Source of the DNA: an uncultured bacterium
GTDB taxonomy: Bacteria > Desulfobacterota_D > UBA1144 > Nemesobacterales > UBA2774
Length of the DNA: 64,000 nucleotides
Reading direction: 5' to 3'
Assembly (NCBI GenBank): GCA_963705505.1
Contig: CAVPJU010000002.1
Coordinates: 62,549-126,548 of the forward strand
The notes under the pieces were generated by a model that saw only the letters and a list, made by a program, of their open reading frames with translations, did not search any database and had not been told where the DNA came from. Made by a program: the position numbers and the translations under genes. Below, one piece after another: positions 1 to 64,000 of this stretch. How positions within the stretch are numbered: the stretch's first letter is position 1; every line of letters begins with the position of its first letter.

Positions 1-66
1 AGGGAATTAACGGAAAAGCCTGGATTTCTCAAGCACGTTCGAAATGACAACGATTTGACCCGTCGG

Positions 67-132
67 CCCTTCGACACGCTCAGGACGAACGGGGCTTTGA
101 AAGGAATGGATTCCCGATTTCTCGGGAATGAC
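67..132. repeat. Cluster of REP-like intergenic palindromes (CCCTTCGACACGCTCAGGACGAACGG; TGGATTCCCGATTTCTCGGGAATGAC)
   Basis: Short imperfect palindromes. Related motifs recur at 7901-7927, 21121-21172, 30578-30693 and 56026-56195. Confidence 0.65.
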
Positions 133-192
133 AGAATTGAAGCATACTATTGGGTGGCTTGCGCTGACTCGCTATGGCAAACATAATTATTA

Positions 193-642
193 TTGTTGAC
201 GAAAAAACCTAAACCCCGAATCTTCTCGATCGGGCATTCGAATAGAGAGCTTGATGAATTCGCCGCGATTCTCAAACACTACGGCATAGAAGCACTCGCG
301 GACATAAGGAGCTATCCGCGCTCGAAGCGTAACCCGCAATTCGACACGGAGCAGCTCGAAAAGGAGCTTCCCTCACGGGGCATAGAGTATGTGTGGATAA
401 GGGGACTCGGCGGGATGCGCGAGGGCGGCTACGAGGAATACATGAAGACCGCGGAATTCGAGGAGGGGCTGAACACTCTCAAGTCTTTAGCGAGGGAGAA
501 AAAGACGGTATTCATGTGCGCCGAGCTTGACTGGAGGAGCTGCCACAGGAGCTTCGTCTCAGGGGCATTGCACAAGCTCAGGTGGGAGGTCGTACATATT
601 TACGACGGGAACGAATCGGAGTCTCACTCGGGCCTATTTTGA
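193..642 (+). CDS. DUF488 family protein
   Basis: Motifs SIGHSNR, DIRSYPRS, LGG and MCAE..W..CHR typical of DUF488. Confidence 0.85.
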   Translation: MLTKKPKPRIFSIGHSNRELDEFAAILKHYGIEALADIRSYPRSKRNPQFDTEQLEKELPSRGIEYVWIRGLGGMREGGYEEYMKTAEFEEGLNTLKSLAREKKTVFMCAELDWRSCHRSFVSGALHKLRWEVVHIYDGNESESHSGLF

Positions 643-1422
643 TTTCTCCGGCGTTTTCGACGGTCCGGGCGCGGGCTGCACGCCCTTTGCGTCTTTCGGA
701 TTATAGCCGCAGACGAATTCCTCTATGGTGGCGCTCACCGAATTTGCCGGTATTGGGCTTTTGTTGGTGCCGATGTTCTCCATGTACACCATCTTCCCGA
801 GCGAGTCGTAGAACTTCGATGACTTATACGCATAAGTCTTCTCACCGCAGTTGATCGCGGAGGCTATCATGACTTCCCTGTAGACGAGCCCGTCCGTGTC
901 CTTCTGGTCCTCCTTGAAAACGAGCCTGCTCCATGAATAAACCTCGCCCTCTATCGTGTTTATAGTCGAGGTGTCCACGTAAACGGCGAATTTTCTCTCG
1001 GCGTTTACGTCCGTCACCAGGAACCATGCATCGCTGTCGCGGGACGCAGGCGCCACATGTTCCGAGGGGGGAAGCGTAGGCAGCGCGCCGGGCTCCGCGG
1101 GAACGGGCGCGCCGTCAGAATCACGCTCGCTCACGTTCGCTGCGACCGAAGTCCCCGGGGTTACCGCGTCCGTATTAACGACGGGCTCCTCTATTTCCTT
1201 CCCGGCGCAGGAGAGAATAGGAGCCGTCATGCATAAAGCCAGGAATAATGCCGCGGGCTTCGTCCCTTTAATGAGGGAAGCGTACCGGCGATACATGAAT
1301 AGAAGGGATTTTAGCAATCTGCGCGTCTTTTTCATCGGGGCAATCCTCGCCGCGTCGGGCTGCTGCTCAGCGGGGAATAGCGAAGCCGTAATCCGCTCCG
1401 CACAGGCATCATTCCCCGGCAT
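634..1422 (-). CDS. Lipoprotein with C-terminal surface-adhesin E-like domain (true start probably downstream of 1422)
   Basis: Hydrophobic stretch ending ILSC, Pro-rich linker, then W...YVDTSTI...W...INC..K.Y...YDS.G...C pattern. Confidence 0.6.
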   Translation of the reverse strand: MPGNDACAERITASLFPAEQQPDAARIAPMKKTRRLLKSLLFMYRRYASLIKGTKPAALFLALCMTAPILSCAGKEIEEPVVNTDAVTPGTSVAANVSERDSDGAPVPAEPGALPTLPPSEHVAPASRDSDAWFLVTDVNAERKFAVYVDTSTINTIEGEVYSWSRLVFKEDQKDTDGLVYREVMIASAINCGEKTYAYKSSKFYDSLGKMVYMENIGTNKSPIPANSVSATIEEFVCGYNPKDAKGVQPAPGPSKTPEKSK

Positions 1423-1448
1423 ATTTACGCTGTTTTAAATACGGATGG

Positions 1449-2042
1449 TCAATTCCCGGTGTCCTGGGTCTCCGTCACGGGCCGGCTGGTCAGCCCGGAG
1501 GTGGTCTTCCTCGTATCGGGCGACTGCATGGATTGGTATTTACTGTGTTTCCTCATCTGAATGAGGTTTTGCTGATACTTGGACAGCGATGCGCTGAGGG
1601 TTTTATAATTTTCCTTGCCGACGGTATCCCTGAGGGACACAAGACCGTCGATATACTGGTCCGCGACTTTTTTGCTTGCGGCGTTCACGTTTTCAATCTC
1701 CTTCTTCACCTGCGCCGGATCGAAAGAAGGGTCCTCGATCATTTTCAAAATACCCATTTGCGCCTGTCTGATATCGCTCTCTTGCTTGGACATGGGTATT
1801 ACGTATTCCTTGCGAAGTCCCGATACCTTTTGCTTCTGATCATCCGTGATATCCATATTTATAGCCCCGCCGACCATATCGTTCAGCATCTTGCTGTACT
1901 TTCCGGTGGTGAAAGGGCTCGAGGGCACTGAAAGCATCTGGGGCTGGGGCTTGGTCTGATTTTTTATGTCCTGAGCGGCGGCGGCGAAGGAAAACCCCGC
2001 AGCAAGCGCTGAAATAATCAATGTAAAGGCTACTGCTCTCAT
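1449..2042 (-). CDS. Periplasmic Spy/CpxP-like helical protein
   Basis: GGAGG RBS before ATG at 2042, signal peptide, ITDDQ (LTxxQ-like) motif and FDPAQV. Confidence 0.55.
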   Translation of the reverse strand: MRAVAFTLIISALAAGFSFAAAAQDIKNQTKPQPQMLSVPSSPFTTGKYSKMLNDMVGGAINMDITDDQKQKVSGLRKEYVIPMSKQESDIRQAQMGILKMIEDPSFDPAQVKKEIENVNAASKKVADQYIDGLVSLRDTVGKENYKTLSASLSKYQQNLIQMRKHSKYQSMQSPDTRKTTSGLTSRPVTETQDTGN

Positions 2043-2212
2043 TAAACTACCTCCGTTGTGGTGTATGGCGTTATAGTGTAACCAATGATTTAGCAATTTT
2101 CGTCAGAAATTTTAACGCCGGCCGATGCGGCATCACGTTAATTATGAATCATGCGCATATCAGTGAGACCGGCCCGGGAACCCGCAGCCGGCAGTCCGCA
2201 TACCGCTGTGCC

Positions 2213-2773
2213 TTACAAAAACGTCGCGGTGAGTCTCGCGATCCTCTCGAACCTGCCTTCGCCGATAATAAATCTCGACAGATAGTATTCCGTCGGAGAT
2301 ACGGCGTCCCCGCCTCTTTTCTGGAACGCAACGGAGCAGTAAAGCTCCCTGCCGTCCGCACTCGCACCGTGAAGTGTGCTTATCCATGTTTTCTCGAGCT
2401 CGGACTCGACCCCCATACCCTCGCTCATGGTGAGCGCGTCCGCATGCCCTGTCCTGAGGTCGATGCGCTGTATGGAGTGCCATTCGTACCCGTCGAAGCC
2501 GCCGTTCCTCTTCTGCGCCCGCAGCACGTTCGTGAACACATGGGGGGACGAGGGGCAGAGCACCGGGTCTTCATAGCTAAGGGAACCGTCCGAGGGAGTT
2601 ATCTTCAAATACCTGACATCCGAAACGCGGCGCGCCCAGAGGCTCTTCAGCCCGTAGCCGTTCCCGATGCTCCGGAAGAAATGAGCGAGCACTGTTTCCG
2701 AATGGGGGTCGTAGTAAAGCTGGAGGAAATTATTTTCCCCGGAGACACCGAGGTTATCCCAATTTATTATCAT
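2213..2773 (-). CDS. Hypothetical protein, paralog of 18819-19517
   Basis: GAGG RBS and clear full-length similarity to the 18819 ORF. Confidence 0.75.
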   Translation of the reverse strand: MIINWDNLGVSGENNFLQLYYDPHSETVLAHFFRSIGNGYGLKSLWARRVSDVRYLKITPSDGSLSYEDPVLCPSSPHVFTNVLRAQKRNGGFDGYEWHSIQRIDLRTGHADALTMSEGMGVESELEKTWISTLHGASADGRELYCSVAFQKRGGDAVSPTEYYLSRFIIGEGRFERIARLTATFL

Positions 2774-2966
2774 GGATCATCCTCATTACGAATTTTGGAT
2801 TCAGAGATTCTCTGTCCCGGCCACGGATGCATCACGGGAGAATACTTGCATGTGCGCACAAGGGACAGAACATTATTAACAATAATATCGGTTTTGTAAA
2901 GTATTAATTAAGTAGCGCGTAATTCCGCGGTTTTTGTGAGGGGATAGGCATAAGGTGGAAAATATT

Positions 2967-3003
2967 CCCCCACCCAAACCCTCCCCCTGGAAAGGGGGAG
3001 GGA
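2967..3003. repeat. REP-like palindrome (CCCCCACCC..CCCTCCCC..GGGGGAGGG)
   Basis: Hairpin. A related copy lies in the opposite orientation at ~56136-56169. Confidence 0.5.
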
Positions 3004-3118
3004 AACAATTGCACGCGGAGGAGTCACCGCCGACACACGGAGAGTATTGAGGGTACCGAGGAATTCCCCGACCAAATGAGAAGTCCGGTAGAAACCGAAT
3101 ATCAGCACACATTGTGTG

Positions 3119-4165
3119 TCAGGGCGTGAGCACGACCTTTATCGCGTTTTCCGCCTTGCCGTCCATAAGCTCATAGCCCCTGGGCGCGTCGGAAAGCGGG
3201 AGGTCGTGTGTGATTACGGCCGTCGGGTCGATCTTACCCGTCTCGATAAGCGGCATGAGCTTCCGAATGTAATTTTTTGCGGGACAGACCCCGCCTCTGA
3301 ACGTAAGGTCTTTCAAATAAAAATTCAGCATCGGTATGGGCAGCTCCTGAAACATAAATCCGATGAACGAGATCGTTCCTCCCGGTCTCGCAATTTTAAT
3401 CGCGTCGAGCACGGCATTGGTCGAACCGATGCACTCGAGAGCTACATCGACTCCTTCCCCGTGCGTGATCTCCAATATTTTTTCGACGGCGTTTTCTTTC
3501 TTGGAGTTCACAGCAACGTCGCAGCCCATCTTTTTTGCCTGATCGAGCCTGAAGTCGTGGTGCCCGACGGTAATTATACGGGAAGGCCCGAAGAGCCTGG
3601 CCGATGCTGTCGCGAGGAGCCCGAGCGGGCCGTCTCCGAACACGACGACCGTGTTACCGGGCTTTATGTTCCCCCATTCCGCGCAGAAATAAGCCGTAGA
3701 AAGTATGTCTCCCAGAAACAGGATCCTGTCGTCCGCAATGTCAGGCGAAACTTTTTCAAGAGTCGTGTCCGCAAACGGCACTCTCACATACTCAGCCTGG
3801 CCTCCCGAGAAACCGCCCAGCTGCTCGCCGAAGCCGAAGCACCCGCCCCCTCCGGTGCACGAGGTCGGGTAACCGTTCCTGCAGTTCACGCAGACGCCGC
3901 AGCTCACCCAGAAAGGGGCGACAACTTTATCCCCTTTTTTGAAATACTTCACCCCTTTCCCCGCGTCCTCCACGACTCCCATGAATTCGTGCCCGACTAT
4001 GAAGCCGTCGTCGAGGGGTATGCTGCCCCTGTAGAAATGGAGATCGGAGCCGCATATCGCGCTTTTTGTTATTCTCAGGATCACATCGTTCGGGTCCTTC
4101 ATTTTCGGATCGGGAACCGTCTCGACCCTTACATCTCTCGCACCGTGATAGACTGTGGCTTTCAT
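3119..4165 (-). CDS. Zn-dependent alcohol dehydrogenase (MDR superfamily, formaldehyde dehydrogenase-like)
   Basis: ICGSDLH, GHEFMG, structural-Zn CGVCVNC...C, GDGPLG Rossmann motif. Confidence 0.92.
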   Translation of the reverse strand: MKATVYHGARDVRVETVPDPKMKDPNDVILRITKSAICGSDLHFYRGSIPLDDGFIVGHEFMGVVEDAGKGVKYFKKGDKVVAPFWVSCGVCVNCRNGYPTSCTGGGGCFGFGEQLGGFSGGQAEYVRVPFADTTLEKVSPDIADDRILFLGDILSTAYFCAEWGNIKPGNTVVVFGDGPLGLLATASARLFGPSRIITVGHHDFRLDQAKKMGCDVAVNSKKENAVEKILEITHGEGVDVALECIGSTNAVLDAIKIARPGGTISFIGFMFQELPIPMLNFYLKDLTFRGGVCPAKNYIRKLMPLIETGKIDPTAVITHDLPLSDAPRGYELMDGKAENAIKVVLTP

Positions 4166-4224
4166 TAGATACCCTCCCTTTTGTTCATCATGTTAACCAA
4201 TACGATTGTATATACAAAGTATTT

Positions 4225-4760
4225 TTACCGATCCATACGGAGGACGACCCTGAATTTGGGCTTGCCGTTCATCATCTTTTCGAACGCCTCGTTTACCTTC
4301 TCGAGAGGATAAACCTCGACCACCGCCCTCACGCCGGCGAGCCTGCTGAACGCCAGAGTCTCCTCGAGTCTTTGGCGTGCCCCGAGTACCATCCGAGGAT
4401 CGACTTCTTGCCCATCAACAGCATCGCGAGGTGTCCGAGCCCTCCCACACCGAGCACGGCGACGAGCTCGCCCGCCCTCGCACCCGAGTGCCAGCCAACT
4501 CCAACCCTCTGTCCCTCCTTCCAGCCGTCCACTCCCCGGCCCACTTTATCAATATGCCCTATAACCTCATGGCCCGGAACCCTGGGATAATCGATGCCAT
4601 ACGGCCATTCCCCGGTTTGTACCACATCATCGCTATGGCATATGCCGCAGGCCTCGACCTTTATTCTAACCTGACCTTCTCCCGGCTCCGGTATCTCCCT
4701 CTCGACTATTTCAAAATCCTTACCCGGCTCGGTTATTTGCGCAGCTCTCATTGTAGCCAT
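4225..4760 (-). pseudogene. Zn-dependent alcohol dehydrogenase pseudogene with two large internal deletions and a frameshift
   Basis: ICHSD/GHEV N-terminus jumps from VGVGWH to SGARAGELVAVLGVGGLGHLA, then to KKSILGWYSG. The C-terminus EETLAFS...KFRVVLRMDR* is in another frame and ends at 4225. Confidence 0.8.
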
Positions 4761-4821
4761 GGGATTCACTCCTTCTATCGGGATATTTTTCTAAGGGTAA
4801 TGGAGGTAACTTTCATGTCAA

Positions 4822-5175
4822 CTACAAATACCCCTCCATCCAGCGCTTGAGCACCGAGAGGACGTATTCTTTTTCCTCATCCGTAAGAGCATGTCCCGCG
4901 GCGGGTATCCCGTGCCACTTCATGAGGCATTTTCTGCAGCAGGAAGCCGTCGCGTGCTGGGCGATGAATACGGGGTGGTTCCGCATCGGGGTCTGCTTCC
5001 CGTCATTGGGCGGGTCTGCGGGGGCGAGCCTCTCGTCTATGAACGCCCTCGCGTGCGTCATGACCGTGTCGATACCCTTTTCCCTGAGGTAGAGAAGCTC
5101 CTTACCGCGGAGCGCAAACCGCGAGCGGAAGGGAGACTTCTTCAGCTTCGCCAATAATTTATCTGGATCGCGCAT
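4822..5175 (-). CDS. DUF4186 family protein
   Basis: SPFRSRF...NDGKQTPMRNHPVFIAQHATASCCRKCL.KWH signature. Confidence 0.88.
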   Translation of the reverse strand: MRDPDKLLAKLKKSPFRSRFALRGKELLYLREKGIDTVMTHARAFIDERLAPADPPNDGKQTPMRNHPVFIAQHATASCCRKCLMKWHGIPAAGHALTDEEKEYVLSVLKRWMEGYL

Positions 5176-5227
5176 GATCTATTTTCAGGAGAGATTGCCG
5201 CTCCTGCAAACGGGAGGAAAGATTATA

Positions 5228-5339
5228 AAATCCACCCTGACCAATTTTGTAAGCAACACTCACCGAACCCTCTCCTCGTTGTCGAGAGCTACGGCATCAT
5301 GCTCGCCTGTCCGCTTCGCTCCCTACAAAGGAGGGAATT
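5228..5339. repeat. Composite intergenic repeat (AAATCCACCCTGACC ... ACAAAGGAGGGAATT)
   Basis: The same 15-nt start and a similar end occur at 31145-31271. A compact form is at ~35030-35063. Confidence 0.5.
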
Positions 5340-5387
5340 AAAAGAAAAGGACAGGCACCGAAACGTGGTAACGTCCCAATATTCTTA

Positions 5388-5777
5388 CTAATCCATTTTC
5401 TCTACCCATTTGGTGCGCCAGTCCGGAGCCTCGAACGGCTCGCTCCAGTACGCGGTTTCCTTGGCGATCTTACCGTCACGGAACTCGAAAATGAAGACAG
5501 CCTTATAAACCGCGCCGCCGCCGTAGTCAAGGGACGCTTCCGCGACCACGAGATCGCCCTGGCTGATCATACGGCGGGGGGTAATGGTCGGCAGCGCCGG
5601 AAACGCGCCGTATATAGCCCGCCTGTTGTCAGCGCCTACGATCCGCTCGCTCGACTGCGGCCAGTCCATCACGGCGTCGTCGTGGAATAACTCGTCCATG
5701 ACCTGCACTTTCTTGCCGTTGATACACTCTATCAAACGCTCGATGACCTTCTCGTTCTTCTTATTTTCCCCTGCCAT
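5388..5777 (-). CDS. SnoaL-like / NTF2-family protein
   Basis: GGAGG RBS; DAVMDWPQSSERIVG and FEFRDGKIAKETAYW. Confidence 0.85.
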   Translation of the reverse strand: MAGENKKNEKVIERLIECINGKKVQVMDELFHDDAVMDWPQSSERIVGADNRRAIYGAFPALPTITPRRMISQGDLVVAEASLDYGGGAVYKAVFIFEFRDGKIAKETAYWSEPFEAPDWRTKWVEKMD

Positions 5778-5946
5778 AGCACACGCCTCCTGGTACTGTT
5801 CCCTCGGGGACCAGATATAAAGACTATAGTAGATTTGGAAAGAAAAAGTCAACGGGGATAAGGTTTGCGCATCTATCGTTAGACCCAATGCTGTTTTATA
5901 ATAACCTTGCGGGAGACGATAGTTGCGAATGTCCCCCTGACAGCAG

Positions 5947-6747
5947 ATGAACGACGACGGAATATTAACGAGACGCGCTTTTCTACTCTACCTCATACCG
6001 GTCCTCATCGGGGCGCTCGTGGGGGTATTCTTCCTCATCCCCGTAAACGCGCTCGTGTTCTTCTACGAGCACGGGCCGGGGGAGACATCGGCGCTTAAAT
6101 ACGCGACTGACGAGCTCATGCGGGCGCTTACGGGCGGCTTGCCCCTGAAGACCCTCTTTTACGCGTGCGTGGGCGCGTTCCTGGGATTGGTATCCGCCGT
6201 CTTCTACAGCTCCTTCTACAGGAGCGCGCTACAGATAAGGAAGCTCTCGGGAGAGCTCGAGAAGGACGTCCTCGCTCTCATCGCGCACGGCGAGGGGGAG
6301 TCGATAGAGTTCAAGGCCACGTTCAAATGGGACGTGAAGGAATCGAGGGCGAACCGCGCCGTGGAGGACGCCGCGCTCAAGTCTCTCGCCGGGTTCATGA
6401 ACGCCGACGGGGGGACGCTGATAATAGGCGTGTCGGACACGGGGGAGGTAACGGGGCTCGGGCACGACTATGCAATACTCAGAAGGAAGGACAGGGACGG
6501 CTTCGCGCAGGAGGTCATGAATGCCGTATCGCAGAAGCTCGGCACCGACGCGTGCCGGTACGTGCATCTGGTGTTTCACTCGGTCGCGGGCAAGGACGTG
6601 TGCAGGATCATAACGAGCCCTTCGAGCAGGCCCGTTTACCTGAAAGAGGGAAACGACATGAAGTTTTACCTCCGCACGGGGATGAGCACCCGCGGGCTCA
6701 ACATACCCGAGGCAGTCGAGTTCATCTCTGCGAGGTGGGGGAAATAA
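5947..6747 (+). CDS. Two-TM membrane protein fused to a Schlafen/AlbA_2 domain
   Basis: Two hydrophobic helices, then GEGESIEFKATF, AGFMNADGGTLIIGVSD and FYLRTG. Confidence 0.85.
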   Translation: MNDDGILTRRAFLLYLIPVLIGALVGVFFLIPVNALVFFYEHGPGETSALKYATDELMRALTGGLPLKTLFYACVGAFLGLVSAVFYSSFYRSALQIRKLSGELEKDVLALIAHGEGESIEFKATFKWDVKESRANRAVEDAALKSLAGFMNADGGTLIIGVSDTGEVTGLGHDYAILRRKDRDGFAQEVMNAVSQKLGTDACRYVHLVFHSVAGKDVCRIITSPSSRPVYLKEGNDMKFYLRTGMSTRGLNIPEAVEFISARWGK

Positions 6748-6814
6748 ACGCCTCCCCGCATCCTGTGGGGGGACGTAAGCCATATCTAGCCCTTTCGAAT
6801 TATTACAAAGATAA

Positions 6815-7252
6815 TTACGCCGTGCTCAGCATATCGCAGTACTTGTCGAATGCCGAGAGCGTGCTTTCGAGCGTCTTTCTGTGATATCTCTGCAGATTCC
6901 TCATGTGCCTTTCGGTCTTCTTCTTTTTCATCTCGATGAATTCCCTGCTGAACTCGCCGATGTTCTGCATATGCTCAGAGATTGGGCTCAGGTGATGCTC
7001 GAAGGGTTTTATCATCGGATGAACCTCGAGCACGTTTTTCATGAAATCGAGACACCCGAGCTGAATCGCGAGCCATAGCTCGAACTGCATGTCCATGGCC
7101 TTCAAAGCTTCTTTCAAAAAGTTCTTGTTAATCTCCATCAATCCGAGATATTGTTCTTTTGCCGTCTCCGCCTGCTCCCTGACCTTCTCGCCGACGTCGA
7201 CAACCTTGAGGCCGCTTTCTGTTCTTTTTCTCATGATGGCCCTCCTTAACAC
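6815..7252 (-). CDS. Hypothetical helical protein (weakly phasin-like)
   Basis: AAGGAGGG RBS before ATG at ~7238; amphipathic helical composition. Confidence 0.55.
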   Translation of the reverse strand: MLRRAIMRKRTESGLKVVDVGEKVREQAETAKEQYLGLMEINKNFLKEALKAMDMQFELWLAIQLGCLDFMKNVLEVHPMIKPFEHHLSPISEHMQNIGEFSREFIEMKKKKTERHMRNLQRYHRKTLESTLSAFDKYCDMLSTA

Positions 7253-7272
7253 CTTTTTCTTAATATTATATA

Positions 7273-7288
7273 TGCACGGAGCGTGCCG
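7273..7288 (-). promoter_or_regulatory. Possible sigma54 promoter (CGGCAC-N5-GTGCA)
   Basis: GG and GC at the -24/-12 spacing upstream of the 6815 gene; deviates from consensus at TTGC. Confidence 0.45.
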
Positions 7289-7440
7289 TAAACAGTGCGC
7301 TTATAAATTAAGTATTTTACGGGTCATTCCGTGTCCGCGTACCGCATCATGATTTTAAAACCGTGTAGGGTGTCAGATTATCTTACGAATATGGCGGAGG
7401 TAAATTCCGCTCTAACGAGACGACAAATGCCTGAACAATC

Positions 7441-7812
7441 CTACTCTTCCGGTTCCGTAAGACCGAGCGCGTCGAGGAGCCTCTTGCGTAGCTCGCATGC
7501 CTCGGGTGCGCGGCTCTGCGGGTACTTCTCACTGGGATATTTTTCTATCGCTTCTTCGAGCGACCTGAGTTTGTGATCGGACGCGTTCGATATCACGCTC
7601 ATAAAGCTCGGGTGTATGTCCGCCTCGAGCTCCAGGTAATCGATGTAATGGTGTACGGGAGGGGTGCACATGACTGTCAGGGGACTGCAGAGGACGCCCT
7701 TCCCCCTTATGTCCGTGTGCTCGGCGAACGGGGACGGCTGGTGGAGGAACCATTCGACCTTGTCCTTGTGCTTCATGAACTCTTCCATGAACTCGTCAAC
7801 GGTGTTTATCAT
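7441..7812 (-). CDS. Hypothetical protein
   Basis: 123-aa ORF with host-like codon usage. Confidence 0.55.
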   Translation of the reverse strand: MINTVDEFMEEFMKHKDKVEWFLHQPSPFAEHTDIRGKGVLCSPLTVMCTPPVHHYIDYLELEADIHPSFMSVISNASDHKLRSLEEAIEKYPSEKYPQSRAPEACELRKRLLDALGLTEPEE

Positions 7813-8129
7813 GCGCGTGGGTATGTGCTGCCGATACTTATTATGCTCGCCGGGTGTTTAAATGCAAATGAGGGAGGAGCATGAATGGATTTTACCAGAT
7901 GAGATTCTGAAACAAGTTCAGAATGACGGACTTTTTAAAGGATAGAAATGGTAAAAAAAGGGGGAAGAAAATTCAAAAAAGGGAAAAACCAGCTCTGACG
8001 GGGAGTTATGAACCAATCGAGGAGGACTGCAAAACAATTAAAGCACTCGATTAAAATACTTAAAATAAAGTCTTAACATTTATATGAAACCGGGTTATAA
8101 TTAGAGCTAATTTTGAAGGAGGATGTACC

Positions 8130-8696
8130 ATGACGCGCCTTATCCTTTCGGTTACTGCTATTCTCCTGATATCAGCGGGATACGCGAACGGGGCCCCGAC
8201 CCCGATGCCGGAGGGATACGGCGTTGTCGTGGATGTGCACTGGCCCTCTCAGCCCGGCCAGAAGAGGTTTAACACCGGGAACGGCGATATAGTGACCGGC
8301 AGGTACGGCTGGTACAGCCCGCCCGGAAACGCCGGACCGTTCGCCGACCAGAACTACAACGTCCTTATCATCACCAAGCCTATAAGCAAGGTACGCACGT
8401 ACATAGTATTCGAGGCGTCAAACGTTGACCCCGAGGTGCTGAAGAAGAAATTGGGCAGGCTCGAGGGCGAGATACGCGACGTCGGGACCAACGAGGGCGC
8501 GCTCAAGCCGGGGGACATGGTGCACATAACCACCCAGGACGTCAGCGGACTGATCAAGGTCACGCTCGCATTCACGCGCGGTGACGAGAATAAGCCCGTG
8601 GCCGAGTTCTCGTTCATAAACCACCTCGTGCATCCGCTGGACGACCCGGATAACCCCGCCTACCCATATTTACCCTACATTTCCGAGATCGAGTGA
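8130..8696 (+). CDS. Hypothetical secreted protein
   Basis: AGGAGG RBS and Sec signal peptide. Confidence 0.7.
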   Translation: MTRLILSVTAILLISAGYANGAPTPMPEGYGVVVDVHWPSQPGQKRFNTGNGDIVTGRYGWYSPPGNAGPFADQNYNVLIITKPISKVRTYIVFEASNVDPEVLKKKLGRLEGEIRDVGTNEGALKPGDMVHITTQDVSGLIKVTLAFTRGDENKPVAEFSFINHLVHPLDDPDNPAYPYLPYISEIE

Positions 8697-8820
8697 CGGG
8701 CTCACCGCAGTCCCGGTCACCGCTCTGCGCCCATCCGGAACTATTGTAATTCTTTGTCAAAAAATATAAAATGTGAGTACTAAAGCGTGCCGTTTCCTAC
8801 GGCCATCGATGGAGGATAGT

Positions 8821-9583
8821 ATGAAAAAGCTTCTGAGTATCATTGCTCTGCTTGCAGTGTTTTATATCAGTCCCGCATTAACATCGGCGGTTGAAATCAC
8901 AATATCCCCGAACGAGCCTAGCGTGGGAAACTGCTTCCCGTTCGGCGAGGGGGCTATTAACGAACCTAGCTGGCCGCCGTTCGCCGGATTTATTTACAAG
9001 AATATTCCACCCTTTTCACTCAAGGCCCGGGGACATACTCGCGTTTGACCTGGGAGAGGTCGCAAGCGCGGACGTCCAGCTCGATATAGAGCTTGCGGCG
9101 ACTACGGTTAACGGGGGAGAAATCCCGGTATTGCCTTACACCAAAGTCGTCAGAAACACCCAGACTCCTCTCAACCCCAGGGGAGACGATATCATAGGGG
9201 ATTTCGAGATGCAGTTTACGGTAGTGGAACCCTTCGACTTTCCGGGAGGGGGTCTGATAATCCGTTTCTCGAACCCGTCGGCGGATTATCAGCTTAACAA
9301 CAGCTGCGACCAGGTGCTCGTAAGAGCGACTTCAGGCGATTCGAGCGGTTTTTTCGTAAGAAGGTTTTTCAGGGTCGGAGACGGCCTTCCTCCTTATGAT
9401 GTCCTCGGAGACGATACGGAGCCATCGGATTTCATTGAGTCGATCGGCGGATTCAGGGTCATAACCGGCGTGAGGAACGTACCGACCCTCTCCGAATGGG
9501 GGATGATCGCGGCTGCCGCGGGACTTGGCCTCACGGGTATCCTGTTCGCGTCGAGGCGCCGGAGAGAAGCCGGACGAGTATAA
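8821..9583 (+). CDS. IPTL-CTERM sorting-domain surface protein (frameshift near 9025)
   Basis: Signal peptide MKKLLSII..; C-terminal VPTLSEWGMIAAAAGLGLTGILFASRRRR; two overlapping ORFs join. Confidence 0.8.
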
Positions 9584-9613
9584 ATTTCGGGGCACAAAAA
9601 ATAGAATTCAATT

Positions 9614-9649
9614 AGCCCGTACCCTCCGTCCGGAGGGTACGGGCTTTTT
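9614..9649 (+). terminator. Intrinsic terminator
   Basis: AGCCCGTACCCTCCG-TC-CGGAGGGTACGGGCT followed by TTTT. Confidence 0.8.
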
Positions 9650-9882
9650 AAGAGGAGTGTTCCATCCCCGGTTGCCTCGTGCAGCTCCCCGGAATGAAGC
9701 TGATACATTCACTCAAAATAAAAATGCACCGCGGGACCCTGTTACAGATTCCTAGGACGTGGAATCCCGCGATGCGCTACACACACGATGTGTGTTCATA
9801 TCCGGTTTCTTCCGGTTTCCTCAATATCGGACAAATCCTCAGAACTCACTTAGCTCCCGTTTGCCTGCGGATGCTATCCGTC

Positions 9883-10413
9883 TCAAAACGCCTTTTGCTG
9901 CTCCAGTATGTTGTCTGTAGGAAGGTCCTCGGCGGAGTAAACTATCTTCTCGACGTCAGGGGGCACTCCGAGCTCCGAGTAGCTGACTAACTTACCGCCC
10001 CTGAGCTCCGCCCTTATGTTAAAGCCGGTCGTAAGCTCTTTCTGCTGGGCTTTCGTTATCATAATCTCCTGCTCGATGCCTGTGCCGCTCTCGACCATTC
10101 TCATAGTACCGTCGCCGACAAGCGTGACCGTCCCCTCCACAGTACCTGAAGACCCCTGCATGAATCTGGGGACGTACTGGCGCCTCTCGTAATCGTTCGG
10201 GTCCTGCCGGGCGCCCGGCTCTTCCATCTGGGCCTCGTAGTCATTCTCCAAGGCATCCGTATCCCGCCCGTTATTGTATTGCGCCGCAGCGGGCTCGCTC
10301 CCGTATGCGCCCTGTGCGGAGTCTCCCCGGATCTCCCCGGCATTAGACATGACGCCGAGACCGGCCGCGGCAAGCAACATCCCCGACACCGTATAAGTCA
10401 AGATCCTTTTCAT
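9883..10413 (-). CDS. Hypothetical secreted protein
   Basis: GGAGG RBS and signal peptide. Confidence 0.7.
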   Translation of the reverse strand: MKRILTYTVSGMLLAAAGLGVMSNAGEIRGDSAQGAYGSEPAAAQYNNGRDTDALENDYEAQMEEPGARQDPNDYERRQYVPRFMQGSSGTVEGTVTLVGDGTMRMVESGTGIEQEIMITKAQQKELTTGFNIRAELRGGKLVSYSELGVPPDVEKIVYSAEDLPTDNILEQQKAF

Positions 10414-10467
10414 AATTCAACACCTCCCTGTGTGGCTTTGAAATGATCTCTTGCTGATTTATGTAAA

Positions 10468-10483
10468 TGCAACGCGTGTGCCA
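10468..10483 (-). promoter_or_regulatory. sigma54 promoter TGGCAC-ACGCG-TTGCA
   Basis: Consensus match ~55 nt upstream of the 10413 start; TGT-N10-ACA palindrome at 10591-10606 as a possible activator site. Confidence 0.75.
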
Positions 10484-10702
10484 TAGCGGACGTGCAAATA
10501 ATTGCGTGTGTGACTGGGTGGTTACGTGATATTCGTAATTAATCAGCCTCGCCGCCTGCGGGCTTTTGTATAGTTTCGGACGGTACGGGGTGTATGCGGA
10601 AATACAGGGGAATGAGGGAGAGCGACGGCGATCACCCGAGCCCTAAGATATGTATGTGCAAATATTTTATCCCCGAATAATTAAACAATGTCTCCCCTCT
10701 TC

Positions 10703-10752
10703 TTGACAACGAATATAGTCCGGTTATTATTTTGATAACGAACATCATTATC
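10703..10752 (+). promoter_or_regulatory. sigma70 promoter (TTGACA-16-TATTAT) followed by a Fur box GATAACGAACATCATTATC (10734-10752)
   Basis: 16/19 match to GATAATGATAATCATTATC, upstream of iron-associated genes. Confidence 0.75.
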
Positions 10753-10780
10753 ACATTCACTCTAGGGAGGAGGGAATAAA

Positions 10781-11905
10781 TTGAAGGGGATCATCATTTA
10801 CCTGAAGCCTCGGATAAAGCTCCTGATCTTCATCCCGGTCCTGCTCTCATGGGTCTTTCAGTCCTGCGGCGAAGTGCACGGGGAGTCGAGGGTAAACACG
10901 AACGACGTGCTGAGAGACCTCGCGTTCTTCGTAATACTCGACACTTATCAAGAGCTCGAGCAAAGGGGGCAGGATCTCCAGAGCGCAATCGAGGCCCTGG
11001 CCGAAAATATAACCCCCGAGAACGTCACCGGCGCGCGTGAGGCGTGGAGGGCCGCGAGGCAGCCCTGGGAATCGAGCGAGGGGTTCTTATACGGCCCTGT
11101 CGACACGGAAGGCATAGACCCGTCTATCGACAGCTGGCCCGTTGACACCACGGGCATAGAGGCCATACTCGCGAGCGATAACGACCTCACTCCCGAATTC
11201 GTATCCTTCCTCGACGGCACGCTCAAGGGCTACCACACTATGGAATACCTCCTCTTCACGAACGGCGGGGATCCGGCGCCGGCTGAGGAAGTCGCCGGGT
11301 ATCTGGGCGCAAACCCGAAGGCCGTCCAGTTCCTTCACTCGCTCATCGTGGACTTCAACAGCCAGGTGACCAAGCTCGTCCTCCTGTGGACGCCGGGGGA
11401 GAGCGATTACGCGGACGAGCTCGCGAACGCGGGTCAGGGGAGCACGGTGTATCCCACTCTCAAGGCGGGGCTCTCGGAGGTGGTAAACGGCATACTGGGC
11501 ATCGCGGAAGAGGTGGGCAACGAAAAGCTCAATGTCCCCTTCTCCGGACAGGACCCCGTCTTCGTCGAGTCGAGGTTCAGCTCCAATTCGATTACCGATT
11601 TCACGAACAACATAACCAGCATAGAGAAGATTTATTTCGGCCTTAACGGGGGGCTCGCTCTCGACGACATAGTCGGGGACATAGACCCTCCCGTGAACGA
11701 CCACGTGCGGAACGCTATAAACGACGCTATAGACGCTATAAACGAGATACCCGAGCCGTTCAACGACTCGGTACTCGTCCCGGCGGACGCTCCTGTCATA
11801 CAGAACGCCATAAACAAGGTCGGCGACCTGCTGCTCATATTACAGGAAGAGGTGTTTCCGATCATGTTCCCCGGCGGAGACAAGCCGCCCGTCGATCTGA
11901 CATAA
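10781..11905 (+). CDS. Imelysin (peptidase M75 / IrpA-like) lipoprotein
   Basis: FQSC lipobox; AW.AAR.PWE.SE.F.YGP, IDSWP and KGYHTMEYLLF (HxxE). Confidence 0.88.
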   Translation: MKGIIIYLKPRIKLLIFIPVLLSWVFQSCGEVHGESRVNTNDVLRDLAFFVILDTYQELEQRGQDLQSAIEALAENITPENVTGAREAWRAARQPWESSEGFLYGPVDTEGIDPSIDSWPVDTTGIEAILASDNDLTPEFVSFLDGTLKGYHTMEYLLFTNGGDPAPAEEVAGYLGANPKAVQFLHSLIVDFNSQVTKLVLLWTPGESDYADELANAGQGSTVYPTLKAGLSEVVNGILGIAEEVGNEKLNVPFSGQDPVFVESRFSSNSITDFTNNITSIEKIYFGLNGGLALDDIVGDIDPPVNDHVRNAINDAIDAINEIPEPFNDSVLVPADAPVIQNAINKVGDLLLILQEEVFPIMFPGGDKPPVDLT

Positions 11906-11953
11906 CGACCCCGCCCGGCATCGAGATGGAATTCAAAGAAGGATGAGGTAAAA

Positions 11954-13339
11954 ATGAGAAGGGTAAAAATTTCAGGGCTGATCGTGCCCTTTATTTTCGC
12001 AATTTTCTTAATCAGCTGCGACGGTGGCGGCACCGATGAAGGAAACGGAGGAGGAGGCGCTGACGAGCTTCTCCTCGGCGGAGACACTACCGTGTCCGAC
12101 GCATCGAGCCAGGCCTTCACGTTCCCCGCTACAGGGCTTTCGGAAGCTGGAGTAAAGAAGCATATGGACGGAGACGCGGCGTTCGAAGCAATTTTTGTTA
12201 CGTCACCCTCCCCCGTCAATCCGGGTTTGGGACCCATCTTTAACAACAACTCTTGTCAAAGCTGTCACTCCAACAACGGCCGAGGAAAACCGGACGATAC
12301 ACTAACCTCCCTACTCTTCAGGTTAAGCGTACCGGGCGAATCCGAGGTCGGGGGTCCCAACCCGGCGGCGGGGTTCGGCCTTCAGCTCCAAACGAGGGCG
12401 ACCGTCGGCACAGAGAGCGAGGCGGGGGTAATAATCGAATACACGGAAATACCCGGAGAATATGGAGACGGCACGAAATATTCTTTGAGAAGCCCGACAT
12501 ACAAAATCGTTGACCCGTACATACCGCTGCCCGTGGGATACCTGCTGTCCCCGCGCATCGCGCCCCCGGTCTTCGGAATGGGGCTTCTGGAAGCCATACC
12601 GGAGGACGAGATACTGGCCAACGCCGACCCCGCCGACGAGGACGGGGACGGTATATCCGGGAGACCGAATATGGTGTGGAATTTGGAGACCGGCCAGACC
12701 GAGCTCGGAAGGTTCGGATGGAAGGCCAACACCCCGACGGCATTCCAGCAGGCGGGGGAAGCGTACAATCAGGACATGGGCATAACGAACCCGCTTGTCC
12801 CCAATGAAAGCTGCCTCGGCCAGACGCAGTGCGACGGCATAGACGACGGCCCGGAGATCGATTCCGATACCCTCGACAATGCCGCTTTCTACGTGGAGAC
12901 GCTGGCGGTCCCGGCGAGGAGGGAATTCGATACCGAGTCCAGACACGGCGAAAAGCTGTTCGATCAGGCGGGCTGCTCCTCGTGCCATACCCCGGTTCAC
13001 ACGACCGGAACGCACCCGTCGAGGAGCGAGGCTGTGCTCAATAACCAGACCATATTCCCCTATACGGACCTCCTGCTCCACGACATGGGGGACGGGCTTG
13101 CCGACAGGAGACCGGATTTCCTCGCGAACGGGAGGGAATGGAGGACCTCGCCGCTCTGGGGGATAGGGCTCACGAAAACCACGAACGGCCACACGAACTT
13201 CCTCCACGACGGGAGGGCCAGGAGCCTCGAAGAGGCAATACTCTGGCACTCGGGCGAGGCCGAGAACGCAAAGGAGTTCTTCAGGAACCTGAGCCCTTCG
13301 GACAGGGAAGCGCTCATAGCGTTCCTGAACAACCTTTAG
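11954..13339 (+). CDS. Di-haem oxidoreductase (DHOR / thiol oxidoreductase family) lipoprotein
   Basis: GLGPIFNNNSCQSCH and CSSCH haem motifs; GRFGWKA, TDLLLHDMG, LHDGRARSLEEAILWH. Confidence 0.92.
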   Translation: MRRVKISGLIVPFIFAIFLISCDGGGTDEGNGGGGADELLLGGDTTVSDASSQAFTFPATGLSEAGVKKHMDGDAAFEAIFVTSPSPVNPGLGPIFNNNSCQSCHSNNGRGKPDDTLTSLLFRLSVPGESEVGGPNPAAGFGLQLQTRATVGTESEAGVIIEYTEIPGEYGDGTKYSLRSPTYKIVDPYIPLPVGYLLSPRIAPPVFGMGLLEAIPEDEILANADPADEDGDGISGRPNMVWNLETGQTELGRFGWKANTPTAFQQAGEAYNQDMGITNPLVPNESCLGQTQCDGIDDGPEIDSDTLDNAAFYVETLAVPARREFDTESRHGEKLFDQAGCSSCHTPVHTTGTHPSRSEAVLNNQTIFPYTDLLLHDMGDGLADRRPDFLANGREWRTSPLWGIGLTKTTNGHTNFLHDGRARSLEEAILWHSGEAENAKEFFRNLSPSDREALIAFLNNL

Positions 13340-13531
13340 GCGGCGAAGGGCCCGGGATATAGGGGACCGTTCCGTGAATTTATCGGCATTATTAAATAAA
13401 CGCAGTATCAGCGAAAGGCACGGGGGCGGAGGGATTATTAAAATTTCTTCTCTTTTTCACTCCGCTTATCCTCCGCTCCCTTGCTATAGAAAACCGATAC
13501 GGGAGTGCCCGGCGGAGGGCGGAGCCTCTGC

Positions 13532-14702
13532 TCAGCTCGCTGAAGAAAGCCGGTTCCGCACTATAAATAAGAGCGGCAGCGATGCCAATTGCGCAGCCAC
13601 CGAGAACACGACCATCCCGATGATCGGACCTCGTGTAGAGAAACCCCATCAGCGAGCTCCCTATGAACCACGCAAGCCCGAAGCCTGCGTTGAAGACACC
13701 ATAAGCGGTCGCGCGGCGGTCTGCGGGCGTGATGTCGGATACGACCGCGCGGAAGATCGATTCCTGAGCGCCCATCCCTATACCCCATAACACCATCCCG
13801 GCGATCAGGAGCCCTACTCCCGAGAGGAACACGAGCGGGGCGCTCAAAGCCGTTACGCATACCGCGAAAAGGAGCACGATCACCCCCTTCCTGTCGTATA
13901 GACGGCCGAGTGCGAGCGCGCTCAGTGCGTCCACACCCATAGCGCCCGAATATATGAGGGGTATCCATTCGTCGGCCAGCATCCCTCCGGTCTTCATGTG
14001 GAACGCCGCCAGAGGAAAGTCGGCGAACCCCAGAGCGACAAACGCTGCGGAGGCGAGATAGAGCCAGAAGACAGGGCGGAGCTTCTCCGCCTGTCCGGGG
14101 TCAAAAGCGGGCTCGAGGGAACGGGGATTAGGGTACGTAACCCTCGCAACGACAAGGACGGATAATGCGAGTAACGCGGGAATCGCCAATACGGCAAAGC
14201 CGTAACGGTAACTGCCCTTCCAGGCCAGCACCGCGGCAACGATCATGGGGCCGATTATCGCCCCTATCTGGTCCATCGCTTCGTGGACGCCGAAGCCCCA
14301 GCCCCGTCCCATCTCGTGCGCGGCATGGGAAAGCATGGCGTCGCGTGCGGGGTTTCTGACCGCCTTCCCGAACCGCTCGGTCATAATGAGCGCCGCTGCG
14401 GCTGGCCAGTTGTGGGTCAGCGCGAGCGCAGGGACCGCCAGGAGATTGATGACGTATCCGGCGATCGTAATCGGCCAGTAGCGGTGTGTCCGGTCGCTCA
14501 GGATTCCGGAGACGATCCTGAACCCGTATCCGATGAATTCGCCCAAACCCGCGACCACGCCCACCGTAAAGGCGCTTGCCCCGAGGACCGCCAGATAAGG
14601 CCCGGTGATACTCCGTGCGGCTTCGTAGGTCATGTCGCCGAAAAGGCTTACGGCGCCCAGGAGAAGGACGAACCTCAAGGCATGGTTTTTCTCTCCCTTC
14701 AT
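13532..14702 (-). CDS. MFS transporter (frameshift near 13620)
   Basis: SLFGDMTYE..RS, ERFGKAVRNPARD and many TM helices; the last TM continues in another frame to a stop at 13532. Confidence 0.85.
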
Positions 14703-14911
14703 CGGAGCGCACCTGCGGTGTACGGGGAAATTCGGCAAGGAAACGATATGTATTTCCGGGGAGTTAGAAGACTATAACGAGGGGTAATGACCGGCAGCCG
14801 CGGTAACGCATCGAGCGTGCCCGCCGGATATAGGGTACGACGGGAAGAGTCGGCATAGTTAAAGATTATGTATGGTTTCCTCAGCACCGTGCGGGGAATC
14901 CCCTGAAAAAC

Positions 14912-15199
14912 TCAATCCTTTTTCTTTTTAGAGGGCTTTTCCTTTGCCGGCGCTTCCTTTTTCTCGACATTATCCACTACCATACCGCTCTCGAGCACGT
15001 ACACGATGCGGTTTATAATGTGGTGGACATTTCGATACTTGTCCTCGAGCTGACACTGGGCAAGCTCAAGCCAGTCTACAAGTATGCGCGTCATGGGGAT
15101 ATTCTGCTGCACGGACCTCGTCCTGAGCAGCTCTTCAAGATCGTCGATGCCCATGCCGAAGAGCTCGAATTCCTTCTCCCTTTCGGTGAGTTCGGCCAT
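14912..15199 (-). CDS. Hypothetical protein
   Basis: AAGGAG RBS; 95 aa with a Lys-rich tail. Confidence 0.65.
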   Translation of the reverse strand: MAELTEREKEFELFGMGIDDLEELLRTRSVQQNIPMTRILVDWLELAQCQLEDKYRNVHHIINRIVYVLESGMVVDNVEKKEAPAKEKPSKKKKD

Positions 15200-15371
15200 A
15201 TTAAGTCTCCTTCGTCTGTATTTATGCTATAGCCCGAGAGTCCCGTATAAACCGTGCGCCACACATTCCCGCGATTCAGGACCGGCTTTCGGGCAAAGCC
15301 CGATTTATATTACATAACGATAGGCATATTAACAATTGCCTGACCGGCCCCGTGAGAATATACTATAGGGT

Positions 15372-15786
15372 ATGAAAAGAGCCATTTATTTTAGCCGCGT
15401 TACTCTTTGTGACTCTCTCCCGGGGGATCGCTCTCGGGGAAGAGTATCTTCCGAATTCGATGTCGACGCACCCCGAGTGGTATATCAAGATACCGCACTG
15501 GTCGGTTTACGCGACGTGGAGCGCAGTCGCGATAATACACGGCGTGACCATAGAGAACACTTCCGACATCCCGTACAAGGACATAAGGGTGAGGGTCACG
15601 TACACGACGAACACAGCCGGGGGCGCGGGCAACGTGGTAAGCCAGGAAGAGGGCGTTCTCCCGGTTACGGTCCCGCCCAGGAGCAAGGACACATACTTGA
15701 AGGCAGGCTACCCGTTCGGCGCGGGCTCCCAGTTCATGAACCCGGTCTCGATACAGGTCCTGGGGGCGACCCCGGTCCTCGACTGA
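15372..15786 (+). CDS. Hypothetical secreted beta-rich protein (frameshift near 15385)
   Basis: MKRAI.. joins LAALLFVTLSRGIALG signal in the 15409 frame; TIENTSDIPYKDIRV. Confidence 0.65.
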
Positions 15787-15968
15787 GAAATTCCGGCGAT
15801 CCGGCAAAAAATTTTCATCTACGAAAAAATTTCCGCCCTCCTGAAAAAATATTTATTAGCTCAGCACGGCCGGGTCAGGCGGTTCCGTATCCTGAAACCC
15901 CGCAATAACCGTGATGTATCCCCACCGCCCGCTTGAGCCGGGCATCCGTCTAAACTTCACAACAGGCT

Positions 15969-16047
15969 GCGGATAAAGGATTATTCAGACCCGACTGCGC
16001 CTCCATGTGCCGGAGCGTGTCGCGTTCTCGCCTGAATACCTTCCCGC
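15969..16047. ncRNA. Candidate structured RNA (long imperfect hairpin)
   Basis: Nested pairings GCGG/CCGC, AAGG/CCTT, TATTCAG/CTGAATA, CGAC/GTCG, CTCC/GGAG in a gap between convergent genes. Confidence 0.3.
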
Positions 16048-16110
16048 CGCTGACATACGTGTAAGCGATTTTTTACGATTAAAAAAAAAGATGCAAAAAA
16101 AATTAAACTT

Positions 16111-16209
16111 TGCTATAATCTTTATGAACCGGTTGTTACAACCTGAGCCCCGTCAACTGAAGACGCGGGTCCTCTTGGCAGGGACCTTAAATCTTCCGGG
16201 GCTCTTTTG
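16111..16209 (+). ncRNA. Candidate small RNA with an extended -10 promoter and a hairpin/terminator
   Basis: TGcTATAAT at 16111-16119, then GGTTG-TTA-CAACC and GAGCCCCG..GAAGA..GGTCC/GGACC..TCTTC..CGGGGGCTC-TTTT. Confidence 0.4.
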
Positions 16210-16423
16210 GAATATTACTTTAATTACTTATACGATGGGTTGGGGTTTTAGCTTTAAATTCTCAAGGGCAAGGATGTAGGAGTTAGAAGGATAGGTTTAT
16301 CCCGGTAGTTCTCTATCTCAAATCGGGTATGCGGCTGATCATGCGCAGGCGCGAGCGGCAAGCGGAATTGTAATGCGCCATTGTATGCGTGCAGCGTCCG
16401 ACCTTGTAATTATTCGCCGATAA

Positions 16424-17182
16424 TCATTCATCTGTGGGAGACGGAGTTTTGGCGGGGACTCCCCTAAGCTCGAGCTCGGCTTGATTAGAGGCGACGCCCG
16501 AAGAATTCGTGATACCCCTTATCGCGCCCGAGAGTGTTCCCGCCTGAAAGTAATTATTCACGTCTATCAGCGCCGCACCGAGCGTATATGGATTATTGCC
16601 CTGCGTGCCGTATGTCATTCTCTGCCTTATGAGGACCAGCCTTTCGAGGCGGAGCGAATCCATTGTGGATACCAACGCGGGTACCGCTTCCTCGTAGAAA
16701 TTGTCCTTGTCGACGGAAGACTCCGGGCCCGTGAGTCCGCCCGATATCGCGAGCAGTATATCCTTCGCCCTCTTGGCCGGGTTAATCGCGTCAGCGGCGT
16801 CGAGACCGAGCACCGCGATATCCGTCACCAGATTAGTATTCGGCTTCGCGCCTCCGCGCACGTCGTTCCTGAATTTGCTGTAGTAGTAATCTATTACGTA
16901 AATACGACCGTTTATGACCTCGTCCCTGAACGCCTTTTGCTGCTCGGGGTTGCCGGCGAGCGCGTTATAACTGTCTATAACCCCCGCGACGTAATACTTC
17001 TTTTCCATCTCCAGCACCTCGCCGTTTATGACTTCCGGGCGGGAGTCGCTGTCCACTCCGCTGCCCGCGAGGTGCGTGCCGGAAGTGGCCCCCGCGCACG
17101 CGGATAGAAAAAGCGCCGATAGGACGAGCGCCCGGACGTAACAGAGACGAAATAACTTCGTCGAAAACTTTTGCCCTCTCAT
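16424..17182 (-). CDS. Hypothetical lipoprotein
   Basis: AAAGGAG RBS and LSAC lipobox. Confidence 0.7.
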   Translation of the reverse strand: MRGQKFSTKLFRLCYVRALVLSALFLSACAGATSGTHLAGSGVDSDSRPEVINGEVLEMEKKYYVAGVIDSYNALAGNPEQQKAFRDEVINGRIYVIDYYYSKFRNDVRGGAKPNTNLVTDIAVLGLDAADAINPAKRAKDILLAISGGLTGPESSVDKDNFYEEAVPALVSTMDSLRLERLVLIRQRMTYGTQGNNPYTLGAALIDVNNYFQAGTLSGAIRGITNSSGVASNQAELELRGVPAKTPSPTDE

Positions 17183-17427
17183 AAATAATTCTCCTTTCAC
17201 CTGCAATATTATACCGTTTTCCCGTACCCGCTTCAGCAGGAATTTTCAGCCGTGCAGTGGGGGCGGCGCTCACTCCCCGCCATACCGCCGCGGGAATGCG
17301 CGCGGAAATTGATATTATTGACACCGTAGCCAAACGGCTATAGATATTAATCAAATAAACAGCTTGCCGGATTCGGCGGACATCGGTGCTTAACCATTCC
17401 GGAGTTACCTCGTGAGAGATCATCTTT

Positions 17428-18639
17428 ATGGTTGTGGTCCCGTTATATTGCGCTGCGTCCGGATACCCGGAGCAAGACGGGATTATGATTCCCAATCAAA
17501 ATAAGACCATACGCCTCATCCCGGGATGTTTTATCCTCGTAATCCTGGTTCTTACGTCGCTCCGGGCACAGCCTGTGTACTCCGCTGAGCCAGTTCCGCC
17601 CGTCGGGCAAATTCCGGCAGTCATTCACGTGGGGGTGATTCCCCTCGAGCCCTTCGTCATCATAAATAATGGCAAACTGAAGGGGATCTCAATAGAGCTT
17701 TGGGAGGAGATTGCCAAGACCCGGGGATGGAAGTATGAATATACCTTCCTGCCCGCAACGGGTTATCTGGATTTCGTGCCCGAGCTCGAGGGAAATAAGT
17801 TCGACGTCGTGATCGGACCGGTCGTGATCACATACCAGCGTTTGAGCGATGTTTCATTTACTATTCCATATTATATATCCACCTCGAACGTGATCACCAG
17901 GAACGAACCGACTACATTCCCCTTATTATTCATTCATTTAATCGAAAGTTCCTTCAAACGTCCGCTCATTATTTTATTTTTGACGATTTTCATCTGCAGT
18001 TTCCTGATCTGGCATAAAGAACGGCACAATTTCCCGGATGCTTTTCCTCAGTCGATACACAAAGGGATACGATATTCGATCTGGTACGGCTTTCATACCA
18101 TGTTCTCTAACGATATATTCTTCGAGATCAAGGACACATACGCGCGCATCCTCACGATCATCATGCTGGTATGCAGCCTCGCCACAGGTTCGATCCTGGC
18201 GGCGACGCTCACGAGCGCCCTTACACTGTCCCACACGGGACGGAAAACCGATATCGACGAGCTCGAGGACTTGAAAGGCCAGACCGTCGCGATAATAGGC
18301 GGTTCGGACGTAGAGGACTATCTTCAGAACCTCGATTTCAGTGTCGTCGAAAAGAGCTCACTCGAAGAAGCGCTCGAAGCCCTGAATAATGAGGATGTCG
18401 TCGCCGTCATCGCCGATAGATTGACGGTAAAGAGTTATTTACGGCATAAAAATATGAGCGATGTACACGTTTCCGACATGGTAATCAGGAGTAATATTCT
18501 CTCCTTCGCCCTGCAGAAAGGCTCCCCGCTGCGCGACCTTATGAATAAATCAATCGTCGGTCTGGAAAATTCGAACTGGATATACAGGATGTGCCTCCAC
18601 TATCTCGACAGGCGCGACGCGGCCTTCTGCACGCTTTAG
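17428..18639 (+). CDS. GluR0-like ligand-binding ion channel (SBP_bac_3 S1 - M1 - P loop - M2 - S2)
   Basis: EPFV...GISIELWEEIA and ITYQR...FTIPYY in S1; two TMs; AATLTSALT; DLKG in S2. Confidence 0.8.
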   Translation: MVVVPLYCAASGYPEQDGIMIPNQNKTIRLIPGCFILVILVLTSLRAQPVYSAEPVPPVGQIPAVIHVGVIPLEPFVIINNGKLKGISIELWEEIAKTRGWKYEYTFLPATGYLDFVPELEGNKFDVVIGPVVITYQRLSDVSFTIPYYISTSNVITRNEPTTFPLLFIHLIESSFKRPLIILFLTIFICSFLIWHKERHNFPDAFPQSIHKGIRYSIWYGFHTMFSNDIFFEIKDTYARILTIIMLVCSLATGSILAATLTSALTLSHTGRKTDIDELEDLKGQTVAIIGGSDVEDYLQNLDFSVVEKSSLEEALEALNNEDVVAVIADRLTVKSYLRHKNMSDVHVSDMVIRSNILSFALQKGSPLRDLMNKSIVGLENSNWIYRMCLHYLDRRDAAFCTL

Positions 18640-18818
18640 GACAATTACCTCTCCGTAGTATTTTTTTCGGCTCCCTCTTTCCTTTTATGAAGGTTTTGTA
18701 TTATAATTGAATTGGGTTATTCCGGATAAAATATTTCGCGTTAATGTATTCCGCCGTCTCAGGCATAAATGGGTCTTGCCTGGCGGCTCGATAAAGTCCA
18801 CAGCAGGTCGGAAGAAAG

Positions 18819-19517
18819 ATGGTCAACCAGTGGGGGACAATTGGAATACCTTCCGAGAACCGTTTTCTCGGTCTCTACTACGAGCCTGAAAGCCGTCAGT
18901 TCTTAGCCCATTTCTATAAGCACCTCGGGGACGGGTTCGGACTCAAGAGCATATACGCAAGGCACATAACGGACGATACGTACAGGAGGATCACCCCCGA
19001 GACGGATGAGCTCTCGTATGAAGACGTCATACTCTGCCCGCGTGTTTCCAGAATCTACGTGAACGTCTTCCGCGTGCACAAGAAAGGCGCAAAAATCACA
19101 GGGTACGAATGGCATTCGATACAGGAGATAGACACGGACACGGGCGGGATAACGACAGTCCTCACCCCGCACGACCTCCCGGTCGAGCCGCCTTATTCGA
19201 AGGCATGGATCAGCAGATTGAGAAACGTCAAGAGCGAGAGCCGGAAGCCCGAGAGGATTACTGAAACCCCGGAGGGAGATTACGTCAGCGAGCCGGGGAC
19301 TCACGCCGTTTACGGGTCGGGAGGAAAAGAACTCCTCTGCACAGTGTCGTTCAGGAAAAGAAAAAGCGGGCACGACGAGCCGGTCGAAGACTACCTCTGC
19401 AAAGTCTCCCCCGGCACAGGCGAGTATAAAAAAATAACGAAGCTCATAAACGCCGCGAAAGAGATTATCAAGCCTGAGAGTGCGGCGAGCGAAAACCTCG
19501 TGCTCGAAGGGCGTTAG
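18819..19517 (+). CDS. Hypothetical protein, paralog of 2213-2773
   Basis: Shared EN.FL.LYY.P.S...LAHF, GLKS..AR, LSYED..LCP and GYEWHSIQ.ID. Confidence 0.75.
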   Translation: MVNQWGTIGIPSENRFLGLYYEPESRQFLAHFYKHLGDGFGLKSIYARHITDDTYRRITPETDELSYEDVILCPRVSRIYVNVFRVHKKGAKITGYEWHSIQEIDTDTGGITTVLTPHDLPVEPPYSKAWISRLRNVKSESRKPERITETPEGDYVSEPGTHAVYGSGGKELLCTVSFRKRKSGHDEPVEDYLCKVSPGTGEYKKITKLINAAKEIIKPESAASENLVLEGR

Positions 19518-19583
19518 AGCCGTACCAATCTTCGAAAGCCCCGCAGACCTCCGAAAATTTCCCAACCTTTTTACGATGATTGA

Positions 19584-20303
19584 TTAGTCTTGAGTGAGCA
19601 GGCCGGCAAACTCCTCGCGCGTGCCGCTGAATACGTTGAGGTCGACGAACCCGTCTATACCCCAGACCCTCCCCTTGTCCGCGTACTGCCAGAAGCTCCA
19701 CTGCCTGCCGTCGGCGAGGCCGGGACTCGAATATATGTCCCGTATCCATATCAGGTAGCCGGGAAGCCCCCCGGCGATAAAGTCCGTGTAAGACTGCTTA
19801 GTCGTGTATATGAGCGGACGCCTGCCGTATCTGCGCTCGACGAGGTCCGAGAACTCTCCGATCTCCCTGAGCACCTCTTCTTTCGAGGGGCGCGCGCTGC
19901 AGTTGCCCCCGTATTCGAGGTCTATCACCGGAGGCAGAAGCCCCGCTGAAACAGGGACGGTATCGATATAATTCATCGCCTGCTCCTTTCCGGACTTACA
20001 GAACGTGAAGTAGTGATAAGCCCCCCTCGTAAGCCCGAGCTCCCCTGCCCTCTTCCAGTACTCGGTAAATTTCGTGTCCTTGTGGTTCCCGCCCTCCGTC
20101 GCCTTGATGAATACGAAGTCGAGGTCGGCGCGCTTCAATATCCCCCAGTCGATCGAATCCTGGTGGTGTGATATGTCGATGCCGCGCACCGGGTATTTTT
20201 TCGAGCTCGGATAATTGAAGCGTATGTAACCCTCCTCGAAGAAGATCACCGCTCCGGCCGCGAGGAATATGATAGTTCCCGATATCGCTATAATGCGGTT
20301 CAT
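19584..20303 (-). CDS. GH25 family lysozyme
   Basis: GIDISHHQ, FVFIKATEG, GAYHYF, IDLE, FWQY, VDLN. Confidence 0.92.
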   Translation of the reverse strand: MNRIIAISGTIIFLAAGAVIFFEEGYIRFNYPSSKKYPVRGIDISHHQDSIDWGILKRADLDFVFIKATEGGNHKDTKFTEYWKRAGELGLTRGAYHYFTFCKSGKEQAMNYIDTVPVSAGLLPPVIDLEYGGNCSARPSKEEVLREIGEFSDLVERRYGRRPLIYTTKQSYTDFIAGGLPGYLIWIRDIYSSPGLADGRQWSFWQYADKGRVWGIDGFVDLNVFSGTREEFAGLLTQD

Positions 20304-20421
20304 AATGGAGGTGTTTACCCGGATAATATTATACTGTCCCGAGCCCGATTATCACTTTCTATATATATGAAGCCGAATTAAGAGAGCCCGCACGCGCAAA
20401 GTCCGGTATCTTATTCAGCTT

Positions 20422-21105
20422 ATGGCGTTGAAGCTCGATGACGTAGTGCCTTTCGGGAGGTCGTTTGACGAGTACAGGCGGATATTCGCACTCACGGACG
20501 AAGACCTTGATAAAAAGATAATCAGCGTCGCCGACGGCCCGGCCGGGTTCAACGCGGAGATGAAGAGGCGGGGACATACGGTCACGTCGGTCGATCCGGT
20601 TTACGAATTCCCGGGACGGGAGATAGAGAGACGTTTTCACGAGGTCGTCGATAACATCATCGACCAGGTGAGAGCCACGCCCGGGGACTGGACGTGGACT
20701 TATCACAAGTCGCCGGAAGGACTGAGAAAGAACCGCGAGCGGGCGCTCGAAACATTCCTCGCCGACTACGACTCAGGGAAAGCCGAGGGCAGATACGTCG
20801 TCGGCAGTCTCCCGCGCCTCCCCTACCCTGACCGTAGCTTCGACCTGGCCCTCTGCTCGCATTTTCTTTTCCTATACTCGGCGCAGCTTGGATACGAGTT
20901 CCACAGGGACTCGGTCCTGGAGATGATGCGAGTGGCCGGGGAAGCGAGGATATTCCCGATCGTCGATCTATCGCCCGCGCTCTCGATTCACGTGGAGCCG
21001 CTCACGAAGGAGCTGCGATCCCGCGGCTTTACCGTGGAATTTCGTAAAGTGGATTACGAGGTCCAGCGCGGGGGGAACGAGATGATGCGGGTGTGGAGGG
21101 GGTAG
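20422..21105 (+). CDS. SAM-dependent methyltransferase-like protein
   Basis: GRSFDEY, DGPAGFN, VDPVY, LP....FDLALCSHFLFLY. Confidence 0.85.
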   Translation: MALKLDDVVPFGRSFDEYRRIFALTDEDLDKKIISVADGPAGFNAEMKRRGHTVTSVDPVYEFPGREIERRFHEVVDNIIDQVRATPGDWTWTYHKSPEGLRKNRERALETFLADYDSGKAEGRYVVGSLPRLPYPDRSFDLALCSHFLFLYSAQLGYEFHRDSVLEMMRVAGEARIFPIVDLSPALSIHVEPLTKELRSRGFTVEFRKVDYEVQRGGNEMMRVWRG

Positions 21106-21120
21106 AGGAGCCAAAAAGAT

Positions 21121-21172
21121 GAGATTGCCGCGCGGAGTTTATCCTGAGCGAAGTCGAAGGGCTCGCAATGAC
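21121..21172. repeat. Nested REP-like element (GAGATTGCCGCG ... CTCGCAATGAC enclosing TCCTGAGCGAAGTCGAAGGG)
   Basis: Both motifs recur at 56026-56120; the inner one also at 67-92. Confidence 0.6.
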
Positions 21173-21349
21173 AGAAAAAATAAATCGCGGCTGGTTTTCC
21201 CCAGGCTTGACCCGGGAACTCGCTTCTACAGTTATATTTTAAGACTGGATTCCCGATATATAGACTTGCGGGAATCTGCCCAATTCAAGCGTTAAAAAAA
21301 TCCGCGGCCGAGTTCATGAACCTACGGGGGGTTAGTCGAAATGACGTTC

Positions 21350-21931
21350 TTATCCGGCCAGCGCTTTCTCAATACGGCGGTCAGGGATTAGCCACATAGC
21401 AGCAACCAAGACGTACAGAGCACAGGCAAACCACGAATTCACAAAGGAAAGTGATATTGCCACAGCGTAGAGCACAAGAGATACCTTTCCCTTGAAGTCC
21501 CGGCCAACCGCTGTCGCTAAAGTGGAATCCACGCCCTGGTAGATTATAAGAGTGCGGGTGAGGATAACATAAGCGAACCCGGTTAATAACAGGTCCATCC
21601 CATAAAGCGCAACCGGCCAGGTACCGAAGTGGTTTTCACCCATCCATCCGGTAGCGAAAGGGATCAGCGACAACCAGAATAACAGGTTCATATTAGCCCA
21701 CAGAATACTGCCATTAATCTGCCGGACTGCCTGTAACAGATGATGGTGATTGTTCCAGTATATCCCGATGTAAATAAAACTAAGCACATAACTCAGGAAT
21801 TTCGGTATCAGCGGGCGCAGCGCACCCAAACCGGCCTCATGCGGTATCTTCAATTCCAGCACCATGATGGTGATAATTATAGCAATGACACCATCGCTAA
21901 ATGCTTCTAATCTTCCTTTACTCATTTGCAA
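21350..21931 (-). CDS. TMEM175 (DUF1211) family K+ channel
   Basis: RLEAFSDGVIAIIITIMVLE and YWNNHHH. Confidence 0.93.
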   Translation of the reverse strand: MQMSKGRLEAFSDGVIAIIITIMVLELKIPHEAGLGALRPLIPKFLSYVLSFIYIGIYWNNHHHLLQAVRQINGSILWANMNLLFWLSLIPFATGWMGENHFGTWPVALYGMDLLLTGFAYVILTRTLIIYQGVDSTLATAVGRDFKGKVSLVLYAVAISLSFVNSWFACALYVLVAAMWLIPDRRIEKALAG

Positions 21932-22040
21932 TCTCTACATTAAATAAATGTGTTAACCGCCGGGCTGTATATTACATGGCGCTGGTTTAACCTGATGATT
22001 TCACTGATTAATACAATATAGTCTCACTATACGAGAAGCG

Positions 22041-22547
22041 TTAGCGACTCTTGCGCAGGGCGCGTCTTTTGGGACCTCCGCTAACGTCCGGAACTTCTTC
22101 GCCGAGGGCTGTGGCCAAATCGATTTGATGGTCCTGCTCCTGAATCAGGATCTGGCGAATTTGTTCCGCCATCGCGTATTCCCCCAGCGTTTCACATTGC
22201 CGGATGCGATCGCGGTAATTGCGAATGGTTTCGTTTTCATTCTCGAGATCGTACCGGAGCATGTCTTTCGGATTTTTCGATGTGCGTACCGGCTTGGGAG
22301 TGACCACCGGCATTTTGCCGAGATAATCGATCTGCCGCGAAAGGATCAGGGCATGATCGAGCTCCTGCTTGGCGTGGATTTCGAGCTGGGCGGCGATGTT
22401 CATGTATTGGGCACCGCTGAGCACCTGGGAATAGACTACGTAGGCGATGATGGCTTGATATTCGCGGGAAAGGTCTTCGTTCAACAGCTCCGCGAGGCGG
22501 TCGCGGGAAATTTCGTTTTCGTTCGCGGCGGATTTGGGCTTAGCCAT
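22041..22547 (-). CDS. Ferritin-like / bacterioferritin-family protein
   Basis: LNEDLSREYQAI..Y, EL.HA and EQDH ferroxidase-type ligands. Confidence 0.88.
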   Translation of the reverse strand: MAKPKSAANENEISRDRLAELLNEDLSREYQAIIAYVVYSQVLSGAQYMNIAAQLEIHAKQELDHALILSRQIDYLGKMPVVTPKPVRTSKNPKDMLRYDLENENETIRNYRDRIRQCETLGEYAMAEQIRQILIQEQDHQIDLATALGEEVPDVSGGPKRRALRKSR

Positions 22548-22749
22548 TTGATTCCTCCTTTGAATTGAAAGACAGATTATGAATCTCTAACGGCACCACG
22601 ATCCCCTTGTCAGACGGCGAGTGTCATGTTCGGATGTCCGTGTGGGGAAACTCCCAGTCATGACCGGAGAAAAGGCGCGACACAGATCATCCTCTCCTCT
22701 TATACACTAATTTTTACGTTGCTATTCTCGCACAAAAAGGAGGTTTATG

Positions 22750-23499
22750 TCAAGGCGTCGAGCGGGCGAGCCAGTCATCGAAATGCGTCGGGCCGATGCG
22801 CGGGTTGTCGCCCGGGGTGAGGGATCGATCGTTTACCTCCAGGCCGTAGTAGCGCGCATGGGGGTCCGTAACCACATGACGCTCGTCCCGGTTTGCGCTC
22901 AGGTATCGTCTGACGAGCTCGTCGAGACGGATTTTTTCGGGACCGGCCACCTCGACCATGCCGTTCACCGGCGCCCCGAGCGTTACGTCGGCGAGCGCCG
23001 CGGCGACGTCATCCGAGACGATGGGCTGCATAAGGGCGGACGGCAACCTGACCGTTTGCCCGTCGGTTGCCTCTTGGGCGATGCCGCCCACGAATTCGAA
23101 GAACTGTGTTGAGCGGAGGATGGTATAGGGAATCCCGGAAGCTTTGATCAGTTCTTCCTGGGCCATCTTCGCCCGGAAGTACCCGCTCGCTTGAAGACGG
23201 TCGGTGCCCACGACCGACAACGCGACGTGATGCCCCACGCCGGCGGCTGCTTCCGCGGTAAGCTGGTTACGGGTTGACGTCACGAAAAACTCCATAACCG
23301 CCTTGTCCTCCCACGAAGGAGAGTTCGTCACATCAACGACAATCTGAGCGCCTGAAAGCGCTTCAGCCAGTCCCTCGCCGGTGATGGTGTTGACGCCCGA
23401 GGCGGGCGATGCCGCCACTACCTCTTGGCCAAGCTGACGAAGCTTGTTCACGAGCTTTGATCCGATGAGCCCGGTGCCCCCGATAACCACAATTTTCAT
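22750..23499 (-). CDS. NmrA-like / atypical SDR NAD(P)-binding protein
   Basis: VIGGTGLIG, YFRAK, ILRSTQFFEF. Confidence 0.9.
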   Translation of the reverse strand: MKIVVIGGTGLIGSKLVNKLRQLGQEVVAASPASGVNTITGEGLAEALSGAQIVVDVTNSPSWEDKAVMEFFVTSTRNQLTAEAAAGVGHHVALSVVGTDRLQASGYFRAKMAQEELIKASGIPYTILRSTQFFEFVGGIAQEATDGQTVRLPSALMQPIVSDDVAAALADVTLGAPVNGMVEVAGPEKIRLDELVRRYLSANRDERHVVTDPHARYYGLEVNDRSLTPGDNPRIGPTHFDDWLARSTP

Positions 23500-23575
23500 G
23501 ATTTGTCTCCTTGAATTTTTAATCTTGCCCGCGCGATGAGGCCTCGGTATTTTCGCCGTTAGGCCATTCCGGCCG

Positions 23576-24013
23576 TCACTTGACCGGCATTAGTATCGGC
23601 GCGCCTTTGTCCTTGACCAATACGACCAACAGTTTTGCTGGCTTGCTCGCGCTTGCGTTCCGGCCCACGACATGGACATCGTCGGGCCCCTCGTAAAACG
23701 TCTGTCCCGGCGTCAGCGTCACTTCTTTTCCTCCTTTCACCTGCATTATAACTGTGCCTTCCAGCACGTAGATAAACCCGTACGCATTGTGCCGGTGCAC
23801 AGGATCTGACCAGCCCGGCGGATACTCCACTGTAATCATTGAGACTTCCTTGCCTGGAAAGTCCGTCAGGTCTTTCGACATGAGCGGAACGACGTCAGCC
23901 TCCTGAGCCGTCACCGCGCTCGTCATTAGGAAAAGCAGAAGCAATGAGATTGTCGTCCTTTTCATCGTTGATTTTTTATACATTTTGCACCTCCGACTGC
24001 AGTTTTGGCACAA
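23576..24013 (-). CDS. Secreted cupin-domain protein
   Basis: PG..DPVHRH...YVLEG...GQTFYEGP..VH; signal peptide from MKRTT. Confidence 0.88.
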   Translation of the reverse strand: MCQNCSRRCKMYKKSTMKRTTISLLLLFLMTSAVTAQEADVVPLMSKDLTDFPGKEVSMITVEYPPGWSDPVHRHNAYGFIYVLEGTVIMQVKGGKEVTLTPGQTFYEGPDDVHVVGRNASASKPAKLLVVLVKDKGAPILMPVK

Positions 24014-24060
24014 AGGGCAGACCGCTTACGTACGTCACGATCTGCCGTGCGGTCCCGAAC

Positions 24061-24916
24061 TCAGGCCGCTTTAGAGCTGTTCTTAGCCGTCCCTATAAAC
24101 TCCAGCAGATCTGTGTTGACCTGATCCTGGTGTGTGGCCGTCAGGCCGTGCGGAGCGCCCGGATATACAAGGATCTTTGCTCCCTTGATAAGTTTGGCTG
24201 ATTTCTCCGCATGATTCTTGACGGGGACGATCTGGTCGTCATCTCCGTGCATCACCAAGGTCGGGATATCGAACTTCTTGAGATCTTCCGTGAGGTCGGT
24301 CTCGGAGAACGCTTTAATGCTTTCGTAGGCGTTTATTTGGCCGCACTGCATGCTCCAGAGCCAGAATTGTTCGAGTATCCCCTGGGACACCTTGACACCT
24401 TTGTTGGCGCCATAGAACGATATGGCTAAATCCTTGTAAAACTGTGAGCGGTCAGCGGCGAGCCCTGCCCGGAGCCCGTCAAACACCTCGATGGGCAGAG
24501 CCTTCGGGATTGGCTGCGGTCTTGAGCATAAGCGGCGGAATGGCAGAGACGAGGACGGCCTTGGCTACCCGCTTCGTCCCGTGACGACCTATGTAACGCG
24601 AGACCTCTCCGCCTCCCGTTGAGTGGCCTACAAGTACCGCCTCCTTGAGATCGAGCGCTTCGATGACGGCAGCGAGATCGTCGGCATAGCCGTTCATGTC
24701 GTTTCCTGAAGAGGTCTGGCTGGACCGGCCATGACCACGCCGGTCGAGCGCGATCGCGCGATAACCGTTACGCACCAAAAAGTGCATCTGACCGTCCCAT
24801 GCGTCCGTGCTCAACGGCCAGCCGTGGCTGAAAACTACGGGCTGTCCCTTACCCCAGTCTTTGTAATATATATCTATGTCTGCACCGTTTTCCTTACCAA
24901 CGTTAATATATGGCAT
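24061..24916 (-). CDS. cpo: Non-haem chloroperoxidase-type alpha/beta hydrolase (frameshift near 24495)
   Basis: [41 protein letters not shown] split over two ORFs. Confidence 0.85.
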
Positions 24917-25001
24917 TTTTACTTTCCCCTTTTATTTTATGTTGTTCTATGAATACTTTATGTTTACTACTATGTGCTGATTATTAACGAGAGGTGCAAC
25001 T

Positions 25002-25044
25002 AAAATAAGGAGGGAGTTTGTCTGCTAACTCCCTCCTCCTTAAA
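25002..25044 (-). terminator. Hairpin / probable terminator
   Basis: AGGAGGGAGTT...AACTCCCTCCT inverted repeat with A/T runs just past the 25047 stop. Confidence 0.5.
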
Positions 25045-25046
25045 AA

Positions 25047-25406
25047 TTAATCTACGTAGAGAACCCAACCTCCCGGTGTTTGCTCAACTCTACCCGTAAT
25101 CTTTACATCCGTATGGTTAGGGTTCATCTGAATCTTCATTAATCCTTCTTGCAAACCCTGGAGATAATAGACCTTGCCTTCCTTCGTAATTAACATGTGT
25201 GGATGCGGCGGCTCATTTTTACAAGGTCCATTAGCAATTACGGGATTAACGGTTCCCTTCTGATAATCGGGTATTAAGCAAATGACACTACCCTCTACTG
25301 TTACTGTCTCGTCCTTTGCAAAGCTAGAACTGACTAGTGAAACTGAGAACAAAATGACCAACGTTAATGATAAAACAACAGGGATATTTCTACTCATTTG
25401 TGTCAC
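25047..25406 (-). CDS. Hypothetical secreted protein
   Basis: AAGGAGG RBS, signal peptide, two Cys and PPHPH. Confidence 0.65.
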   Translation of the reverse strand: MTQMSRNIPVVLSLTLVILFSVSLVSSSFAKDETVTVEGSVICLIPDYQKGTVNPVIANGPCKNEPPHPHMLITKEGKVYYLQGLQEGLMKIQMNPNHTDVKITGRVEQTPGGWVLYVD

Positions 25407-25563
25407 CTCCTTTTATTAATTTGATTTTCTTCATACCAATTTAGATCAATATTTATGAGAAAGGGCCTATGCGGTCTCGCCTTTTAATAGTGAGGCTAGG
25501 CGAAACTGAATTTGGCGCATGGGGCGGGCGGTGCGCGTTGTGTGCACCGCTCACTCACTCAAA

Positions 25564-26793
25564 CTACCGCAATGATTTAAACGCCGCGCGGAGATCTTTA
25601 ACGATGTATTCCGGCTGCTCCCACGCCGCAAAGTGCCCGCCCTTGTCGTGCTTGTTGTAATAGATGAGTTTGGGATATGCCCGCTCTGCCCAACTCCGCG
25701 GGGCTGGATAGAGCTCGTCAGGAAAGACGCTCACGGCAACCGGGATGGAGACGCCTTTGGCATTGAAATACCCAAGTTTGCCCCAATTCTCCCAATAGAG
25801 ACGGGCGCCAGAAAGCGCCGTGTTCGTCAACCAGGTGATCGTGATGTTGTCGAGGATGTCGTCGCGCGTAAGGCCCTCGGCTTGTCCTCGAAAGACACGT
25901 GCGATCAGCTCGTAGCTGCGCGCGTCGTGATCAAGGAAATAAGCCGCCAAGCCGACGGGTGAATCCGCGATCCCGTACAACGTCTGCGGTCGCAGACCCA
26001 TCTGGAACCCGTAGGCGATTCCCTTTTGATAGACGAACTGCAGACGCTCGTAAGCGAGTTTCTCGTCGGCTGAGAGACCCGACGGCGCCGGCGCGCCGGA
26101 AAAGGCCGCCCCGTCAATATCGGCTGGAAAGATGCCGGGCATGTTGGTGTGGATGCCGAGCAATTCCGGGGCAGCTTGCACGCCCATCTCATCGGTGACC
26201 ACCGCACCCCAATCGCCGCCCTGCGCCACGAATTTCGTGTATCCAAGTCGCTTCATCAGCACGACCCAGGCACGCGCGATGTGGGCAACATCCCACCCGG
26301 TGGTGGTCGGTTTGCCTGAGTATCCGTAGCCCGGCATAGACGGAACCACCACATGGAAAGCGTCCGATGCGCTCCCGCCATGCGCCGTGGGATTGGCAAG
26401 CGGATCGATAATCTTCATCTGCTCGACGATCGAGCCGGGCCATCCGTGCGTGACGATAATCGGTAACGCGTTTTCATGTTTCGAGCGAACGTGAATGAAA
26501 TGAATGTCGAGCCCATCGATCTCGGTGATGAATTGCGGCAGGGCCTTCAGCTTCGCCTCACACTTGCGCCAATCGTAGTCTGTCGCCCAATAGCGTGCGA
26601 GGGCCTGAGTCGTCGCGAGCTGCACGCCTTGGGATGCATCAGCGACCGTTTCCCGTTCAGGCCACTTTGTCGCTTTAATGCGCCTGCGCAATTCGGTCAG
26701 TTCGGCTTCCGGAACATTCACATGAAAAGGACGAATTGCATCCTTGTCGGCCGCCTGCTTGCTGACTTGTTGTGTAGCACTGGTTTGGGTCAT
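25564..26793 (-). CDS. Epoxide hydrolase (EHN N-terminal + alpha/beta hydrolase)
   Basis: [43 protein letters not shown] before 26793. Confidence 0.92.
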
Positions 26794-26959
26794 GGTATTC
26801 TCCTTTTGAGTAGTTTTATGCGAGGCCGAGCGAACTAAACACGCCAAAGCCGAAGGCTTGGGTCATTTCGGTCATAACGTATTGCATTTTTTCTCGCTCC
26901 TTCTATTTAGATTTGCTACTCACTTAATATGATGAATATTTATTCGAAAAGGATAGATA

Positions 26960-27694
26960 TTATTTTCTCCATTCGTAGAAATAATCTGAAAGTCTAATCC
27001 TTAAAAAAAGTCTTGCCCTGCGAATCCTGAATTTAATTGTATTAACTGAAAGTCCCAATATCTTTGCCACTTCTGGATTTGTAAGGCCTTCCACGTCCCT
27101 CAAGTGGAGGACAACCCTGTAGGAAGCCTGGAGCTCGTTCAACGCCTGCTCTATCTTTTCTATTAACTCTCGTTTGGAAAAAGAGACATCGGAGTTATGA
27201 TTCCAGTCTCCAAGGTCTAATCCATTAGACACTCCGTCTTCGATATTGGAGATATACTCCTCAAAGCTAAGGACGTTTCTGTGTTTTTTCTCAGCCCTAA
27301 GATAAGCGAAGCTTGCATTCGCAGTGACACTGTAGAGCCATGTCGAGAAATTACTTTCTCCATTGAACGTCTCCAGCTTTTCAACGAGTTTTAAAAACAC
27401 CTCCTGCATGACGTCTTCTGCTCCTTTCGTGTCACGTGTAATCCTGAGCGCAGTCCTGTATATCATATCTCCGTACCTGTCTACGATTTCGTTGAAAGCG
27501 CCTTCATCGTGAGTTTTGACGAAATGACCGGCAATTTCCTTATCGTTAAGATGTTTATAACCCGGCTCCGCATTATTTCTCTTCGGGTTTTTTCCTGCGA
27601 GCGGTATGGTCCGGGCTTGATTTTCCGCCGTGTATGAGGCCTCCGGTCTTTCCCGCACTGTGAGCTTTTCTTCTGCCGGATTCATATGTTTCAT
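26960..27694 (-). CDS. ECF sigma factor
   Basis: AEDVMQEVF, FSTWLY, LRDVEGL...EVA.ILG..VNTIK.RI.RAR. Confidence 0.9.
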   Translation of the reverse strand: MKHMNPAEEKLTVRERPEASYTAENQARTIPLAGKNPKRNNAEPGYKHLNDKEIAGHFVKTHDEGAFNEIVDRYGDMIYRTALRITRDTKGAEDVMQEVFLKLVEKLETFNGESNFSTWLYSVTANASFAYLRAEKKHRNVLSFEEYISNIEDGVSNGLDLGDWNHNSDVSFSKRELIEKIEQALNELQASYRVVLHLRDVEGLTNPEVAKILGLSVNTIKFRIRRARLFLRIRLSDYFYEWRK

Positions 27695-27758
27695 TTTTTT
27701 CTCCTCATATATTTCGACTGCAATTTATTGCCTGCACATCATCTGCTATTTCTAATAG

Positions 27759-27774
27759 TGCAAAGGTTGTGCCA
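27759..27774 (-). promoter_or_regulatory. sigma54 promoter TGGCAC-AACCT-TTGCA upstream of the ECF gene
   Basis: Consensus match 65 nt upstream of the start codon. Confidence 0.8.
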
Positions 27775-27871
27775 AAAAGTAGAGATCACTTAAGCCGCAA
27801 GCTAAGTGGCTAAATTACACTCTGTTTAAGTAATAATTTTTTCGTTCATTCCCTTTCGCCCGGCCGAGACG

Positions 27872-27891
27872 TGTTAGGAAATATCCTCACA
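27872..27891. promoter_or_regulatory. Candidate enhancer-binding-protein site TGTTAGGA-AATA-TCCTCACA
   Basis: 7/8 inverted repeat ~100 bp upstream of the sigma54 promoter. Confidence 0.5.
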
Positions 27892-28197
27892 GTCAGGAAA
27901 TGTAACGAAAAGGATTGAAATATTTTTTCGGATCACTCGACCGAATTTCAGCCTAATAGATAGTGTACTAACGGGGATAACTTTCGTAATAACCGGGGTT
28001 GACACGTGGCTGACCCATACTCTATTTGCCAACACATCGTAGGTTCTCTACATGCTCCCGCTTTTCAACCCCACGACGATTACAGGCCTCAATCTCGAAT
28101 AGTTTTTAATGCCTTCACGCGGTTGCACCAGAATCAAGACAGTCTTGTTTGGGGCAGGAAATGAATAAGTATCAAAGAGAGCAAGGCAGAAGCGGTA

Positions 28198-30523
28198 ATG
28201 CCGGATCATGAAACACGAATATTCCGGGGCCTGTTAGACCATATTCCGGATGGAATCTTTTTAATAGACCCCCAAACTGATGGATTAATTGAAGTTAGCA
28301 AAAGCGCGTGTGAACGACTTGGGTACGCCTATGATGAACTTGTTACCATGACCGTATTTGATATTGCCAAGGATTGGACACACGAGAAGAAAAAAGAAAT
28401 TTGGATGAAATGCAGCCGGGGAGATACTTTTCACCTCGAAACGGTCAAAAGACGCAAGGATAGTACAGTTATTCCGGTTGTGATACGATTCGGTTTACTC
28501 GAATACGGCGGACGGCAGGTTCTGCTCGCTACGGTTCGGGATGTCGCTGAGCTTCAAGCGGATGAAAGAGGCCTATGAAGCAGTCAAATATAAAAACGAG
28601 CTGATTTTGAACGCCGCAGGCGAAGGACTCGCCAGTGCCGACCTCGAAGGGAACCTTACATTTGTAAATCCCGCCGGGGCAAAAATGCTCGGCTGGGGAA
28701 TCAAGGAACTGATCTCAAAATCCGGACACGATACTATTCACCACACGAAACCTGACGGCAGCCCCTATCCGCTCGAAGAATGCCCCATTTACGCAGCTTT
28801 CCAGGACGGGATTGTCCGTTACGCGGATAATGAAGTATTCTGGAGAAAAGACGGCTCGCATTTCCCGGTTGAATACACAAGCACTCCGATTCGGGAAGAT
28901 GGCAAGCTGGTGGGAACGGCGCTGGTTTTCAGGGATATTACCGAGCGAAAATCAGTTGAGAAAACACTCAGAGTAACCCTTGATCAGTTGTCCAAAATGA
29001 ACCGGTACGAGTCGATAATAAGCGCCGTGACCAGAATTGTCCACAAGTCGATCGACCTCCAGGAAGTCCTGGAAAACGCCGTCGAAGCATTGAGTAAAAA
29101 CATAGATAAAGTGAAGCACGTTTCGATTTACCTGGTTGAAGGCGGAGAGGCGGTAATGAGGTCGTACAGGGGCTACCCCGATTGGTTTGTGGAACGTGTA
29201 AGAAGGATCCCCTATCCTAAAGGTTTTATATGGAAGATGATAACCGGCGGGAAGCCTGTATATTGCGCGGACGTGGATCAGGACACTGCTATCGGCCCAT
29301 CCGCCAGGGAAGCCGGAATAAAGAGCTATGTGTCCATGCCTATTTATTTCGAGGGTAAAAGTGTGGGTACTGTGAATATATCTTCCCTTCATAAAAATAC
29401 CTTCAATAATGAAGAGATACAGTTACTTGAGATTGTTGCGCAGCAAGTAGGAACGGCGATTAACAATGCACAGCAGGCAGAGGCGCTGCGAAATGCCCTG
29501 AGAGAAGTGGAGCAATTGACGAACAGGCTTCAGGCGGAAAACATTTATCTTCAGGAAGAGATTAAAACCGAATACAATTTTGAAGAAATTATAGGCCATA
29601 GCGCAGCGTTAGAGAAGGTAAAACGCAAGGTGGAACATGTGGCTCCAACAGAAGCCTCGGTCTTGATTCAGGGCGAGACAGGGACAGGCAAGGAGCTAGT
29701 AGCTCGTGCTATTCACAATTTCAGTCTGCGTAAAAATCGGCCGCTGGTTAAAGTCAACTGTCCTGCCCTGCCTGCAGGGCTTATCGAAAGCGAATTGTTC
29801 GGCCATGAGAAGGGAGCTTTTACTGGCGCCGTCTCTCACAAGGTCGGCCGCTTCGAGCTGGCCAACGGTGGAACAATCTTTCTGGATGAGATTGGGGACC
29901 TGCCCCTGGAGCTGCAGGCCAAGCTCCTCAGGGTCCTCCAGGAAGGAGAATTCGAGCGGGTAGGCGGCTCACGTTCCATCGAGGTCGATGTCAGGGTTAT
30001 AGCTGCTACGAACCGGGACCTCAGGCAAGCCGTGGAAGAAGGCAAATTCCGTCCAGACTTCTATTACCGGCTGAATGTCTTCCCGATACTAATTCCGCCG
30101 CTTCGGGAGCGAAAGGAGGACATACCGGTGCTTGTCAGACATTTCGCGATAAAATACGGCACAAAACTGGGGAAGAAGATTGAGACAATCTCTCAAGAAA
30201 TGATGGATGTACTGCTGGCTTATCCATTGCCTGGAAATGTAAGAGAATTAGAGAATATAATCGAGAGGGCAGTCATCGTCGCGCATAACTCCATCATTCA
30301 GTTTGATGAGTCTCTCGAGGTGCGACTCGATGCCGATTTAGATACTCAAATCTCAGGCACGCTCGAGGATGTAGAACGGGCTCACATCCTTCGCGTACTT
30401 GAAAAGACCAACTGGGTTATTCACGGTAAAAGAGGTGCCGCCTTGGTATTGGGTATGAATCCACACACCCTCCGCTCTCGGATGAAGAAGCTCGGAATAA
30501 GCAGGCCGGGCAACGATAGCTAA
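28198..30523 (+). CDS. PAS-PAS-GAF sigma54-dependent activator (FhlA-like); probably one gene with a frameshift near 28555
   Basis: PAS/PAC ORF overlapping a PAS-GAF-AAA ORF; GETGTGKE, ESELFGHEKGAFTGA, GNVRELEN, C-terminal HTH. Confidence 0.88.
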
Positions 30524-30748
30524 CTATTAGGGATCGAATCGTGAGGCTGGAAACCGCTCTTACTGACATATTTTAAGACTGGATTCCCGATTCTAAAACT
30601 TGTTTCGTCTGATCGCCAGAGTTAATTAACAGGATGCTATGTAAGCAAAGGCGTCCGATTGCTCTCTTGTTCGCAATCGTGGTCGGGAATGACAACATTC
30701 ACCATTAGCCAGAGCCTATGAATAGTTATAATATATTCATTTCTGACG

Positions 30749-31105
30749 GTGCATAAAATGACCATAGACGAATACATGGCGGCAGTCCCCCACGGGAGGC
30801 GCGGGAGGATGGAAGGTATCATCGGGAGGATCAGGGCGTGGTTCCCCGAAGCGCGCATCTCCATGAGGTACAAAATGCCCACTTTCGAGATCGGGAACAA
30901 CTGGGTCGCTGTAGGAAACCAGAAGTACTACGTCTCCCTCTACACCTGCTCGGAGGAGCACATCGCCCCTTACGTCGAGAAACATCCCGGCACAAGGTGC
31001 GGAAAGGACTGCATTAATTTCAGGGACCGGGACGAGATCGATTTTGAGGATTTGAAGGAAGTCATTACTCACGCGCTGAGCGGGAGAAAGGAGCAAGGAA
31101 ATTGA
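30749..31105 (+). CDS. DUF1801 (YdhG-like) protein
   Basis: TIDEYM...MRYKMPTF...QKYYVSLY...GKDCINF. Confidence 0.8.
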   Translation: MHKMTIDEYMAAVPHGRRGRMEGIIGRIRAWFPEARISMRYKMPTFEIGNNWVAVGNQKYYVSLYTCSEEHIAPYVEKHPGTRCGKDCINFRDRDEIDFEDLKEVITHALSGRKEQGN

Positions 31106-31308
31106 GGGAAATGAACAAGGTAATGTCGCTGTGTTAGATTTTTCAAATCCACCCTGACCTTATTTTGGATATAGCAACATTGAGCCTGAAGTTAATTTCC
31201 TTCAGTGCTATTCAGGATAGGGCGTCCGAATGCTTACTCGCTCGCATTCGTTCTTTACGAAAGGGGGGAATTGAATGAATCTCGGCTTCTGCAAAGGATC
31301 ATCGTATA

Positions 31309-31581
31309 GTGAACCTCAGAATAGAAATCTGGTCGAAGGATAATATGGAATGGTCGTTCGAAGGGGACGGCTCGGATGCCCAGTATCAGCAGACCGGACT
31401 CAAACTGCGCTCACTGTTCCCTGAAGAGGAAGAGCTCAACCTCGTGCTCGACCCGGATAACGTGAGGACTGTCCCGCTCAAAGACGCGGTCGAGGAGATA
31501 AAATCTCTCGGCGGCAAACAAAACCTGATGCTTTGCGACAAAAATTATGAGAAAATGATGATGTTCATATACAGCCGTTGA
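31309..31581 (+). CDS. Hypothetical protein
   Basis: 90-aa ORF overlapping the next start. Confidence 0.5.
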   Translation: MNLRIEIWSKDNMEWSFEGDGSDAQYQQTGLKLRSLFPEEEELNLVLDPDNVRTVPLKDAVEEIKSLGGKQNLMLCDKNYEKMMMFIYSR

Positions 31582-32183
31582 GGAGCGTCATGAGGAAAGT
31601 AAAATGCGGGATGATCTGCCTCTTTTTTATCCTTGCGCTTACCGGTCTGTCGCTTGCAGCCGGGGAGAAGGAGGGCGCAAAGCAGAACCCCCAGACAAAG
31701 ACATACAAGAGCAAGCACGGCTTCTCGATAGATTATCCCGATGACTGGAGGCTCGAGACCTACATGGAGGATTACGAGAGCCTCAGGGCCGCGGAAAAGG
31801 ACGCCGGGAACTATTTCTCCATAATGAGCTATCAGGAAGACGACCCGCGCATAAAGAGCTACCATTACTTCCCCGCGGACACGCTCAAGATAGAGGCGTG
31901 GGTGTTCCCGAATTATGGCGGCACGCTCGCCGAGATGATCACGCAGACCAAGGGCATCACAAAGATCGACAACTTCACGATAGGCGGGAAGAAGGCTAAA
32001 AAAGTGTGGCAGAGAGTCGCCGAAGGAGTTGACGAAGGGGACGAAATCTACTCCATATATTTCGTCGATGCGGGGAAGAAGGCGATCTTCACATGCTACC
32101 CGATATACACGAGCCTCACTGGGCAATTCGAGGAGATAGTCGGGAGCTTCAGGTTCGATCAGGACACACCGAAGCCTAAATAG
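31578..32183 (+). CDS. Secreted PsbP-like protein
   Basis: Signal peptide; TY....GFSIDYPDDW ... FEEIVGSFRF. Confidence 0.65.
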   Translation: MRSVMRKVKCGMICLFFILALTGLSLAAGEKEGAKQNPQTKTYKSKHGFSIDYPDDWRLETYMEDYESLRAAEKDAGNYFSIMSYQEDDPRIKSYHYFPADTLKIEAWVFPNYGGTLAEMITQTKGITKIDNFTIGGKKAKKVWQRVAEGVDEGDEIYSIYFVDAGKKAIFTCYPIYTSLTGQFEEIVGSFRFDQDTPKPK

Positions 32184-32247
32184 GGCTCCACCCACGGTCA
32201 GAATTCAACCCCAACCTCAGCGTGAATTTATTGCTATAGCGTATGCC

Positions 32248-34102
32248 CTACTCGAACAACTCGGGGAGCGGCTTGCCCGTGGTGCCGTTCGGGAAAGGTA
32301 TCCCGATCAGGGCTGAAATAGTGGGCGCGATGTCCGTTATATCGACCGGCCTCATAGACTCCCCGTGCTTGATATTCCACCCGCAGAAAATAAGCGGGAC
32401 GTGAGTGTCGTAGCTGTATGGCCCTCCGTGCGTAGTACCCTTCTTCCCGTACGTTCACTTGAGAACTCGATCCACGAAGGCTCCATAATCACGGCCAGGT
32501 CGCCCTGATCTCTTCGTGTTATAGCCGTTCTCTACAAGACGCCTCGCCCCTACAGTGAAATCGGCGCCGTCCAGCTCGGAAGCCGTAACGACGTCGGCGA
32601 CTCCGTCTATTGTCATCAGATAAGCCGCAGCCTCCCTCTCGACGTCTTCGAGACTGAGCTTGAGCTTCCGGGTAATCAGGTCGCGGTCCAGAGTAAACCT
32701 GCTGGTTGCTGTAGCTGAGGACGAGCTTATCGTCCCCCGCCCCGAAGACAGTCCCCAATTGCTTGTTGAGTCTGTCCCTCACCTCGTCATCGTCTATGAA
32801 ATACCCGGCGGGGACTCCGATGTCCTGCAGATAAAGGGGGACATCGACGACCCCGTGGTCGGCTGTGAGGAATACGAGATAGTTGTCCTGACCCACGAGC
32901 TCATCGAGAGCCTTCAAGAGATCTCCTATGTCCTGATCGAGTCTCAGGTAAGTGTCCTCCACCTCGATTGACCTCGGCCCGTAGTAATGCCCTATTATAT
33001 CGGTTGACGAGAAGCTCACAGCCAGGAAATCCGTAACGCTGTCCCTCCCCAGACCCTCGCCCTTGATCGCCGCTATAGCGAAATCCTTCGTGATCGAGTT
33101 TCCGAAAGGCGTTACCTTGATGAGCCTCCCGTACTGCCCTTTTATCTCTTCCTTGTTTTCGGCCAGCACGTCTTTAAAAACATAGGGGAAAACGGGTTTC
33201 CTGTACTCGCCCGTCTTTTCGTCTTTTCCCCTCATCGATTTCTCGTAGACGTTGTCGTCAGGCAGGCTCTCGCCATACTCGGAAAGTTGTTTAAGAGTCT
33301 TCCATTCCCCGTCTATGCCGGGCTTGCTCAAATATTTCTCGGCGGGATATTCTTTGTTGAAATCTCTCACCCACCCGGGGAGCCCGGGCCTGGCACCGTC
33401 CTTACTATCGCGGTAATAATAGGAGCTGGTGATCCACTCTCCGGTCTCGTCGTCGAGCCAGTATGCGGCATTCCCCAGATGTCCCGCGGGCATGATTGCC
33501 GCCCTGTCCTTGAGCGATATGCCGATCACCTTCGATTGCATGTTCGTCGACAATCTCAGCTCATCGGTGATTGTGGTCGTCAATAAATTTTTAGGCGACA
33601 TCTCTCCCGCGTTCTTGTCCGTTTCCGCGCCGCTCCCCACGAGATAAACCGAGCTGTCGCGCGCGCAGTAGATTTCGTCATTCACAGGCGCCCTTACGAA
33701 CCAGTCGTTTCCGATTATGCCGTGGACCGAGGGTGTAGTGCCCGTATATATCGAAGCGTGGCCGGGGCATGTCGTAGTGGGCACGTAATTGAACCAGGCG
33801 TCCCTGAAGCTGTAGCCGTTGTTTACGAGTCTCTTGAAACCCTCGTCTCCGTATTTATCCCAGTACCTGTCGAGAAAATCATAGGCCATCTGGTCGACTA
33901 CGATCCCCACTATGAGCCTCGGATCGGTGTCCGCGTCTTTTTCCGGCTGCGGAGCGGGAGAAGGCACGGGGGCGGGCTTCGGAGCGGAAGCGGTTTCTTT
34001 CCGGGCCTCGTTATTTTTCGGCTTCTCGCACGAATACGCGAGAAAGACAGTAAGCAGAATTACAAGCAGATGGATTACCCGTGCTTTCCTGAAATAATTC
34101 AT
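32248..34102 (-). CDS. pafA: Alkaline phosphatase, PafA family (frameshifts near 32690 and 32455)
   Basis: VGIVVDQM, Thr nucleophile region PTTTCPGHA, SLKDR, STDIIGH, TADHG; C-terminal GTTHG..YSYDTHVPLIF in another frame. Confidence 0.85.
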
Positions 34103-34321
34103 ATCGATGCTCCCGTCGAATTTCCGTCTAGAATTTTACGCTATCGATGTTAAAGCCGTATTAAGCGCCCGACCGCGCCCTTTATCTCTTCCAATTCAAA
34201 ATACGTTTGCGTGGATTTATGACGTCGCCCCTGGCGCACGCACATTAATAGTATATAAGGTCTGTTTAAATAATTCTTTTGGCATTATAATTTCGATTAA
34301 CACCCGCATAAGGAGGAACAG

Positions 34322-34889
34322 ATGAAAGCTAAAAAACTGCTTTTTATACTCGCACTGGCGCTCGCAGCCGGGTGCGTCCCGCAAAGTCAATACAACCAGG
34401 AAGTCCAGCAGAACCAGCAGCTCAGTTACCTGAACGATACATACCAGCAGCTTAACCAGGCGCTCGAGTCCGAGGTCGCCGCGAACCAGGTACAGATTCA
34501 GCAGCTCCAGGACGAGCTGCAGGTAACATTGGTGAACGAGATCCTCTTCCCCGAAGGCGGATGGGAATTAAGCAGCCAGGGACGTCAGGAGCTTAGCAAG
34601 ATAGTCCCCGCCCTCCAGCAGGTACCGGGCAAGTATATCGTCATCCAGGGCTTCACGGATAACCTCCCGATACTCGAGCCGCTCGCGGGACGCTTCCCGA
34701 CGAACTGGGACCTCGCCGCAGGACGCGCGATCTCCGTTGTCCGTTATCTCGCCGAGCAGGGATTAGACCCGAACCAGCTTTCGGCCGTGTCGTTCGGGCA
34801 GTACCACCCTGTCGCGGATAACAGCACGCCCGCAGGGACGCGCCCAGAACCGCCGCATAAATATAAATATTCAGGACGAGATGCCTTAG
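34322..34889 (+). CDS. OmpA/MotB-family peptidoglycan-binding lipoprotein (frameshift near 34835)
   Basis: AAGC lipobox, GFTDN, NWDLAAGRA, FGQYHPVADN; GRAQNRRI follows after removing one G. Confidence 0.85.
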
Positions 34890-35232
34890 GACGAGTGTCC
34901 GGATTGGTGAAATCGTCTTTTTTTAATTCCCTCCTTCGGAAGAGGCCGTGCTCCGGCTGGCTCCGCCCTGACGAGAGCGTTATGGAGGATTTTGCTTTTT
35001 TCTTTGTCCGCCTACGATATATTAAATATAAATCCCCCTGAATCCCCCTTTACAAAGGGGGAAAATAAAACTACTCAACCCCCTTGCACTTAATTTCGGC
35101 ATTCTCTCAGGCCGATAGGCTATATATAACCCTCACTGGAAAAATTAACCGAGTCGTTTATATTTCAGTCCTTAATGGGGTTCCCCCGGCCTGCCGGGTC
35201 ATTCACAAAGAGATAAAGGTAGAATTCGCACA

Positions 35233-35610
35233 TTGTCTGGAAGGAGACTGCTCGCTTTCGTCCTCGCCTTCGGGGTTATCATTTCGGGGCTGTATGTGTT
35301 CCGCTATTTCCGCGGGACTCACACGGCGTACTGCCCACTGTCCCATAAATTCAGCGACACCGCCGACTGCATAATACTCCACGTGTCAAACGGCAGAATA
35401 CTCATACGCCACAGGGACAGCTTCACGAAGGAAAGCTACTTCGAGATAATCGAGAACGGCCGCTCGCACAAATTCGAGATACCCGATTACAGCGTGGACG
35501 GCAGCGCGCGCAAAAAGTTCCGCGTCAGGCTCATCGATAAAGAGGACAGCGCGGTGACCATAAACGGCGTCCGGTTCGACCTCCTACCTATCATGAACGC
35601 GGGCAGGTGA
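35233..35610 (+). CDS. Hypothetical membrane-anchored protein
   Basis: N-terminal TM helix; 125 aa. Confidence 0.55.
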   Translation: MSGRRLLAFVLAFGVIISGLYVFRYFRGTHTAYCPLSHKFSDTADCIILHVSNGRILIRHRDSFTKESYFEIIENGRSHKFEIPDYSVDGSARKKFRVRLIDKEDSAVTINGVRFDLLPIMNAGR

Positions 35611-35637
35611 GCCGGCGCATCACAAATACGGTAATGA

Positions 35638-36129
35638 CTAGAAGCACACGGGCGAGTTCGAGCTTGTGCAGAAATCGCATACCGCGCTCTCGGTCCTCAC
35701 GCCGGGGATGTTGAAGAAGAGCGAGAGCTTGTCGATCTGAAACGGGTCTATCGCCTCGAGCGACCCGGCGAGCTCACCTTTCACAAGCCCGCCCACGCCC
35801 TGGGATGTATCGTAGAGAGTGATCGTACCGCAGTCAGTAAATTCGGCGAGGAACCTGTTTGTCGTATTGAGAAATACGAAAAGCGTACCGGGATCCGTCG
35901 ATCCGTCCACGTTGACGAAGCTCCAGGATATCGAGAATACATCACCCGTCACGTTCCCTACGCAGTTGTAGCATGACAGCCCGTCCTGCTGCCCGATAGA
36001 GAGTATGTTCTCCGACGCGCAGGGCGTGTCCTCGAGATTGACGCCGAAACAGCCGTTGATATTATCATCACAGGATATAATGCATATACCGGATATAATA
36101 ATAAATATGAGCGGTAATATCGCCTTCAT
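35638..36129 (-). CDS. Cys-rich lipoprotein
   Basis: IISC lipobox and several Cys pairs. Confidence 0.65.
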   Translation of the reverse strand: MKAILPLIFIIISGICIISCDDNINGCFGVNLEDTPCASENILSIGQQDGLSCYNCVGNVTGDVFSISWSFVNVDGSTDPGTLFVFLNTTNRFLAEFTDCGTITLYDTSQGVGGLVKGELAGSLEAIDPFQIDKLSLFFNIPGVRTESAVCDFCTSSNSPVCF

Positions 36130-36293
36130 GCGGAAAACGCCCTCTTCGATAAATTATATCTAAAAATTACGGAGGGGGTTATACGTAAACGGAGCCGCGG
36201 AAAAACAGGAAGGGCGCCGAGTTCGGAAGCTCAGGTTTTGCTGTTATCATGTTAAGCGGGGAACGGATATTTTCGGGTTCACCGCGGGGCAAT

Positions 36294-36689
36294 ATGAGAA
36301 AAGGGCGCGGATTAACGGCTTTACTCTCCATTACCTTCATACTCGCGGCAGCGGGGTGCGGGGATTCCGCCCGGCTGAGATCGGAGATCACGGGGACATG
36401 GACGAGGACGGTGCTGAGCGAAGGCGGCGCGTTCGAGGGGTCTCTCGCATTCGCTCCGGACGGCTCGCTTAAGTTCTCTTTCAGCGGCGATGTAAAAGGT
36501 TATGAGAGGTCCGAAGGCAGGTACAGACTCTCGGGGCGCGATATAATATTCGAGGACAACTCCTGCAGGGGTGCGGGGACGTACAGGTTCCGCCTGAAGG
36601 AGGGGTCGCTTTCCTTCATCCCGCTCAACGACGGCTGCCTCAGGAGAAAGGCTCTCCTCACAGGGGAATGGAGCAGACCTGTCGGCTGA
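36294..36689 (+). CDS. Hypothetical lipoprotein (lipocalin-like beta protein)
   Basis: AAGC lipobox, ITGTW, two Cys. Confidence 0.6.
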   Translation: MRKGRGLTALLSITFILAAAGCGDSARLRSEITGTWTRTVLSEGGAFEGSLAFAPDGSLKFSFSGDVKGYERSEGRYRLSGRDIIFEDNSCRGAGTYRFRLKEGSLSFIPLNDGCLRRKALLTGEWSRPVG

Positions 36690-37007
36690 TGGCCGCCGGA
36701 CGCCTTAACTTGAATTATGAGATGTAACTCTCTGCCGCGATTGCAACTTTCCATTAAGATGAACTAACCCGACGGCACGAAAACAGGTGCGTAAGGCACT
36801 CATCCTGAAGAGTGCCCGCCCCGGAAACATCTTCTAATCCGGATTATCGATAGGCTCCAATAATGTTATTTAATCTAGTTTGCCAATCAGTTTCGTATAT
36901 ATGTAATAAAGGTTGCGTACACCGTGCGGTCGGATAAACTTTAGAACGCATATACGTATTTATATATATAAACAATCATAAATATAGATAAGGCGGAGTA
37001 AGGGCTC

Positions 37008-37772
37008 ATGAAGTTCGCGGATAAGACTGTTATCGTTACGGGCGGGGGCACGGGGATAGGAAAGGAGACCGCCCTCCTCTTTGCCGAGGAAGGGGCCAAC
37101 GTCCTGATAACGGGCCGCAGAGAGGATAAACTTTTAGAGACGGACGCGGAGGCCAGGAAGTACGGGCTCGACATGGATTACATGGCGGCGGACGTATCCA
37201 AGGAGAGCCACTGCAGCGCGGTCGTCGATTACGCGATCGAGAAATTCGGTCAGCTGGACGTGCTCTTCAATAATGCCGGAGTCCTCTACCCCGGGATGAC
37301 CCATGAAACGCCGACGGATATCTGGGACAAGACGTTCGACACAAACGTCAGGGGGACGTGGCTCATGAGCAAATTCGCTATCCCCCGCATGCTCGAGCGG
37401 AGGAAGGGGTGGATAGTGAATAACGCCTCCATCGTCGGGATGAAGGGGTTCCCGGCACTTGCAGCCTATACCTCCTCCAAGGGCGCGGTCGTTCAGCTCA
37501 CGAGGAGCATGGCGCTCGAGTATGCGGACAAAGGGATAAAGGTAAACGCCGTGTGCCCGGGGACGACGGTCACACCTCTTCTCACGGAAGGGTATCTGAA
37601 GCGTATCCCGGATGAAGCGGAAGGGCTCGAGTTCATGAAATCGCTTCACCCGATGGGACGGCTTGCCAGCGCCCGCGAAGTCGCCCACGCGGTGCTTTTC
37701 CTCTGCGACGAGAACTCGGGCTTTATCACCGGGCACATGCTGACTGTGGACGGCGGATGGAGCGCAAAATAG
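37008..37772 (+). CDS. Short-chain dehydrogenase/reductase
   Basis: TGGGTGIG, NNAG, YTSSK. Confidence 0.93.
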   Translation: MKFADKTVIVTGGGTGIGKETALLFAEEGANVLITGRREDKLLETDAEARKYGLDMDYMAADVSKESHCSAVVDYAIEKFGQLDVLFNNAGVLYPGMTHETPTDIWDKTFDTNVRGTWLMSKFAIPRMLERRKGWIVNNASIVGMKGFPALAAYTSSKGAVVQLTRSMALEYADKGIKVNAVCPGTTVTPLLTEGYLKRIPDEAEGLEFMKSLHPMGRLASAREVAHAVLFLCDENSGFITGHMLTVDGGWSAK

Positions 37773-37923
37773 CCGAGTCCCGATAACTCCGCACACTAAA
37801 ACTGGCTGCTCTCCTCATTTATACTCCTGATCTTCCCGCACACAAAAAAATAAATCCCTGCATCCGATCCGGAAGTTTCTGAATCTAACCGTATATGACA
37901 AAAACTCAAAGGAGACTCACGCT

Positions 37924-38688
37924 ATGAAGATCGCAGACAAAACCGCGCTCATCACCGGAGGCGGTACAGGTATAGGAAAAGAGACCGCCCTTCTCTTTGC
38001 ACGCGAAGGGGCAAACGTAATCATCACGGGGAGGAGAGAGGCCAAATTAAAGGAAACGCAGCAAGAAGCTCAAAAAAAGGGACTGAAGATAGACTATATC
38101 GTAAGCGACGTATCGAATGAGGGGGATTGCAAGGCTTCTGTTGATTTCGCAATCGGGAAATACGGAAGGATAGACATACTGTTCAACAACGCAGGCGTCC
38201 TTTTTCCCGGCACCACTCACGAGACAGACACGGAGACGTGGGAAAAAATCTTCGATACGAACGTCAAGGGGACTTATTTCATGTCCAAATACGTCATCCC
38301 GCACATGCTCAGGCAGGGTAAGGGCTCGATCGTGAATAATTCCTCCGTAGGCGGACTGAACGGGTTTCCGGGGCTCGCCGCTTACACCGCGTCCAAGGGC
38401 GCGGTGTCTCTGCTCACAAAGACAATGGCTTTAGAGTACGCGGACAAGGGAATAAAGGTGAACGCCATATGCCCGGGAACGATTGAAACGCCGATGGTCG
38501 TGGATGAATTTCTGGGCAAGGTCGAGGACAGAGCGGCAGCGGAGCAATTTCTGCTGTCCCTTCATCCGATAGGGAGGTTCGGCAAACCCGAGGAGGTCGC
38601 ACATACGGTCCTCTTTCTATGCGACGATAACGTGGGCTTCATGACGGGGAACATGATCTCTATAGACGGCGGGTGGAACGCTAAATAG
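37924..38688 (+). CDS. Short-chain dehydrogenase/reductase (tandem paralog)
   Basis: TGGGTGIG, NNAG, YTASK; same length as its neighbour. Confidence 0.93.
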   Translation: MKIADKTALITGGGTGIGKETALLFAREGANVIITGRREAKLKETQQEAQKKGLKIDYIVSDVSNEGDCKASVDFAIGKYGRIDILFNNAGVLFPGTTHETDTETWEKIFDTNVKGTYFMSKYVIPHMLRQGKGSIVNNSSVGGLNGFPGLAAYTASKGAVSLLTKTMALEYADKGIKVNAICPGTIETPMVVDEFLGKVEDRAAAEQFLLSLHPIGRFGKPEEVAHTVLFLCDDNVGFMTGNMISIDGGWNAK

Positions 38689-38775
38689 CCCGACCGATAC
38701 TACGGACGAAAAAGAATCGGTTAATAAACCATAAATCGGGTACTATTTGAAAAAAGGCTTTAGAGGAAGTGCAAG

Positions 38776-39172
38776 ATGAAGCTTGACGAATTCGTATATA
38801 AGCTGTGCACGGAGGGAAAGAACTTCGCGGCGGTCTCCACGCTCATGCCCGACGGGTCGCCTCAGGTAAGCATCGTCTGGGTGGATGCGGACGAGGAGTA
38901 TATATACATCAATACCGCGGAGGGACGTTTGAAACCCCGGAACATGCGGCGGGACAAACGCGTGGCTATCGCGATATTCGACGCCGGTAACCCCTACAGG
39001 CAGGCGCATGGTGAGAGGGATAGCCGAAGAAGACAGGAAGAAGGACGCCGAAGAGCACGCGGACAGGATGGCTATGAAGTACCTGGGCCTCGACAAATAT
39101 CCATACCGCGCTCCCGGGGAAAAGAGGGTCATATTCAGGATAAAGCCCGAGAAGATACACAAGCTCACGTGA
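38776..39172 (+). CDS. Pyridoxamine 5'-phosphate oxidase-like (PPOX, F420-dependent class) protein (frameshift near 39007)
   Basis: STLMPDGSPQVS.VW, NTAEGRLK.RN..RD.RV; continues VRG...KYLGLDKYPYR.PGEKRV. Confidence 0.82.
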
Positions 39173-39304
39173 GAGAGTAACGGAAGGTAAATATCGAGGG
39201 ATGCAGGTTTCCTGCCCGCACCGCAGATTAAATAAATAACTTCCCTGAATTCGCCGTTTGCCCCGCTTATGCCGCTAAAACTATTTTATATTGTTGAGCC
39301 GCCG

Positions 39305-41122
39305 TTAAATCACTGCCGTGAGCGACAGGAATAAAGCCGAGAGTGAGAACAGGAGCGCGGTAAGGATAATACCGACGTTGGCATACACTATATCACTCTT
39401 CGAGATACCCGCCCTTTTCGCCTTATAAGCCCTCAGGATAATAGTCGGACAGAGCAGGAACATATTTAACAGCATCGGTACGGTCAGCCACCAGGAATTC
39501 TTGAAGAGAGCCGAGATCAGGCTATCCGCCCCCGAGTGATTGATATCGGCCGCACGGGCCGCGAACAGCATAGCCGTCCCCACAAAACCGAGCCATGCTC
39601 CGCTGAACGAAGTCCCCGCCAGTAGCGATCCGTAATTCTCAGCCGCCCGGATACCGGTAAGCCTGCTCCTCATGCTGCCGTAGTAAAAGTAAATGAGAAA
39701 TCCGATATTCAGCCACGCAGCGAACCTGAGCCAGGAAGTGGGAGGCAGATAATATATTAGCCCGAGACATCCCAGTCCGCCGAGTATCGGAAGGACGATA
39801 CCTCCGGGGACGCGGAATGCACGTTTCATCTCAGGGTGTTTATACCGAAGCACTATAATTCCCGCCGAAACCAATATGAAAGCGAATAGCGTGCCGATAT
39901 TCGTCAGATCCACCATCTCGTCAAGGCTCGTGAACAGCGCGGCCGTACCCACGGCGGCGCCCGTGACAATAGTCGAGAACCAGGGTGTTCTGAAATTATT
40001 GTGAACCCCGGCAAACGCGCGCGGGAGTAGCCCGTCCCTCGCCATCGAGAAAAGGATGCGCGGCTGTCCCAGCTGGAATACGAATAGAACGGCGAGGTGT
40101 GCGATTACGGAGCCGAGCGCCACGACGAATATGGCGAGGCCCTTTATGTTCGCGTACTGGAGAGCGAGTGTAAGAGGCTCAGCCTGCTCCGTGGAGAGCC
40201 TATGAACGAGGTCCCGGTATGGAATCATACCCGTAAACACCGCCGCGACGATTATATAGAAAACGGTGCAGACCGCGAGGGATGCGAGGATCCCTATCGG
40301 GAGGTCTCTCTGCGGTCTTTTCGTTTCCTCGGCGACTGTGGATACCGCGTCGAATCCGATGTATGCGAAGAATATCACCGCCGCGCCCGAGGCGACTCCG
40401 ATGAAGCCGTTCGGCATGAACGGCTTCCAGTTATCGACCTTCATGTACCTGATACCGATAAAAATAAAGAGGGCGAGAACGGCGAGCTTCACTACCACCA
40501 TACCCGTTGCGAACCAGGCGCTTTCGCGGATTCCGATGAGTAGAATCACCGTTATCGCGGCGACGATGAGGAATGCGAGCAGATTGAAAACGACCGGCAT
40601 ACCGAAGATATGCGGGGCGCTTTCCATCAGTCCGGGTATCTTGCGGGCGGTTTCAAAATCCACGGATATCCAGTCCGGAATGACGATCCCCGCCTCTCTC
40701 AAAAATGTTTTCAGGTAGTTGGCACAGCTTATAGCTACGGCGACGTTACCTACGGCGTATTCAATTATCAGGTCCCAGCCTATGATCCACGCGACGAGCT
40801 CTCCGAGCGTGGCGTAAGAATATGTGTACGCCGAGCCCGATATAGGGACTAACGAGGCGAACTCCGCATAGCAGAGGGCGACGAACACACAGACCACGCC
40901 CGCGAGTCCGAATGAAAGCATGAGACCGGGACCCGCGCCGAGCCTGTGCATATCACCCGCCGCCGCTGTGCCGATCGTCGCGAATATGCCGGCGCCGATA
41001 ATCGCGCCGATTCCGAGCATCGTGATCTGGAGAGGGCCGAGCGCCCTTCTGAGTGAATACTCGGAAGGCCGGGATTCATCCAGGATTGCATCTATACTCT
41101 TCGTAGAAAATATCCCGCGCAT
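39305..41122 (-). CDS. APC-family amino acid permease with extra C-terminal TM helices
   Basis: GAIIGAGIF, GSAYTY, FAYIGFDAV, MARDGLLP. Confidence 0.92.
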   Translation of the reverse strand: MRGIFSTKSIDAILDESRPSEYSLRRALGPLQITMLGIGAIIGAGIFATIGTAAAGDMHRLGAGPGLMLSFGLAGVVCVFVALCYAEFASLVPISGSAYTYSYATLGELVAWIIGWDLIIEYAVGNVAVAISCANYLKTFLREAGIVIPDWISVDFETARKIPGLMESAPHIFGMPVVFNLLAFLIVAAITVILLIGIRESAWFATGMVVVKLAVLALFIFIGIRYMKVDNWKPFMPNGFIGVASGAAVIFFAYIGFDAVSTVAEETKRPQRDLPIGILASLAVCTVFYIIVAAVFTGMIPYRDLVHRLSTEQAEPLTLALQYANIKGLAIFVVALGSVIAHLAVLFVFQLGQPRILFSMARDGLLPRAFAGVHNNFRTPWFSTIVTGAAVGTAALFTSLDEMVDLTNIGTLFAFILVSAGIIVLRYKHPEMKRAFRVPGGIVLPILGGLGCLGLIYYLPPTSWLRFAAWLNIGFLIYFYYGSMRSRLTGIRAAENYGSLLAGTSFSGAWLGFVGTAMLFAARAADINHSGADSLISALFKNSWWLTVPMLLNMFLLCPTIILRAYKAKRAGISKSDIVYANVGIILTALLFSLSALFLSLTAVI

Positions 41123-41166
41123 TCCGAGTCCAAGGGGGCCTTGCCTGAGTTAAAACTATATTAGCC

Positions 41167-42582
41167 CTATTGCTGAGGCTGCTTTTGTGAGAATTTCGCG
41201 AGTATAACGTCCGCTATCCCCTGATAATTCTTTCCGATACTGTGTCCGCCGCTGCGCACTATAACATGGGCGAAGCCCGGAGGGAGGCTCTCGCAGATTT
41301 CGTCACTGTCACTTTTGCCGTATATACATTCTATATCCTTTCCTTTTAACTTTTCGATCTCAGGTCTTACCGGGAGCGCCTTATCCCCCTGGGAGCCGCC
41401 TATCCAGTTCGTCAGGTGGAACTCGAGATCCACGTCATGACCGGGGCCCATGAGGACGATCGAATACACCCTGGAGTAGAGGTTTTCGGGCAGCCGGCTG
41501 ATCATGAAGGGCGCCACATCAGCCCCCATCGAATATCCGATAACGACGACATTCTTCTTGTTCCAGCGGTTGAGATAATAGGAGAGTATCTTCCCGAGGT
41601 CCTGCGAGATGCCCTCCGGAGTGCGGCGTTTCCAGAAGTAGTGAAGGGAATTTATACCGACCACAGGGATTCCATTTCGAGCAAGCATAGTGCTGATCCC
41701 TTTCTCGGTAGTACCCCATCCGCCGTCGCCCGAAATCAAAACCGCCATCGCGTCCTTCCCGGGAAAGCCCGCGGGGACCTCGACAAGGGGCAGGCCCTCG
41801 AGTTCCTTTATATCCACCTCGTCCAGATTCGTATCGGGTTTCGCGCTCAGGGAACTGAAAGCCTCCTTAAACTGCGGCATCCAGTTTTTGGGGACCGAGT
41901 ACCCGTGGCCGACTTTAGGGAGCATTACGAGAGTACTGTTTGTAACCTGCTTTACATAAGTCTCGGTCGCTCCGGGATCGCAGACCTGATCGATCGTCCC
42001 CTGAAAAGCGGTCCAGGGAACCTCAAGCGTCCTCGAAGCAAGGAAGATAACTCCCTTGCCCTTCGGACCCGGCTGCCATTCAAGCCCGTTTCCTTTGCAC
42101 AACGGCTTGGTCACAAGAAGGTCGGGACAGAAGCCGAGGCTTATGCCGCCCTTGAACGTATTGGACGGGGCCTGCACCAGCGCCGCGTACACAAGCGTTG
42201 CGCCCGAAGAATAGCCGACCAGAATGGGAGTGATATAGCGCGGGAGGTTGAGCTTTTCCTGTGCGAACTTGCTCAGCTCCTCGAAATCTCCCGGCGGATA
42301 TGAGCACTTGCTTTTAGATCCCTCCAGCTCCTTCAGATAATGGGTTATATCCACGCCGATTACGAGAGCATCGAGAGAGGAGAGCTCCCTCGCCATATCC
42401 ACTACGCCGAGGTTCCAGCCGCCGTCCCCGGAAACGAAAATTACGACACTTTTGGGTGAGGGTGTATTGTAATAAAGAGTTACCTCGCCGAACGGCCCGA
42501 ACCTGGCTTTTTCCTCAGTCGCGGACGCATAATTCGCAACCGATAGCGCGAACAAGATAACGAGAACCAGGACCGTTTTCAT
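41167..42582 (-). CDS. acvB: AcvB/VirJ-family aminoacyl-phosphatidylglycerol hydrolase
   Basis: Two SGDGGW motifs, GYSSGA and GYSMGAD; signal peptide. Confidence 0.85.
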   Translation of the reverse strand: MKTVLVLVILFALSVANYASATEEKARFGPFGEVTLYYNTPSPKSVVIFVSGDGGWNLGVVDMARELSSLDALVIGVDITHYLKELEGSKSKCSYPPGDFEELSKFAQEKLNLPRYITPILVGYSSGATLVYAALVQAPSNTFKGGISLGFCPDLLVTKPLCKGNGLEWQPGPKGKGVIFLASRTLEVPWTAFQGTIDQVCDPGATETYVKQVTNSTLVMLPKVGHGYSVPKNWMPQFKEAFSSLSAKPDTNLDEVDIKELEGLPLVEVPAGFPGKDAMAVLISGDGGWGTTEKGISTMLARNGIPVVGINSLHYFWKRRTPEGISQDLGKILSYYLNRWNKKNVVVIGYSMGADVAPFMISRLPENLYSRVYSIVLMGPGHDVDLEFHLTNWIGGSQGDKALPVRPEIEKLKGKDIECIYGKSDSDEICESLPPGFAHVIVRSGGHSIGKNYQGIADVILAKFSQKQPQQ

Positions 42583-42763
42583 ATAACCATTCCACGAGGG
42601 GGCATCGGCTCATTGCGACAATTTTGCTGCACCGGCCTTATCAGATATCCTCTTGTATCTTATAAACCGCAAAAAACGTATTTTGTTATGCGCCGTCCTA
42701 AACTTTAATACAATCCTGTACCCGTCATGGATTCTCAGGGGTCCTTGTATCCGGAGCCGCCGC

Positions 42764-43843
42764 CTAAATCTTCATCCTCGCGAGCACCCCGTTTATCTCG
42801 CCCTTTATACGCGCGAGCGGTACCCCCGTATTTAAAAACGCAATAAGCCCGAGCCCGAGGAGTGGTATCGAAAGGATCACGAAGACCGCGACCGAAAAGC
42901 CTGCCGCGACCGTCTTATCGACGCCGAAAAGGGCGAGCCCCACGACCGTGAAGAACTGGTACGTCCCGACGTTTCCGGGGGCGTTCGGGAGTGCCGTTCC
43001 GATATGGACGATGAGGAAGACAACGGCGCCCGTAGTAAACGGGAGACCGATGTTGAACGCATCCATGACGAGCCAGAAAGCGATTATTTCGAAGAAGATC
43101 ACGAAGAAGGAAATGACGAAGGACGCGTAGAAATAACGGGTGAGCCCGATTTCCTTCATTTCAAGCGCCAGCCGGTCGATGAAATTTTTCGCGATACGAA
43201 GCGGCTTCCATAAGGAGGGGTATTTGAGCAGGTAGAGATTGCCCTCTCCCTCGTCCTCGAGCTTCTTCTCCTCCCTCAATACGAGATAGAGGAAGAGCCC
43301 GGTTCCGAGAAGCACCATCGCTCCCAGGACCTTCTCGGACTCTATAAGGCGCGCGGGAAGGGGGGCAATAAACGCGGAGAGGCCGATTAATACCGCAAGC
43401 CACACGCTGTCAAAAAGACGCTCGACTGCTATTGAAGGAAAAATAGAGAAGAAGTCCCTCGACAACCAGCGGGATACGAGATAGCCCCTGACCAGCTCCC
43501 CGATGCGGAGCGGGAGAATTTCATTTGTGAAGAGCCCCGCGTATATTGCCTGAGTCGTCCGCAGTAAGGTTATATTCCCCTTTCCGAGGAGTAAAAGCCG
43601 CCAGCGCACGCCCTGAATGACGTAGCCCAGAATATCGATAACCATGGCAAGGACCGCCCATAGCCAGTGAACTCCCGAAAAGGTGCGGTAAAACTCACCC
43701 AGATGGATGTCATGAAAGACCCAGATGAGGCACGCGAGCGCGATGATATAACCGAGAAGAGGCTTCACGAACCTGGAAGCCCTCTTTTGCGGCGCAACGG
43801 GGCCGGTTTTTAACAGAGGGTCGTAATTTTCTATTCGAACCAC
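42764..43843 (-). CDS. Lysylphosphatidylglycerol synthase TM (flippase-like) protein
   Basis: RW..LL, N.ILP.R.GE..R, ERLFD, P.APG..G. Confidence 0.85.
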   Translation of the reverse strand: MVRIENYDPLLKTGPVAPQKRASRFVKPLLGYIIALACLIWVFHDIHLGEFYRTFSGVHWLWAVLAMVIDILGYVIQGVRWRLLLLGKGNITLLRTTQAIYAGLFTNEILPLRIGELVRGYLVSRWLSRDFFSIFPSIAVERLFDSVWLAVLIGLSAFIAPLPARLIESEKVLGAMVLLGTGLFLYLVLREEKKLEDEGEGNLYLLKYPSLWKPLRIAKNFIDRLALEMKEIGLTRYFYASFVISFFVIFFEIIAFWLVMDAFNIGLPFTTGAVVFLIVHIGTALPNAPGNVGTYQFFTVVGLALFGVDKTVAAGFSVAVFVILSIPLLGLGLIAFLNTGVPLARIKGEINGVLARMKI

Positions 43844-45513
43844 ACCTTTTGACCATTCAGCTCAGTTAAATTACCGATAGCGATAGCCAATTTCGGCAGG
43901 TCAAGCGGATTTTTGTAGATAGTATATCGAGGCTCCCAGTAACTCGCAAATTTTGATTTATGCAGCCTCAGGCCGGCGAAGCTGAAAAGGAAATTCATAC
44001 GTTTCGAGAAATAATAAATAGTTTTCTCCTCTATCGAGGCTTCGTCGTTTTCCCTAAAGCCCGACATGGGCGCCATGCCGAGATTGAACCGCTCGTATCC
44101 CTTGTTCTTGAGGGACTCCAGCAGCTTCACTATTAGGTAGTCGATTATACCGTTAGGAGCCTCTTCGCGCCTCCTCATGAGATCGACGGTGGCTTCACCC
44201 GCCCTGAACGACGGAATTATATTTACGAACGAGAGTATCCTGCCCTGTGCGTCCACCGCGGCGAGGACGGCGGTCGATTTAATATAATTGGGGTCGAACA
44301 TGCCGAGTGTAAACCCGCGCTCCCTTCGCCCCGGTATCTTGAGCCATTCATCGGATACCTCCTTCAATTCGAGGATAGTCTTATCGTCAACGGGCGGCTC
44401 AAATGTCTTTATCCCGATTCCCGATTTCTCCATCTTATTCATCGTATTGCGGAGGTCTTTCATCCTGCTGCCCGATATTGAAAATTTATTGAGATCAACA
44501 ATCGCATCGTCCCCTATCTTGAGCTTCCTGAACCCGAGCTTCTTGAAGATCGGCAGGAAATGGGGCAACGCCTGATGGAAGGCTACGCGCCAGTCGTTCT
44601 CGCGGCAGAATTCCATGAAATTCCTTATCGTCTCCTCGATTTCCTCTTCGGGCCCCACGGGGTCGGCGAGCGCCACGGCGAAATTGGACCCCACTCCGTA
44701 GGCGATAAACGAGTTCTTCGAAGGGGAGAAAAAGAATGCCTTGTCCGCCCATAGCTTGAAATAATCCTGCGAGTCGCACCCGTATTTCTCCGCTATTCCC
44801 TTCGCGATGAGCCGCTCCCGAGGAAGTGTCCTGTACCTGTAGATCACGGGCATGAAGATGGAAAGGACGGAGTATGCAATGGCCATAATGGAAATTAGAG
44901 AAAGAGAATCCAGAAACCACATCGCATAGCGGGTCCGGGGTATGAGTTCCGGATCGCCGATCAGGGCGAGGTGCTGGAATGTTCTGTGCACCGAATCCGC
45001 GAGCGTAAAATTAATCCCGAAGTCCTTCGTGTCCAGAAACCAGAACCCTACAACGCCGTATGTGAAGGCGGCCAATACGGCCAGCAGCAGGCGTATCCCC
45101 CACGAGCCCGGACCCGGGATGCCGCTGTTAACTGTGAAGCTTGAGCGTGCCGAGATCAGGAGGACTATAAGAACCAGAGACAAAGTCGCTTCTTCATAAT
45201 CGAGACCCTTCGTCAGATGAAAGATCACGGAAAAAGACAGAAGGAGAAGCACTATATGATAAGCCCTTCTTTTGCGTTTAAATATGTTGATTGAGGAAAC
45301 GACAAGCGTAAACCCTATTATCAGCGTGAGAAACCTGGAAACATGAAGGAAGGCGATCGGGAAGATTTCATGCAGCGCATTGAGGCGGTTAGGCAGACCG
45401 GGACCAATGAGGGAGAAAAGGTTCAGGAACCCGCTCCCCAGTGTCGCAAGGGAAACGATCAATACGAGTACGGATTTCGTATTGATATGAGTAAACAGTC
45501 TCTTTCCCCACAT
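43831..45513 (-). CDS. mprF: Aminoacyl-phosphatidylglycerol synthase (MprF synthase part: short TM region + DUF2156)
   Basis: HLTKGLDYEEA, DPVG, KIGDDA, ERGFTLG, DLMRR, NLGMAPMSG, GLR..K.KF...WEPRY. Confidence 0.82.
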   Translation of the reverse strand: MWGKRLFTHINTKSVLVLIVSLATLGSGFLNLFSLIGPGLPNRLNALHEIFPIAFLHVSRFLTLIIGFTLVVSSINIFKRKRRAYHIVLLLLSFSVIFHLTKGLDYEEATLSLVLIVLLISARSSFTVNSGIPGPGSWGIRLLLAVLAAFTYGVVGFWFLDTKDFGINFTLADSVHRTFQHLALIGDPELIPRTRYAMWFLDSLSLISIMAIAYSVLSIFMPVIYRYRTLPRERLIAKGIAEKYGCDSQDYFKLWADKAFFFSPSKNSFIAYGVGSNFAVALADPVGPEEEIEETIRNFMEFCRENDWRVAFHQALPHFLPIFKKLGFRKLKIGDDAIVDLNKFSISGSRMKDLRNTMNKMEKSGIGIKTFEPPVDDKTILELKEVSDEWLKIPGRRERGFTLGMFDPNYIKSTAVLAAVDAQGRILSFVNIIPSFRAGEATVDLMRRREEAPNGIIDYLIVKLLESLKNKGYERFNLGMAPMSGFRENDEASIEEKTIYYFSKRMNFLFSFAGLRLHKSKFASYWEPRYTIYKNPLDLPKLAIAIGNLTELNGQKVWFE

Positions 45514-45724
45514 AAAGAAAAAAAGTATACATGCGCTTTTCGAAAATGACGGCTCTATTTATCCGGCGGCGCGCTTTACCTCTATTAATACTAATTTCCC
45601 TCGATAAAAGATTCATAATTTGAGGGTATTATAATAGCGGCAAGGGTAGAAGCCGGAATAGAAATTGACGACCGGCCGGGAAGATTTAAAAAATTCTAAT
45701 GAGTACGCCTGAAGAACATCGGCA

Positions 45725-46978
45725 TCACCCCTTCGTCCCCGCTCGCAAAATTCTTTTCTTTATCGAACCTATAAATTGCCCGGAGCGGCGGACAAGCTCG
45801 AATCCGGAATACATGACCAGATGCCATGCGCTCTCCATGCCGAAGACGTGCTCGAGGAATTTCGGAAACCCGATAGCCCTCGCGAATAGATTTTTACCGC
45901 TGTTCTCGCTCGAATAGGACCGCCAGAGGAAACGGAGCTCTAAAACGCCGTCGAGTACGCCCGGGGGCCTCGTCCTCACGCCGTATTCGAAATACCCCGC
46001 CTTCGATACGGGTATCCCGTCGAGTCTACGAATGACGGGCTCGGGAACGGGGGTGTTTAAAAACGGATTCAGGTACCTGAGGGCATCTCTCACGGGGAGG
46101 ACCTTGCCGTGCATCTGCGCCGCGCTTATGAACCTCTCCCAGTCTATCCCCTCCCCTTCTCTGTTCAATATGGCGGCAGCGTCCGCAACCCAGCGTATGG
46201 GCGGGACGGTGTTCCACGCGACGCCGTGCGCGCATACCTGAAGAAGCTGGTCTGCGGGATCGAGAGCGAGCGCCGGCACTCCTTCAACGCCTATATCCCG
46301 CGCGCCTTTCCAGAATTCCGCATCCGCATCCGGCTGGTTATACCCGTGGAGAAGGTGCCAGTGGAGGTCGATCGTGAATTCTCCGGGATTAGTGAAGTCC
46401 TGACCATGCCTGACAGAAAAATATTCCTCCGAGAAATCCTCGACCGTCCTTTCCCGGGGTGTCCATCCGAGCCGGGAGAGGAGCTTCATATCGGAAAAAC
46501 CCTTGAGCGGGGTTACGGACGGGCGCCATCCGAGCCCGGTGATGATGCCGATAGCTTCGCGGACCCTCCGTGTCGGGACGAGGATGTCCGCGTCCATCAT
46601 CGGACGGAGGCCGGAGTCCCCATAATAAATAAGGGCGAGCGCCGCGCCCTTAAGCAGTATCGCCGGCATGCCCCTTCTGTTCAGCTCAGCCAGCAGTCTG
46701 GAGACCCTCCCGTAGAGCGTCCCGTTGTTCTCGCGTGTCTTGATATAGACCCACCTGAATATATTCATGAGCGGATCATCGACGCCGTTCGATTTCAGAT
46801 TCGCGTAGAGCAGGGGAAAGAGCCTGTAAGAGCCGGGGTCCACACAGTCTATATCAGCCGAGGACTTCCATTCCCGGAAAGCACTGACGGCTTCATCGCC
46901 TTTAAGTATAGAAGCTCTTAGCAGAAACTCCTGCTCGGGCGTGGGCCAGCATCCTCCGTGTCCTTTCCCTTTTATCAT
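45725..46978 (-). CDS. Nucleotidyltransferase family protein (NTP_transf_5-like)
   Basis: LLKGAAL...Y.....RPMMDADILV and IDLHW. Confidence 0.85.
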   Translation of the reverse strand: MIKGKGHGGCWPTPEQEFLLRASILKGDEAVSAFREWKSSADIDCVDPGSYRLFPLLYANLKSNGVDDPLMNIFRWVYIKTRENNGTLYGRVSRLLAELNRRGMPAILLKGAALALIYYGDSGLRPMMDADILVPTRRVREAIGIITGLGWRPSVTPLKGFSDMKLLSRLGWTPRERTVEDFSEEYFSVRHGQDFTNPGEFTIDLHWHLLHGYNQPDADAEFWKGARDIGVEGVPALALDPADQLLQVCAHGVAWNTVPPIRWVADAAAILNREGEGIDWERFISAAQMHGKVLPVRDALRYLNPFLNTPVPEPVIRRLDGIPVSKAGYFEYGVRTRPPGVLDGVLELRFLWRSYSSENSGKNLFARAIGFPKFLEHVFGMESAWHLVMYSGFELVRRSGQFIGSIKKRILRAGTKG

Positions 46979-47228
46979 GAGGAGACTTCACCGCGAAAAG
47001 CAGTATTTATAATACCAGAGATAATTATCTTCACTGCGCTGGTATTGGACAAGCTCACGCGAACGTGCGTGACAGGCATGAAGACAAAGGTATTAACAAC
47101 TGCCTAAGTTGTAGGAAGTGAGAGCACAACATGTATGGGGAGAATATGACTGGGACGACCCAAAGCTAATTGGTTCGTCCCGGATTCAATTCAAAAAGAT
47201 ATCAAAAGGATTGTTGCCTAAACCCCTA

Positions 47229-47393
47229 TTACGGTATATTACTGCTCTGCGCGTTCGCTGTCGTAAGGTTCAACTTCTGGTTGAGCATCATCACGGATAT
47301 TACTGTCGGGATGATGAACGCGCCCTTTGTAACCTTCTCGAGGAACTCGCGCCGTTCGGGGTTAACATCATCTAAGAATTTCTTATTGCTCAT
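47229..47393 (-). CDS. 54-aa putative RiPP precursor peptide
   Basis: GGAGG RBS; MSNKKFLDDVNPERREFLEKVTKGAFIIPTVISVMMLNQKLNLTTANAQSSNIP; lies inside the RRE/kinase/GT cluster. Confidence 0.65.
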   Translation of the reverse strand: MSNKKFLDDVNPERREFLEKVTKGAFIIPTVISVMMLNQKLNLTTANAQSSNIP

Positions 47394-47515
47394 GAACCAT
47401 CCTCCATTCATTCGATACATAGCAATATATCATATTACAAGCAGACATACAAGCAATATATGTATAATTCTGGACAAGTTAGGCTCCTTTATGCCTTTCT
47501 GTTAATTACGGCGCT

Positions 47516-49282
47516 TTAAAGGGAGCGCATGAATTCCAGTACTCTTTGCTGTGAGCTCTCGTTAGTCCATTTATTCTCGATCCATCTGCTTCCCTGCATG
47601 GCGCGTATAAGAAAGCTCCCGTAATTCTGATAAACGTCCCATATAGCATCCTCGATGTCCTGCACGCTCACCCTGTCCCACTGCCCGTAGACACCCCCCT
47701 CGTAATCCGCATCTTCCTTTCCATTTACAGGTATAGCCTTGCAGAATCCGGACTCGATGAGCTCACGGTGGACCGGGATATCGGACAAAATAGTCGGGAT
47801 GCCCAGATACAGGCTCTCCCGCGGGGTGAAGGACCACCCTTCCCCATTCGATGGAAACACGTAACAGGAAAGCCCACTATACCACCTGGATATTTGATCC
47901 TCAGTCAAAAAACCCTCCGTCCATTCCACGAACGGCGTGCTTTCAATCAGCCCGAGAAACGGTGTATACATCCAGCCGAACAGGGTCGCCACATGGACCG
48001 CAAGTCTGAGTCCCGGAATCTTTCCAATGAGGTTAACGCAAGCCTGGTAGAGCTTGAATAAATTTTTTCTCTTGTTAGGCACGCCGAGAAAACCTATACG
48101 GAATATATCCGCCTTTGGCTTTTGCCTATACGCCCTATTATGCCTCGTAAACCCCTGCTGAATGACTTCGATAGGGATTCGTACGCCGGACGCGATGAAC
48201 ACGTCCTTCATATGATCGTGAGGAACTATACAATAATCGTAATGCTCGTTCAGGGCCTCAAACCAGAAAGCCGGAATCTTCGTTGTTTCGAATGTCGTAT
48301 AAACGACGTTGACATTCTCTTTCGAAAGCCGGTTCGTATAAAAAGACGGCATGCCGCTCACCAGCACCTTTTTGCCCTTGAGGCTCCTAGTATCATCTAT
48401 TACGACCCCGATCCGGCTCATCCGCTCGAAGACCGTCGTTAGTCCGTCGAACGGAGCTACCTCGAATGTCCTGAGTATATATATATCGTCCGGTATACGG
48501 ATCACAGCGATCTCTTTGTCGATCCCTGTTAATAATTTTTCGACATCCGCTTCACTGGCCTTCTCTTTAAAGGGCTTCGTGCCAAGGTGCTCAAACCTCC
48601 ACGATCCCTCGTGATGATGCCTGCCGTAGTTCCCGAAATGGCAAGAAACGGCTCCTGTAACCGGACATGTGCGGTCGAGGTTGGGAAGGAACACTACGTC
48701 CCTGAACTTATCCCGGCAGTCGTGATATACGATCGTCACGAGACCGGGGCCTGTCGATTCGAGGACATCGTTATCCGTAACTATTGCACGGCGCGACTCC
48801 TCCGCCATCTTTCTCAGTATATGAAGCAGGAACGGATGCCCGGGCTCACTTCCGAACATGTAGTTCGCCACGCGCAGCCGGTCCCTATGGCCGAGCCTCT
48901 CTGCATCCTCCTCAGTAAGAGTCGACTCTTCGCCGAACACGCAGCGGAACTCGCATAGGTCATCGATGGGGCTCAGACATTCGATATCCATATCCACATA
49001 AAATCCTCCGAACGCATAAACAGCGACGATCCGGAAAATATCCGTTTTCTGAACGGTCAATGCCCTGTCATATATCGGCAGAAACATCGGGAAGAACCTC
49101 GAAACCGTGTCCCTGCAGGCTTCATCATCATAAAATTTATATTCCCAGCCCGGATGGAGGGCGATGAGATTTTCCCGGTATCGTCCGTACTTCCAGGGAA
49201 CATCCTCGCTCTTATAAGTCTGGTGGATTATTTTTGGGATGGCCATCGTCGTCAGCGGTTTTTCCGGGGTGTCACTCCTCAA
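47516..49282 (-). CDS. Fused glycosyltransferase: GT32-like (DxD) + GT4-like domains
   Basis: IPKIIHQT, GGFYVDMD, TGPG; C-terminal RKN and PSNGEGWSFTPRE. Confidence 0.85.
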   Translation of the reverse strand: MRSDTPEKPLTTMAIPKIIHQTYKSEDVPWKYGRYRENLIALHPGWEYKFYDDEACRDTVSRFFPMFLPIYDRALTVQKTDIFRIVAVYAFGGFYVDMDIECLSPIDDLCEFRCVFGEESTLTEEDAERLGHRDRLRVANYMFGSEPGHPFLLHILRKMAEESRRAIVTDNDVLESTGPGLVTIVYHDCRDKFRDVVFLPNLDRTCPVTGAVSCHFGNYGRHHHEGSWRFEHLGTKPFKEKASEADVEKLLTGIDKEIAVIRIPDDIYILRTFEVAPFDGLTTVFERMSRIGVVIDDTRSLKGKKVLVSGMPSFYTNRLSKENVNVVYTTFETTKIPAFWFEALNEHYDYCIVPHDHMKDVFIASGVRIPIEVIQQGFTRHNRAYRQKPKADIFRIGFLGVPNKRKNLFKLYQACVNLIGKIPGLRLAVHVATLFGWMYTPFLGLIESTPFVEWTEGFLTEDQISRWYSGLSCYVFPSNGEGWSFTPRESLYLGIPTILSDIPVHRELIESGFCKAIPVNGKEDADYEGGVYGQWDRVSVQDIEDAIWDVYQNYGSFLIRAMQGSRWIENKWTNESSQQRVLEFMRSL

Positions 49283-50003
49283 TTCCGTCGAGCATACGGG
49301 ACGCCTCTTCCCCGGTGTGTTTACCGTCGAGGATATCCTTTATTAGCGCGCTCGATTCGTCGGATAACATTTTTGAAGCGGACAATATTCTTTCCCAGTG
49401 TTCTTTCGTCCAGACATTATTCCCGTGATACACGTAAATATATAACTTCGGCATGATTATCGGGAATACCAGGCTCCTCCTGAAAAGCTCCGTCACGAGA
49501 GGGGTGTCTTCTCCCCTGTCCCTCGCTTCGTATCTCAAGCCCTCCCCGATGAGAGATTTTTTGCATAGCAGGCTCCCCTCCCACGGCCTCCGGGTGGATA
49601 CGTATGCCTTTTTCCCGATATCGTCGAAGATGAGCCAGTGCATCATAATGCTCGCCTGCATGCCGCTCTTTTTTATCACGTCCATCTGGAACGAGAGCCT
49701 CTCGCGGTGGGAGAAGTCGTCGTCGTCCCACTGGCAGAAGTATTCCCCGCCGCACACTTGCACGGCCAGGTTCCGGAGCGCTCCCAGGATGAGCCGGGGG
49801 GACGAGGGCGATTCGATCTTAACTATATTATCGTCATTCACTCCTGCGAGGAATTCCGCGGTATTAATGTCGCCGCTCTCGTAAACGACGACGAGCTCCC
49901 TCCGCGGGTAAGTCTGGTCCTTGAACGAGCGTATAGCCCTTTCGAGGAGCCTGGTCCGGGAACGGGTGACACATAGGCACGATATGAGAGGGTTGTCGTT
50001 CAT
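49272..50003 (-). CDS. GT2 family glycosyltransferase
   Basis: ISCLCVT, QTY, LGALRN, WDDDD, GED. Confidence 0.85.
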   Translation of the reverse strand: MNDNPLISCLCVTRSRTRLLERAIRSFKDQTYPRRELVVVYESGDINTAEFLAGVNDDNIVKIESPSSPRLILGALRNLAVQVCGGEYFCQWDDDDFSHRERLSFQMDVIKKSGMQASIMMHWLIFDDIGKKAYVSTRRPWEGSLLCKKSLIGEGLRYEARDRGEDTPLVTELFRRSLVFPIIMPKLYIYVYHGNNVWTKEHWERILSASKMLSDESSALIKDILDGKHTGEEASRMLDGIEE

Positions 50004-50004
50004 G

Positions 50005-51117
50005 TCATTCCCGGGATTTTTTGATGAGGGAGTTGAGGAATTTGCGCTTCGTTTGGTATTCGAGATTATCTGGGTCGCACCCCGATGCGAGCGAATAATA
50101 TCTTTCGCTCTCCAGATATTTACCCAGCTTGTAATAACAGGTAGCCAGGGGTTCAAAAGAGAACTCGCCGAATATGCGGGAATCGTAGGCGAGCCTCCCC
50201 GGCTCGAGGTCCTCGATTGAAACCGATATGAGTGATGCGAACAATGGCACCGCTTCCGCGAATTTCCCTTCATGCATAAAAAGCATCCCGCGCATCCAGG
50301 TTATGAGATAATTATCGGGAAAAAATTCATCGGCCTCGCGCAGTAACGCGGTGGGGTCCTCCCCTTTCTCGTACTTCATGCGGATGAGGTCGTAATAAGG
50401 CTGAATTTCGACAATGTCGCGTGATTTTCTACCGCGGACGATCTCTACCGCCTTCATCCACGATTCCTCCGCACCCCGTGAGTCGCCTAGTGCCTTAAGC
50501 ACGACGCCCAGGTGCCATCTTAGATACACCCTCTCCGGGTCGTTCTCTATCTGTTTTTTCAGCATCAGCAGGTTACGGCCGTGTTTCCATCCGACGTCCC
50601 CGTCATAACCTAGATGGTCTATGGTGAGCGAGGATGAGCCGATCTCAAGACCCTCGTCAGCGGCGAGTGCCTTAATCGACTCGATCATGGATTCATGTAT
50701 GACTCCATGGAATCTGATCCTCGGAGTGTTACGGAAAATCCTGTATTCCTTATACGCGGTGTAGCCGGTGACGGGATGGAACAACACAGTATACGCGATC
50801 TTGCCCGGATCGGATAACATTCGTCTTACGTTCTCTTTGGAGACGGGCCTCAGCCTCTCGTCGGCGTCGATGTAGAGTATCCAGTCGCCCCGGGAATGTC
50901 CAAGAGCTTCATTCCTAGCAGCGGAGAAATCGTTATTCCACCGGTAATCGAATACCATAGCGCCGAACCCGGCGGCGATTTCCCTGGTCCGGTCGGTGGA
51001 GCCTGTGTCGACTATAACGATCTCGTCGACGACATCCCTGATCGAGCTCAGGCACCCTTCGAGGAATCGCTCTTCGTTACGCACTATCATGGAAGCGGAT
51101 AAAATTATTTCATCCAT
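50005..51117 (-). CDS. GT2 glycosyltransferase with C-terminal TPR-like repeats
   Basis: MIVRNEE, VDTGSTD, W.NDFSAARN, IDADE, IHE, HLGY, then helical repeats. Confidence 0.88.
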   Translation of the reverse strand: MDEIILSASMIVRNEERFLEGCLSSIRDVVDEIVIVDTGSTDRTREIAAGFGAMVFDYRWNNDFSAARNEALGHSRGDWILYIDADERLRPVSKENVRRMLSDPGKIAYTVLFHPVTGYTAYKEYRIFRNTPRIRFHGVIHESMIESIKALAADEGLEIGSSSLTIDHLGYDGDVGWKHGRNLLMLKKQIENDPERVYLRWHLGVVLKALGDSRGAEESWMKAVEIVRGRKSRDIVEIQPYYDLIRMKYEKGEDPTALLREADEFFPDNYLITWMRGMLFMHEGKFAEAVPLFASLISVSIEDLEPGRLAYDSRIFGEFSFEPLATCYYKLGKYLESERYYSLASGCDPDNLEYQTKRKFLNSLIKKSRE

Positions 51118-51167
51118 AATCCGACCGATATGAAGATTCCCTCCGCAAGCTGAAAATCCTCCCGCCT

Positions 51168-51968
51168 CTATCCGGTACAGACAAGAGACATCTTCTCCCT
51201 CATGGAATCGGCCGCAGCCGAGAGGTCCCCGATGCTCAGCAAATAGCAATCAGCATTGTCTATGACCCTGCAGAGACCGCCAATCTTCAGATGGTCCCGT
51301 GACTCAGAAAGGAATGACATGGGCATTAACCTGTTCGCCATCTCAATTTTGGTGCATTCCTCTATTCGAGACTCCCCTCCGTGGTTGGGCTCGAGGAAAA
51401 ATATAACATCGGCCTTCCGGTTCTCGATCTTCCACTCGTAGCCGGCGTCGAGTGGTGAGAACGAGTATATTTTACCTTTTCCGTAGAGGCTTATGAAAGG
51501 GACTTCCCCGATCATAGATTCAATATCCGGAAGAAGTCCTATACTCCCGTCCTTGAGGTGAAACCGCCTGGGGAAAGGCATTGTCCCGCTGTCGTCTATG
51601 AGGACCAGCTCGTCACCGCTTACCCCGAAACCCTCCGACAGCAGGTGCGTCATCAGCGTGCTTTTACCGGCACCTTTGTCACCCACAGCAAGGAACCGGT
51701 ATCCGTTATAATCTCCGCATCCGGCGTGTATGCGTATAGTGTTGGCGACCCCACCCAGCGCTACCGAGTTTACAAAGCCCAGGAGGTTGTAGATAAGGTT
51801 ATCGTAATCTGGCGGGGAATGTTTGAACTCCCCGTTTTCGAGGATCATGTACCTCCCGTCCTCGAGAGATATGTCGTAGACCGTCTCAGTCTCAGCGGGG
51901 AAATCCTGCTCGGCGCCGTGGGATATAAAGTCGATGCCTCTGAAGACGGATTCGTCTTCGGTCCTCAC
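51168..51968 (-). CDS. HPr kinase-related P-loop kinase
   Basis: IHAG...GDKGAGKST...SGDE...PFPR. Confidence 0.8.
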   Translation of the reverse strand: MRTEDESVFRGIDFISHGAEQDFPAETETVYDISLEDGRYMILENGEFKHSPPDYDNLIYNLLGFVNSVALGGVANTIRIHAGCGDYNGYRFLAVGDKGAGKSTLMTHLLSEGFGVSGDELVLIDDSGTMPFPRRFHLKDGSIGLLPDIESMIGEVPFISLYGKGKIYSFSPLDAGYEWKIENRKADVIFFLEPNHGGESRIEECTKIEMANRLMPMSFLSESRDHLKIGGLCRVIDNADCYLLSIGDLSAAADSMREKMSLVCTG

Positions 51969-52009
51969 CGTAAAAAGAGAACGGAGTAGACGGAAATTCT
52001 TGGTGTGGA

Positions 52010-52267
52010 TTATTTAACCAGCCCTTCCTGAATTAGTGTATTGAGACAGTCGGCAACTTCTTTGTCAGGGGGCTCCGGAAGACTATAAGCCTCCTTTACG
52101 ATAGCCACTATGTCGGCGGCGCTGTTCTTACCCGTGCACGCTTCGAGGACCAGCACGGCGGTTTTATTCAGGTAGTGCACCTTGTCCTTCTCGCTCTGGT
52201 ATATGACATAGCCGTCTTCGACCTCGTTGATCTCGATGCCGGCCGAAATCTTCGGAAATTCGTTCAT
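52010..52267 (-). CDS. PqqD-family RiPP recognition element (RRE)
   Basis: 85 aa; VEDGYVIY...VHYLNKTAVLVLEACTG...L..EGLV. Confidence 0.88.
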   Translation of the reverse strand: MNEFPKISAGIEINEVEDGYVIYQSEKDKVHYLNKTAVLVLEACTGKNSAADIVAIVKEAYSLPEPPDKEVADCLNTLIQEGLVK

Positions 52268-52400
52268 AGTGGTAAGCCCCGCTGCAATTGGAATATTATA
52301 AAACTGAGCACTAAGTATCCCGAATTGCAGACCAGGTTTCAAGACCGCGGGAAAAGGTTATCGGCCAAGAGATATCAGTAGCGATTGGCAGATGGAAGGC

Positions 52401-52437
52401 AAAAAAAACCCGGAGCTTCGGGTGGGACGCTCCGGGG
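52401..52437 (-). terminator. Intrinsic terminator
   Basis: CCCGGAGC-loop-GCTCCGGG followed by T8 on the minus strand. Confidence 0.8.
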
Positions 52438-52477
52438 TATTTAACTGAGTTGATTAATTCTACCGGATGAAAATAAC

Positions 52478-52633
52478 TTATGACTGAGTGGGGGTGTCGC
52501 CCGAGCCCGTAGGCTGGTCGGATGAGGTGTCTTTATCCTTTCCGCCGCAGGCGAGTGCATTAGATGTAACGAGAACTGCTCCGCCCAACGCGATCCCCAG
52601 TGTGATTGCCAGTGTGAATAATATCTTTTTCAT
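52478..52633 (-). CDS. 51-aa exported peptide or small lipoprotein (not in ORF track)
   Basis: AGGAGG RBS; MKKILFTLAITLGIALGGAVLVTSNALACGGKDKDTSSDQPTGSGDTPTQS; own terminator. Confidence 0.7.
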   Translation of the reverse strand: MKKILFTLAITLGIALGGAVLVTSNALACGGKDKDTSSDQPTGSGDTPTQS

Positions 52634-52731
52634 ATTGCCTTACCTCCTGCTTTTTTGTATGTAAAAGTTTAGCCTAAGGTGTGAAATATTGCCAGTATTT
52701 TTTAGGCGAACGGCCTGAGCTTATCGTCTAT

Positions 52732-53574
52732 TCACCCACGCGGTTTCCTCGCCCACGCGCTTATCCAGGTGTTCGACATCCCCAACCCGTCCGTTGACCC
52801 GCTCGCGATCGCTTCCCCGATAAGTCTCATCTTGAGAGTATCGATGCCGACTTCATCCGCAGTCGCCACACCTAGCTTTTCCATAGTCGGCACGAGGCTC
52901 CTTATAGTGCTCACGAACCAGTCAATGCCGGGAGAGTTCGCCCCACCTATGAACGCGTCGAGGTGCATAGTGGGCTCGGGCAGCCCTGCTTTCTTATAAA
53001 CGGGCAGGAGCTTGAACCCCATCTGCATCTCTGTCCCCGACTTTTCCATCGTGGCGTAGAGCCAGTCCCAGAGCTTCATGAATAATGGTAACGGAGGTAT
53101 AGCGACAGGGCGTATAGTGAAGTCCACCTCCTGAAACGCGACCACGCCGCCTGGCTTGACGTGGCGCAGCAGCACCTTCAGGACTTCCTCAGGCTTGGGC
53201 ACGTACATCAGCACGGCGCGTCCGACAAGGGCGTCGAATACCCCCTCGGGCTCGGCTGCGCTTATATCCCCTCCGACGAACCTTATATTTTTATATCCCC
53301 CTTCCTCGGCTCGTTTTTTTGCGGTCTTGAGAATCTCGGGGTTCCTCTCTATACTGACTACCTCCCCTTCCGGTCCCACCATCTCGGCGAGAAGAAGCGC
53401 GACGTCTCCGGCCCCTGTGCCGAGCTCGAGCACCTTCATACCCCTCTCGATCCCCGCAAGCTCGAATATCCTCCGGGTCGTCTGCATTATTATCCGCGAC
53501 TGCTCCTGAAGCCGCTTCTTTTCATTCTCTGTATCGCTCAATGCGTATTCTTTTTTAAGGTCTGTATCTGCCAT
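52732..53574 (-). CDS. Class I SAM-dependent methyltransferase
   Basis: E..RL..Q, VLELGTGAGDV, FDALVGR, KPGG. Confidence 0.88.
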   Translation of the reverse strand: MADTDLKKEYALSDTENEKKRLQEQSRIIMQTTRRIFELAGIERGMKVLELGTGAGDVALLLAEMVGPEGEVVSIERNPEILKTAKKRAEEGGYKNIRFVGGDISAAEPEGVFDALVGRAVLMYVPKPEEVLKVLLRHVKPGGVVAFQEVDFTIRPVAIPPLPLFMKLWDWLYATMEKSGTEMQMGFKLLPVYKKAGLPEPTMHLDAFIGGANSPGIDWFVSTIRSLVPTMEKLGVATADEVGIDTLKMRLIGEAIASGSTDGLGMSNTWISAWARKPRG

Positions 53575-53716
53575 GTTATTTTCTCCTGCAGTTAGTATAA
53601 CTGTCTCGCGACTGACCCTATAAAATAAATATTCTCCCTGTGGTGGAAAAATTCTCTGCGTCTTTTTCCCATATTCCACGTCTATATTGGTAGAATATCA
53701 ATAAAGGAGGCCCTAG

Positions 53717-53833
53717 ATGGCTGAGCAGGAACAGAAAACAGTAAAATGCGAGTGCGGGGAATGCAGGTGCGGGGACAAGACGTGCGAAAAATGCGTATGC
53801 GAATGCACCTGTACGAGCTGCGAGTGCTGCTGA
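53717..53833 (+). CDS. 38-aa metallothionein-like protein (not in ORF track)
   Basis: AAAGGAGG RBS; MAEQEQKTVKCECGECRCGDKTCEKCVCECTCTSCECC, 12 Cys, no aromatic residues or His. Confidence 0.8.
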   Translation: MAEQEQKTVKCECGECRCGDKTCEKCVCECTCTSCECC

Positions 53834-53912
53834 AATGAGCAATAAGGTGAGAGCGGGCGCGCATTTAACCGTTATACGTTGTGATATAAATGTGCGTCCG
53901 GGCAATAATAAG

Positions 53913-54482
53913 ATGGAAACAAACCGGGAAAGTGAACAGATCTGGGAGGAATTCGCCGGAAGGATAAGGTCCCACCTCCTGAAAAAGCTCAGACGGAGGG
54001 ACGATGTGGAGGACCTCATGCAGGAGATATTCATAAAAATCCACTCCGGCCTGGGGCACCTCAGAGAAAGCGGAAAGCTGTCATCCTGGATATACAGGAT
54101 AGCAGAGAACACGCTCAACGACTATTACAGAAAGAGCCGCGGAACGGATATCGGGTACGATGAAAATAAACCTGTCGCCGGGGATACAAATGAAGAAAAT
54201 CCGCTCGCCGGAATTGAGGGATGCATTGAAGCATTCATCGCGAGATTGCCCGAAAAATACCGTAAGCCTCTCGTGATGAGCGATGTGGAGGGATTGAAGC
54301 AGAAGGAAATTGCGGAGAGTATGGACATCTCCTACTCCGGTTTGAAATCTCGTGTGCAGAGGGGGCGGGAGATGATAAAGGATATGTTCATAGAGTGCTG
54401 CAGGCTTTCCGTCGGCAGGGACGGCAGGCTCACGGGCGAGGTCGGGAAAATGGACGACTGTACCCTGTGCGGCCCTAATTAG
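53913..54482 (+). CDS. sigZ: ECF sigma factor, SigZ-like
   Basis: EDLMQEIFIKIH, SWIYRIA.N...DYYRK, SYSGLKSRVQRGR; C-terminal ECC...CTLC. Confidence 0.8.
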   Translation: METNRESEQIWEEFAGRIRSHLLKKLRRRDDVEDLMQEIFIKIHSGLGHLRESGKLSSWIYRIAENTLNDYYRKSRGTDIGYDENKPVAGDTNEENPLAGIEGCIEAFIARLPEKYRKPLVMSDVEGLKQKEIAESMDISYSGLKSRVQRGREMIKDMFIECCRLSVGRDGRLTGEVGKMDDCTLCGPN

Positions 54483-54679
54483 ATTGTCATTTCGAATCAA
54501 ATCACAAGCATCTTTCTTTAATTGCCTCCTTAGGAAAAGGAGGGTAAGGGGGATTTGCTTTAATTCCGTCATTTCTCTTTTCATCTCCGCCTCCTGCAGC
54601 ATGAGCAGCAGCCCATAAGTCTTTACAGTTGTATATGCATTCCGTATTATTGTAATGGAACGTAATAATCTGCCGATCG

Positions 54680-55993
54680 ATGCCAATGCCCGATATTAAA
54701 AAATGGAAGAAGAGCCTCAGGCTCGATTTCGAATACGAAAATTACAACATCATACTTGTATCCCAGACACGCATCGAGATCATTTCCCCGCCCTCGGATC
54801 CGATAGATCAAGCCAACGATTACAACGGCTACTACGTCAAATTAACCGATCAAGAGAAGAACGTTTTCTACGTTCAAAGAATGCAGAATCCTTTCCGCAC
54901 GGAAACCGAGGCGTACGGTGACGATGCAGCAAGCCCGATCATATACGACCGGCTCAAAAACCCCGACCTGACGTTCTCGATTCTTATCCCCGATCCCGGT
55001 ACCGTTTTTACCCTCGAAATCATAAACAATCCTCTCCAGCCGGAGTTGTTTTTTAAAACAGCAAGGCAGTCGTTTACTTTTACGATCGATCCCGCGGAAG
55101 TAATCCTGCCGCCGATAGCGATAGCTGCGAGAGTTGAGAACGGGGTAATCCTGGGGAAGGAGAAGATCGTCGACCACGGGAATGACAATGAATGCTGGAA
55201 CCTGTCGATTCTTGCAGAAGGCTACAAGGAGAATGAAATACCTAAATTCATCTCCGATGCGAATAAATTCATAAACGAATTTAAAAATTTCTCGCCGTTC
55301 AATGAGTTCTGGCAGAAAACAAATGTATATATTTTAAAAGTCGCATCCACGGACAGCGGCGCTGATCTGCCCGCTCAATGCCAGGAGGGGAATCCCCCGG
55401 TCGATGTACGTACTTATTTCAACGCCAGCTTCTGCGGCGCGGCCGGTAATAAGAGGCTTCTGGTCGTGGATCAGAGAACTGCGAAAAAGGTTTGGGACAT
55501 GTGGATACCGCAGGCGCATATTGCGTTTGCCATGGTCAACAGCGGGATTTATGGCGGGTCGGGAGGAAATGTCCCGGTTTTTTCGACTAACTCACTCTCC
55601 TCCCTCATCGGTATTCATGAGCTGGGGCATAGTTTGTTTAAGCTCGCAGACGAATATGAAACCGCTTATATTAACGATAATCCGGACAATTATGCTAACT
55701 TAACCAGCAAAACCCAGCCGTCTGAAATAAAATGGGCAGACTTAATAATACCCTCTACGCCTATCCCGACCTCGAGAAATCAATGTTCAGGCGGAAACCC
55801 TTTTTCCCACCCCGTCCCGGACGGCACCGTCGGGCTTTTTGAGGGAGGACTTTACAAGACTTGTAATGTATTCAGACCGGAAAAGGACTGTCTGATGCGA
55901 ACCTTGACGAAACGGAGATTCTGCGCCGTGTGCAGCAGAGTAATCCGTAATAAGCTTTCGGAATTATTGCGCGTGGACGAGCCTTTCGTTTAG
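54680..55993 (+). CDS. Peptidase M64 (IgA peptidase-like) metalloprotease
   Basis: ILAEGY, STDSG, YGGSGG, HELGHS...LADEY, EGG, RP...CLM, FC.VC. Confidence 0.85.
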   Translation: MPMPDIKKWKKSLRLDFEYENYNIILVSQTRIEIISPPSDPIDQANDYNGYYVKLTDQEKNVFYVQRMQNPFRTETEAYGDDAASPIIYDRLKNPDLTFSILIPDPGTVFTLEIINNPLQPELFFKTARQSFTFTIDPAEVILPPIAIAARVENGVILGKEKIVDHGNDNECWNLSILAEGYKENEIPKFISDANKFINEFKNFSPFNEFWQKTNVYILKVASTDSGADLPAQCQEGNPPVDVRTYFNASFCGAAGNKRLLVVDQRTAKKVWDMWIPQAHIAFAMVNSGIYGGSGGNVPVFSTNSLSSLIGIHELGHSLFKLADEYETAYINDNPDNYANLTSKTQPSEIKWADLIIPSTPIPTSRNQCSGGNPFSHPVPDGTVGLFEGGLYKTCNVFRPEKDCLMRTLTKRRFCAVCSRVIRNKLSELLRVDEPFV

Positions 55994-56025
55994 TACGGCA
56001 TCCGTGCCCGCTAGTATCTCAAGTC

Positions 56026-56195
56026 GTCATTGCGAGCCGCAGGCGAAGCAATCTCGTTTGTCTTTCATCCTTCATCCTGAGCATTGAGCCTGTCCTGAGC
56101 GTAGTCGAAAGATCGAAGGATGCCTTACTTACTTCCCTCCCCCCTAAAGGGGTGAGGGTTGGGTGGGGGTGTCATTTCGACCAAGGGGAGAAATC
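56026..56195. repeat. Cluster of four REP-like palindromes
   Basis: GTCATTGCGAG..GCAATCTC; TCCTGAGCGTAGTCGAA; CCCTCCCC..GAGGG; GTCATTTCGA..GAGAAATC. Confidence 0.6.
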
Positions 56196-56287
56196 AATCA
56201 TTTAAGCCGTCATCTTCTATAAGGTGAGAAAAATATTGTGCAGCGTTGGCAACTTCAATATTTTCTTTATCATTCTTATTCTTATTC

Positions 56288-56527
56288 TTATTCAATTTTT
56301 TCCTCAGTTTCCCCTATCTTCTCAGAATTAATTCCTTTCTCATCATCGGCATCGGATACTAAAAACTGAGAAGCAATCTTGGAATCATAAGTAATTATAG
56401 ATTGATTGTATGAATAGTCATCGACGACAAAATATCCGCCATCAGTAACTTTGTAAATACTAGATTTATACATGAGCGGCTTCCTCCTCGTAGAAAAATC
56501 TTCTAAGCTTTTGATTTTGCTCTTCAT
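56288..56527 (-). CDS. Hypothetical protein (AT-rich)
   Basis: Short ORF; GAGG upstream of MYKSSIY. Confidence 0.35.
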   Translation of the reverse strand: MKSKIKSLEDFSTRRKPLMYKSSIYKVTDGGYFVVDDYSYNQSIITYDSKIASQFLVSDADDEKGINSEKIGETEEKIE

Positions 56528-56813
56528 TGCTTTGATTTAATCCTTCAACTTCTGCTTCCGTCAATTCGGAATAACCAGCAGGTGTAATTTTGCTAATAAA
56601 TACTCGACCCCCAACTTTTGGGTCTTGAGTAGATGTTTCTGTGATCAAATAAGCAGCTAATGCACAAAGATTTTCAACTTTCATTCTTCTATTATAGAAT
56701 CTATGCAAAAGATAAATTGCATATTGAGGCACACCCGTAAGCATATATCCATTCGAACATAACTGTATCGCAAAATCTATTTGGCTACTTAACAAATATA
56801 TTTTTGGCAACAA
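56466..56813 (-). pseudogene. C-terminal half of a proteasome-beta/Ntn-hydrolase-like protein
   Basis: G...YA..LL.RFY...M....L..LA...I.ET...D..VGG...I..I...G pattern; no N-terminal half or RBS. Confidence 0.5.
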
Positions 56814-56961
56814 ATTCCCATCTATATTCTTGGAACGTACTGATAACTCTTTCTACAGATTTAGTTAGCGTGTCAGCCAATTTCGATACTTCTTTTTCGA
56901 CCTTATCATTCCCCGTTATTTCGATTTTAAGTGGAATTGTGAGGCTGTTAATCTCCGCCAT
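56785..56961 (-). pseudogene. 58-aa N-terminal stub of a tape-measure-like gene (not in ORF track)
   Basis: AAGGAG RBS; MAEINSLTIPLKIEITGNDKVEKEVSKLADTL resembles MAELTEISLNIKVEGKALETLNSQIGKLASTI at 61140. Confidence 0.55.
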
Positions 56962-57040
56962 GTTTACTCCTTACTACAAAACTGATTATTATTCCAAACA
57001 TATTGCCATTATTTAATTTATACTTTATGTTATATTGATT

Positions 57041-57355
57041 ATGAGCAAGTTGCTTTTAACATTGTCAATGTTGATGTTTCTATCATCTTGCACTTGCACT
57101 CCCAATCCCACAGAAAAACAAAAAGAGTTCGCCAAAAAACTCCTTGAAACTCCAGGTATTCTTCATACCGAGTGGCATACTAATTTATCGCTTTGGATTC
57201 AAATCGCACTCAATTCTCTAGGTCCGAACCCGAAATTGCAGGCACAGTTACTCGCTGATCAAATCGTTGCTGCTGGTTATAAATACACTGAACAAGATAT
57301 TTGTGCTAATATATATTTTGGTGATTTCAATCAATTAGCTAGTTCCTGTAATTAA
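57041..57355 (+). CDS. Small lipoprotein, array 1 copy 1
   Basis: LSSC lipobox; family motif PTEKQKEFAKKL..PGI...W...LG.NPK..AQ.LADQI...G....IC..IY...LASSC. Confidence 0.85.
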   Translation: MSKLLLTLSMLMFLSSCTCTPNPTEKQKEFAKKLLETPGILHTEWHTNLSLWIQIALNSLGPNPKLQAQLLADQIVAAGYKYTEQDICANIYFGDFNQLASSCN

Positions 57356-57373
57356 AAATACAGTCAACAATTT

Positions 57374-57688
57374 ATGAAACTATTACCTCCAATCTTATCC
57401 ATATTTATGTTTCTAATATCATGTGCTACTAATCCAACGGAAAAACAAAAAGCATTCGCGATTTCACTTAAAGATAAACCGGGAATCGTTGATGCAACTT
57501 GGCATGATTCTTGGAATCTTTACGTCGCAGTTGATCTTGATGCTCTAGGATCAAACCCGAAATTAAAAGCACAAGATGTTGCTGACCAGATTGCAGACAA
57601 AGGGCTAAAGGATACTCAACAAACCATATGTGTTACTATTTATTTTGGCAATCATAATAGATTAGCCGATTCTTGTAGAAAGTTGTAA
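57374..57688 (+). CDS. Small lipoprotein, array 1 copy 2
   Basis: LISC lipobox and same family motif. Confidence 0.85.
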   Translation: MKLLPPILSIFMFLISCATNPTEKQKAFAISLKDKPGIVDATWHDSWNLYVAVDLDALGSNPKLKAQDVADQIADKGLKDTQQTICVTIYFGNHNRLADSCRKL

Positions 57689-57738
57689 CACTCCCCACTA
57701 TGACCATTGCTAAATTTATTCTTTGTATTTAATCGCCT

Positions 57739-58053
57739 ATGAAGAAAATACTCCTCTACTTATCCATATTCGTACTTCTAATCTCATGTGCTAATAATCC
57801 AACAGAAAAGCAACTAACTTTTTCAAAAAAGCTGCTCAGTACGCCTGGAATAACACATACAGAATGGGGAAATACTTTGACTTTATGGGTAAAAGTGAAC
57901 CCCGATTCCCTTGGCTTAAACGCGAAACCAAAGGCACAAGAACTCGCTAATAAAATCGCTTCAGCCGGAGTGAGAGAAACACAACAAAATATTTGTGTAG
58001 TTATTTATTTTGCGAGCTATAAGGAAATAGCCAGCTCCTGTATAAATTTTTAG
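57739..58053 (+). CDS. Small lipoprotein, array 1 copy 3
   Basis: LISC lipobox and same family motif. Confidence 0.85.
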   Translation: MKKILLYLSIFVLLISCANNPTEKQLTFSKKLLSTPGITHTEWGNTLTLWVKVNPDSLGLNAKPKAQELANKIASAGVRETQQNICVVIYFASYKEIASSCINF

Positions 58054-58212
58054 CTCTCTCATCATTCGATTTGCGAAATCTCTAAGGTTTGTTACTAAAC
58101 TTTTCAGTAAATTTCATTGGCTGCTAATCCGACTGATAAAGCACCTCGCAGAAAAACTCTTTTTGTCATTCCCGACTCCGATCGGGAATTCATACCTTAT
58201 ATATACGACACC

Positions 58213-61140
58213 TCACACCGCCAGCCTGTATTGCCACTCATCTCTCTCTATCGTCTCCCCAATCGAATCGTTTATATTCCCCGATACTATATTGAACGCG
58301 TCGACGAAGGCATTGAAGGATGCCAGCAGCTCCTCACCCACCTTCGCCCGCTCCTCCCGGCTCCCCGCTTTCTTGAATTTCTCGAACTCCGCATCGAGGA
58401 ATTCACCGGCCTTGCCGGGCAATACCCCCAGGCTCTCAAAAGCCCCCTGGAAGAAGTCCCTTATCGCGAATAGGAATTTAGCCTGCAGTTCCGCATTGAC
58501 GAACGCCTCGAATTTCTTCTTAATCTCCTTGCCCTTCGCGTCAAACTCCAAAAGCCTCTCGCCCTTCACCACTGTCTCGGTATCTACCTTGGTATTGAGC
58601 AGGGCTTCGTTTAGCTGCGCCGCCATCTCGGAGGGGAGCTTGAATATGATTGCCTGTACGGCTTCGATGGTCTCTTTGATCTTCTTCTGAATAATATCCT
58701 TTATCGCGTCGTCCCCGCCTACCCCCAGCCCGGCGCCCCGTTTAACCGAAATCTGTGCGATGGAATCTTTAAAGAAGTCCGCGTCGAGGAACTCGGCAAC
58801 CTGAGTCGCCCTCCTCCCGGTTTCGGTTTTTATGGAATCGAAGTCTATATCCAGCCGCGGCGTCTTTTTGAATAGACCGGAAATGAGCGGAATTGCGAAT
58901 GAAATAACCGAAGCTATAGCCCCTATCACGGGTAAAGCGCTTGAGAGGAAACTTCCTATCCCTGCGAGTGCACCACCCTCGGCAAATAACCCCTTAACAC
59001 TATCAATTATGCTCGACACTCCCGGTATCTTAGAGAGCCCTTTCCCGATTGTTTTAAATCCTTTTCCTATATCGAAGATTCCTCCTAACGAACCAAAAAA
59101 TCCTTTTCCGCCGCCATTCCCGCCGCCTCCCGAGCCGTTCTCTCCCCTGAGCACTGCGTCGAGCACTACACGTATGGGATTCGATATGATAGCGGCCGCA
59201 AACTGAGCAAACGTATTCAGCATTGCGTCGAGAGTCGAATCCCAAAGGTCGGACGGACTCGTCTAAATTCCCCTTCAATCCCCTGAATATCAAATCGGCG
59301 AATGTGTTATTAATTTCAGAGGCTATATCAGCCGCAAATACCCCGACTCGTCTAGCGATTTCTGTGCGGTCTCGCTCGTCTCTTTAAATGTCTCGCCTAC
59401 ATCTTTAATATCCTCCTTAACCTCTACGAAAGGCACCTTGACTCCAGGAAAAATTTCTCTGAAAGTTATTTTCGGTAAGGTATCGTTTATTTCTTGTATT
59501 TTTTGTATAACTGCTTGTAATTCTTCCTCCGTCCATTTCTTAGTTGCTTCCCCCGCCTGATTGACATTTTCGCTATAATTACTCAAGCTTTGCGCATTAG
59601 TTACTAATGATTTGTCAACAAGGCTTGTTTCACCCCGAAGCGAACGCAATATGGATTCCAGTAAACTAACATCTTCACCAGTCTTATTGGACTGATCCCC
59701 GGTCTCATCTAGCTCCTTCCTTATCTTTTTAAACTCCTCTACAGCCCCACGTGTAAAATTAGCTAAGGGTTTTGCAGTTTGTGCTGCCAAGAAATTCAAT
59801 CGGGCGACTGAATTGAATTGCATTTATTATATTCTCTCCCGAGAATGCAGTCTTTAGTGATTCTTTAGCATTACTGGCCTGTTCCTCTACAAAATTTCCT
59901 ACGTTGCTTGCTTGTTCTTTAACAAAATTACTGGCAGTTTCTAACTGATTAGAGGTAAAACTGGTTAACTCTCCCAACCGCTCACTTAAAAAATTATTAA
60001 GATCACCGGACTTTTCTTTTAGGAACCCGCTTACTACATCTGCAGCATTCGTAATGGTATCCCCCGCCGCATCTATCTTTTCACCTACGAAATCTCTAGC
60101 ATTACTTAATTTTTCCTTAATAAAATCAGCGGCATCGAACACTTCAGGAAAATTTTCTTTAAGAAAAGCTAAAAAGTTATTCCATAGCTGCTTTAGACCC
60201 TCAATCATTTTGTCAAAGATCTTTAATACTGATTCGGCGAGACTTAATACAAATTCATCGAGTCTGGTATTGTCCTTGATAAACTGGATTCCATTTGACC
60301 AGAGAGTCTTAATGGTTTCTATAGCGGTATTAAATTTTTCACTTACATTTTCTTTTATAAGATCAAAAACCTGCAGCAATGAAATAATTTTCTCTGATAC
60401 AGTCTCTTTTATCCCCTCCCAGGCTGAGGCCGCACTTTCCTTTAATCCTTCCCATAAATTGCTGACTCTCTGAGATGTACCTTCGATGGATTGAACGACG
60501 GAGTCTACAGCATTACTAACACTTTCCTTAACGTTTTCCCATACTTCTTGCGTTTTCTCTTAACTAAATCCCAGTTTTGTATTAACAGTACGACGGCAGC
60601 AACCACCAAAGCTATTACGGCTGCAATAGTCGCAATCTCTAACCCCGACACTGCGAACACAGCTCCGACAGCTTTTGCGACCCCGGCCAATGCGCCGAAT
60701 GCTAGAACCAACGGCAGCACTACCGCTCCGATGGCTGCCATAGTTGTTAGAAATTTTGTTAACTTGGGGTGCTCCTCTCCGAAATTATCAATTGCCCGGG
60801 TAAGTAAAATGATAAAAGCTGTTAAATCTTTCAAGAAATCTATATTGGTATTTACTACTTCTTGTTTGAAGCCATCAATCGCTTTCTTTAAAGTACTTAA
60901 AGTACCTGTTTGATCTTTGAGAGCATCGAATGAGATTCCGAAAAGTGAAATTTCATCCTTGGTATCTCGTACTTTCATAGCTAACAGTTCCAATTCCCTG
61001 CTAATTCCCCTAAAAGTACTGTCAATTATTTTTCCAGTAGTTTCAATCGTAGATGCTAGCTTGCCGATTTGTGAATTTAAAGTTTCTAAAGCTTTCCCTT
61101 CTACCTTTATATTTAATGAGATTTCAGTGAGTTCCGCCAT
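58213..61140 (-). CDS. Phage tail tape-measure-like protein in four frameshifted pieces (60505-61140, 59759-60379, 59323-59823, 58213-59223)
   Basis: Helical N-terminus, hydrophobic IAAVIALVVAAVVLLIQNWDLVK segment, W-spaced amphipathic repeats, Gly-rich and hydrophobic C-terminal part. Confidence 0.65.
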
Positions 61141-61185
61141 TATCTACCTCGTCCTTAATAAATACAAAAGATAAATTGCACATCC

Positions 61186-61214
61186 TTGCATTAAAACTGA
61201 AACGCGTTTATAAT
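61186..61214 (+). promoter_or_regulatory. sigma70 promoter TTGCAT-17-TATAAT, probably giving a leaderless mRNA for array 2
   Basis: -10 ends 8 nt before ATG 61223, no SD; a similar TTGCCA-17-TATGTT at 57003-57031 precedes array 1. Confidence 0.6.
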
Positions 61215-61222
61215 CACGACTT

Positions 61223-61543
61223 ATGAAAAGAGTGCCATATCTACTAACTATTTTTTTATTACTCTTTTCTTGTAATTTCTCAAAACGCGAACCTAGCGTC
61301 AAACAAAAAGAATTTGCGAAAAAACTTCTTCAAACTCCAGGAATACTCAAGGTCGATTGGTACACAACTAGCATTCTTGATGTAACTGTAGATTTAGATA
61401 GAATGGGTATGCATCCTAAGCTAAAAGCGAAAGAACTTGCTGATCAAATTGGATCAGCCGGATACAGATATACTGGTGAAGCCCTATGCGTTAATATCTT
61501 TTACCCCAATCTCAATAAGCTAGCGAGTTCTTGTACTTTTTAG
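61223..61543 (+). CDS. Small lipoprotein, array 2 copy 1
   Basis: LFSC lipobox and same family motif. Confidence 0.85.
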   Translation: MKRVPYLLTIFLLLFSCNFSKREPSVKQKEFAKKLLQTPGILKVDWYTTSILDVTVDLDRMGMHPKLKAKELADQIGSAGYRYTGEALCVNIFYPNLNKLASSCTF

Positions 61544-61551
61544 CAAATCTC

Positions 61552-61875
61552 ATGATAACAAGATATTTTTATCTTCTAACCATTTGTCTACTGCTCTTTT
61601 CTTGTGATTTTTCGAAACTCGAAAATACCGATAAGCAGAAGGAATTCGCACAAACACTTAAAAAAACGCCGGGTATTTTAGATGCGGAGTGGTCAACTTT
61701 CCATATTATTTATGTTACCGTCGATCTCAGTACCTTGGGTCTAAATCCAAAGCTAAAAGCACAAGAGCTTGCTGATCAAATTTCTGCGGCTGGTTTCAAG
61801 TACACCAATGAAGATATATGTGTAAATATTGTTTACGCGAACCGCAATAAATTAGCCAGCTCTTGCATGTTTTAA
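61552..61875 (+). CDS. Small lipoprotein, array 2 copy 2
   Basis: LFSC lipobox and same family motif. Confidence 0.85.
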   Translation: MITRYFYLLTICLLLFSCDFSKLENTDKQKEFAQTLKKTPGILDAEWSTFHIIYVTVDLSTLGLNPKLKAQELADQISAAGFKYTNEDICVNIVYANRNKLASSCMF

Positions 61876-62210
61876 TAGTACATTCAATCAAAATATTTCT
61901 TTGTCTGTTAGCTTTTTGTGTCTTGTTCTTATTCTTGTGATACTAAACCAGTAGAACCCAATGATAAACAAAAAGAATTTTCTCAAAAACTTCTTGAAGC
62001 TCCGGAGATTCTGGAAGCTGAATCGTATAACTCAACATCAATTGAGGTTACAGATGATTTAGGGAAGTTAGATATAAACCCCGAACTAAAGGCTAAACAG
62101 TTAGCCAACCAGATTGCCTCAGCGGGTTATAGCAATACAGGCAAAGGTCTATGTGTATCAATCTACTATCCGAATAGAACAAACTAGCCGGTACCTGCGT
62201 AAACTATAGA
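61876..62210 (+). pseudogene. Small lipoprotein, array 2 copy 3 (frameshifted at both ends; boundaries approximate)
   Basis: SCDTKPVEPNDKQKEFSQKLL...LC..IYYPNR; KLAGTC continues in another frame. Confidence 0.65.
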
Positions 62211-62292
62211 CTGGGCAAGCTTGTGATTCATCCATTTGCTCAGTAATACTCATTTTGAGTATTTTTCGCGTTTGTTTGGTCATTAGGCATAA

Positions 62293-64000
62293 CTACGCCG
62301 CCAATCTGCTCTCAAATTCCTCCCCTTGAATCGTCTGCCCTATCGCGTCATTCACGTTGCCCGATACTATATTGAACGCGTCGACGAATGCATTGAACTG
62401 GTCTAAGAGCGCCTTTCCTATCTCCGCCCTGGCCTCTGGCGAGCCGGCTTTTTGAAATGCCGCGAATTGCTCATCTATCACAGCCTGTGCTTTTCGGGTA
62501 AAGCTCCAATGCAACAAAAGCCTCCTGAAAGAAACTTCTAATTGATTCTAAAAATCTTCCCTGTAAATCTCCCTGTAGGAATTTTTCTAGTTTATCTTGA
62601 ATATTCTTCGCGCCCTTTGCATCGAATCCCAATAAATTTGAACGCCCTATTTTTGATTCCATATCGACAGCGGTATTTAGTAAAGCATCATTTAAGATAG
62701 CTGCCATATCAGCGGGCAATTTATTTATTATGTCTTGAATGCTTTGAATCGTATCCGCTATAGCTTTTTGTATTGCATCTTTTAATTTGTCCCTTTCCTT
62801 CCCGCTAAACGCCCCGCCGCCGCCATGAGAGGATAGAGTTTTAAATATCTCATCGCTGAATAATTCAGGGTCTAAAAATTCTTTTACTAAAGCAGCCCTC
62901 TCGCCTATGTCGGTCTTTATAGATTCGAATTTGAATGCGAAATGAGGGGTCTTCTTGAGCAAGGGGAGAATAAGCGTTACAACCAATGCCGCGGCTGCTA
63001 AGGCCGCGCCTATGATTGTTATTGCAGCACCTGCGGTTGCGAGTAATCCCGGTGTAGCTGCGGTCTCGGCAAGTGAAGCACCCACAGAACCACCTGCTGC
63101 AAAAGAGCCAGTACCTGATCGGGCTGCCCCTCCTCCAGCAGCCGTTGTAAATGCAGCAGATGAACTTAAACCAAGTCCCGCACCTAGAGTAGCAAACGCC
63201 CCGCCGCTCCCGAATAATCCCGCTATATTCGTACCCGCACCTATGGCTTGCTGTCCCGCTTGTACTGGGTTTCCTCCGCCTTGCTGCTCCCCTTTCAATC
63301 CAAATAGCCCACCTATGGATAGAACTATCTGCCTCGTCGCTATAGCGCTTACCAGGTCGAGGAAAGACCTCAGTATCGCTTCGAACGCCTGCTTCGCAAG
63401 GTCCTTCAGGTCATCAAATTTCCCCGTGAGCACGTTGAAGAACAGGTCCGAAAAATTTTGACTCATCTGGCTGAGCGTGTCGGCGAAGAAGTCCGCCATA
63501 GCTCGCTGTTACTCTGTACGTTCTCTACAAAATCCTTGAACCCCTGCGTTATTCCCTCAAAGAACCCCGCCGAGCTCTGCACCTGATCGATTGTATTCCC
63601 AAACTCCTCCGCACTTGCGCCCGCACTGTCAAATGCAACGGACCCGTCCTCAAGAGACTGATTTACCTGCTCCTGTGTCACCCCGAATACTTTGTTCAAA
63701 TCGTACATTCCCAAGGCTAATACCGTACGTGTTAAATGTCCCCTCCGCCTGTTCCACCTGCCCGCTGGCGGTCTCTATCCGATCTGCCAATTCATCTGTC
63801 TGTCCAGTCAGAGGATCTATACCTTTTTCCCTCAGACTTACCACACTCGCCATTACGCCATTTACTGCATCAGACATATCCCCCTGACCAAGGGTAAAGG
63901 CAGAAACCTCTCCACCAGCCATCGCAAGTGCATTATTAAGCGGCGGGAACAATTTAGTCTGATCATCAATTGCCTTATTTGTCCGTTCAAATTCTTCTCT
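62293..64000 (-). CDS. Second tape-measure-like gene, C-terminal part (frameshifted, runs off the window)
   Basis: FSDLFFNVLTGKFDDLKD, Gly/Ala-rich region, KKTP...F.SIKT..G.RA..V.EFLD and FNAFVDAFNIVSGN shared with 58213-59223. Confidence 0.65.

Follow-up and report, generated by a model that had tools for sequence, protein, structure and literature searches.

Among the closest described systems to the locus considered here are the clusters for paeninodin and pseudomycoidin. In pseudomycoidin biosynthesis an HprK-type kinase phosphorylates a serine, and the NTP-transferase PsmN is needed for the appearance of a hexose on that phosphate, according to the passages of PMC6993621 that concern the two enzymes. 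PsmN is inactive when its D-x-D motif is mutated, and the lasso kinases target a C-terminal serine. The pairing of a PqqD-like protein with an HprK-like kinase is also found in HPr-rel-A (Haft; TIGR04352/TIGR04353) and in SynChlorMet (ScmC/ScmD). SunS, ThuS and GmaR are built from a GT2 (GT-A) domain followed by TPR-like repeats. SunS and ThuS are cytoplasmic and glycosylate proteins or peptides directly; the same is said of GmaR, reportedly a cytoplasmic O-GlcNAc transferase of Listeria flagellin. Bufferins, finally, are MNIO-modified RiPPs with Sec signal peptides, which PMC11626156 calls 'rare in bacterial RiPP precursors'. With a general export signal at the N-terminus of the precursor, a dedicated exporter and protease are unnecessary.

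The present locus comes from a relative of Candidatus Dadabacteria. It lies in a stretch of 64,000 nucleotides, referred to below as the window. Positions 45725-52267 hold seven co-oriented genes, all on the minus strand, just as the initial annotation had described them. These genes, with a terminator-like site upstream, are:

52408..52423, minus strand: terminator-like hairpin and T-run between a lipoprotein gene and the PqqD gene (pattern match only)
52010..52267, minus strand: PqqD-family RRE (PF05402, E 3e-9; 85 aa counted from the ATG)
51168..51968, minus strand: HPr-kinase/PEPCK-fold P-loop protein, a putative peptide kinase (TIGR04352, E 2.5e-15, below the cut-off)
50005..51117, minus strand: GT2-TPR protein, a predicted protein/peptide glycosyltransferase, GmaR/SunS-like (PF00535, E 6.4e-21, and TPR)
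49272..50003, minus strand: GT2 glycosyltransferase (PF00535, E 2.2e-8; 243 aa counted from an internal ATG)
47516..49282, minus strand: GT32+GT4 two-domain glycosyltransferase (PF04488, E 3.7e-10, residues 35-110; PF00534, E 1.8e-7, residues 457-517)
47229..47393, minus strand: 54-aa precursor peptide with GGAGG 5' of its ATG, a 48-residue leader and a QSSNIP core (residues 49-54)
45725..46978, minus strand: NTP_transf_5 nucleotidyltransferase-fold protein, PsmN-type (PF14907, E 6.4e-40)

The hairpin at 52408..52423 likely marks the upstream boundary of the cassette, although such patterns occur at 11 sites in the region against 6.7 expected. The lipoprotein, methyltransferase, ECF sigma and M64 genes further upstream are syntenic only in four loci from genomes of the same genus or family (L074-L077) and are absent from three Dadabacteria loci (L004-L006); given this limited synteny and the intervening terminator-like site, they were left out of the cassette. 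MprF and VirJ, downstream, were rejected as members since their adjacency to the NTP_transf_5 gene is not kept even inside the genus. A second hairpin, 3' of the peptide gene, is not convincing (z -1.84; 6 of 200 shuffles fold equally well). The open frame of the PqqD gene extends to a TTG at 52342.

The cassette is dedicated to its peptide, and it is free of a cyclase. On balance we favour a reading in which the 54-residue precursor is phospho-glycosylated in the cytoplasm at the Ser-Asn with which its six-residue core begins, exported by Tat and cut after Ala-Asn-Ala. The RRE would bind the leader, and the kinase, by analogy with PsmK, would phosphorylate a core serine. The NTP_transf_5 protein would then place the first sugar onto the core-Ser phosphate in the manner of PsmN, whilst the GT2-TPR enzyme may glycosylate a Ser/Thr, or else the conserved Asn. 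The remaining GT domains may lengthen the glycan. The peptide would leave by the general Tat pathway and signal peptidase I would cut it after Ala-Asn-Ala, the two standing in for the absent exporter and protease. The predicted product is a short secreted sugar-decorated peptide, neither a lasso peptide nor a glycocin.

Three families of the paeninodin and pseudomycoidin clusters (PadeK/PsmK, PsmN and the RRE B1) are adjacent here also. The initial annotation had likened the kinase and nucleotidyltransferase to those of pseudomycoidin-type clusters, and the same pair recurs, with the kinase adjoining an NTP_transf_5 homologue in 46 of 69 loci. The D-x-D motif is kept in the NTP_transf_5 protein of the cassette (D129-x-D131, invariant in 8 sequences), for which a PDB sequence search gave no match. 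By contrast with the lasso clusters, the cassette lacks a cyclase, a B2 protease and an ABC exporter, it adds up to four GT domains, and its precursor bears no relation to theirs, consisting of a signal-like leader followed by about six core residues. The absence of lasso cyclase C, B2, radical SAM enzyme and ABC exporter from the window, asserted by the annotation, holds among the 14 + 56 open reading frames searched, and the genome likewise shows none of the four. The search of the genome for lasso B2 and C genes which it had proposed returned only partial or sub-cut-off matches: in the 2.88-Mb genome PF00733 gave just two partial PP-loop matches (profile positions 18-84 of 354), sitting in open frames of 369 and 230 aa, and PF13471 a single match on another contig, at 21 bits against a cut-off of 26.

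A lasso cluster is rejected, given the missing cyclase and B2 in window and genome. That the locus is a decayed lasso cluster, from which cyclase and protease have been lost, is extremely unlikely. The lasso-type tailoring set of RRE, HprK-type kinase and NTP_transf_5 common to paeninodin- and pseudomycoidin-type clusters is present, as such a history would have it, but neither cyclase (by Pfam) nor B2 protease is found in the homologous loci examined any more than in the window or the genome, the genes are all intact and conserved over phyla, and a 6-residue core is too short for a lasso.

HPr-rel-A and SynChlorMet offer a second comparison. The window PqqD weakly matches TIGR04353 and TIGR04248, and both the lasso and the HPr-rel-A PqqD models of NCBIfam match it below their cut-offs. 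Neighbours in the ESM Atlas bear the name 'HprK-related kinase A', together with the family PF27840 ScmC. However, the scores of 56.4 against 200 bits for kinase A (TIGR04352) and 24.3 against 35 bits for PqqD lie under the curated equivalog cut-offs of HPr-rel-A. The cassette also differs from these systems in lacking a kinase B and a radical SAM partner: the window has no radical SAM domain, whereas SynChlorMet has radical SAM/SPASM partners. GT2-TPR and this peptide family are specific to the cassette. The kinase-fold protein has no Pfam match, and a PDB sequence search gave P-loop matches only (HprK 1ko7, E 0.031). Its AF2 model (pLDDT 92.1) finds ATP-PEPCK (E 6e-7) and HprK/P 1kkl (E 2e-5) as best Foldseek matches, and it is this fold search, not the PDB sequence search, that settles the fold assignment. 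G96, G101, K102, T104 and D119 are invariant across 24 homologues. The substrate of this protein could be a sugar instead of the peptide, which counts against the favoured reading.

Loci from Dadabacteria, Rhizobiales, Microthrixaceae and other Pseudomonadota repeat the core order PqqD, kinase, peptide, GT2-TPR. In most cases NTP_transf_5 accompanies it, as do additional GTs that vary. L004-L006 and L074-L077 have the full set of PqqD, kinase, GT2-TPR, GT2, GT32/GT4, peptides and NTP_transf_5. Six distant loci retain PqqD, kinase, a small ORF and GT2-TPR; these belong to Thermodesulfobacteriota (L007), Bradyrhizobium (L008), Rhizobiales (L009), Microthrixaceae (L010) and Pseudomonadota (L012, L013), and all but L013 show NTP_transf_5 and other GT families by Pfam. 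PqqD is always encoded directly upstream of the kinase gene in homologous loci, with identities of 75-86% in the Dadabacteria loci and 37-47% in the distant ones. Since this synteny is conserved across phyla, the arrangement is far beyond chance.

The precursor and the kinase also co-occur. Among 120 genomes of the phylum the peptide is present in 20 and a strong kinase match (E <= 8e-96) in 20, with both in 19; both exceptions are located at contig edges. In a reverse test, 36 metagenome loci were retrieved with a leader pattern from non-Dadabacteria members only, and 33 of them held at least one of PqqD (19), kinase (22), GT2-TPR (23) and NTP_transf_5 (8). The three loci without cassette genes are contigs of 1347, 1413 and 4444 bp, and PqqD plus GT2-TPR were found in all 9 loci of at least 8 kb. 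Two long metagenome loci (L098, L099) have PqqD and GT2-TPR with no kinase match, which counts against the favoured reading. L093 and L094 appear to be identical in sequence. The proposal of the initial annotation, a pathway to a linear phospho-glycosylated peptide, thus stands in part: the homologous loci retain the peptide, whose loss from them it had taken as evidence to the contrary, and a conserved, cyclase-free, peptide-dedicated cassette is found in which peptide and kinase occur together; the phospho-glycosylation is a prediction.

The leader of the precursor comprises residues 1-48, ends in Ala-Asn-Ala and is almost invariant. Its course in the window peptide is E-R-R-E-F-L-E-K, GAFIIPTVISVMML, A-N-A. 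The Tat consensus is (S/T)-R-R-x-F-L-K, and the leader has a Tat-signal-like architecture of (R/K)R-x-F-L-K, a mildly hydrophobic stretch and A-x-A, both in the window peptide and in the family consensus. Across 35 sequences R14, R15, E16, F17, K20, G24, A25, F26, P29, A46, N47 and A48 are invariant, as is S50 beyond the leader. Among 136 non-Dadabacteria representatives the consensus consists of a twin basic pair (R in 52 or K in 43, then R in 119), x-F-L-K-K-L, G-x-A-F-x-x-P-V-V-x-S-F and A-x-A (A in 98 and 108). Short homologues of the peptide number 215, with 76-96% identity among the 120 listed, and the whole family forms 649 cluster representatives at 50% identity in several phyla. The genome encodes TatC and two TatA/B proteins, and a Tat-like leader with A-x-A would account for the absence of protease and exporter.

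Many RiPP clusters depend on unlinked proteases. The locus might specify a RiPP pathway confined to the cytoplasm, in which an ordinary leader serves solely to recruit RRE and enzymes, its likeness to Tat signals being convergent or vestigial, and in which an unlinked protease and transporter complete the product. Two observations that count against the Tat reading favour this explanation. The TAT HMMs stay below threshold: the window peptide has no match to the TAT_signal models, the best relative (the peptide of L010) stops at 15.7 bits, short of its cut-off of 16.7, and peptides of other relatives match formate_TAT at E 0.03-0.12. In addition, K-R replaces R-R in 43 of the 136 representatives. 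We nonetheless regard this explanation as unlikely, as the build of n-region, hydrophobic region and A-x-A is retained across phyla, the conserved loci examined hold no exporter or protease, and some members bear CHRD-like and other secreted-type passengers or terminate in PEP-CTERM-like sorting tails, which imply export.

If the favoured reading is right, the RRE would read this export-like leader. A complex of RRE and peptide was predicted with a score of 0.43, against 0.01 for the best of 3 controls, and passes a mark that 116 of 157 solved complexes and 2 of 215 mismatched pairs reach, scores of 0.60 or less including only 18 of the 157 solved complexes but both mismatched pairs. The runs share at least 73% of contacts, with a partner pLDDT of at least 54. 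RRE-leader complexes having already been solved, the pass may reflect structures already known to the predictor, and the predicted complex gives weak support to the pairing of RRE and leader. The cassette shares with bufferins an N-terminus of the RiPP precursor that resembles a general export signal. The Sec-type bufferin signal is, however, dispensable for modification according to PMC11626156, whereas the leader here resembles a Tat signal, hardly varies and comes with an RRE, and the enzymes and chemistry are unrelated.

Beyond the leader, the family has a conserved Ser-Asn followed by a hypervariable tail of 3-12 aa. Asn follows the position-2 Ser in 102 of 114 peptides, a set whose search pattern itself demands that Ser. 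The window peptide ends in Pro (...SSNIP) and lacks the C-terminal Ser at which lasso kinases act, a difference that counts against the favoured reading; such a Ser occurs in only 2 of the 114 Dadabacteria tails and in some distant loci (L009, L012, L013). N-x-S/T is present in 78 of 139 representatives, where shuffling gives a mean of 36, and has its peak 3-4 residues past A-x-A. The window core is without it, however, and in Dadabacteria no more than 38 of the 102 short copies and 27 of the 110 Hint-fused ones have it.

Genomes hold 1-9 paralogues whose tails are hypervariable. This number, the differences among lineages in glycan-building enzymes and the PEP-CTERM-like anchors of some relatives would suit an uncleaved, membrane-tethered carrier which displays a glycan or phosphoglycan, with diversifying selection on a surface antigen behind the variable tails. 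We think this quite improbable. The hydrophobic stretch is short and weak, its top Kyte-Doolittle 19-residue window being 1.27 where 1.6 is expected of a membrane anchor, and the conserved A-x-A favours cleavage. Furthermore, the six enzymes are soluble, having no such window above 1.6 and thus no membrane segment, which requires modification of the tail to precede its passage through the membrane.

The similarity of the GT2-TPR protein to SunS, put forward in the initial annotation, is supported by PDB sequence search, GmaR being the closer match (GmaR, E 1.9e-31; SunS, E 1.5e-18; 7msk, E 1.1e-14). Against the SunS model TIGR04195 it scores 72.8 bits (E 2.3e-20), far under the equivalog cut-off of 350. 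Its D37..D42 and D84-A-D86-E87 show no variation among 10 sequences of distant loci. Unlike glycocins, the cassette substrate has no Cys, no helix-loop-helix in its six residues of core and no double-glycine leader, there is no SunT-type exporter and no C39 or ABC gene in the window, and the cassette includes an RRE, a kinase-fold protein and NTP_transf_5. The GT2 protein is 58-66% identical in the Dadabacteria loci and its gene is missing from distant loci. In the GT32+GT4 fusion the N-terminal part is a GT32-type DXD domain and the C-terminal part is GT4-type; alignments with its homologues begin at about residue 10-13.

With GmaR as best PDB match and a weak similarity of GT2 to WcaA and TuaG, the glycosyltransferases could be thought to make a polysaccharide or to modify another protein such as flagellin, the small ORF encoding a regulatory or accessory subunit. 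LPS, EPS and flagellin had been named in the initial annotation as targets that would overturn its proposal. Flagellin glycosylation is rejected, PF00669 having no match in the 93.6% complete genome, as is periplasmic N-glycosylation by an oligosaccharyltransferase, PF02516 likewise being without a match. The cassette includes no polymerase, flippase or priming transferase, an RRE and a multi-copy peptide with variable tails are hallmarks of a substrate, the peptide is linked to the cassette in 33 of 36 loci, and fusions to Hint and S74 domains are sensible only with a processed substrate. Targets other than the peptide are for these reasons very unlikely.

No description of the cassette was found in the open-access literature. 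If the favoured reading is true, this is a new class of ribosomal peptide/protein modification with its own precursor family, in which a lasso-type kinase/NTP-transferase pair and a GmaR/SunS-type GT are reused outside the lasso and glycocin context. It would show how a RiPP pathway manages without its own protease and exporter, and would give peptide engineers a small set of glycosylation enzymes that can be directed through the leader. An RRE reading a Tat-like export signal would be the first case known to us.

A bolder extension, which we advance only tentatively, is that the cassette represents a widespread and undescribed system, that a Tat-type signal doubles as the RiPP leader, that an N-terminal (phospho)glycan tag is placed on exported peptides and proteins, and that Hint domains ligate the core through a thioester as in Hedgehog. 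The enzymes would be recruited in the cytoplasm, the glycan would sit on the first residues past the signal peptidase site, and the reason for exporting through Tat would be that the cargo is bulky by then. In Hedgehog the ligation is to cholesterol. In Hint-fused precursors the core would analogously be released as a C-terminal thioester and ligated to another molecule.

Such fusions occur in relatives, not in the window cluster: there the same kind of leader and tail is joined to a self-cleaving Hint domain, a Peptidase_S74 domain or other passengers. Self-removal of the C-terminal Hint or S74 domain would determine where the same short core ends in these relatives and, if real, would tie these domains to RiPP maturation. 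The fused precursors share the Hint/BIL features of an N-terminal Cys, a T/S-x-x-H block and the Hint fold; Cys1 and S-x-x-H-P-T, in common with Hedgehog and BIL domains, show conservation of 95% or more across 113 sequences, and the terminal His-Asn is absent. Hint_2 matches 6 of 6 fused relatives (E 2.7e-6 to 2.6e-3; 18.6-28.3 bits against a cut-off of 28.4), and PF13403 is precomputed on many of the 120 relatives listed. A low-confidence AF2 model of a Hint-fused precursor (pLDDT 50.6, built from 6 sequences) gave 40 Foldseek matches at E <= 1e-3, all inteins, BIL or Hedgehog among those listed. By contrast with Hedgehog and BIL proteins, the Hint domain is fused right after a RiPP-like core of 4-13 residues, and the residue preceding its Cys is Pro in 31 of 105.

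The cassette comprises seven genes, which lie head to tail on the minus strand, and the initial annotation, which had described them as co-oriented at 45725-52267, is borne out as written by the window ORFs and their Pfam and NCBIfam matches:

52010-52267, minus strand, PqqD, the RRE protein (PF05402, E 3e-9)
51168-51968, minus strand, kinase-like protein of 266 aa (no Pfam match; NCBIfam 'HprK-related kinase A', E 2.5e-15, at 56 bits vs a cut-off of 200)
50005-51117, minus strand, GT2-TPR
49272-50003, minus strand, GT2
47516-49282, minus strand, two-domain glycosyltransferase GT32/GT4 (PF04488 and PF00534)
47229-47393, minus strand, 54-aa ORF with GGAGG ahead of its ATG
45725-46978, minus strand, NTP_transf_5 (PF14907, E 6.4e-40)

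This order, from PqqD through the kinase, GT2-TPR, GT2, GT32/GT4 and peptides to NTP_transf_5, is common to four loci of the same genus or family (L074-L077) and three Dadabacteria loci (L004-L006). Upstream, synteny of the lipoprotein, methyltransferase, sigma factor and M64 genes is confined to the four closest loci, whilst downstream the MprF and VirJ genes lack synteny even there. Because of this limited synteny, and of a terminator-like site between the lipoprotein gene and PqqD, the cassette is taken to run from PqqD to NTP_transf_5. The absence of a lasso cyclase, B2 protease, radical SAM enzyme or ABC exporter, also claimed initially, holds for all 70 scanned window ORFs. Across the whole genome (2.88 Mb, 93.6% complete) PF00733 gave partial PP-loop matches only and PF13471 a sub-threshold match only.

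Just upstream of PqqD, a 51-aa ORF (52478-52633, minus strand) starts with a signal of lipoprotein type, its lipobox reading ..ALAC, and has a tail rich in Ser, Thr and Asp whose last residue is Ser. It is kept in the four same-genus or same-family loci (76-84% identity), is missing from L004-L006, is followed by a terminator-like site, and is probably a separate small lipoprotein and not a substrate of the cassette. On the other side, an MprF-like aminoacyl-phosphatidylglycerol synthase is split over two minus-strand genes (43831-45513, PF09924; 42764-43843, PF03706), followed on the same strand by a VirJ/AcvB-type hydrolase (41167-42582) and an amino-acid permease (39305-41122); the stretch 41167-45513 is an ordinary lipid-modification operon, and in relatives it is not linked to the cassette. 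A hairpin without a T-run, GGGACGA..UCGUCCC (47152-47181, minus strand), follows the peptide gene at a distance of about 50 nt. Its folding z is -1.84 and 6 of 200 shuffles fold equally well; a role in processing or stability is conceivable, though the evidence is not convincing.

At the centre of the system is the 54-aa peptide, in which a leader (residues 1-48) ending in Ala-Asn-Ala precedes the core QSSNIP (residues 49-54). It has 215 short homologues, with 76-96% identity among the 120 matches listed, and the cassette enzymes are less similar than this (46-69% in L004-L006 and L074). The closest relatives of kinase and peptide come from sources named Candidatus Dadabacteria or Thermodesulfobacteriota. 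Residues 1-50 are near-invariant in 35 aligned copies (R14 R15 E16 F17, K20, G24 A25 F26, P29, A46 N47 A48 and S50), and beyond residue 50 these copies are hypervariable. Counted from Gln49, the tails of 114 pattern-matched copies span 5-13 residues; Asn occupies position 3 in 102 of them, the matching pattern itself demanding Ser at position 2. Pro, Asn, Asp, Val and Gly are abundant in these tails and Lys, Arg and Cys almost absent, the last residue being Pro in 41 and Gly in 21. Genomes carry one to nine copies of the peptide.

Peptide and kinase occur together. Of 120 genomes from the phylum, 20 have the peptide, 20 a strong kinase match and 19 both, and each of the two exceptions is at a contig edge. 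As related genomes do not count as independent samples, these figures are descriptive and not a test. The core of the cassette long predates the Dadabacteria. PqqD, kinase, a small ORF and GT2-TPR are kept in a Thermodesulfobacteriota MAG, Bradyrhizobium, a Rhizobiales isolate, Microthrixaceae and two Pseudomonadota MAGs. In five of these six distant loci Pfam detects NTP_transf_5 and varying additional glycosyltransferases (GT4, Anp1, Mannosyl_trans3, Gly_transf_sug), and the small ORFs of the distant loci are built as the window peptide is. A leader profile search of 1.84 billion proteins returned 649 cluster representatives at E <= 1e-3. In the reverse direction, 36 metagenome loci were fetched with a leader pattern taken from non-Dadabacteria alone (two of them, L093 and L094, seem to be duplicates of a single sequence). 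The leader ORF is present in 35, and 33 have one or more of the genes for PqqD (19), kinase (22), GT2-TPR (23) and NTP_transf_5 (8), with order kept; the three without cassette genes are contigs of 1347, 1413 and 4444 bp. In the nine loci of at least 8 kb, PqqD and GT2-TPR are found in 9/9, the kinase in 7/9 and NTP_transf_5 in 5/9. In a Gemmatimonadales MAG (L014:9720-11274), PqqD and an HprK-like gene precede the gene for a Cys-rich protein of 159 aa whose signal-like N-terminus contains RR. This locus gave no match to GT2-TPR and may represent another cassette that uses the RRE-kinase pair.

Against solved structures, GT2-TPR matches GmaR (E 1.9e-31), SunS (1.5e-18) and 7msk (1.1e-14), all of them enzymes that glycosylate proteins or peptides directly, and both its DxGSxD and its D-A-D-E motif are unchanged across 10 sequences. 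Flagellin, raised initially as an alternative target of the glycosyltransferases, loses ground as no flagellin gene is detectable in the genome. The AF2 model of the kinase-like protein (pLDDT 92.1) resembles ATP-dependent PEP carboxykinases (E 6e-7) and HprK/P 1kkl (E 2e-5) most closely, and its P-loop and one Asp are invariant in 24 homologues. Its ESM Atlas neighbours go by the names HPr kinase family or HprK-related kinase A, some with PF27840 ScmC, from which it follows that the pair of PqqD and HprK-like protein is also present in other peptide cassettes. The kinase-fold protein and NTP_transf_5 tend to co-occur: tblastn detects the latter at 46 of 69 kinase loci, many Bacillales lasso-type loci among them. 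In pseudomycoidin (PMC6993621), the C-terminal Ser is phosphorylated by an HprK-type kinase, the NTP-transferase PsmN is required for the attachment of one or two hexoses to the phosphate, and a D134A/D136A mutant of PsmN is inactive; the cassette counterpart of these residues, D129-x-D131, is invariant.

The predicted complex of PqqD and peptide scored 0.43 against 0.01 for the best of three controls, which lends weak support to binding, given that 116/157 solved complexes and 2/215 mismatched pairs reach the score mark, that only 18/157 and both mismatches do so at <=0.60, and that RRE-leader complexes have already been solved, so that the pass may stem from model memory. Overall, the cassette is very probably a leader-guided, peptide-modifying one of non-lasso type.

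The leader looks like an export signal. A Tat signal consists of an n-region, a hydrophobic stretch and a signal-peptidase site, and the consensus of 136 non-Dadabacteria representatives, anchored at the invariant Pro, appears to hold all three: (R52/K43)-(R119)-x-F-L-K-(K/R)-L, then G-x-A-F-x-x-P-V-V-x-S-F-S-M-x-G-L, and finally A-x-A, with Ala in 98 and 108 of the 136. The peptide's maximum Kyte-Doolittle score over 19 residues is 1.27, with no window above 1.6, and so weak a hydrophobic stretch is more in keeping with a Tat signal than with a membrane anchor. No such hydrophobic window is present in any of the six enzymes, which should therefore act in the cytoplasm, and the genome encodes TatC and two TatA/B proteins. 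Counting against Tat, one third of the leader family has K-R instead of R-R; curated TAT models gave no match to the window peptide, and the best relative reached 15.7 bits vs 16.7. An export signal would account for the protease and exporter missing from the cluster. A precedent is provided by bufferins, RiPP precursors with a general export signal, theirs being of Sec type (PMC11626156).

Passengers behind the leader vary, from a short tail only to Hint, Peptidase_S74, PEP-CTERM-like sorting tails, CHRD-like domains of ~200 aa and His/Lys-rich or Cys-rich stretches. Since members of the family can bear entire passenger domains or sorting tails of exosortase type, the leader seems to be used by proteins and not by peptides alone. 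PEP-CTERM-like tails occur in members P0328, P0380, P0389 and P0443, and a ..GYVGP..F.AH.. domain of ~190-220 aa in P0356, P0373, P0379, P0407, P0449 and P0451.

In relatives, the gene right after the kinase encodes 195-207 aa, comprising leader, a tail of 3-7 residues (4-13 in the wider set) and a domain starting Cys-Leu-Ser. Longer leader-sharing proteins number 126; among the 120 matches listed, 105 have leader, tail and C-L-(S/P), 13 have C-L-T or C-L-H and 2 are frameshifted. Hint_2 matches in 6 of 6 fused proteins scanned, and some of the longer proteins are named 'Hint domain-containing protein' at NCBI. Cys1 and S-x-x-H-P-T are at least 95% conserved (113 sequences), without the terminal His-Asn, and a low-confidence model of a fused precursor matched inteins, BIL and Hedgehog domains in Foldseek, evidence for a Hint domain that would be built for N-terminal cleavage only. 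The Bradyrhizobium peptide has a self-cleaving Peptidase_S74 domain in place of Hint (E 1.1e-7), with additional S74 cases in the leader family, and tails ahead of either domain resemble those of free peptides. The window cluster has no room for a Hint-fusion gene, as only 50 bases separate the kinase stop (51168) from the GT2-TPR start (51117).

The source genome does carry two truncated peptide copies besides that in the window, both on another contig, C7 (56687-58255; L073:8676-10256), their tails reading QSNVIICM and QSNVVVM. Between the two copies lies a 2OG-Fe(II) oxygenase (PF13640, E 5.9e-13), and they sit beside an IS3-type transposase at the contig end, one directly precedes a 57-aa decayed Hint fragment, and they look like truncated leader-Hint genes.

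It is attractive to consider that the RRE holds the leader whilst the kinase phosphorylates a core Ser, that NTP_transf_5 then adds a sugar to that phosphate, and that GT2-TPR and the other glycosyltransferase domains glycosylate and extend. The modified peptide would be exported by Tat and cut by signal peptidase after Ala-Asn-Ala, releasing a modified hexapeptide QSSNIP. This overall reading, leader-guided phosphorylation and glycosylation followed by Tat export and cleavage, is on balance the one we favour; its predicted Tat step, taken by itself, is put forward tentatively.

A candidate acceptor site lies directly behind A-x-A, where (S/A)-N is kept across the family. N-x-S/T occurs in 78 of 139 representatives vs 36 in shuffles of the same stretch, peaking sharply 3-4 residues past A-x-A. 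In Dadabacteria this Ser is kept in all 35 aligned copies, but N-x-S/T is found in only 38/102 short and 27/110 Hint-fused copies and is absent from the window's QSSNIP. An STT3-type transferase was not found in the genome.

In the open-access full-text literature, neither the cassette nor its peptide family was found described, and the same holds for Tat-type RiPP leaders and for RiPP precursors fused to Hint. The component parts come from known families; what is new is their combination, together with the substrate family. The cassette belongs with RRE-dependent peptide modification, and there is a real chance that it could define a class of its own.

Elsewhere in the window, 56000-64000 is of low GC (0.37-0.47 vs ~0.52 elsewhere), none of its ORFs has a Pfam match, and three tandem paralogous genes of ~104 aa each with lipoprotein-like N-termini lie at 57035-58053 (plus strand); this region may be a foreign island. 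At 24061-24916 (minus strand), two short adjoining ORFs, one corresponding to the C-terminal half of an alpha/beta hydrolase (PF00561) and the other to its N-terminal half, may represent a frameshifted or split gene.

Follow-up and report, generated by a model that had tools for sequence, protein, structure and literature searches.

At the end of a contig from an uncultured bacterium, genes resembling phage tape-measure protein (TMP) genes alternate with divergent triplets of lipoprotein genes, raising the question of whether these modules constitute a system of their own or belong to a phage. Within the window (the whole 64,000-nucleotide stretch of DNA that was analysed), the region from 56785 to the window end opens with a TMP stub, after which come three lipoprotein genes, a TMP-like gene of 2.9 kb, three further lipoprotein genes and a second TMP-like gene, which is cut where the window and contig C2 end together. 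This ORF map agrees with the tandem layout described in a first-pass annotation of the same DNA, in which each TMP-like gene is accompanied by a divergent lipoprotein triplet.

Layout and frame breaks at the contig end

The features of the locus are as follows.

55994..56784, no strand: low-GC junction from the host M64 peptidase gene to the stub, with two small ORFs
56785..56961, minus strand: stub, a TMP-like gene reduced to its first 58 codons and ended by a stop (ORF list)
57035..57355, plus strand: lipoprotein 1, 106 aa, lipobox LSSC, member of a 36-protein family
57374..57688, plus strand: lipoprotein 2, 104 aa, lipobox LISC (ORF list)
57739..58053, plus strand: lipoprotein 3, 104 aa, lipobox LISC, the copy used for the AF2 model
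58165..58188, minus strand: REP-type palindrome TCCCGA..TCGGGAATGAC, directly past the gene A stop, aligned with relatives
58213..61140, minus strand: gene A, short-form TMP paralogue, ~976 codons (2928 bp), in ~5 pieces over two frames
58280..58308, no strand: 29-mer copy 1, encoding part of ..AFVDAFNIVSGN..
61223..61543, plus strand: lipoprotein 4, 106 aa, lipobox LFSC (ORF list)
61531..61875, plus strand: lipoprotein 5, 114 aa from a TTG start (ATG at 61552), lipobox LFSC
61918..62187, plus strand: lipoprotein 6, broken at both ends, with the signal peptide and the last ~10 residues in other frames
62293..64000, minus strand: gene B, second short-form TMP paralogue, in 4 pieces, 5′ end past the contig end, tail ..EFESRLAA
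62360..62388, no strand: 29-mer copy 2, an exact match to copy 1

The lipoprotein genes have a GC content of 0.35-0.38, against 0.40-0.52 for the TMP genes and 0.48-0.58 for the host flank, and lipoprotein 6 contains one in-frame TAG. Consensus scans detected promoter-like and terminator-like sites at a frequency not above that of shuffled sequence. The palindrome at 58165 is a host-wide repeat with 26 pattern matches in the genome and is not specific to the modules. The small ORFs of the junction (56288-56527 and 56466-56813, minus strand) are without relatives, and comparison with G076:C26 indicated that in relatives this position is occupied by fibre, lysis and tail-tip genes. No phage-gene matches were found downstream of the stub, and tblastn detected no capsid, tube, chaperone, fibre or lysin homologues in the window or in the rest of the 10-contig assembly. 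The claim that no other phage genes accompany the modules therefore stands for the window and the assembly, and with respect to the flanks it holds on one side only because the window end is the contig end.

About nine frame breaks occur within 7 kb of the region. Contigs from other runs covered four of seven break sites and contained compensating insertions at all four, within pieces that were near-identical to the window (0-2 differences per 150-180 nt), suggesting that the frameshifts are probably assembly errors. Polishing, which had been proposed as a check, restored gene B to a single open frame of 570 codons using five inserted letters from these contigs; in gene A, one of four frame changes was removed by an insertion present in another run. 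On contig C5, a host gene at the contig end is likewise split across frames.

Tape-measure paralogues and their prophage relatives

The stub aligns from residue 1 to TMP N-termini (E 2e-5 and 4e-5) and, judged by these alignments, is the remnant of the array's last TMP gene. In gene A, the N-terminal part is helical and hydrophobic and the mid-domain globular and conserved; there are also a Gly-rich stretch, a single TM helix and the tail ..EWQYRLAV. PHROG TMP families matched N-terminal pieces (1.9e-8 and 2.6e-8); the window TMP pieces themselves reached no Pfam family, and PF10145 was present in eight of 61 longer homologues of the gene A mid-domain (589-2000 aa). The homology of the long genes corresponds to the N-terminal two-thirds of TMPs from a prophage family found in genomes of the same phylum, and among named homologues the closest belong to MAGs with the label Candidatus Dadabacteria or Thermodesulfobacteriota.

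Genes A and B have in common a domain of ~330 aa (37-60% identity) and differ upstream of it, as had been noted; the label "C-terminal" given to this domain fails, since in a 1411-aa relative it corresponds by alignment to residues 585-908 and is thus mid-TMP. The 29-mer reported at 58280 and 62360, 4080 bp apart, is indeed identical in both genes and lies inside a 68-nt stretch with 85% identity between them; synonymous-site identity around it is nothing unusual. Both genes end at a point corresponding to residue ~908 of the 1411, lacking the last ~500 residues and carrying a different tail, so they represent TMP paralogues rather than complete TMPs. The C-terminal part common to all tip-adjacent TMP copies is absent from both.

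Short forms cut at exactly the same point account for 10 of the 61 database homologues. They finish in a conserved ...EEWEYRLAA-type tail, whose nine residues are better conserved than the remaining protein, and they retain hydrophobic segments; for one short form compared with its long-form relative, dN/dS was 0.30 at dS 0.42. Given the common cut point, the conserved tail and frames kept open at 37-60% identity, short TMPs may have a function of their own, and a view of them as by-products does not account for these three properties.

In relatives, the same genes form part of complete prophages, where they are flanked by the tail chaperone genes on one side and a full-length TMP gene on the other. 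These prophages encode TerS, TerL, portal, scaffold and major head protein, as well as a tube protein (PF18906), a Gp80-like fibre (PF23140) and an endolysin, and their gene order runs tube, chaperone candidates, small genes or array, full TMP, fibres, lysin. The small genes encode envelope proteins (lipoproteins or zinc-ribbon membrane proteins, ZnTM) and are placed on the opposite strand between chaperone and TMP genes. Full-length relatives occupy the tail-operon position, from chaperone to tail-tip genes; the window copies do not, as no tube, chaperone or tip genes lie alongside them or in the rest of the assembly and their upstream side is cut by the contig end. TMP homology and the prophage context in relatives support a phage origin of the genes, and the presence of the modules inside complete prophages contradicts the proposal of an independent polymorphic system without phage context.

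The M64 peptidase gene marks a site common to four genomes of the same genus, being flanked by the prophage in G072:C8, G073:C11 and G076:C26/C27 and by a prophage remnant in G077:C10. A decayed prophage in the flanking DNA had been named as the outcome that would speak against the first-pass annotation; because the prophage lies inside relatives and at the M64 site, as a remnant in G077, half of that outcome was observed. Prophages of the same family without small genes were also identified (G057, G060, G016). In prophage remnants the small genes are the part that survives: G083 has kept seven of them and one TMP gene, beside CBASS, and G087 has kept one lipoprotein gene and ZnTM genes with the TMP gene absent. 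A ZnTM gene and a lipoprotein-like gene also lie beside an integrase in another element (G092:C1).

Lipoproteins and module arrays

Bacterial lipoproteins carry a signal peptide followed by a lipobox ending in Cys. Assigned by this rule, the lipobox falls at alignment column 19 in five of the six copies (LSSC, LISC, LISC, LFSC, LFSC), and the six lipoproteins are 41-63% identical among themselves. An AF2 model of lipoprotein 3 (mean pLDDT 90.4) adopts a common alpha/beta arrangement, with its best match to 4jm1_A (BDI_0842; Z 9.4, rmsd 2.2, 73 residues). BDI_0842 was recovered through both 4jm1 (Z 9.4) and 4hlb (Z 7.7) and also provided the best protein-language-model neighbours (Atlas, score 0.89), while comparison of the lipoproteins with this family (PF21903) yielded no Pfam match and no PDB profile match. 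The BDI_0842 family consists of "alpha-lytic protease prodomain-like" small proteins without known function, so the fold match explains nothing yet. The Ltp repeat domain was not found in the lipoproteins, Pfam at E ≤0.1 returning only chance-level matches, and a BFVD match to "host cell surface-exposed lipoprotein" reached only E 0.22. No similarity of the lipoproteins to Ltp, Llp, Cor or gp15 was detected, and no PADLOC model matched the region.

Host-chromosomal paralogues of the lipoproteins occur in 46 of 120 genomes of the phylum, and the family includes ordinary host paralogues that adjoin ftsK-lolA and minCDE; a close, mostly TMP-adjacent clade is restricted to four genomes. The lipoprotein genes run opposite to the late operon strand, and their position, strand and GC agree with the description of a moron as an insertion within an operon with deviating composition. 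By analogy, they are likely to encode moron-type superinfection-exclusion proteins, and entry exclusion appears the most plausible function on the basis of position, strand, composition and analogy.

To describe the pairing, TMP-like ORFs of at least 300 aa in the loci fetched were counted (n=36). A divergent ZnTM or lipoprotein gene was the nearest upstream ORF in 23 cases, showing that the pairing is conserved; the other 13 were inner pieces of split genes (4) and single TMPs of prophages without small genes (9). The unit of small genes plus TMP 5′ part is repeated two to six times in several genomes, and short-TMP arrays were located at eight loci, six of them in five genomes (G000, G072, G076 on two contigs, G078, G092) and two on IMG/VR contigs. 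No published description of such TMP/small-gene arrays was found in the literature searched, consistent with their having been called undescribed.

The IMG/VR contig L047 matches G076:C27 in two blocks (95.2% over 2831 nt and 88.8% over 1805 nt) that are separated by ~7.1 kb of extra modules. In G078, the 1411-aa TMP is 78% identical to a 652-aa copy over residues 1-595 and 81% identical to a 1355-aa copy over residues 438-1320. As read from L047 and G076:C27, the arrays expand and contract through recombination between TMP copies.

Competing explanations and known systems

We favour, with about even confidence, the reading that the region is a piece of a prophage tail module containing short TMP paralogues and lipoprotein triplets, the lipoproteins likely being exclusion morons and the TMP copies probably recombination cassettes. 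The surviving piece would hold two or more short TMP paralogues, each preceded by three divergent lipoprotein genes. In the lysogen, the prophage would express the lipoproteins, which would reside in the periplasm and, by analogy with HK97 gp15, block DNA entry of phages with a matching TMP or entry route. The short TMP copies would probably be cassettes left and reshuffled by TMP-gene recombination, tolerated or kept harmless and not needed for tail building.

Several observations could be accommodated by a dead prophage, in which unequal crossing-over in a repetitive gene left TMP duplicates as neutral debris and the lipoproteins are unrelated morons with another envelope role or none. The prophage's far end, comprising the last TMP, tail tip, fibres and lysis genes, is missing from the window; G083, G087, G097 and G077 are also partial, in G076 many of the TMP and fibre genes are fragmented, and the lipoprotein family has the ordinary host paralogues described above. 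However, the array layout recurs with open frames of 750-1037 aa in five genomes and two viral contigs, coding sequences are under purifying selection wherever dS is not saturated, the window frame breaks are absent from other-run contigs at all four covered sites and small genes are what persists in remnants; we therefore regard simple decay as doubtful. Somewhat less probable, and unlikely overall, is a model in which short TMPs are silent or semi-silent donors, each linked to exclusion gene(s) recognising that TMP. The part of the expressed full-length TMP that the exclusion proteins see would be exchanged through recombination with these donors, the lysogen would gather exclusion genes against each TMP type, and the tmRNA-tag-like ..YRLAA tail would mark useless short products for ClpXP degradation. 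Such a degron would follow ClpX recognition rules; the host tmRNA tag is ATNDFALAA and short forms finish in aromatic-x-LAA. This model is consistent with the mosaic TMP copies of G078, with the short forms sharing cut point and tail, and with L047 and G076:C27, where a chimeric full-length TMP appears made of, or resolved into, two array members and a lipoprotein gene moves with a TMP 5′ part as one 95%-identical block. Against it, tandem paralogues recombine without any selected purpose, exclusion proteins recognising a variable TMP part are hypothetical, the gene A tail is LAV rather than LAA, the G078 array has a common tail different from the ..EEWEYRLAA type, and certain arrays, such as that of G078 with about 71 kb between terminase and lysis genes, are seemingly too big for packaging.

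The effector-plus-immunity alternative of the first-pass annotation, with short TMPs as delivered or self-acting membrane-active toxins and lipoproteins or ZnTM proteins as immunity, fits poorly and we consider it very unlikely. TMPs insert into membranes during infection, the short forms keep their hydrophobic segments, gene pairs have diversified jointly and orphan "immunity-like" genes occur without a TMP; but searches with Pfam, PADLOC and fold comparison revealed no toxin domain, the N-terminal part is variable and the C-terminal part conserved (the reverse of polymorphic toxins), and delivery machinery is absent from the assembly (tblastn). Moreover, the small genes are upstream and divergent instead of downstream and co-transcribed, and in G087 they persist TMP-less. 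Finally, a chimeric join or collapsed repeat at a low-GC contig end could in principle have created an unreal module arrangement, and the terminal position, the deviating GC, the frame breaks and the split host gene on C5 are in keeping with this. Such an artefact is hardly credible given that the M64 neighbour flanks the same prophage in four relatives, that independent assemblies have identical module order and that other runs contain near-identical pieces.

With a prophage tail-module piece as the preferred reading, the locus can be compared with described systems. In CDI/Rhs orphan cassettes and pilE/pilS-type silent cassettes, tandem partial copies exchange with a full-length expressed copy. 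The resemblance lies in conserved recombination arms and in the linkage of each partial copy to a small cognate gene; here, however, each partial copy represents the 5′ portion of the gene and has its own start codon, the linked genes lie upstream in divergent orientation, the protein is a virion structural protein instead of a toxin or pilin, and exchange is suggested by two contigs.

The TMP was reportedly identified as the target of the TP-J34 lipoprotein Ltp by Bebeacua et al. in 2013. Ltp of Streptococcus phage TP-J34 is described, in the part of PMC3952083 that deals with it, as a lipoprotein excluding superinfecting phages via the TMP. The window proteins resemble it as phage-encoded lipoproteins with a candidate exclusion role; in contrast, as that part presents it, the Ltp gene belongs to a lysogeny module of a phage with a Gram-positive host and encodes its own repeat domain, and the window has no Ltp Pfam match. 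T5 Llp and Cor, in the relevant section of PMC9586334, are small periplasmic lipoproteins, with Llp jamming the outer-membrane receptor FhuA. Its gene likewise adjoins the tail gene whose action is blocked, although this section places it next to a receptor-binding protein gene, not a TMP gene, and Llp is without homology to the window lipoproteins.

The HK97 gp15 moron, which confers superinfection exclusion (Cumby et al. 2012, as described in PMC3594210), offers the comparison on which the preferred reading draws. According to the passages of PMC3594210 that treat it, gp15 is produced by the prophage and prevents genome entry in a manner dependent on the tail of the incoming phage, its composition is unlike that of the adjacent genes and host chromosomes carry paralogues of it (gp15/YebO); in the same account its gene takes the position of the small genes here. 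gp15 has no sequence or fold relation to the window lipoproteins and is a single inner-membrane protein encoded on the same strand, whereas one to seven lipoprotein or zinc-ribbon membrane genes lie here on the opposite strand and, unlike gp15, repeat together with partial TMP genes.

Gene content and remnant state of the contig end

The end of the window is a fragment of a prophage tail module that carries paralogues of a tape-measure protein (TMP) gene together with divergent genes for envelope proteins. The last base of the window (G000:C2:62549-126548) is also the last base of contig C2 of the window's own genome, and from 56 kb onward the GC content falls from 0.48-0.58 to 0.35-0.52. The ORF map, supplemented for the two long genes by three-frame translations, gave the following order:

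56785-56961, minus strand: TMP stub of 58 codons, whose match to the N-termini of TMPs begins at residue 1 (E 2e-5 and 4e-5)
57035-58053, plus strand: three small ORFs of ~105 aa
58213-61140, minus strand: TMP-like gene A, 2928 bp
61223-62187, plus strand: three further small ORFs
62293 to contig end, minus strand: TMP-like gene B

A domain of ~330 aa (the mid-domain) was present in both gene A and gene B at 37-60% identity, and within it a 29-mer at 58280 and 62360 was exact, inside 68 nt of 85% identity between the two genes. From the ORF order, shared domain and exact repeat, the first-pass annotation had therefore described the region correctly, since its stub, small-gene triplets, two long genes and 29-mer were all recovered. 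Synonymous-codon identity around the 29-mer (0.46-0.49) fell inside the range of the remaining mid-domain (0.33-0.57), so that a nucleic-acid signal was rejected in favour of a conserved peptide motif, perhaps with local gene conversion as well. A hairpin after gene A was rejected as part of the module because the palindromic repeat that forms it, TCCCG(A)..(T)CGGGAATGAC, had 26 pattern matches across the genome, with window copies at 58165-58188 and 56021-56056. At the latter copy, other metagenomes contributed very high depth and numerous loose ends, and the repeat is thus present well beyond the window's organism. Promoter and terminator scans remained at chance level, and no window protein was matched by PADLOC. 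Elsewhere in the window, at 52010-53679, a possible small peptide-modification cluster has glycosyltransferase genes upstream and an ECF sigma factor gene adjoining; it comprises a PqqD-like ORF (PF05402), a methyltransferase gene and a 51-aa ORF (52478-52633) whose signal peptide is lipoprotein-like.

The host gene just before the region encodes an M64 peptidase. The same kind of prophage follows M64 in four contigs of relatives (G076:C26, G076:C27, G073:C11 and G072:C8), and a remnant of it follows M64 in G077:C10. Where relatives carry the prophage at this site, lysis, fibre and tip genes lie between M64 and the last TMP; in the window, unrelated low-GC DNA (0.8 kb) and the 58-codon stub stand in their place. 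No homologue of the tube, chaperone, tip, fibre or lysin genes was found anywhere in the window's assembly (93.6% complete). The window copy is a prophage remnant at a site common to its relatives. The orthologue of the gene past the G077 remnant is the terminal gene of contig C5 in the window's genome, so C2 and C5 are probably neighbours across an unassembled gap. This last gene of C5 (G000:C5:72757-74212) is split over two frames, and its C-terminal segment is duplicated relative to the G077 orthologue. In the bin G076 (contamination 7%) the M64 locus occurs three times (C26, C27 and C50) and at least two copies are followed by different array versions, so this bin is a mixture of strains with differing arrays.

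Three-frame translation revealed four frame changes in gene A and three in gene B, none located in a long homopolymer, and the sixth small gene was broken at both ends. Small near-identical pieces of the region were recovered from three public runs of two studies (X1-X3, sediment metagenomes), in which coverage of the region was 0.05-0.07 of sampled words. Relative to the window, these contigs contained insertions at 59346, 62490, 62507, 63499 and 63704, corresponding exactly to the four frame-change sites that they cover; three of gene A's four sites and both breaks in the sixth small gene lie outside them. With the insertions, gene B became a single uninterrupted 570-codon frame, and gene A lost one break. 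Host genes at 43-52 kb appear whole, and the C5 gene is likewise split across frames compared with its orthologue. We conclude that the breaks are quite probably consensus errors of this assembly rather than decay, and that intact versions certainly exist.

Short and long tape-measure forms and their lipoprotein neighbours

Pieces of genes A and B had no Pfam match; their N-terminal pieces matched PHROG TMP families at 1.9e-8 and 2.6e-8. A 336-aa piece of gene A retrieved 61 homologues, among proteins of 589-2000 aa, with PF10145 in 8 of the 61, and the few named ones came from metagenome-assembled genomes labelled Candidatus Dadabacteria, Thermodesulfobacteriota or Deltaproteobacteria. Within the phylum the mid-domain occurred in 16 of 120 genomes, and in the window's family in 12 of 32. 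The first-pass annotation had called the shared domain C-terminal. In full-length proteins it proved to be internal, spanning residues 585-908 in a TMP of 1411 aa and 397-719 in one of 1229 aa; genes A and B are therefore short forms of the protein, without the last ~500 residues.

At the point of divergence, long forms read ..DSIGQTIQ-SINNLS.. and continue, in all cases ending in ..LRSAIQEAGAKRMG-like sequence, whereas short forms end ..DSIGQTIQ-KEEWEYRLAA. The 61 homologues comprised 10 short forms (684-1037 aa), 37 long forms and 14 that were not classable. Eight of the 10 short forms stop 25 residues past an NIVSGN motif with an EEWEYRLAA-type tail, the motif's search pattern having missed the other two; in three copies the same type of tail also occurs at an earlier cut point, a Gly-rich stretch. 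Tails of this type were located as follows:

Window 58213-58245 (gene A, ending ..EWQYRLAV)
Window 62293-62325 (gene B)
Locus L028, from 17386
Contig L047
P0014, P0017 and others

The tail consists of an aromatic residue, any residue and LAA, and is conserved better than the rest of the protein. Under the recognition rules of ClpX, an LAA-type end, as in the tmRNA tag, targets a protein to ClpXP. The host tmRNA tag was predicted by ARAGORN to be ATNDFALAA, and this likeness of the two ends suggests that the short-form tail may mimic a ClpXP degron. Unequal crossing-over with the ends of the upstream chaperone-like genes was rejected as the source of the YRLAA tail, the C-termini of those genes being dissimilar.

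The six small window proteins were 41-63% identical to one another, and five of the six contained a signal peptide and lipobox (LSSC, LISC or LFSC) plus two more conserved cysteines. The family had 36 close members in a set of 5.8 billion proteins, with a Pfam domain in none. Four genomes contained the close clade (E <1e-24), at 12 places in total, and at 11 of these places TMP-like genes were adjacent. In 46 of 120 genomes from the phylum a profile search detected weaker host paralogues, one or two in each. The two in the window's genome (C6:663927-664274 and C10:384983-385309) are secreted proteins of ~110 aa that lack a lipobox; one gene immediately follows ftsK-lolA and the other adjoins minCDE.

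In an AF2 model of the mid-domain, a single TM helix precedes a globular alpha/beta domain, modelled at pLDDT 93-98 for gene A residues ~120-315 (window 58213-58860). Against solved structures it had no match (best Foldseek E 0.61, best VIA Z 5.3), a result that does not imply a new fold. Sequence profiles run against the PDB returned nothing for the lipoprotein and vimentin alone, at E 0.86, for the mid-domain. The lipoprotein was modelled (pLDDT 90.4) as a small alpha-beta-beta-alpha-beta-beta domain, whose best solved match was 4jm1_A (BDI_0842; Z 9.4, rmsd 2.2, 73 residues) and which the Atlas placed near PF21903 clusters (0.89); neither match tells its function. Foldseek with this model gave nothing at E <=0.001 in PDB or BFVD, and its weak rows included phage lipoproteins and T2SS pilotins. 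Complex prediction for the TMP mid-domain (336 aa) and the mature lipoprotein scored 0.21 and 0.00, both under the mark of 0.32, and speaks neither for nor against binding.

Arrays of TMP and small genes in related prophages

Regions of 20-60 kb were fetched around matches in relatives, and all ORFs were clustered and scanned. The head genes of a complete prophage were found in G081 and G078 (small and large terminase, portal, scaffold, major head protein and tail terminator). Scans of G078 and G092 identified tail genes (tube, PF18906; two chaperone-position genes; full-length TMP; a conserved 265-aa gene) and fibre and lysis genes (Gp80-like fibre, PF23140; a ~1200-aa fibre; endolysin), and ORF clustering linked G081 to these tail and lysis families. 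In the slot between the chaperone-position genes and TMP lie small genes on the opposite strand, of two families: the lipoproteins and zinc-ribbon membrane proteins (ZnTM), the latter with an N-terminal CxxC..CxxC motif and TM helices. The layouts were as follows:

G081: four ZnTM genes and one TMP
G078: six TMP-like genes of 1355, 717, 652, 1411, ~410 and 673 aa, with two ZnTM genes before each
G092:C20, G076:C26, G076:C27 and G072:C8: 2-3 TMP-like genes with lipoprotein and/or ZnTM genes
IMG/VR contigs L047 and L048: 4 and 3 TMP-like genes, respectively

Such small genes are absent from the prophages of this kind in G057, G060 and G016. Among 36 TMP-like ORFs of at least 300 aa that start inside a fetched locus, the nearest upstream ORF was a divergent ZnTM or lipoprotein gene, 33-191 bp away, in 23; of the other 13, four were internal fragments of split genes and nine were single TMPs lacking small genes. 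TMP and divergent small genes are conserved as a unit of variable copy number.

The small genes are also preferentially kept in remnants. The G083 remnant retains five ZnTM genes, two lipoprotein genes and one 870-aa TMP with no other phage gene, and G087 retains a lipoprotein gene, four ZnTM genes and chaperone fragments with no TMP. In another element, G092:C1, a ZnTM gene and a lipoprotein-like gene stand next to an integrase. A type I CBASS lies directly beside the G083 remnant (L035, G083:C34, 11169-12615; PADLOC cyclase 7e-126, 2TM effector 4e-76).

A ZnTM gene was also found on the opposite strand among the head-tail connector genes (L045, G081:C1, 19084-19422; L054, 12668-13006), so the structural operon has received small genes at more than one site. 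An insertion at 9441-10106 of L027 (G078:C1) separates the chaperone-position genes from the TMP array; it consists of a HicA-like toxin gene (PF07927, under the curated cut-off) and an adjoining small gene, after which come two secreted paralogues of 323 aa and 376 aa.

Contig L047 and G076:C27 matched at 95.2% over 2831 nt and 88.8% over 1805 nt, with ~7.1 kb of extra modules between the blocks. The longer block runs from the tail of the preceding short TMP through a lipoprotein gene into the next TMP, of which it covers the first ~650 codons; the shorter is the 3′ part of the full-length TMP. Two matching blocks with extra modules between them indicate that one form was derived from the other by recombination between TMP copies, an event that, as read from the alignment, also creates or resolves a chimeric full-length TMP. 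The TMP copies of G078 are mosaics of each other. The short form L047-970 and a long-form relative gave dS 0.42 and dN/dS 0.30; for the remaining TMP pairs dS was saturated, with dN/dS of 0.08-0.27.

Possible roles and comparison with known exclusion genes

We infer that the small genes would act as morons, expressed from the prophage and blocking the entry of related phages. The short TMPs may have persisted as tolerated by-products of recombination, may serve as stored cassettes or may be active proteins. It seems unlikely that a phage tail gene is kept as a library of exchangeable cassettes with the logic of antigenic variation applied at DNA injection. Each short copy would then be tied to an exclusion gene recognising it and would recombine with the expressed TMP gene, so that the phage changes what exclusion proteins see; the lysogen would gain exclusion genes against every stored TMP type, and the tail resembling the tmRNA tag would destroy unused short products.

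Although the window copy is incomplete and its integrity uncertain, the recurrent array and the short-form class, with its fixed cut point and tmRNA-tag-like tail, are unexpected and testable. The class may keep truncated structural proteins harmless in a new way or, alternatively, may be a protein with its own role. If phage exclusion by the lipoproteins and ZnTM proteins does act through TMP, the arrays are a record of an arms race over DNA injection and would provide matched target-blocker pairs. For annotation, 'orphan' TMP genes with lipoprotein neighbours should be regarded as prophage remnants, and the frame breaks in the window as likely assembly errors.

The closest precedent for the small genes is HK97 gene 15. 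PMC3594210 places this gene between TMP and the genes for the tail chaperones and describes host paralogues of it (YebO); its product inserts into the inner membrane and excludes phages dependent on their tail region. The reference list of PMC3952083 names TMP as the target of Ltp, and PMC9586334 describes Llp as encoded next to the tail gene it counteracts. Titles and abstracts retrieved in a literature search contained no alternating arrays of TMP and exclusion genes and nothing on prophages of this phylum; there, TMP genes were one or two adjacent, or split, and exclusion genes single. Tail-operon morons with a probable exclusion function are the known part, and their multiplication together with partial TMP genes is new relative to that literature. 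Whereas entry-block genes of prophages are known one at a time (HK97 gp15, Ltp and Llp), here, in prophages of a little-studied, uncultivated phylum, one genomic slot holds whole arrays of exclusion candidates interleaved with up to six partial TMP copies.
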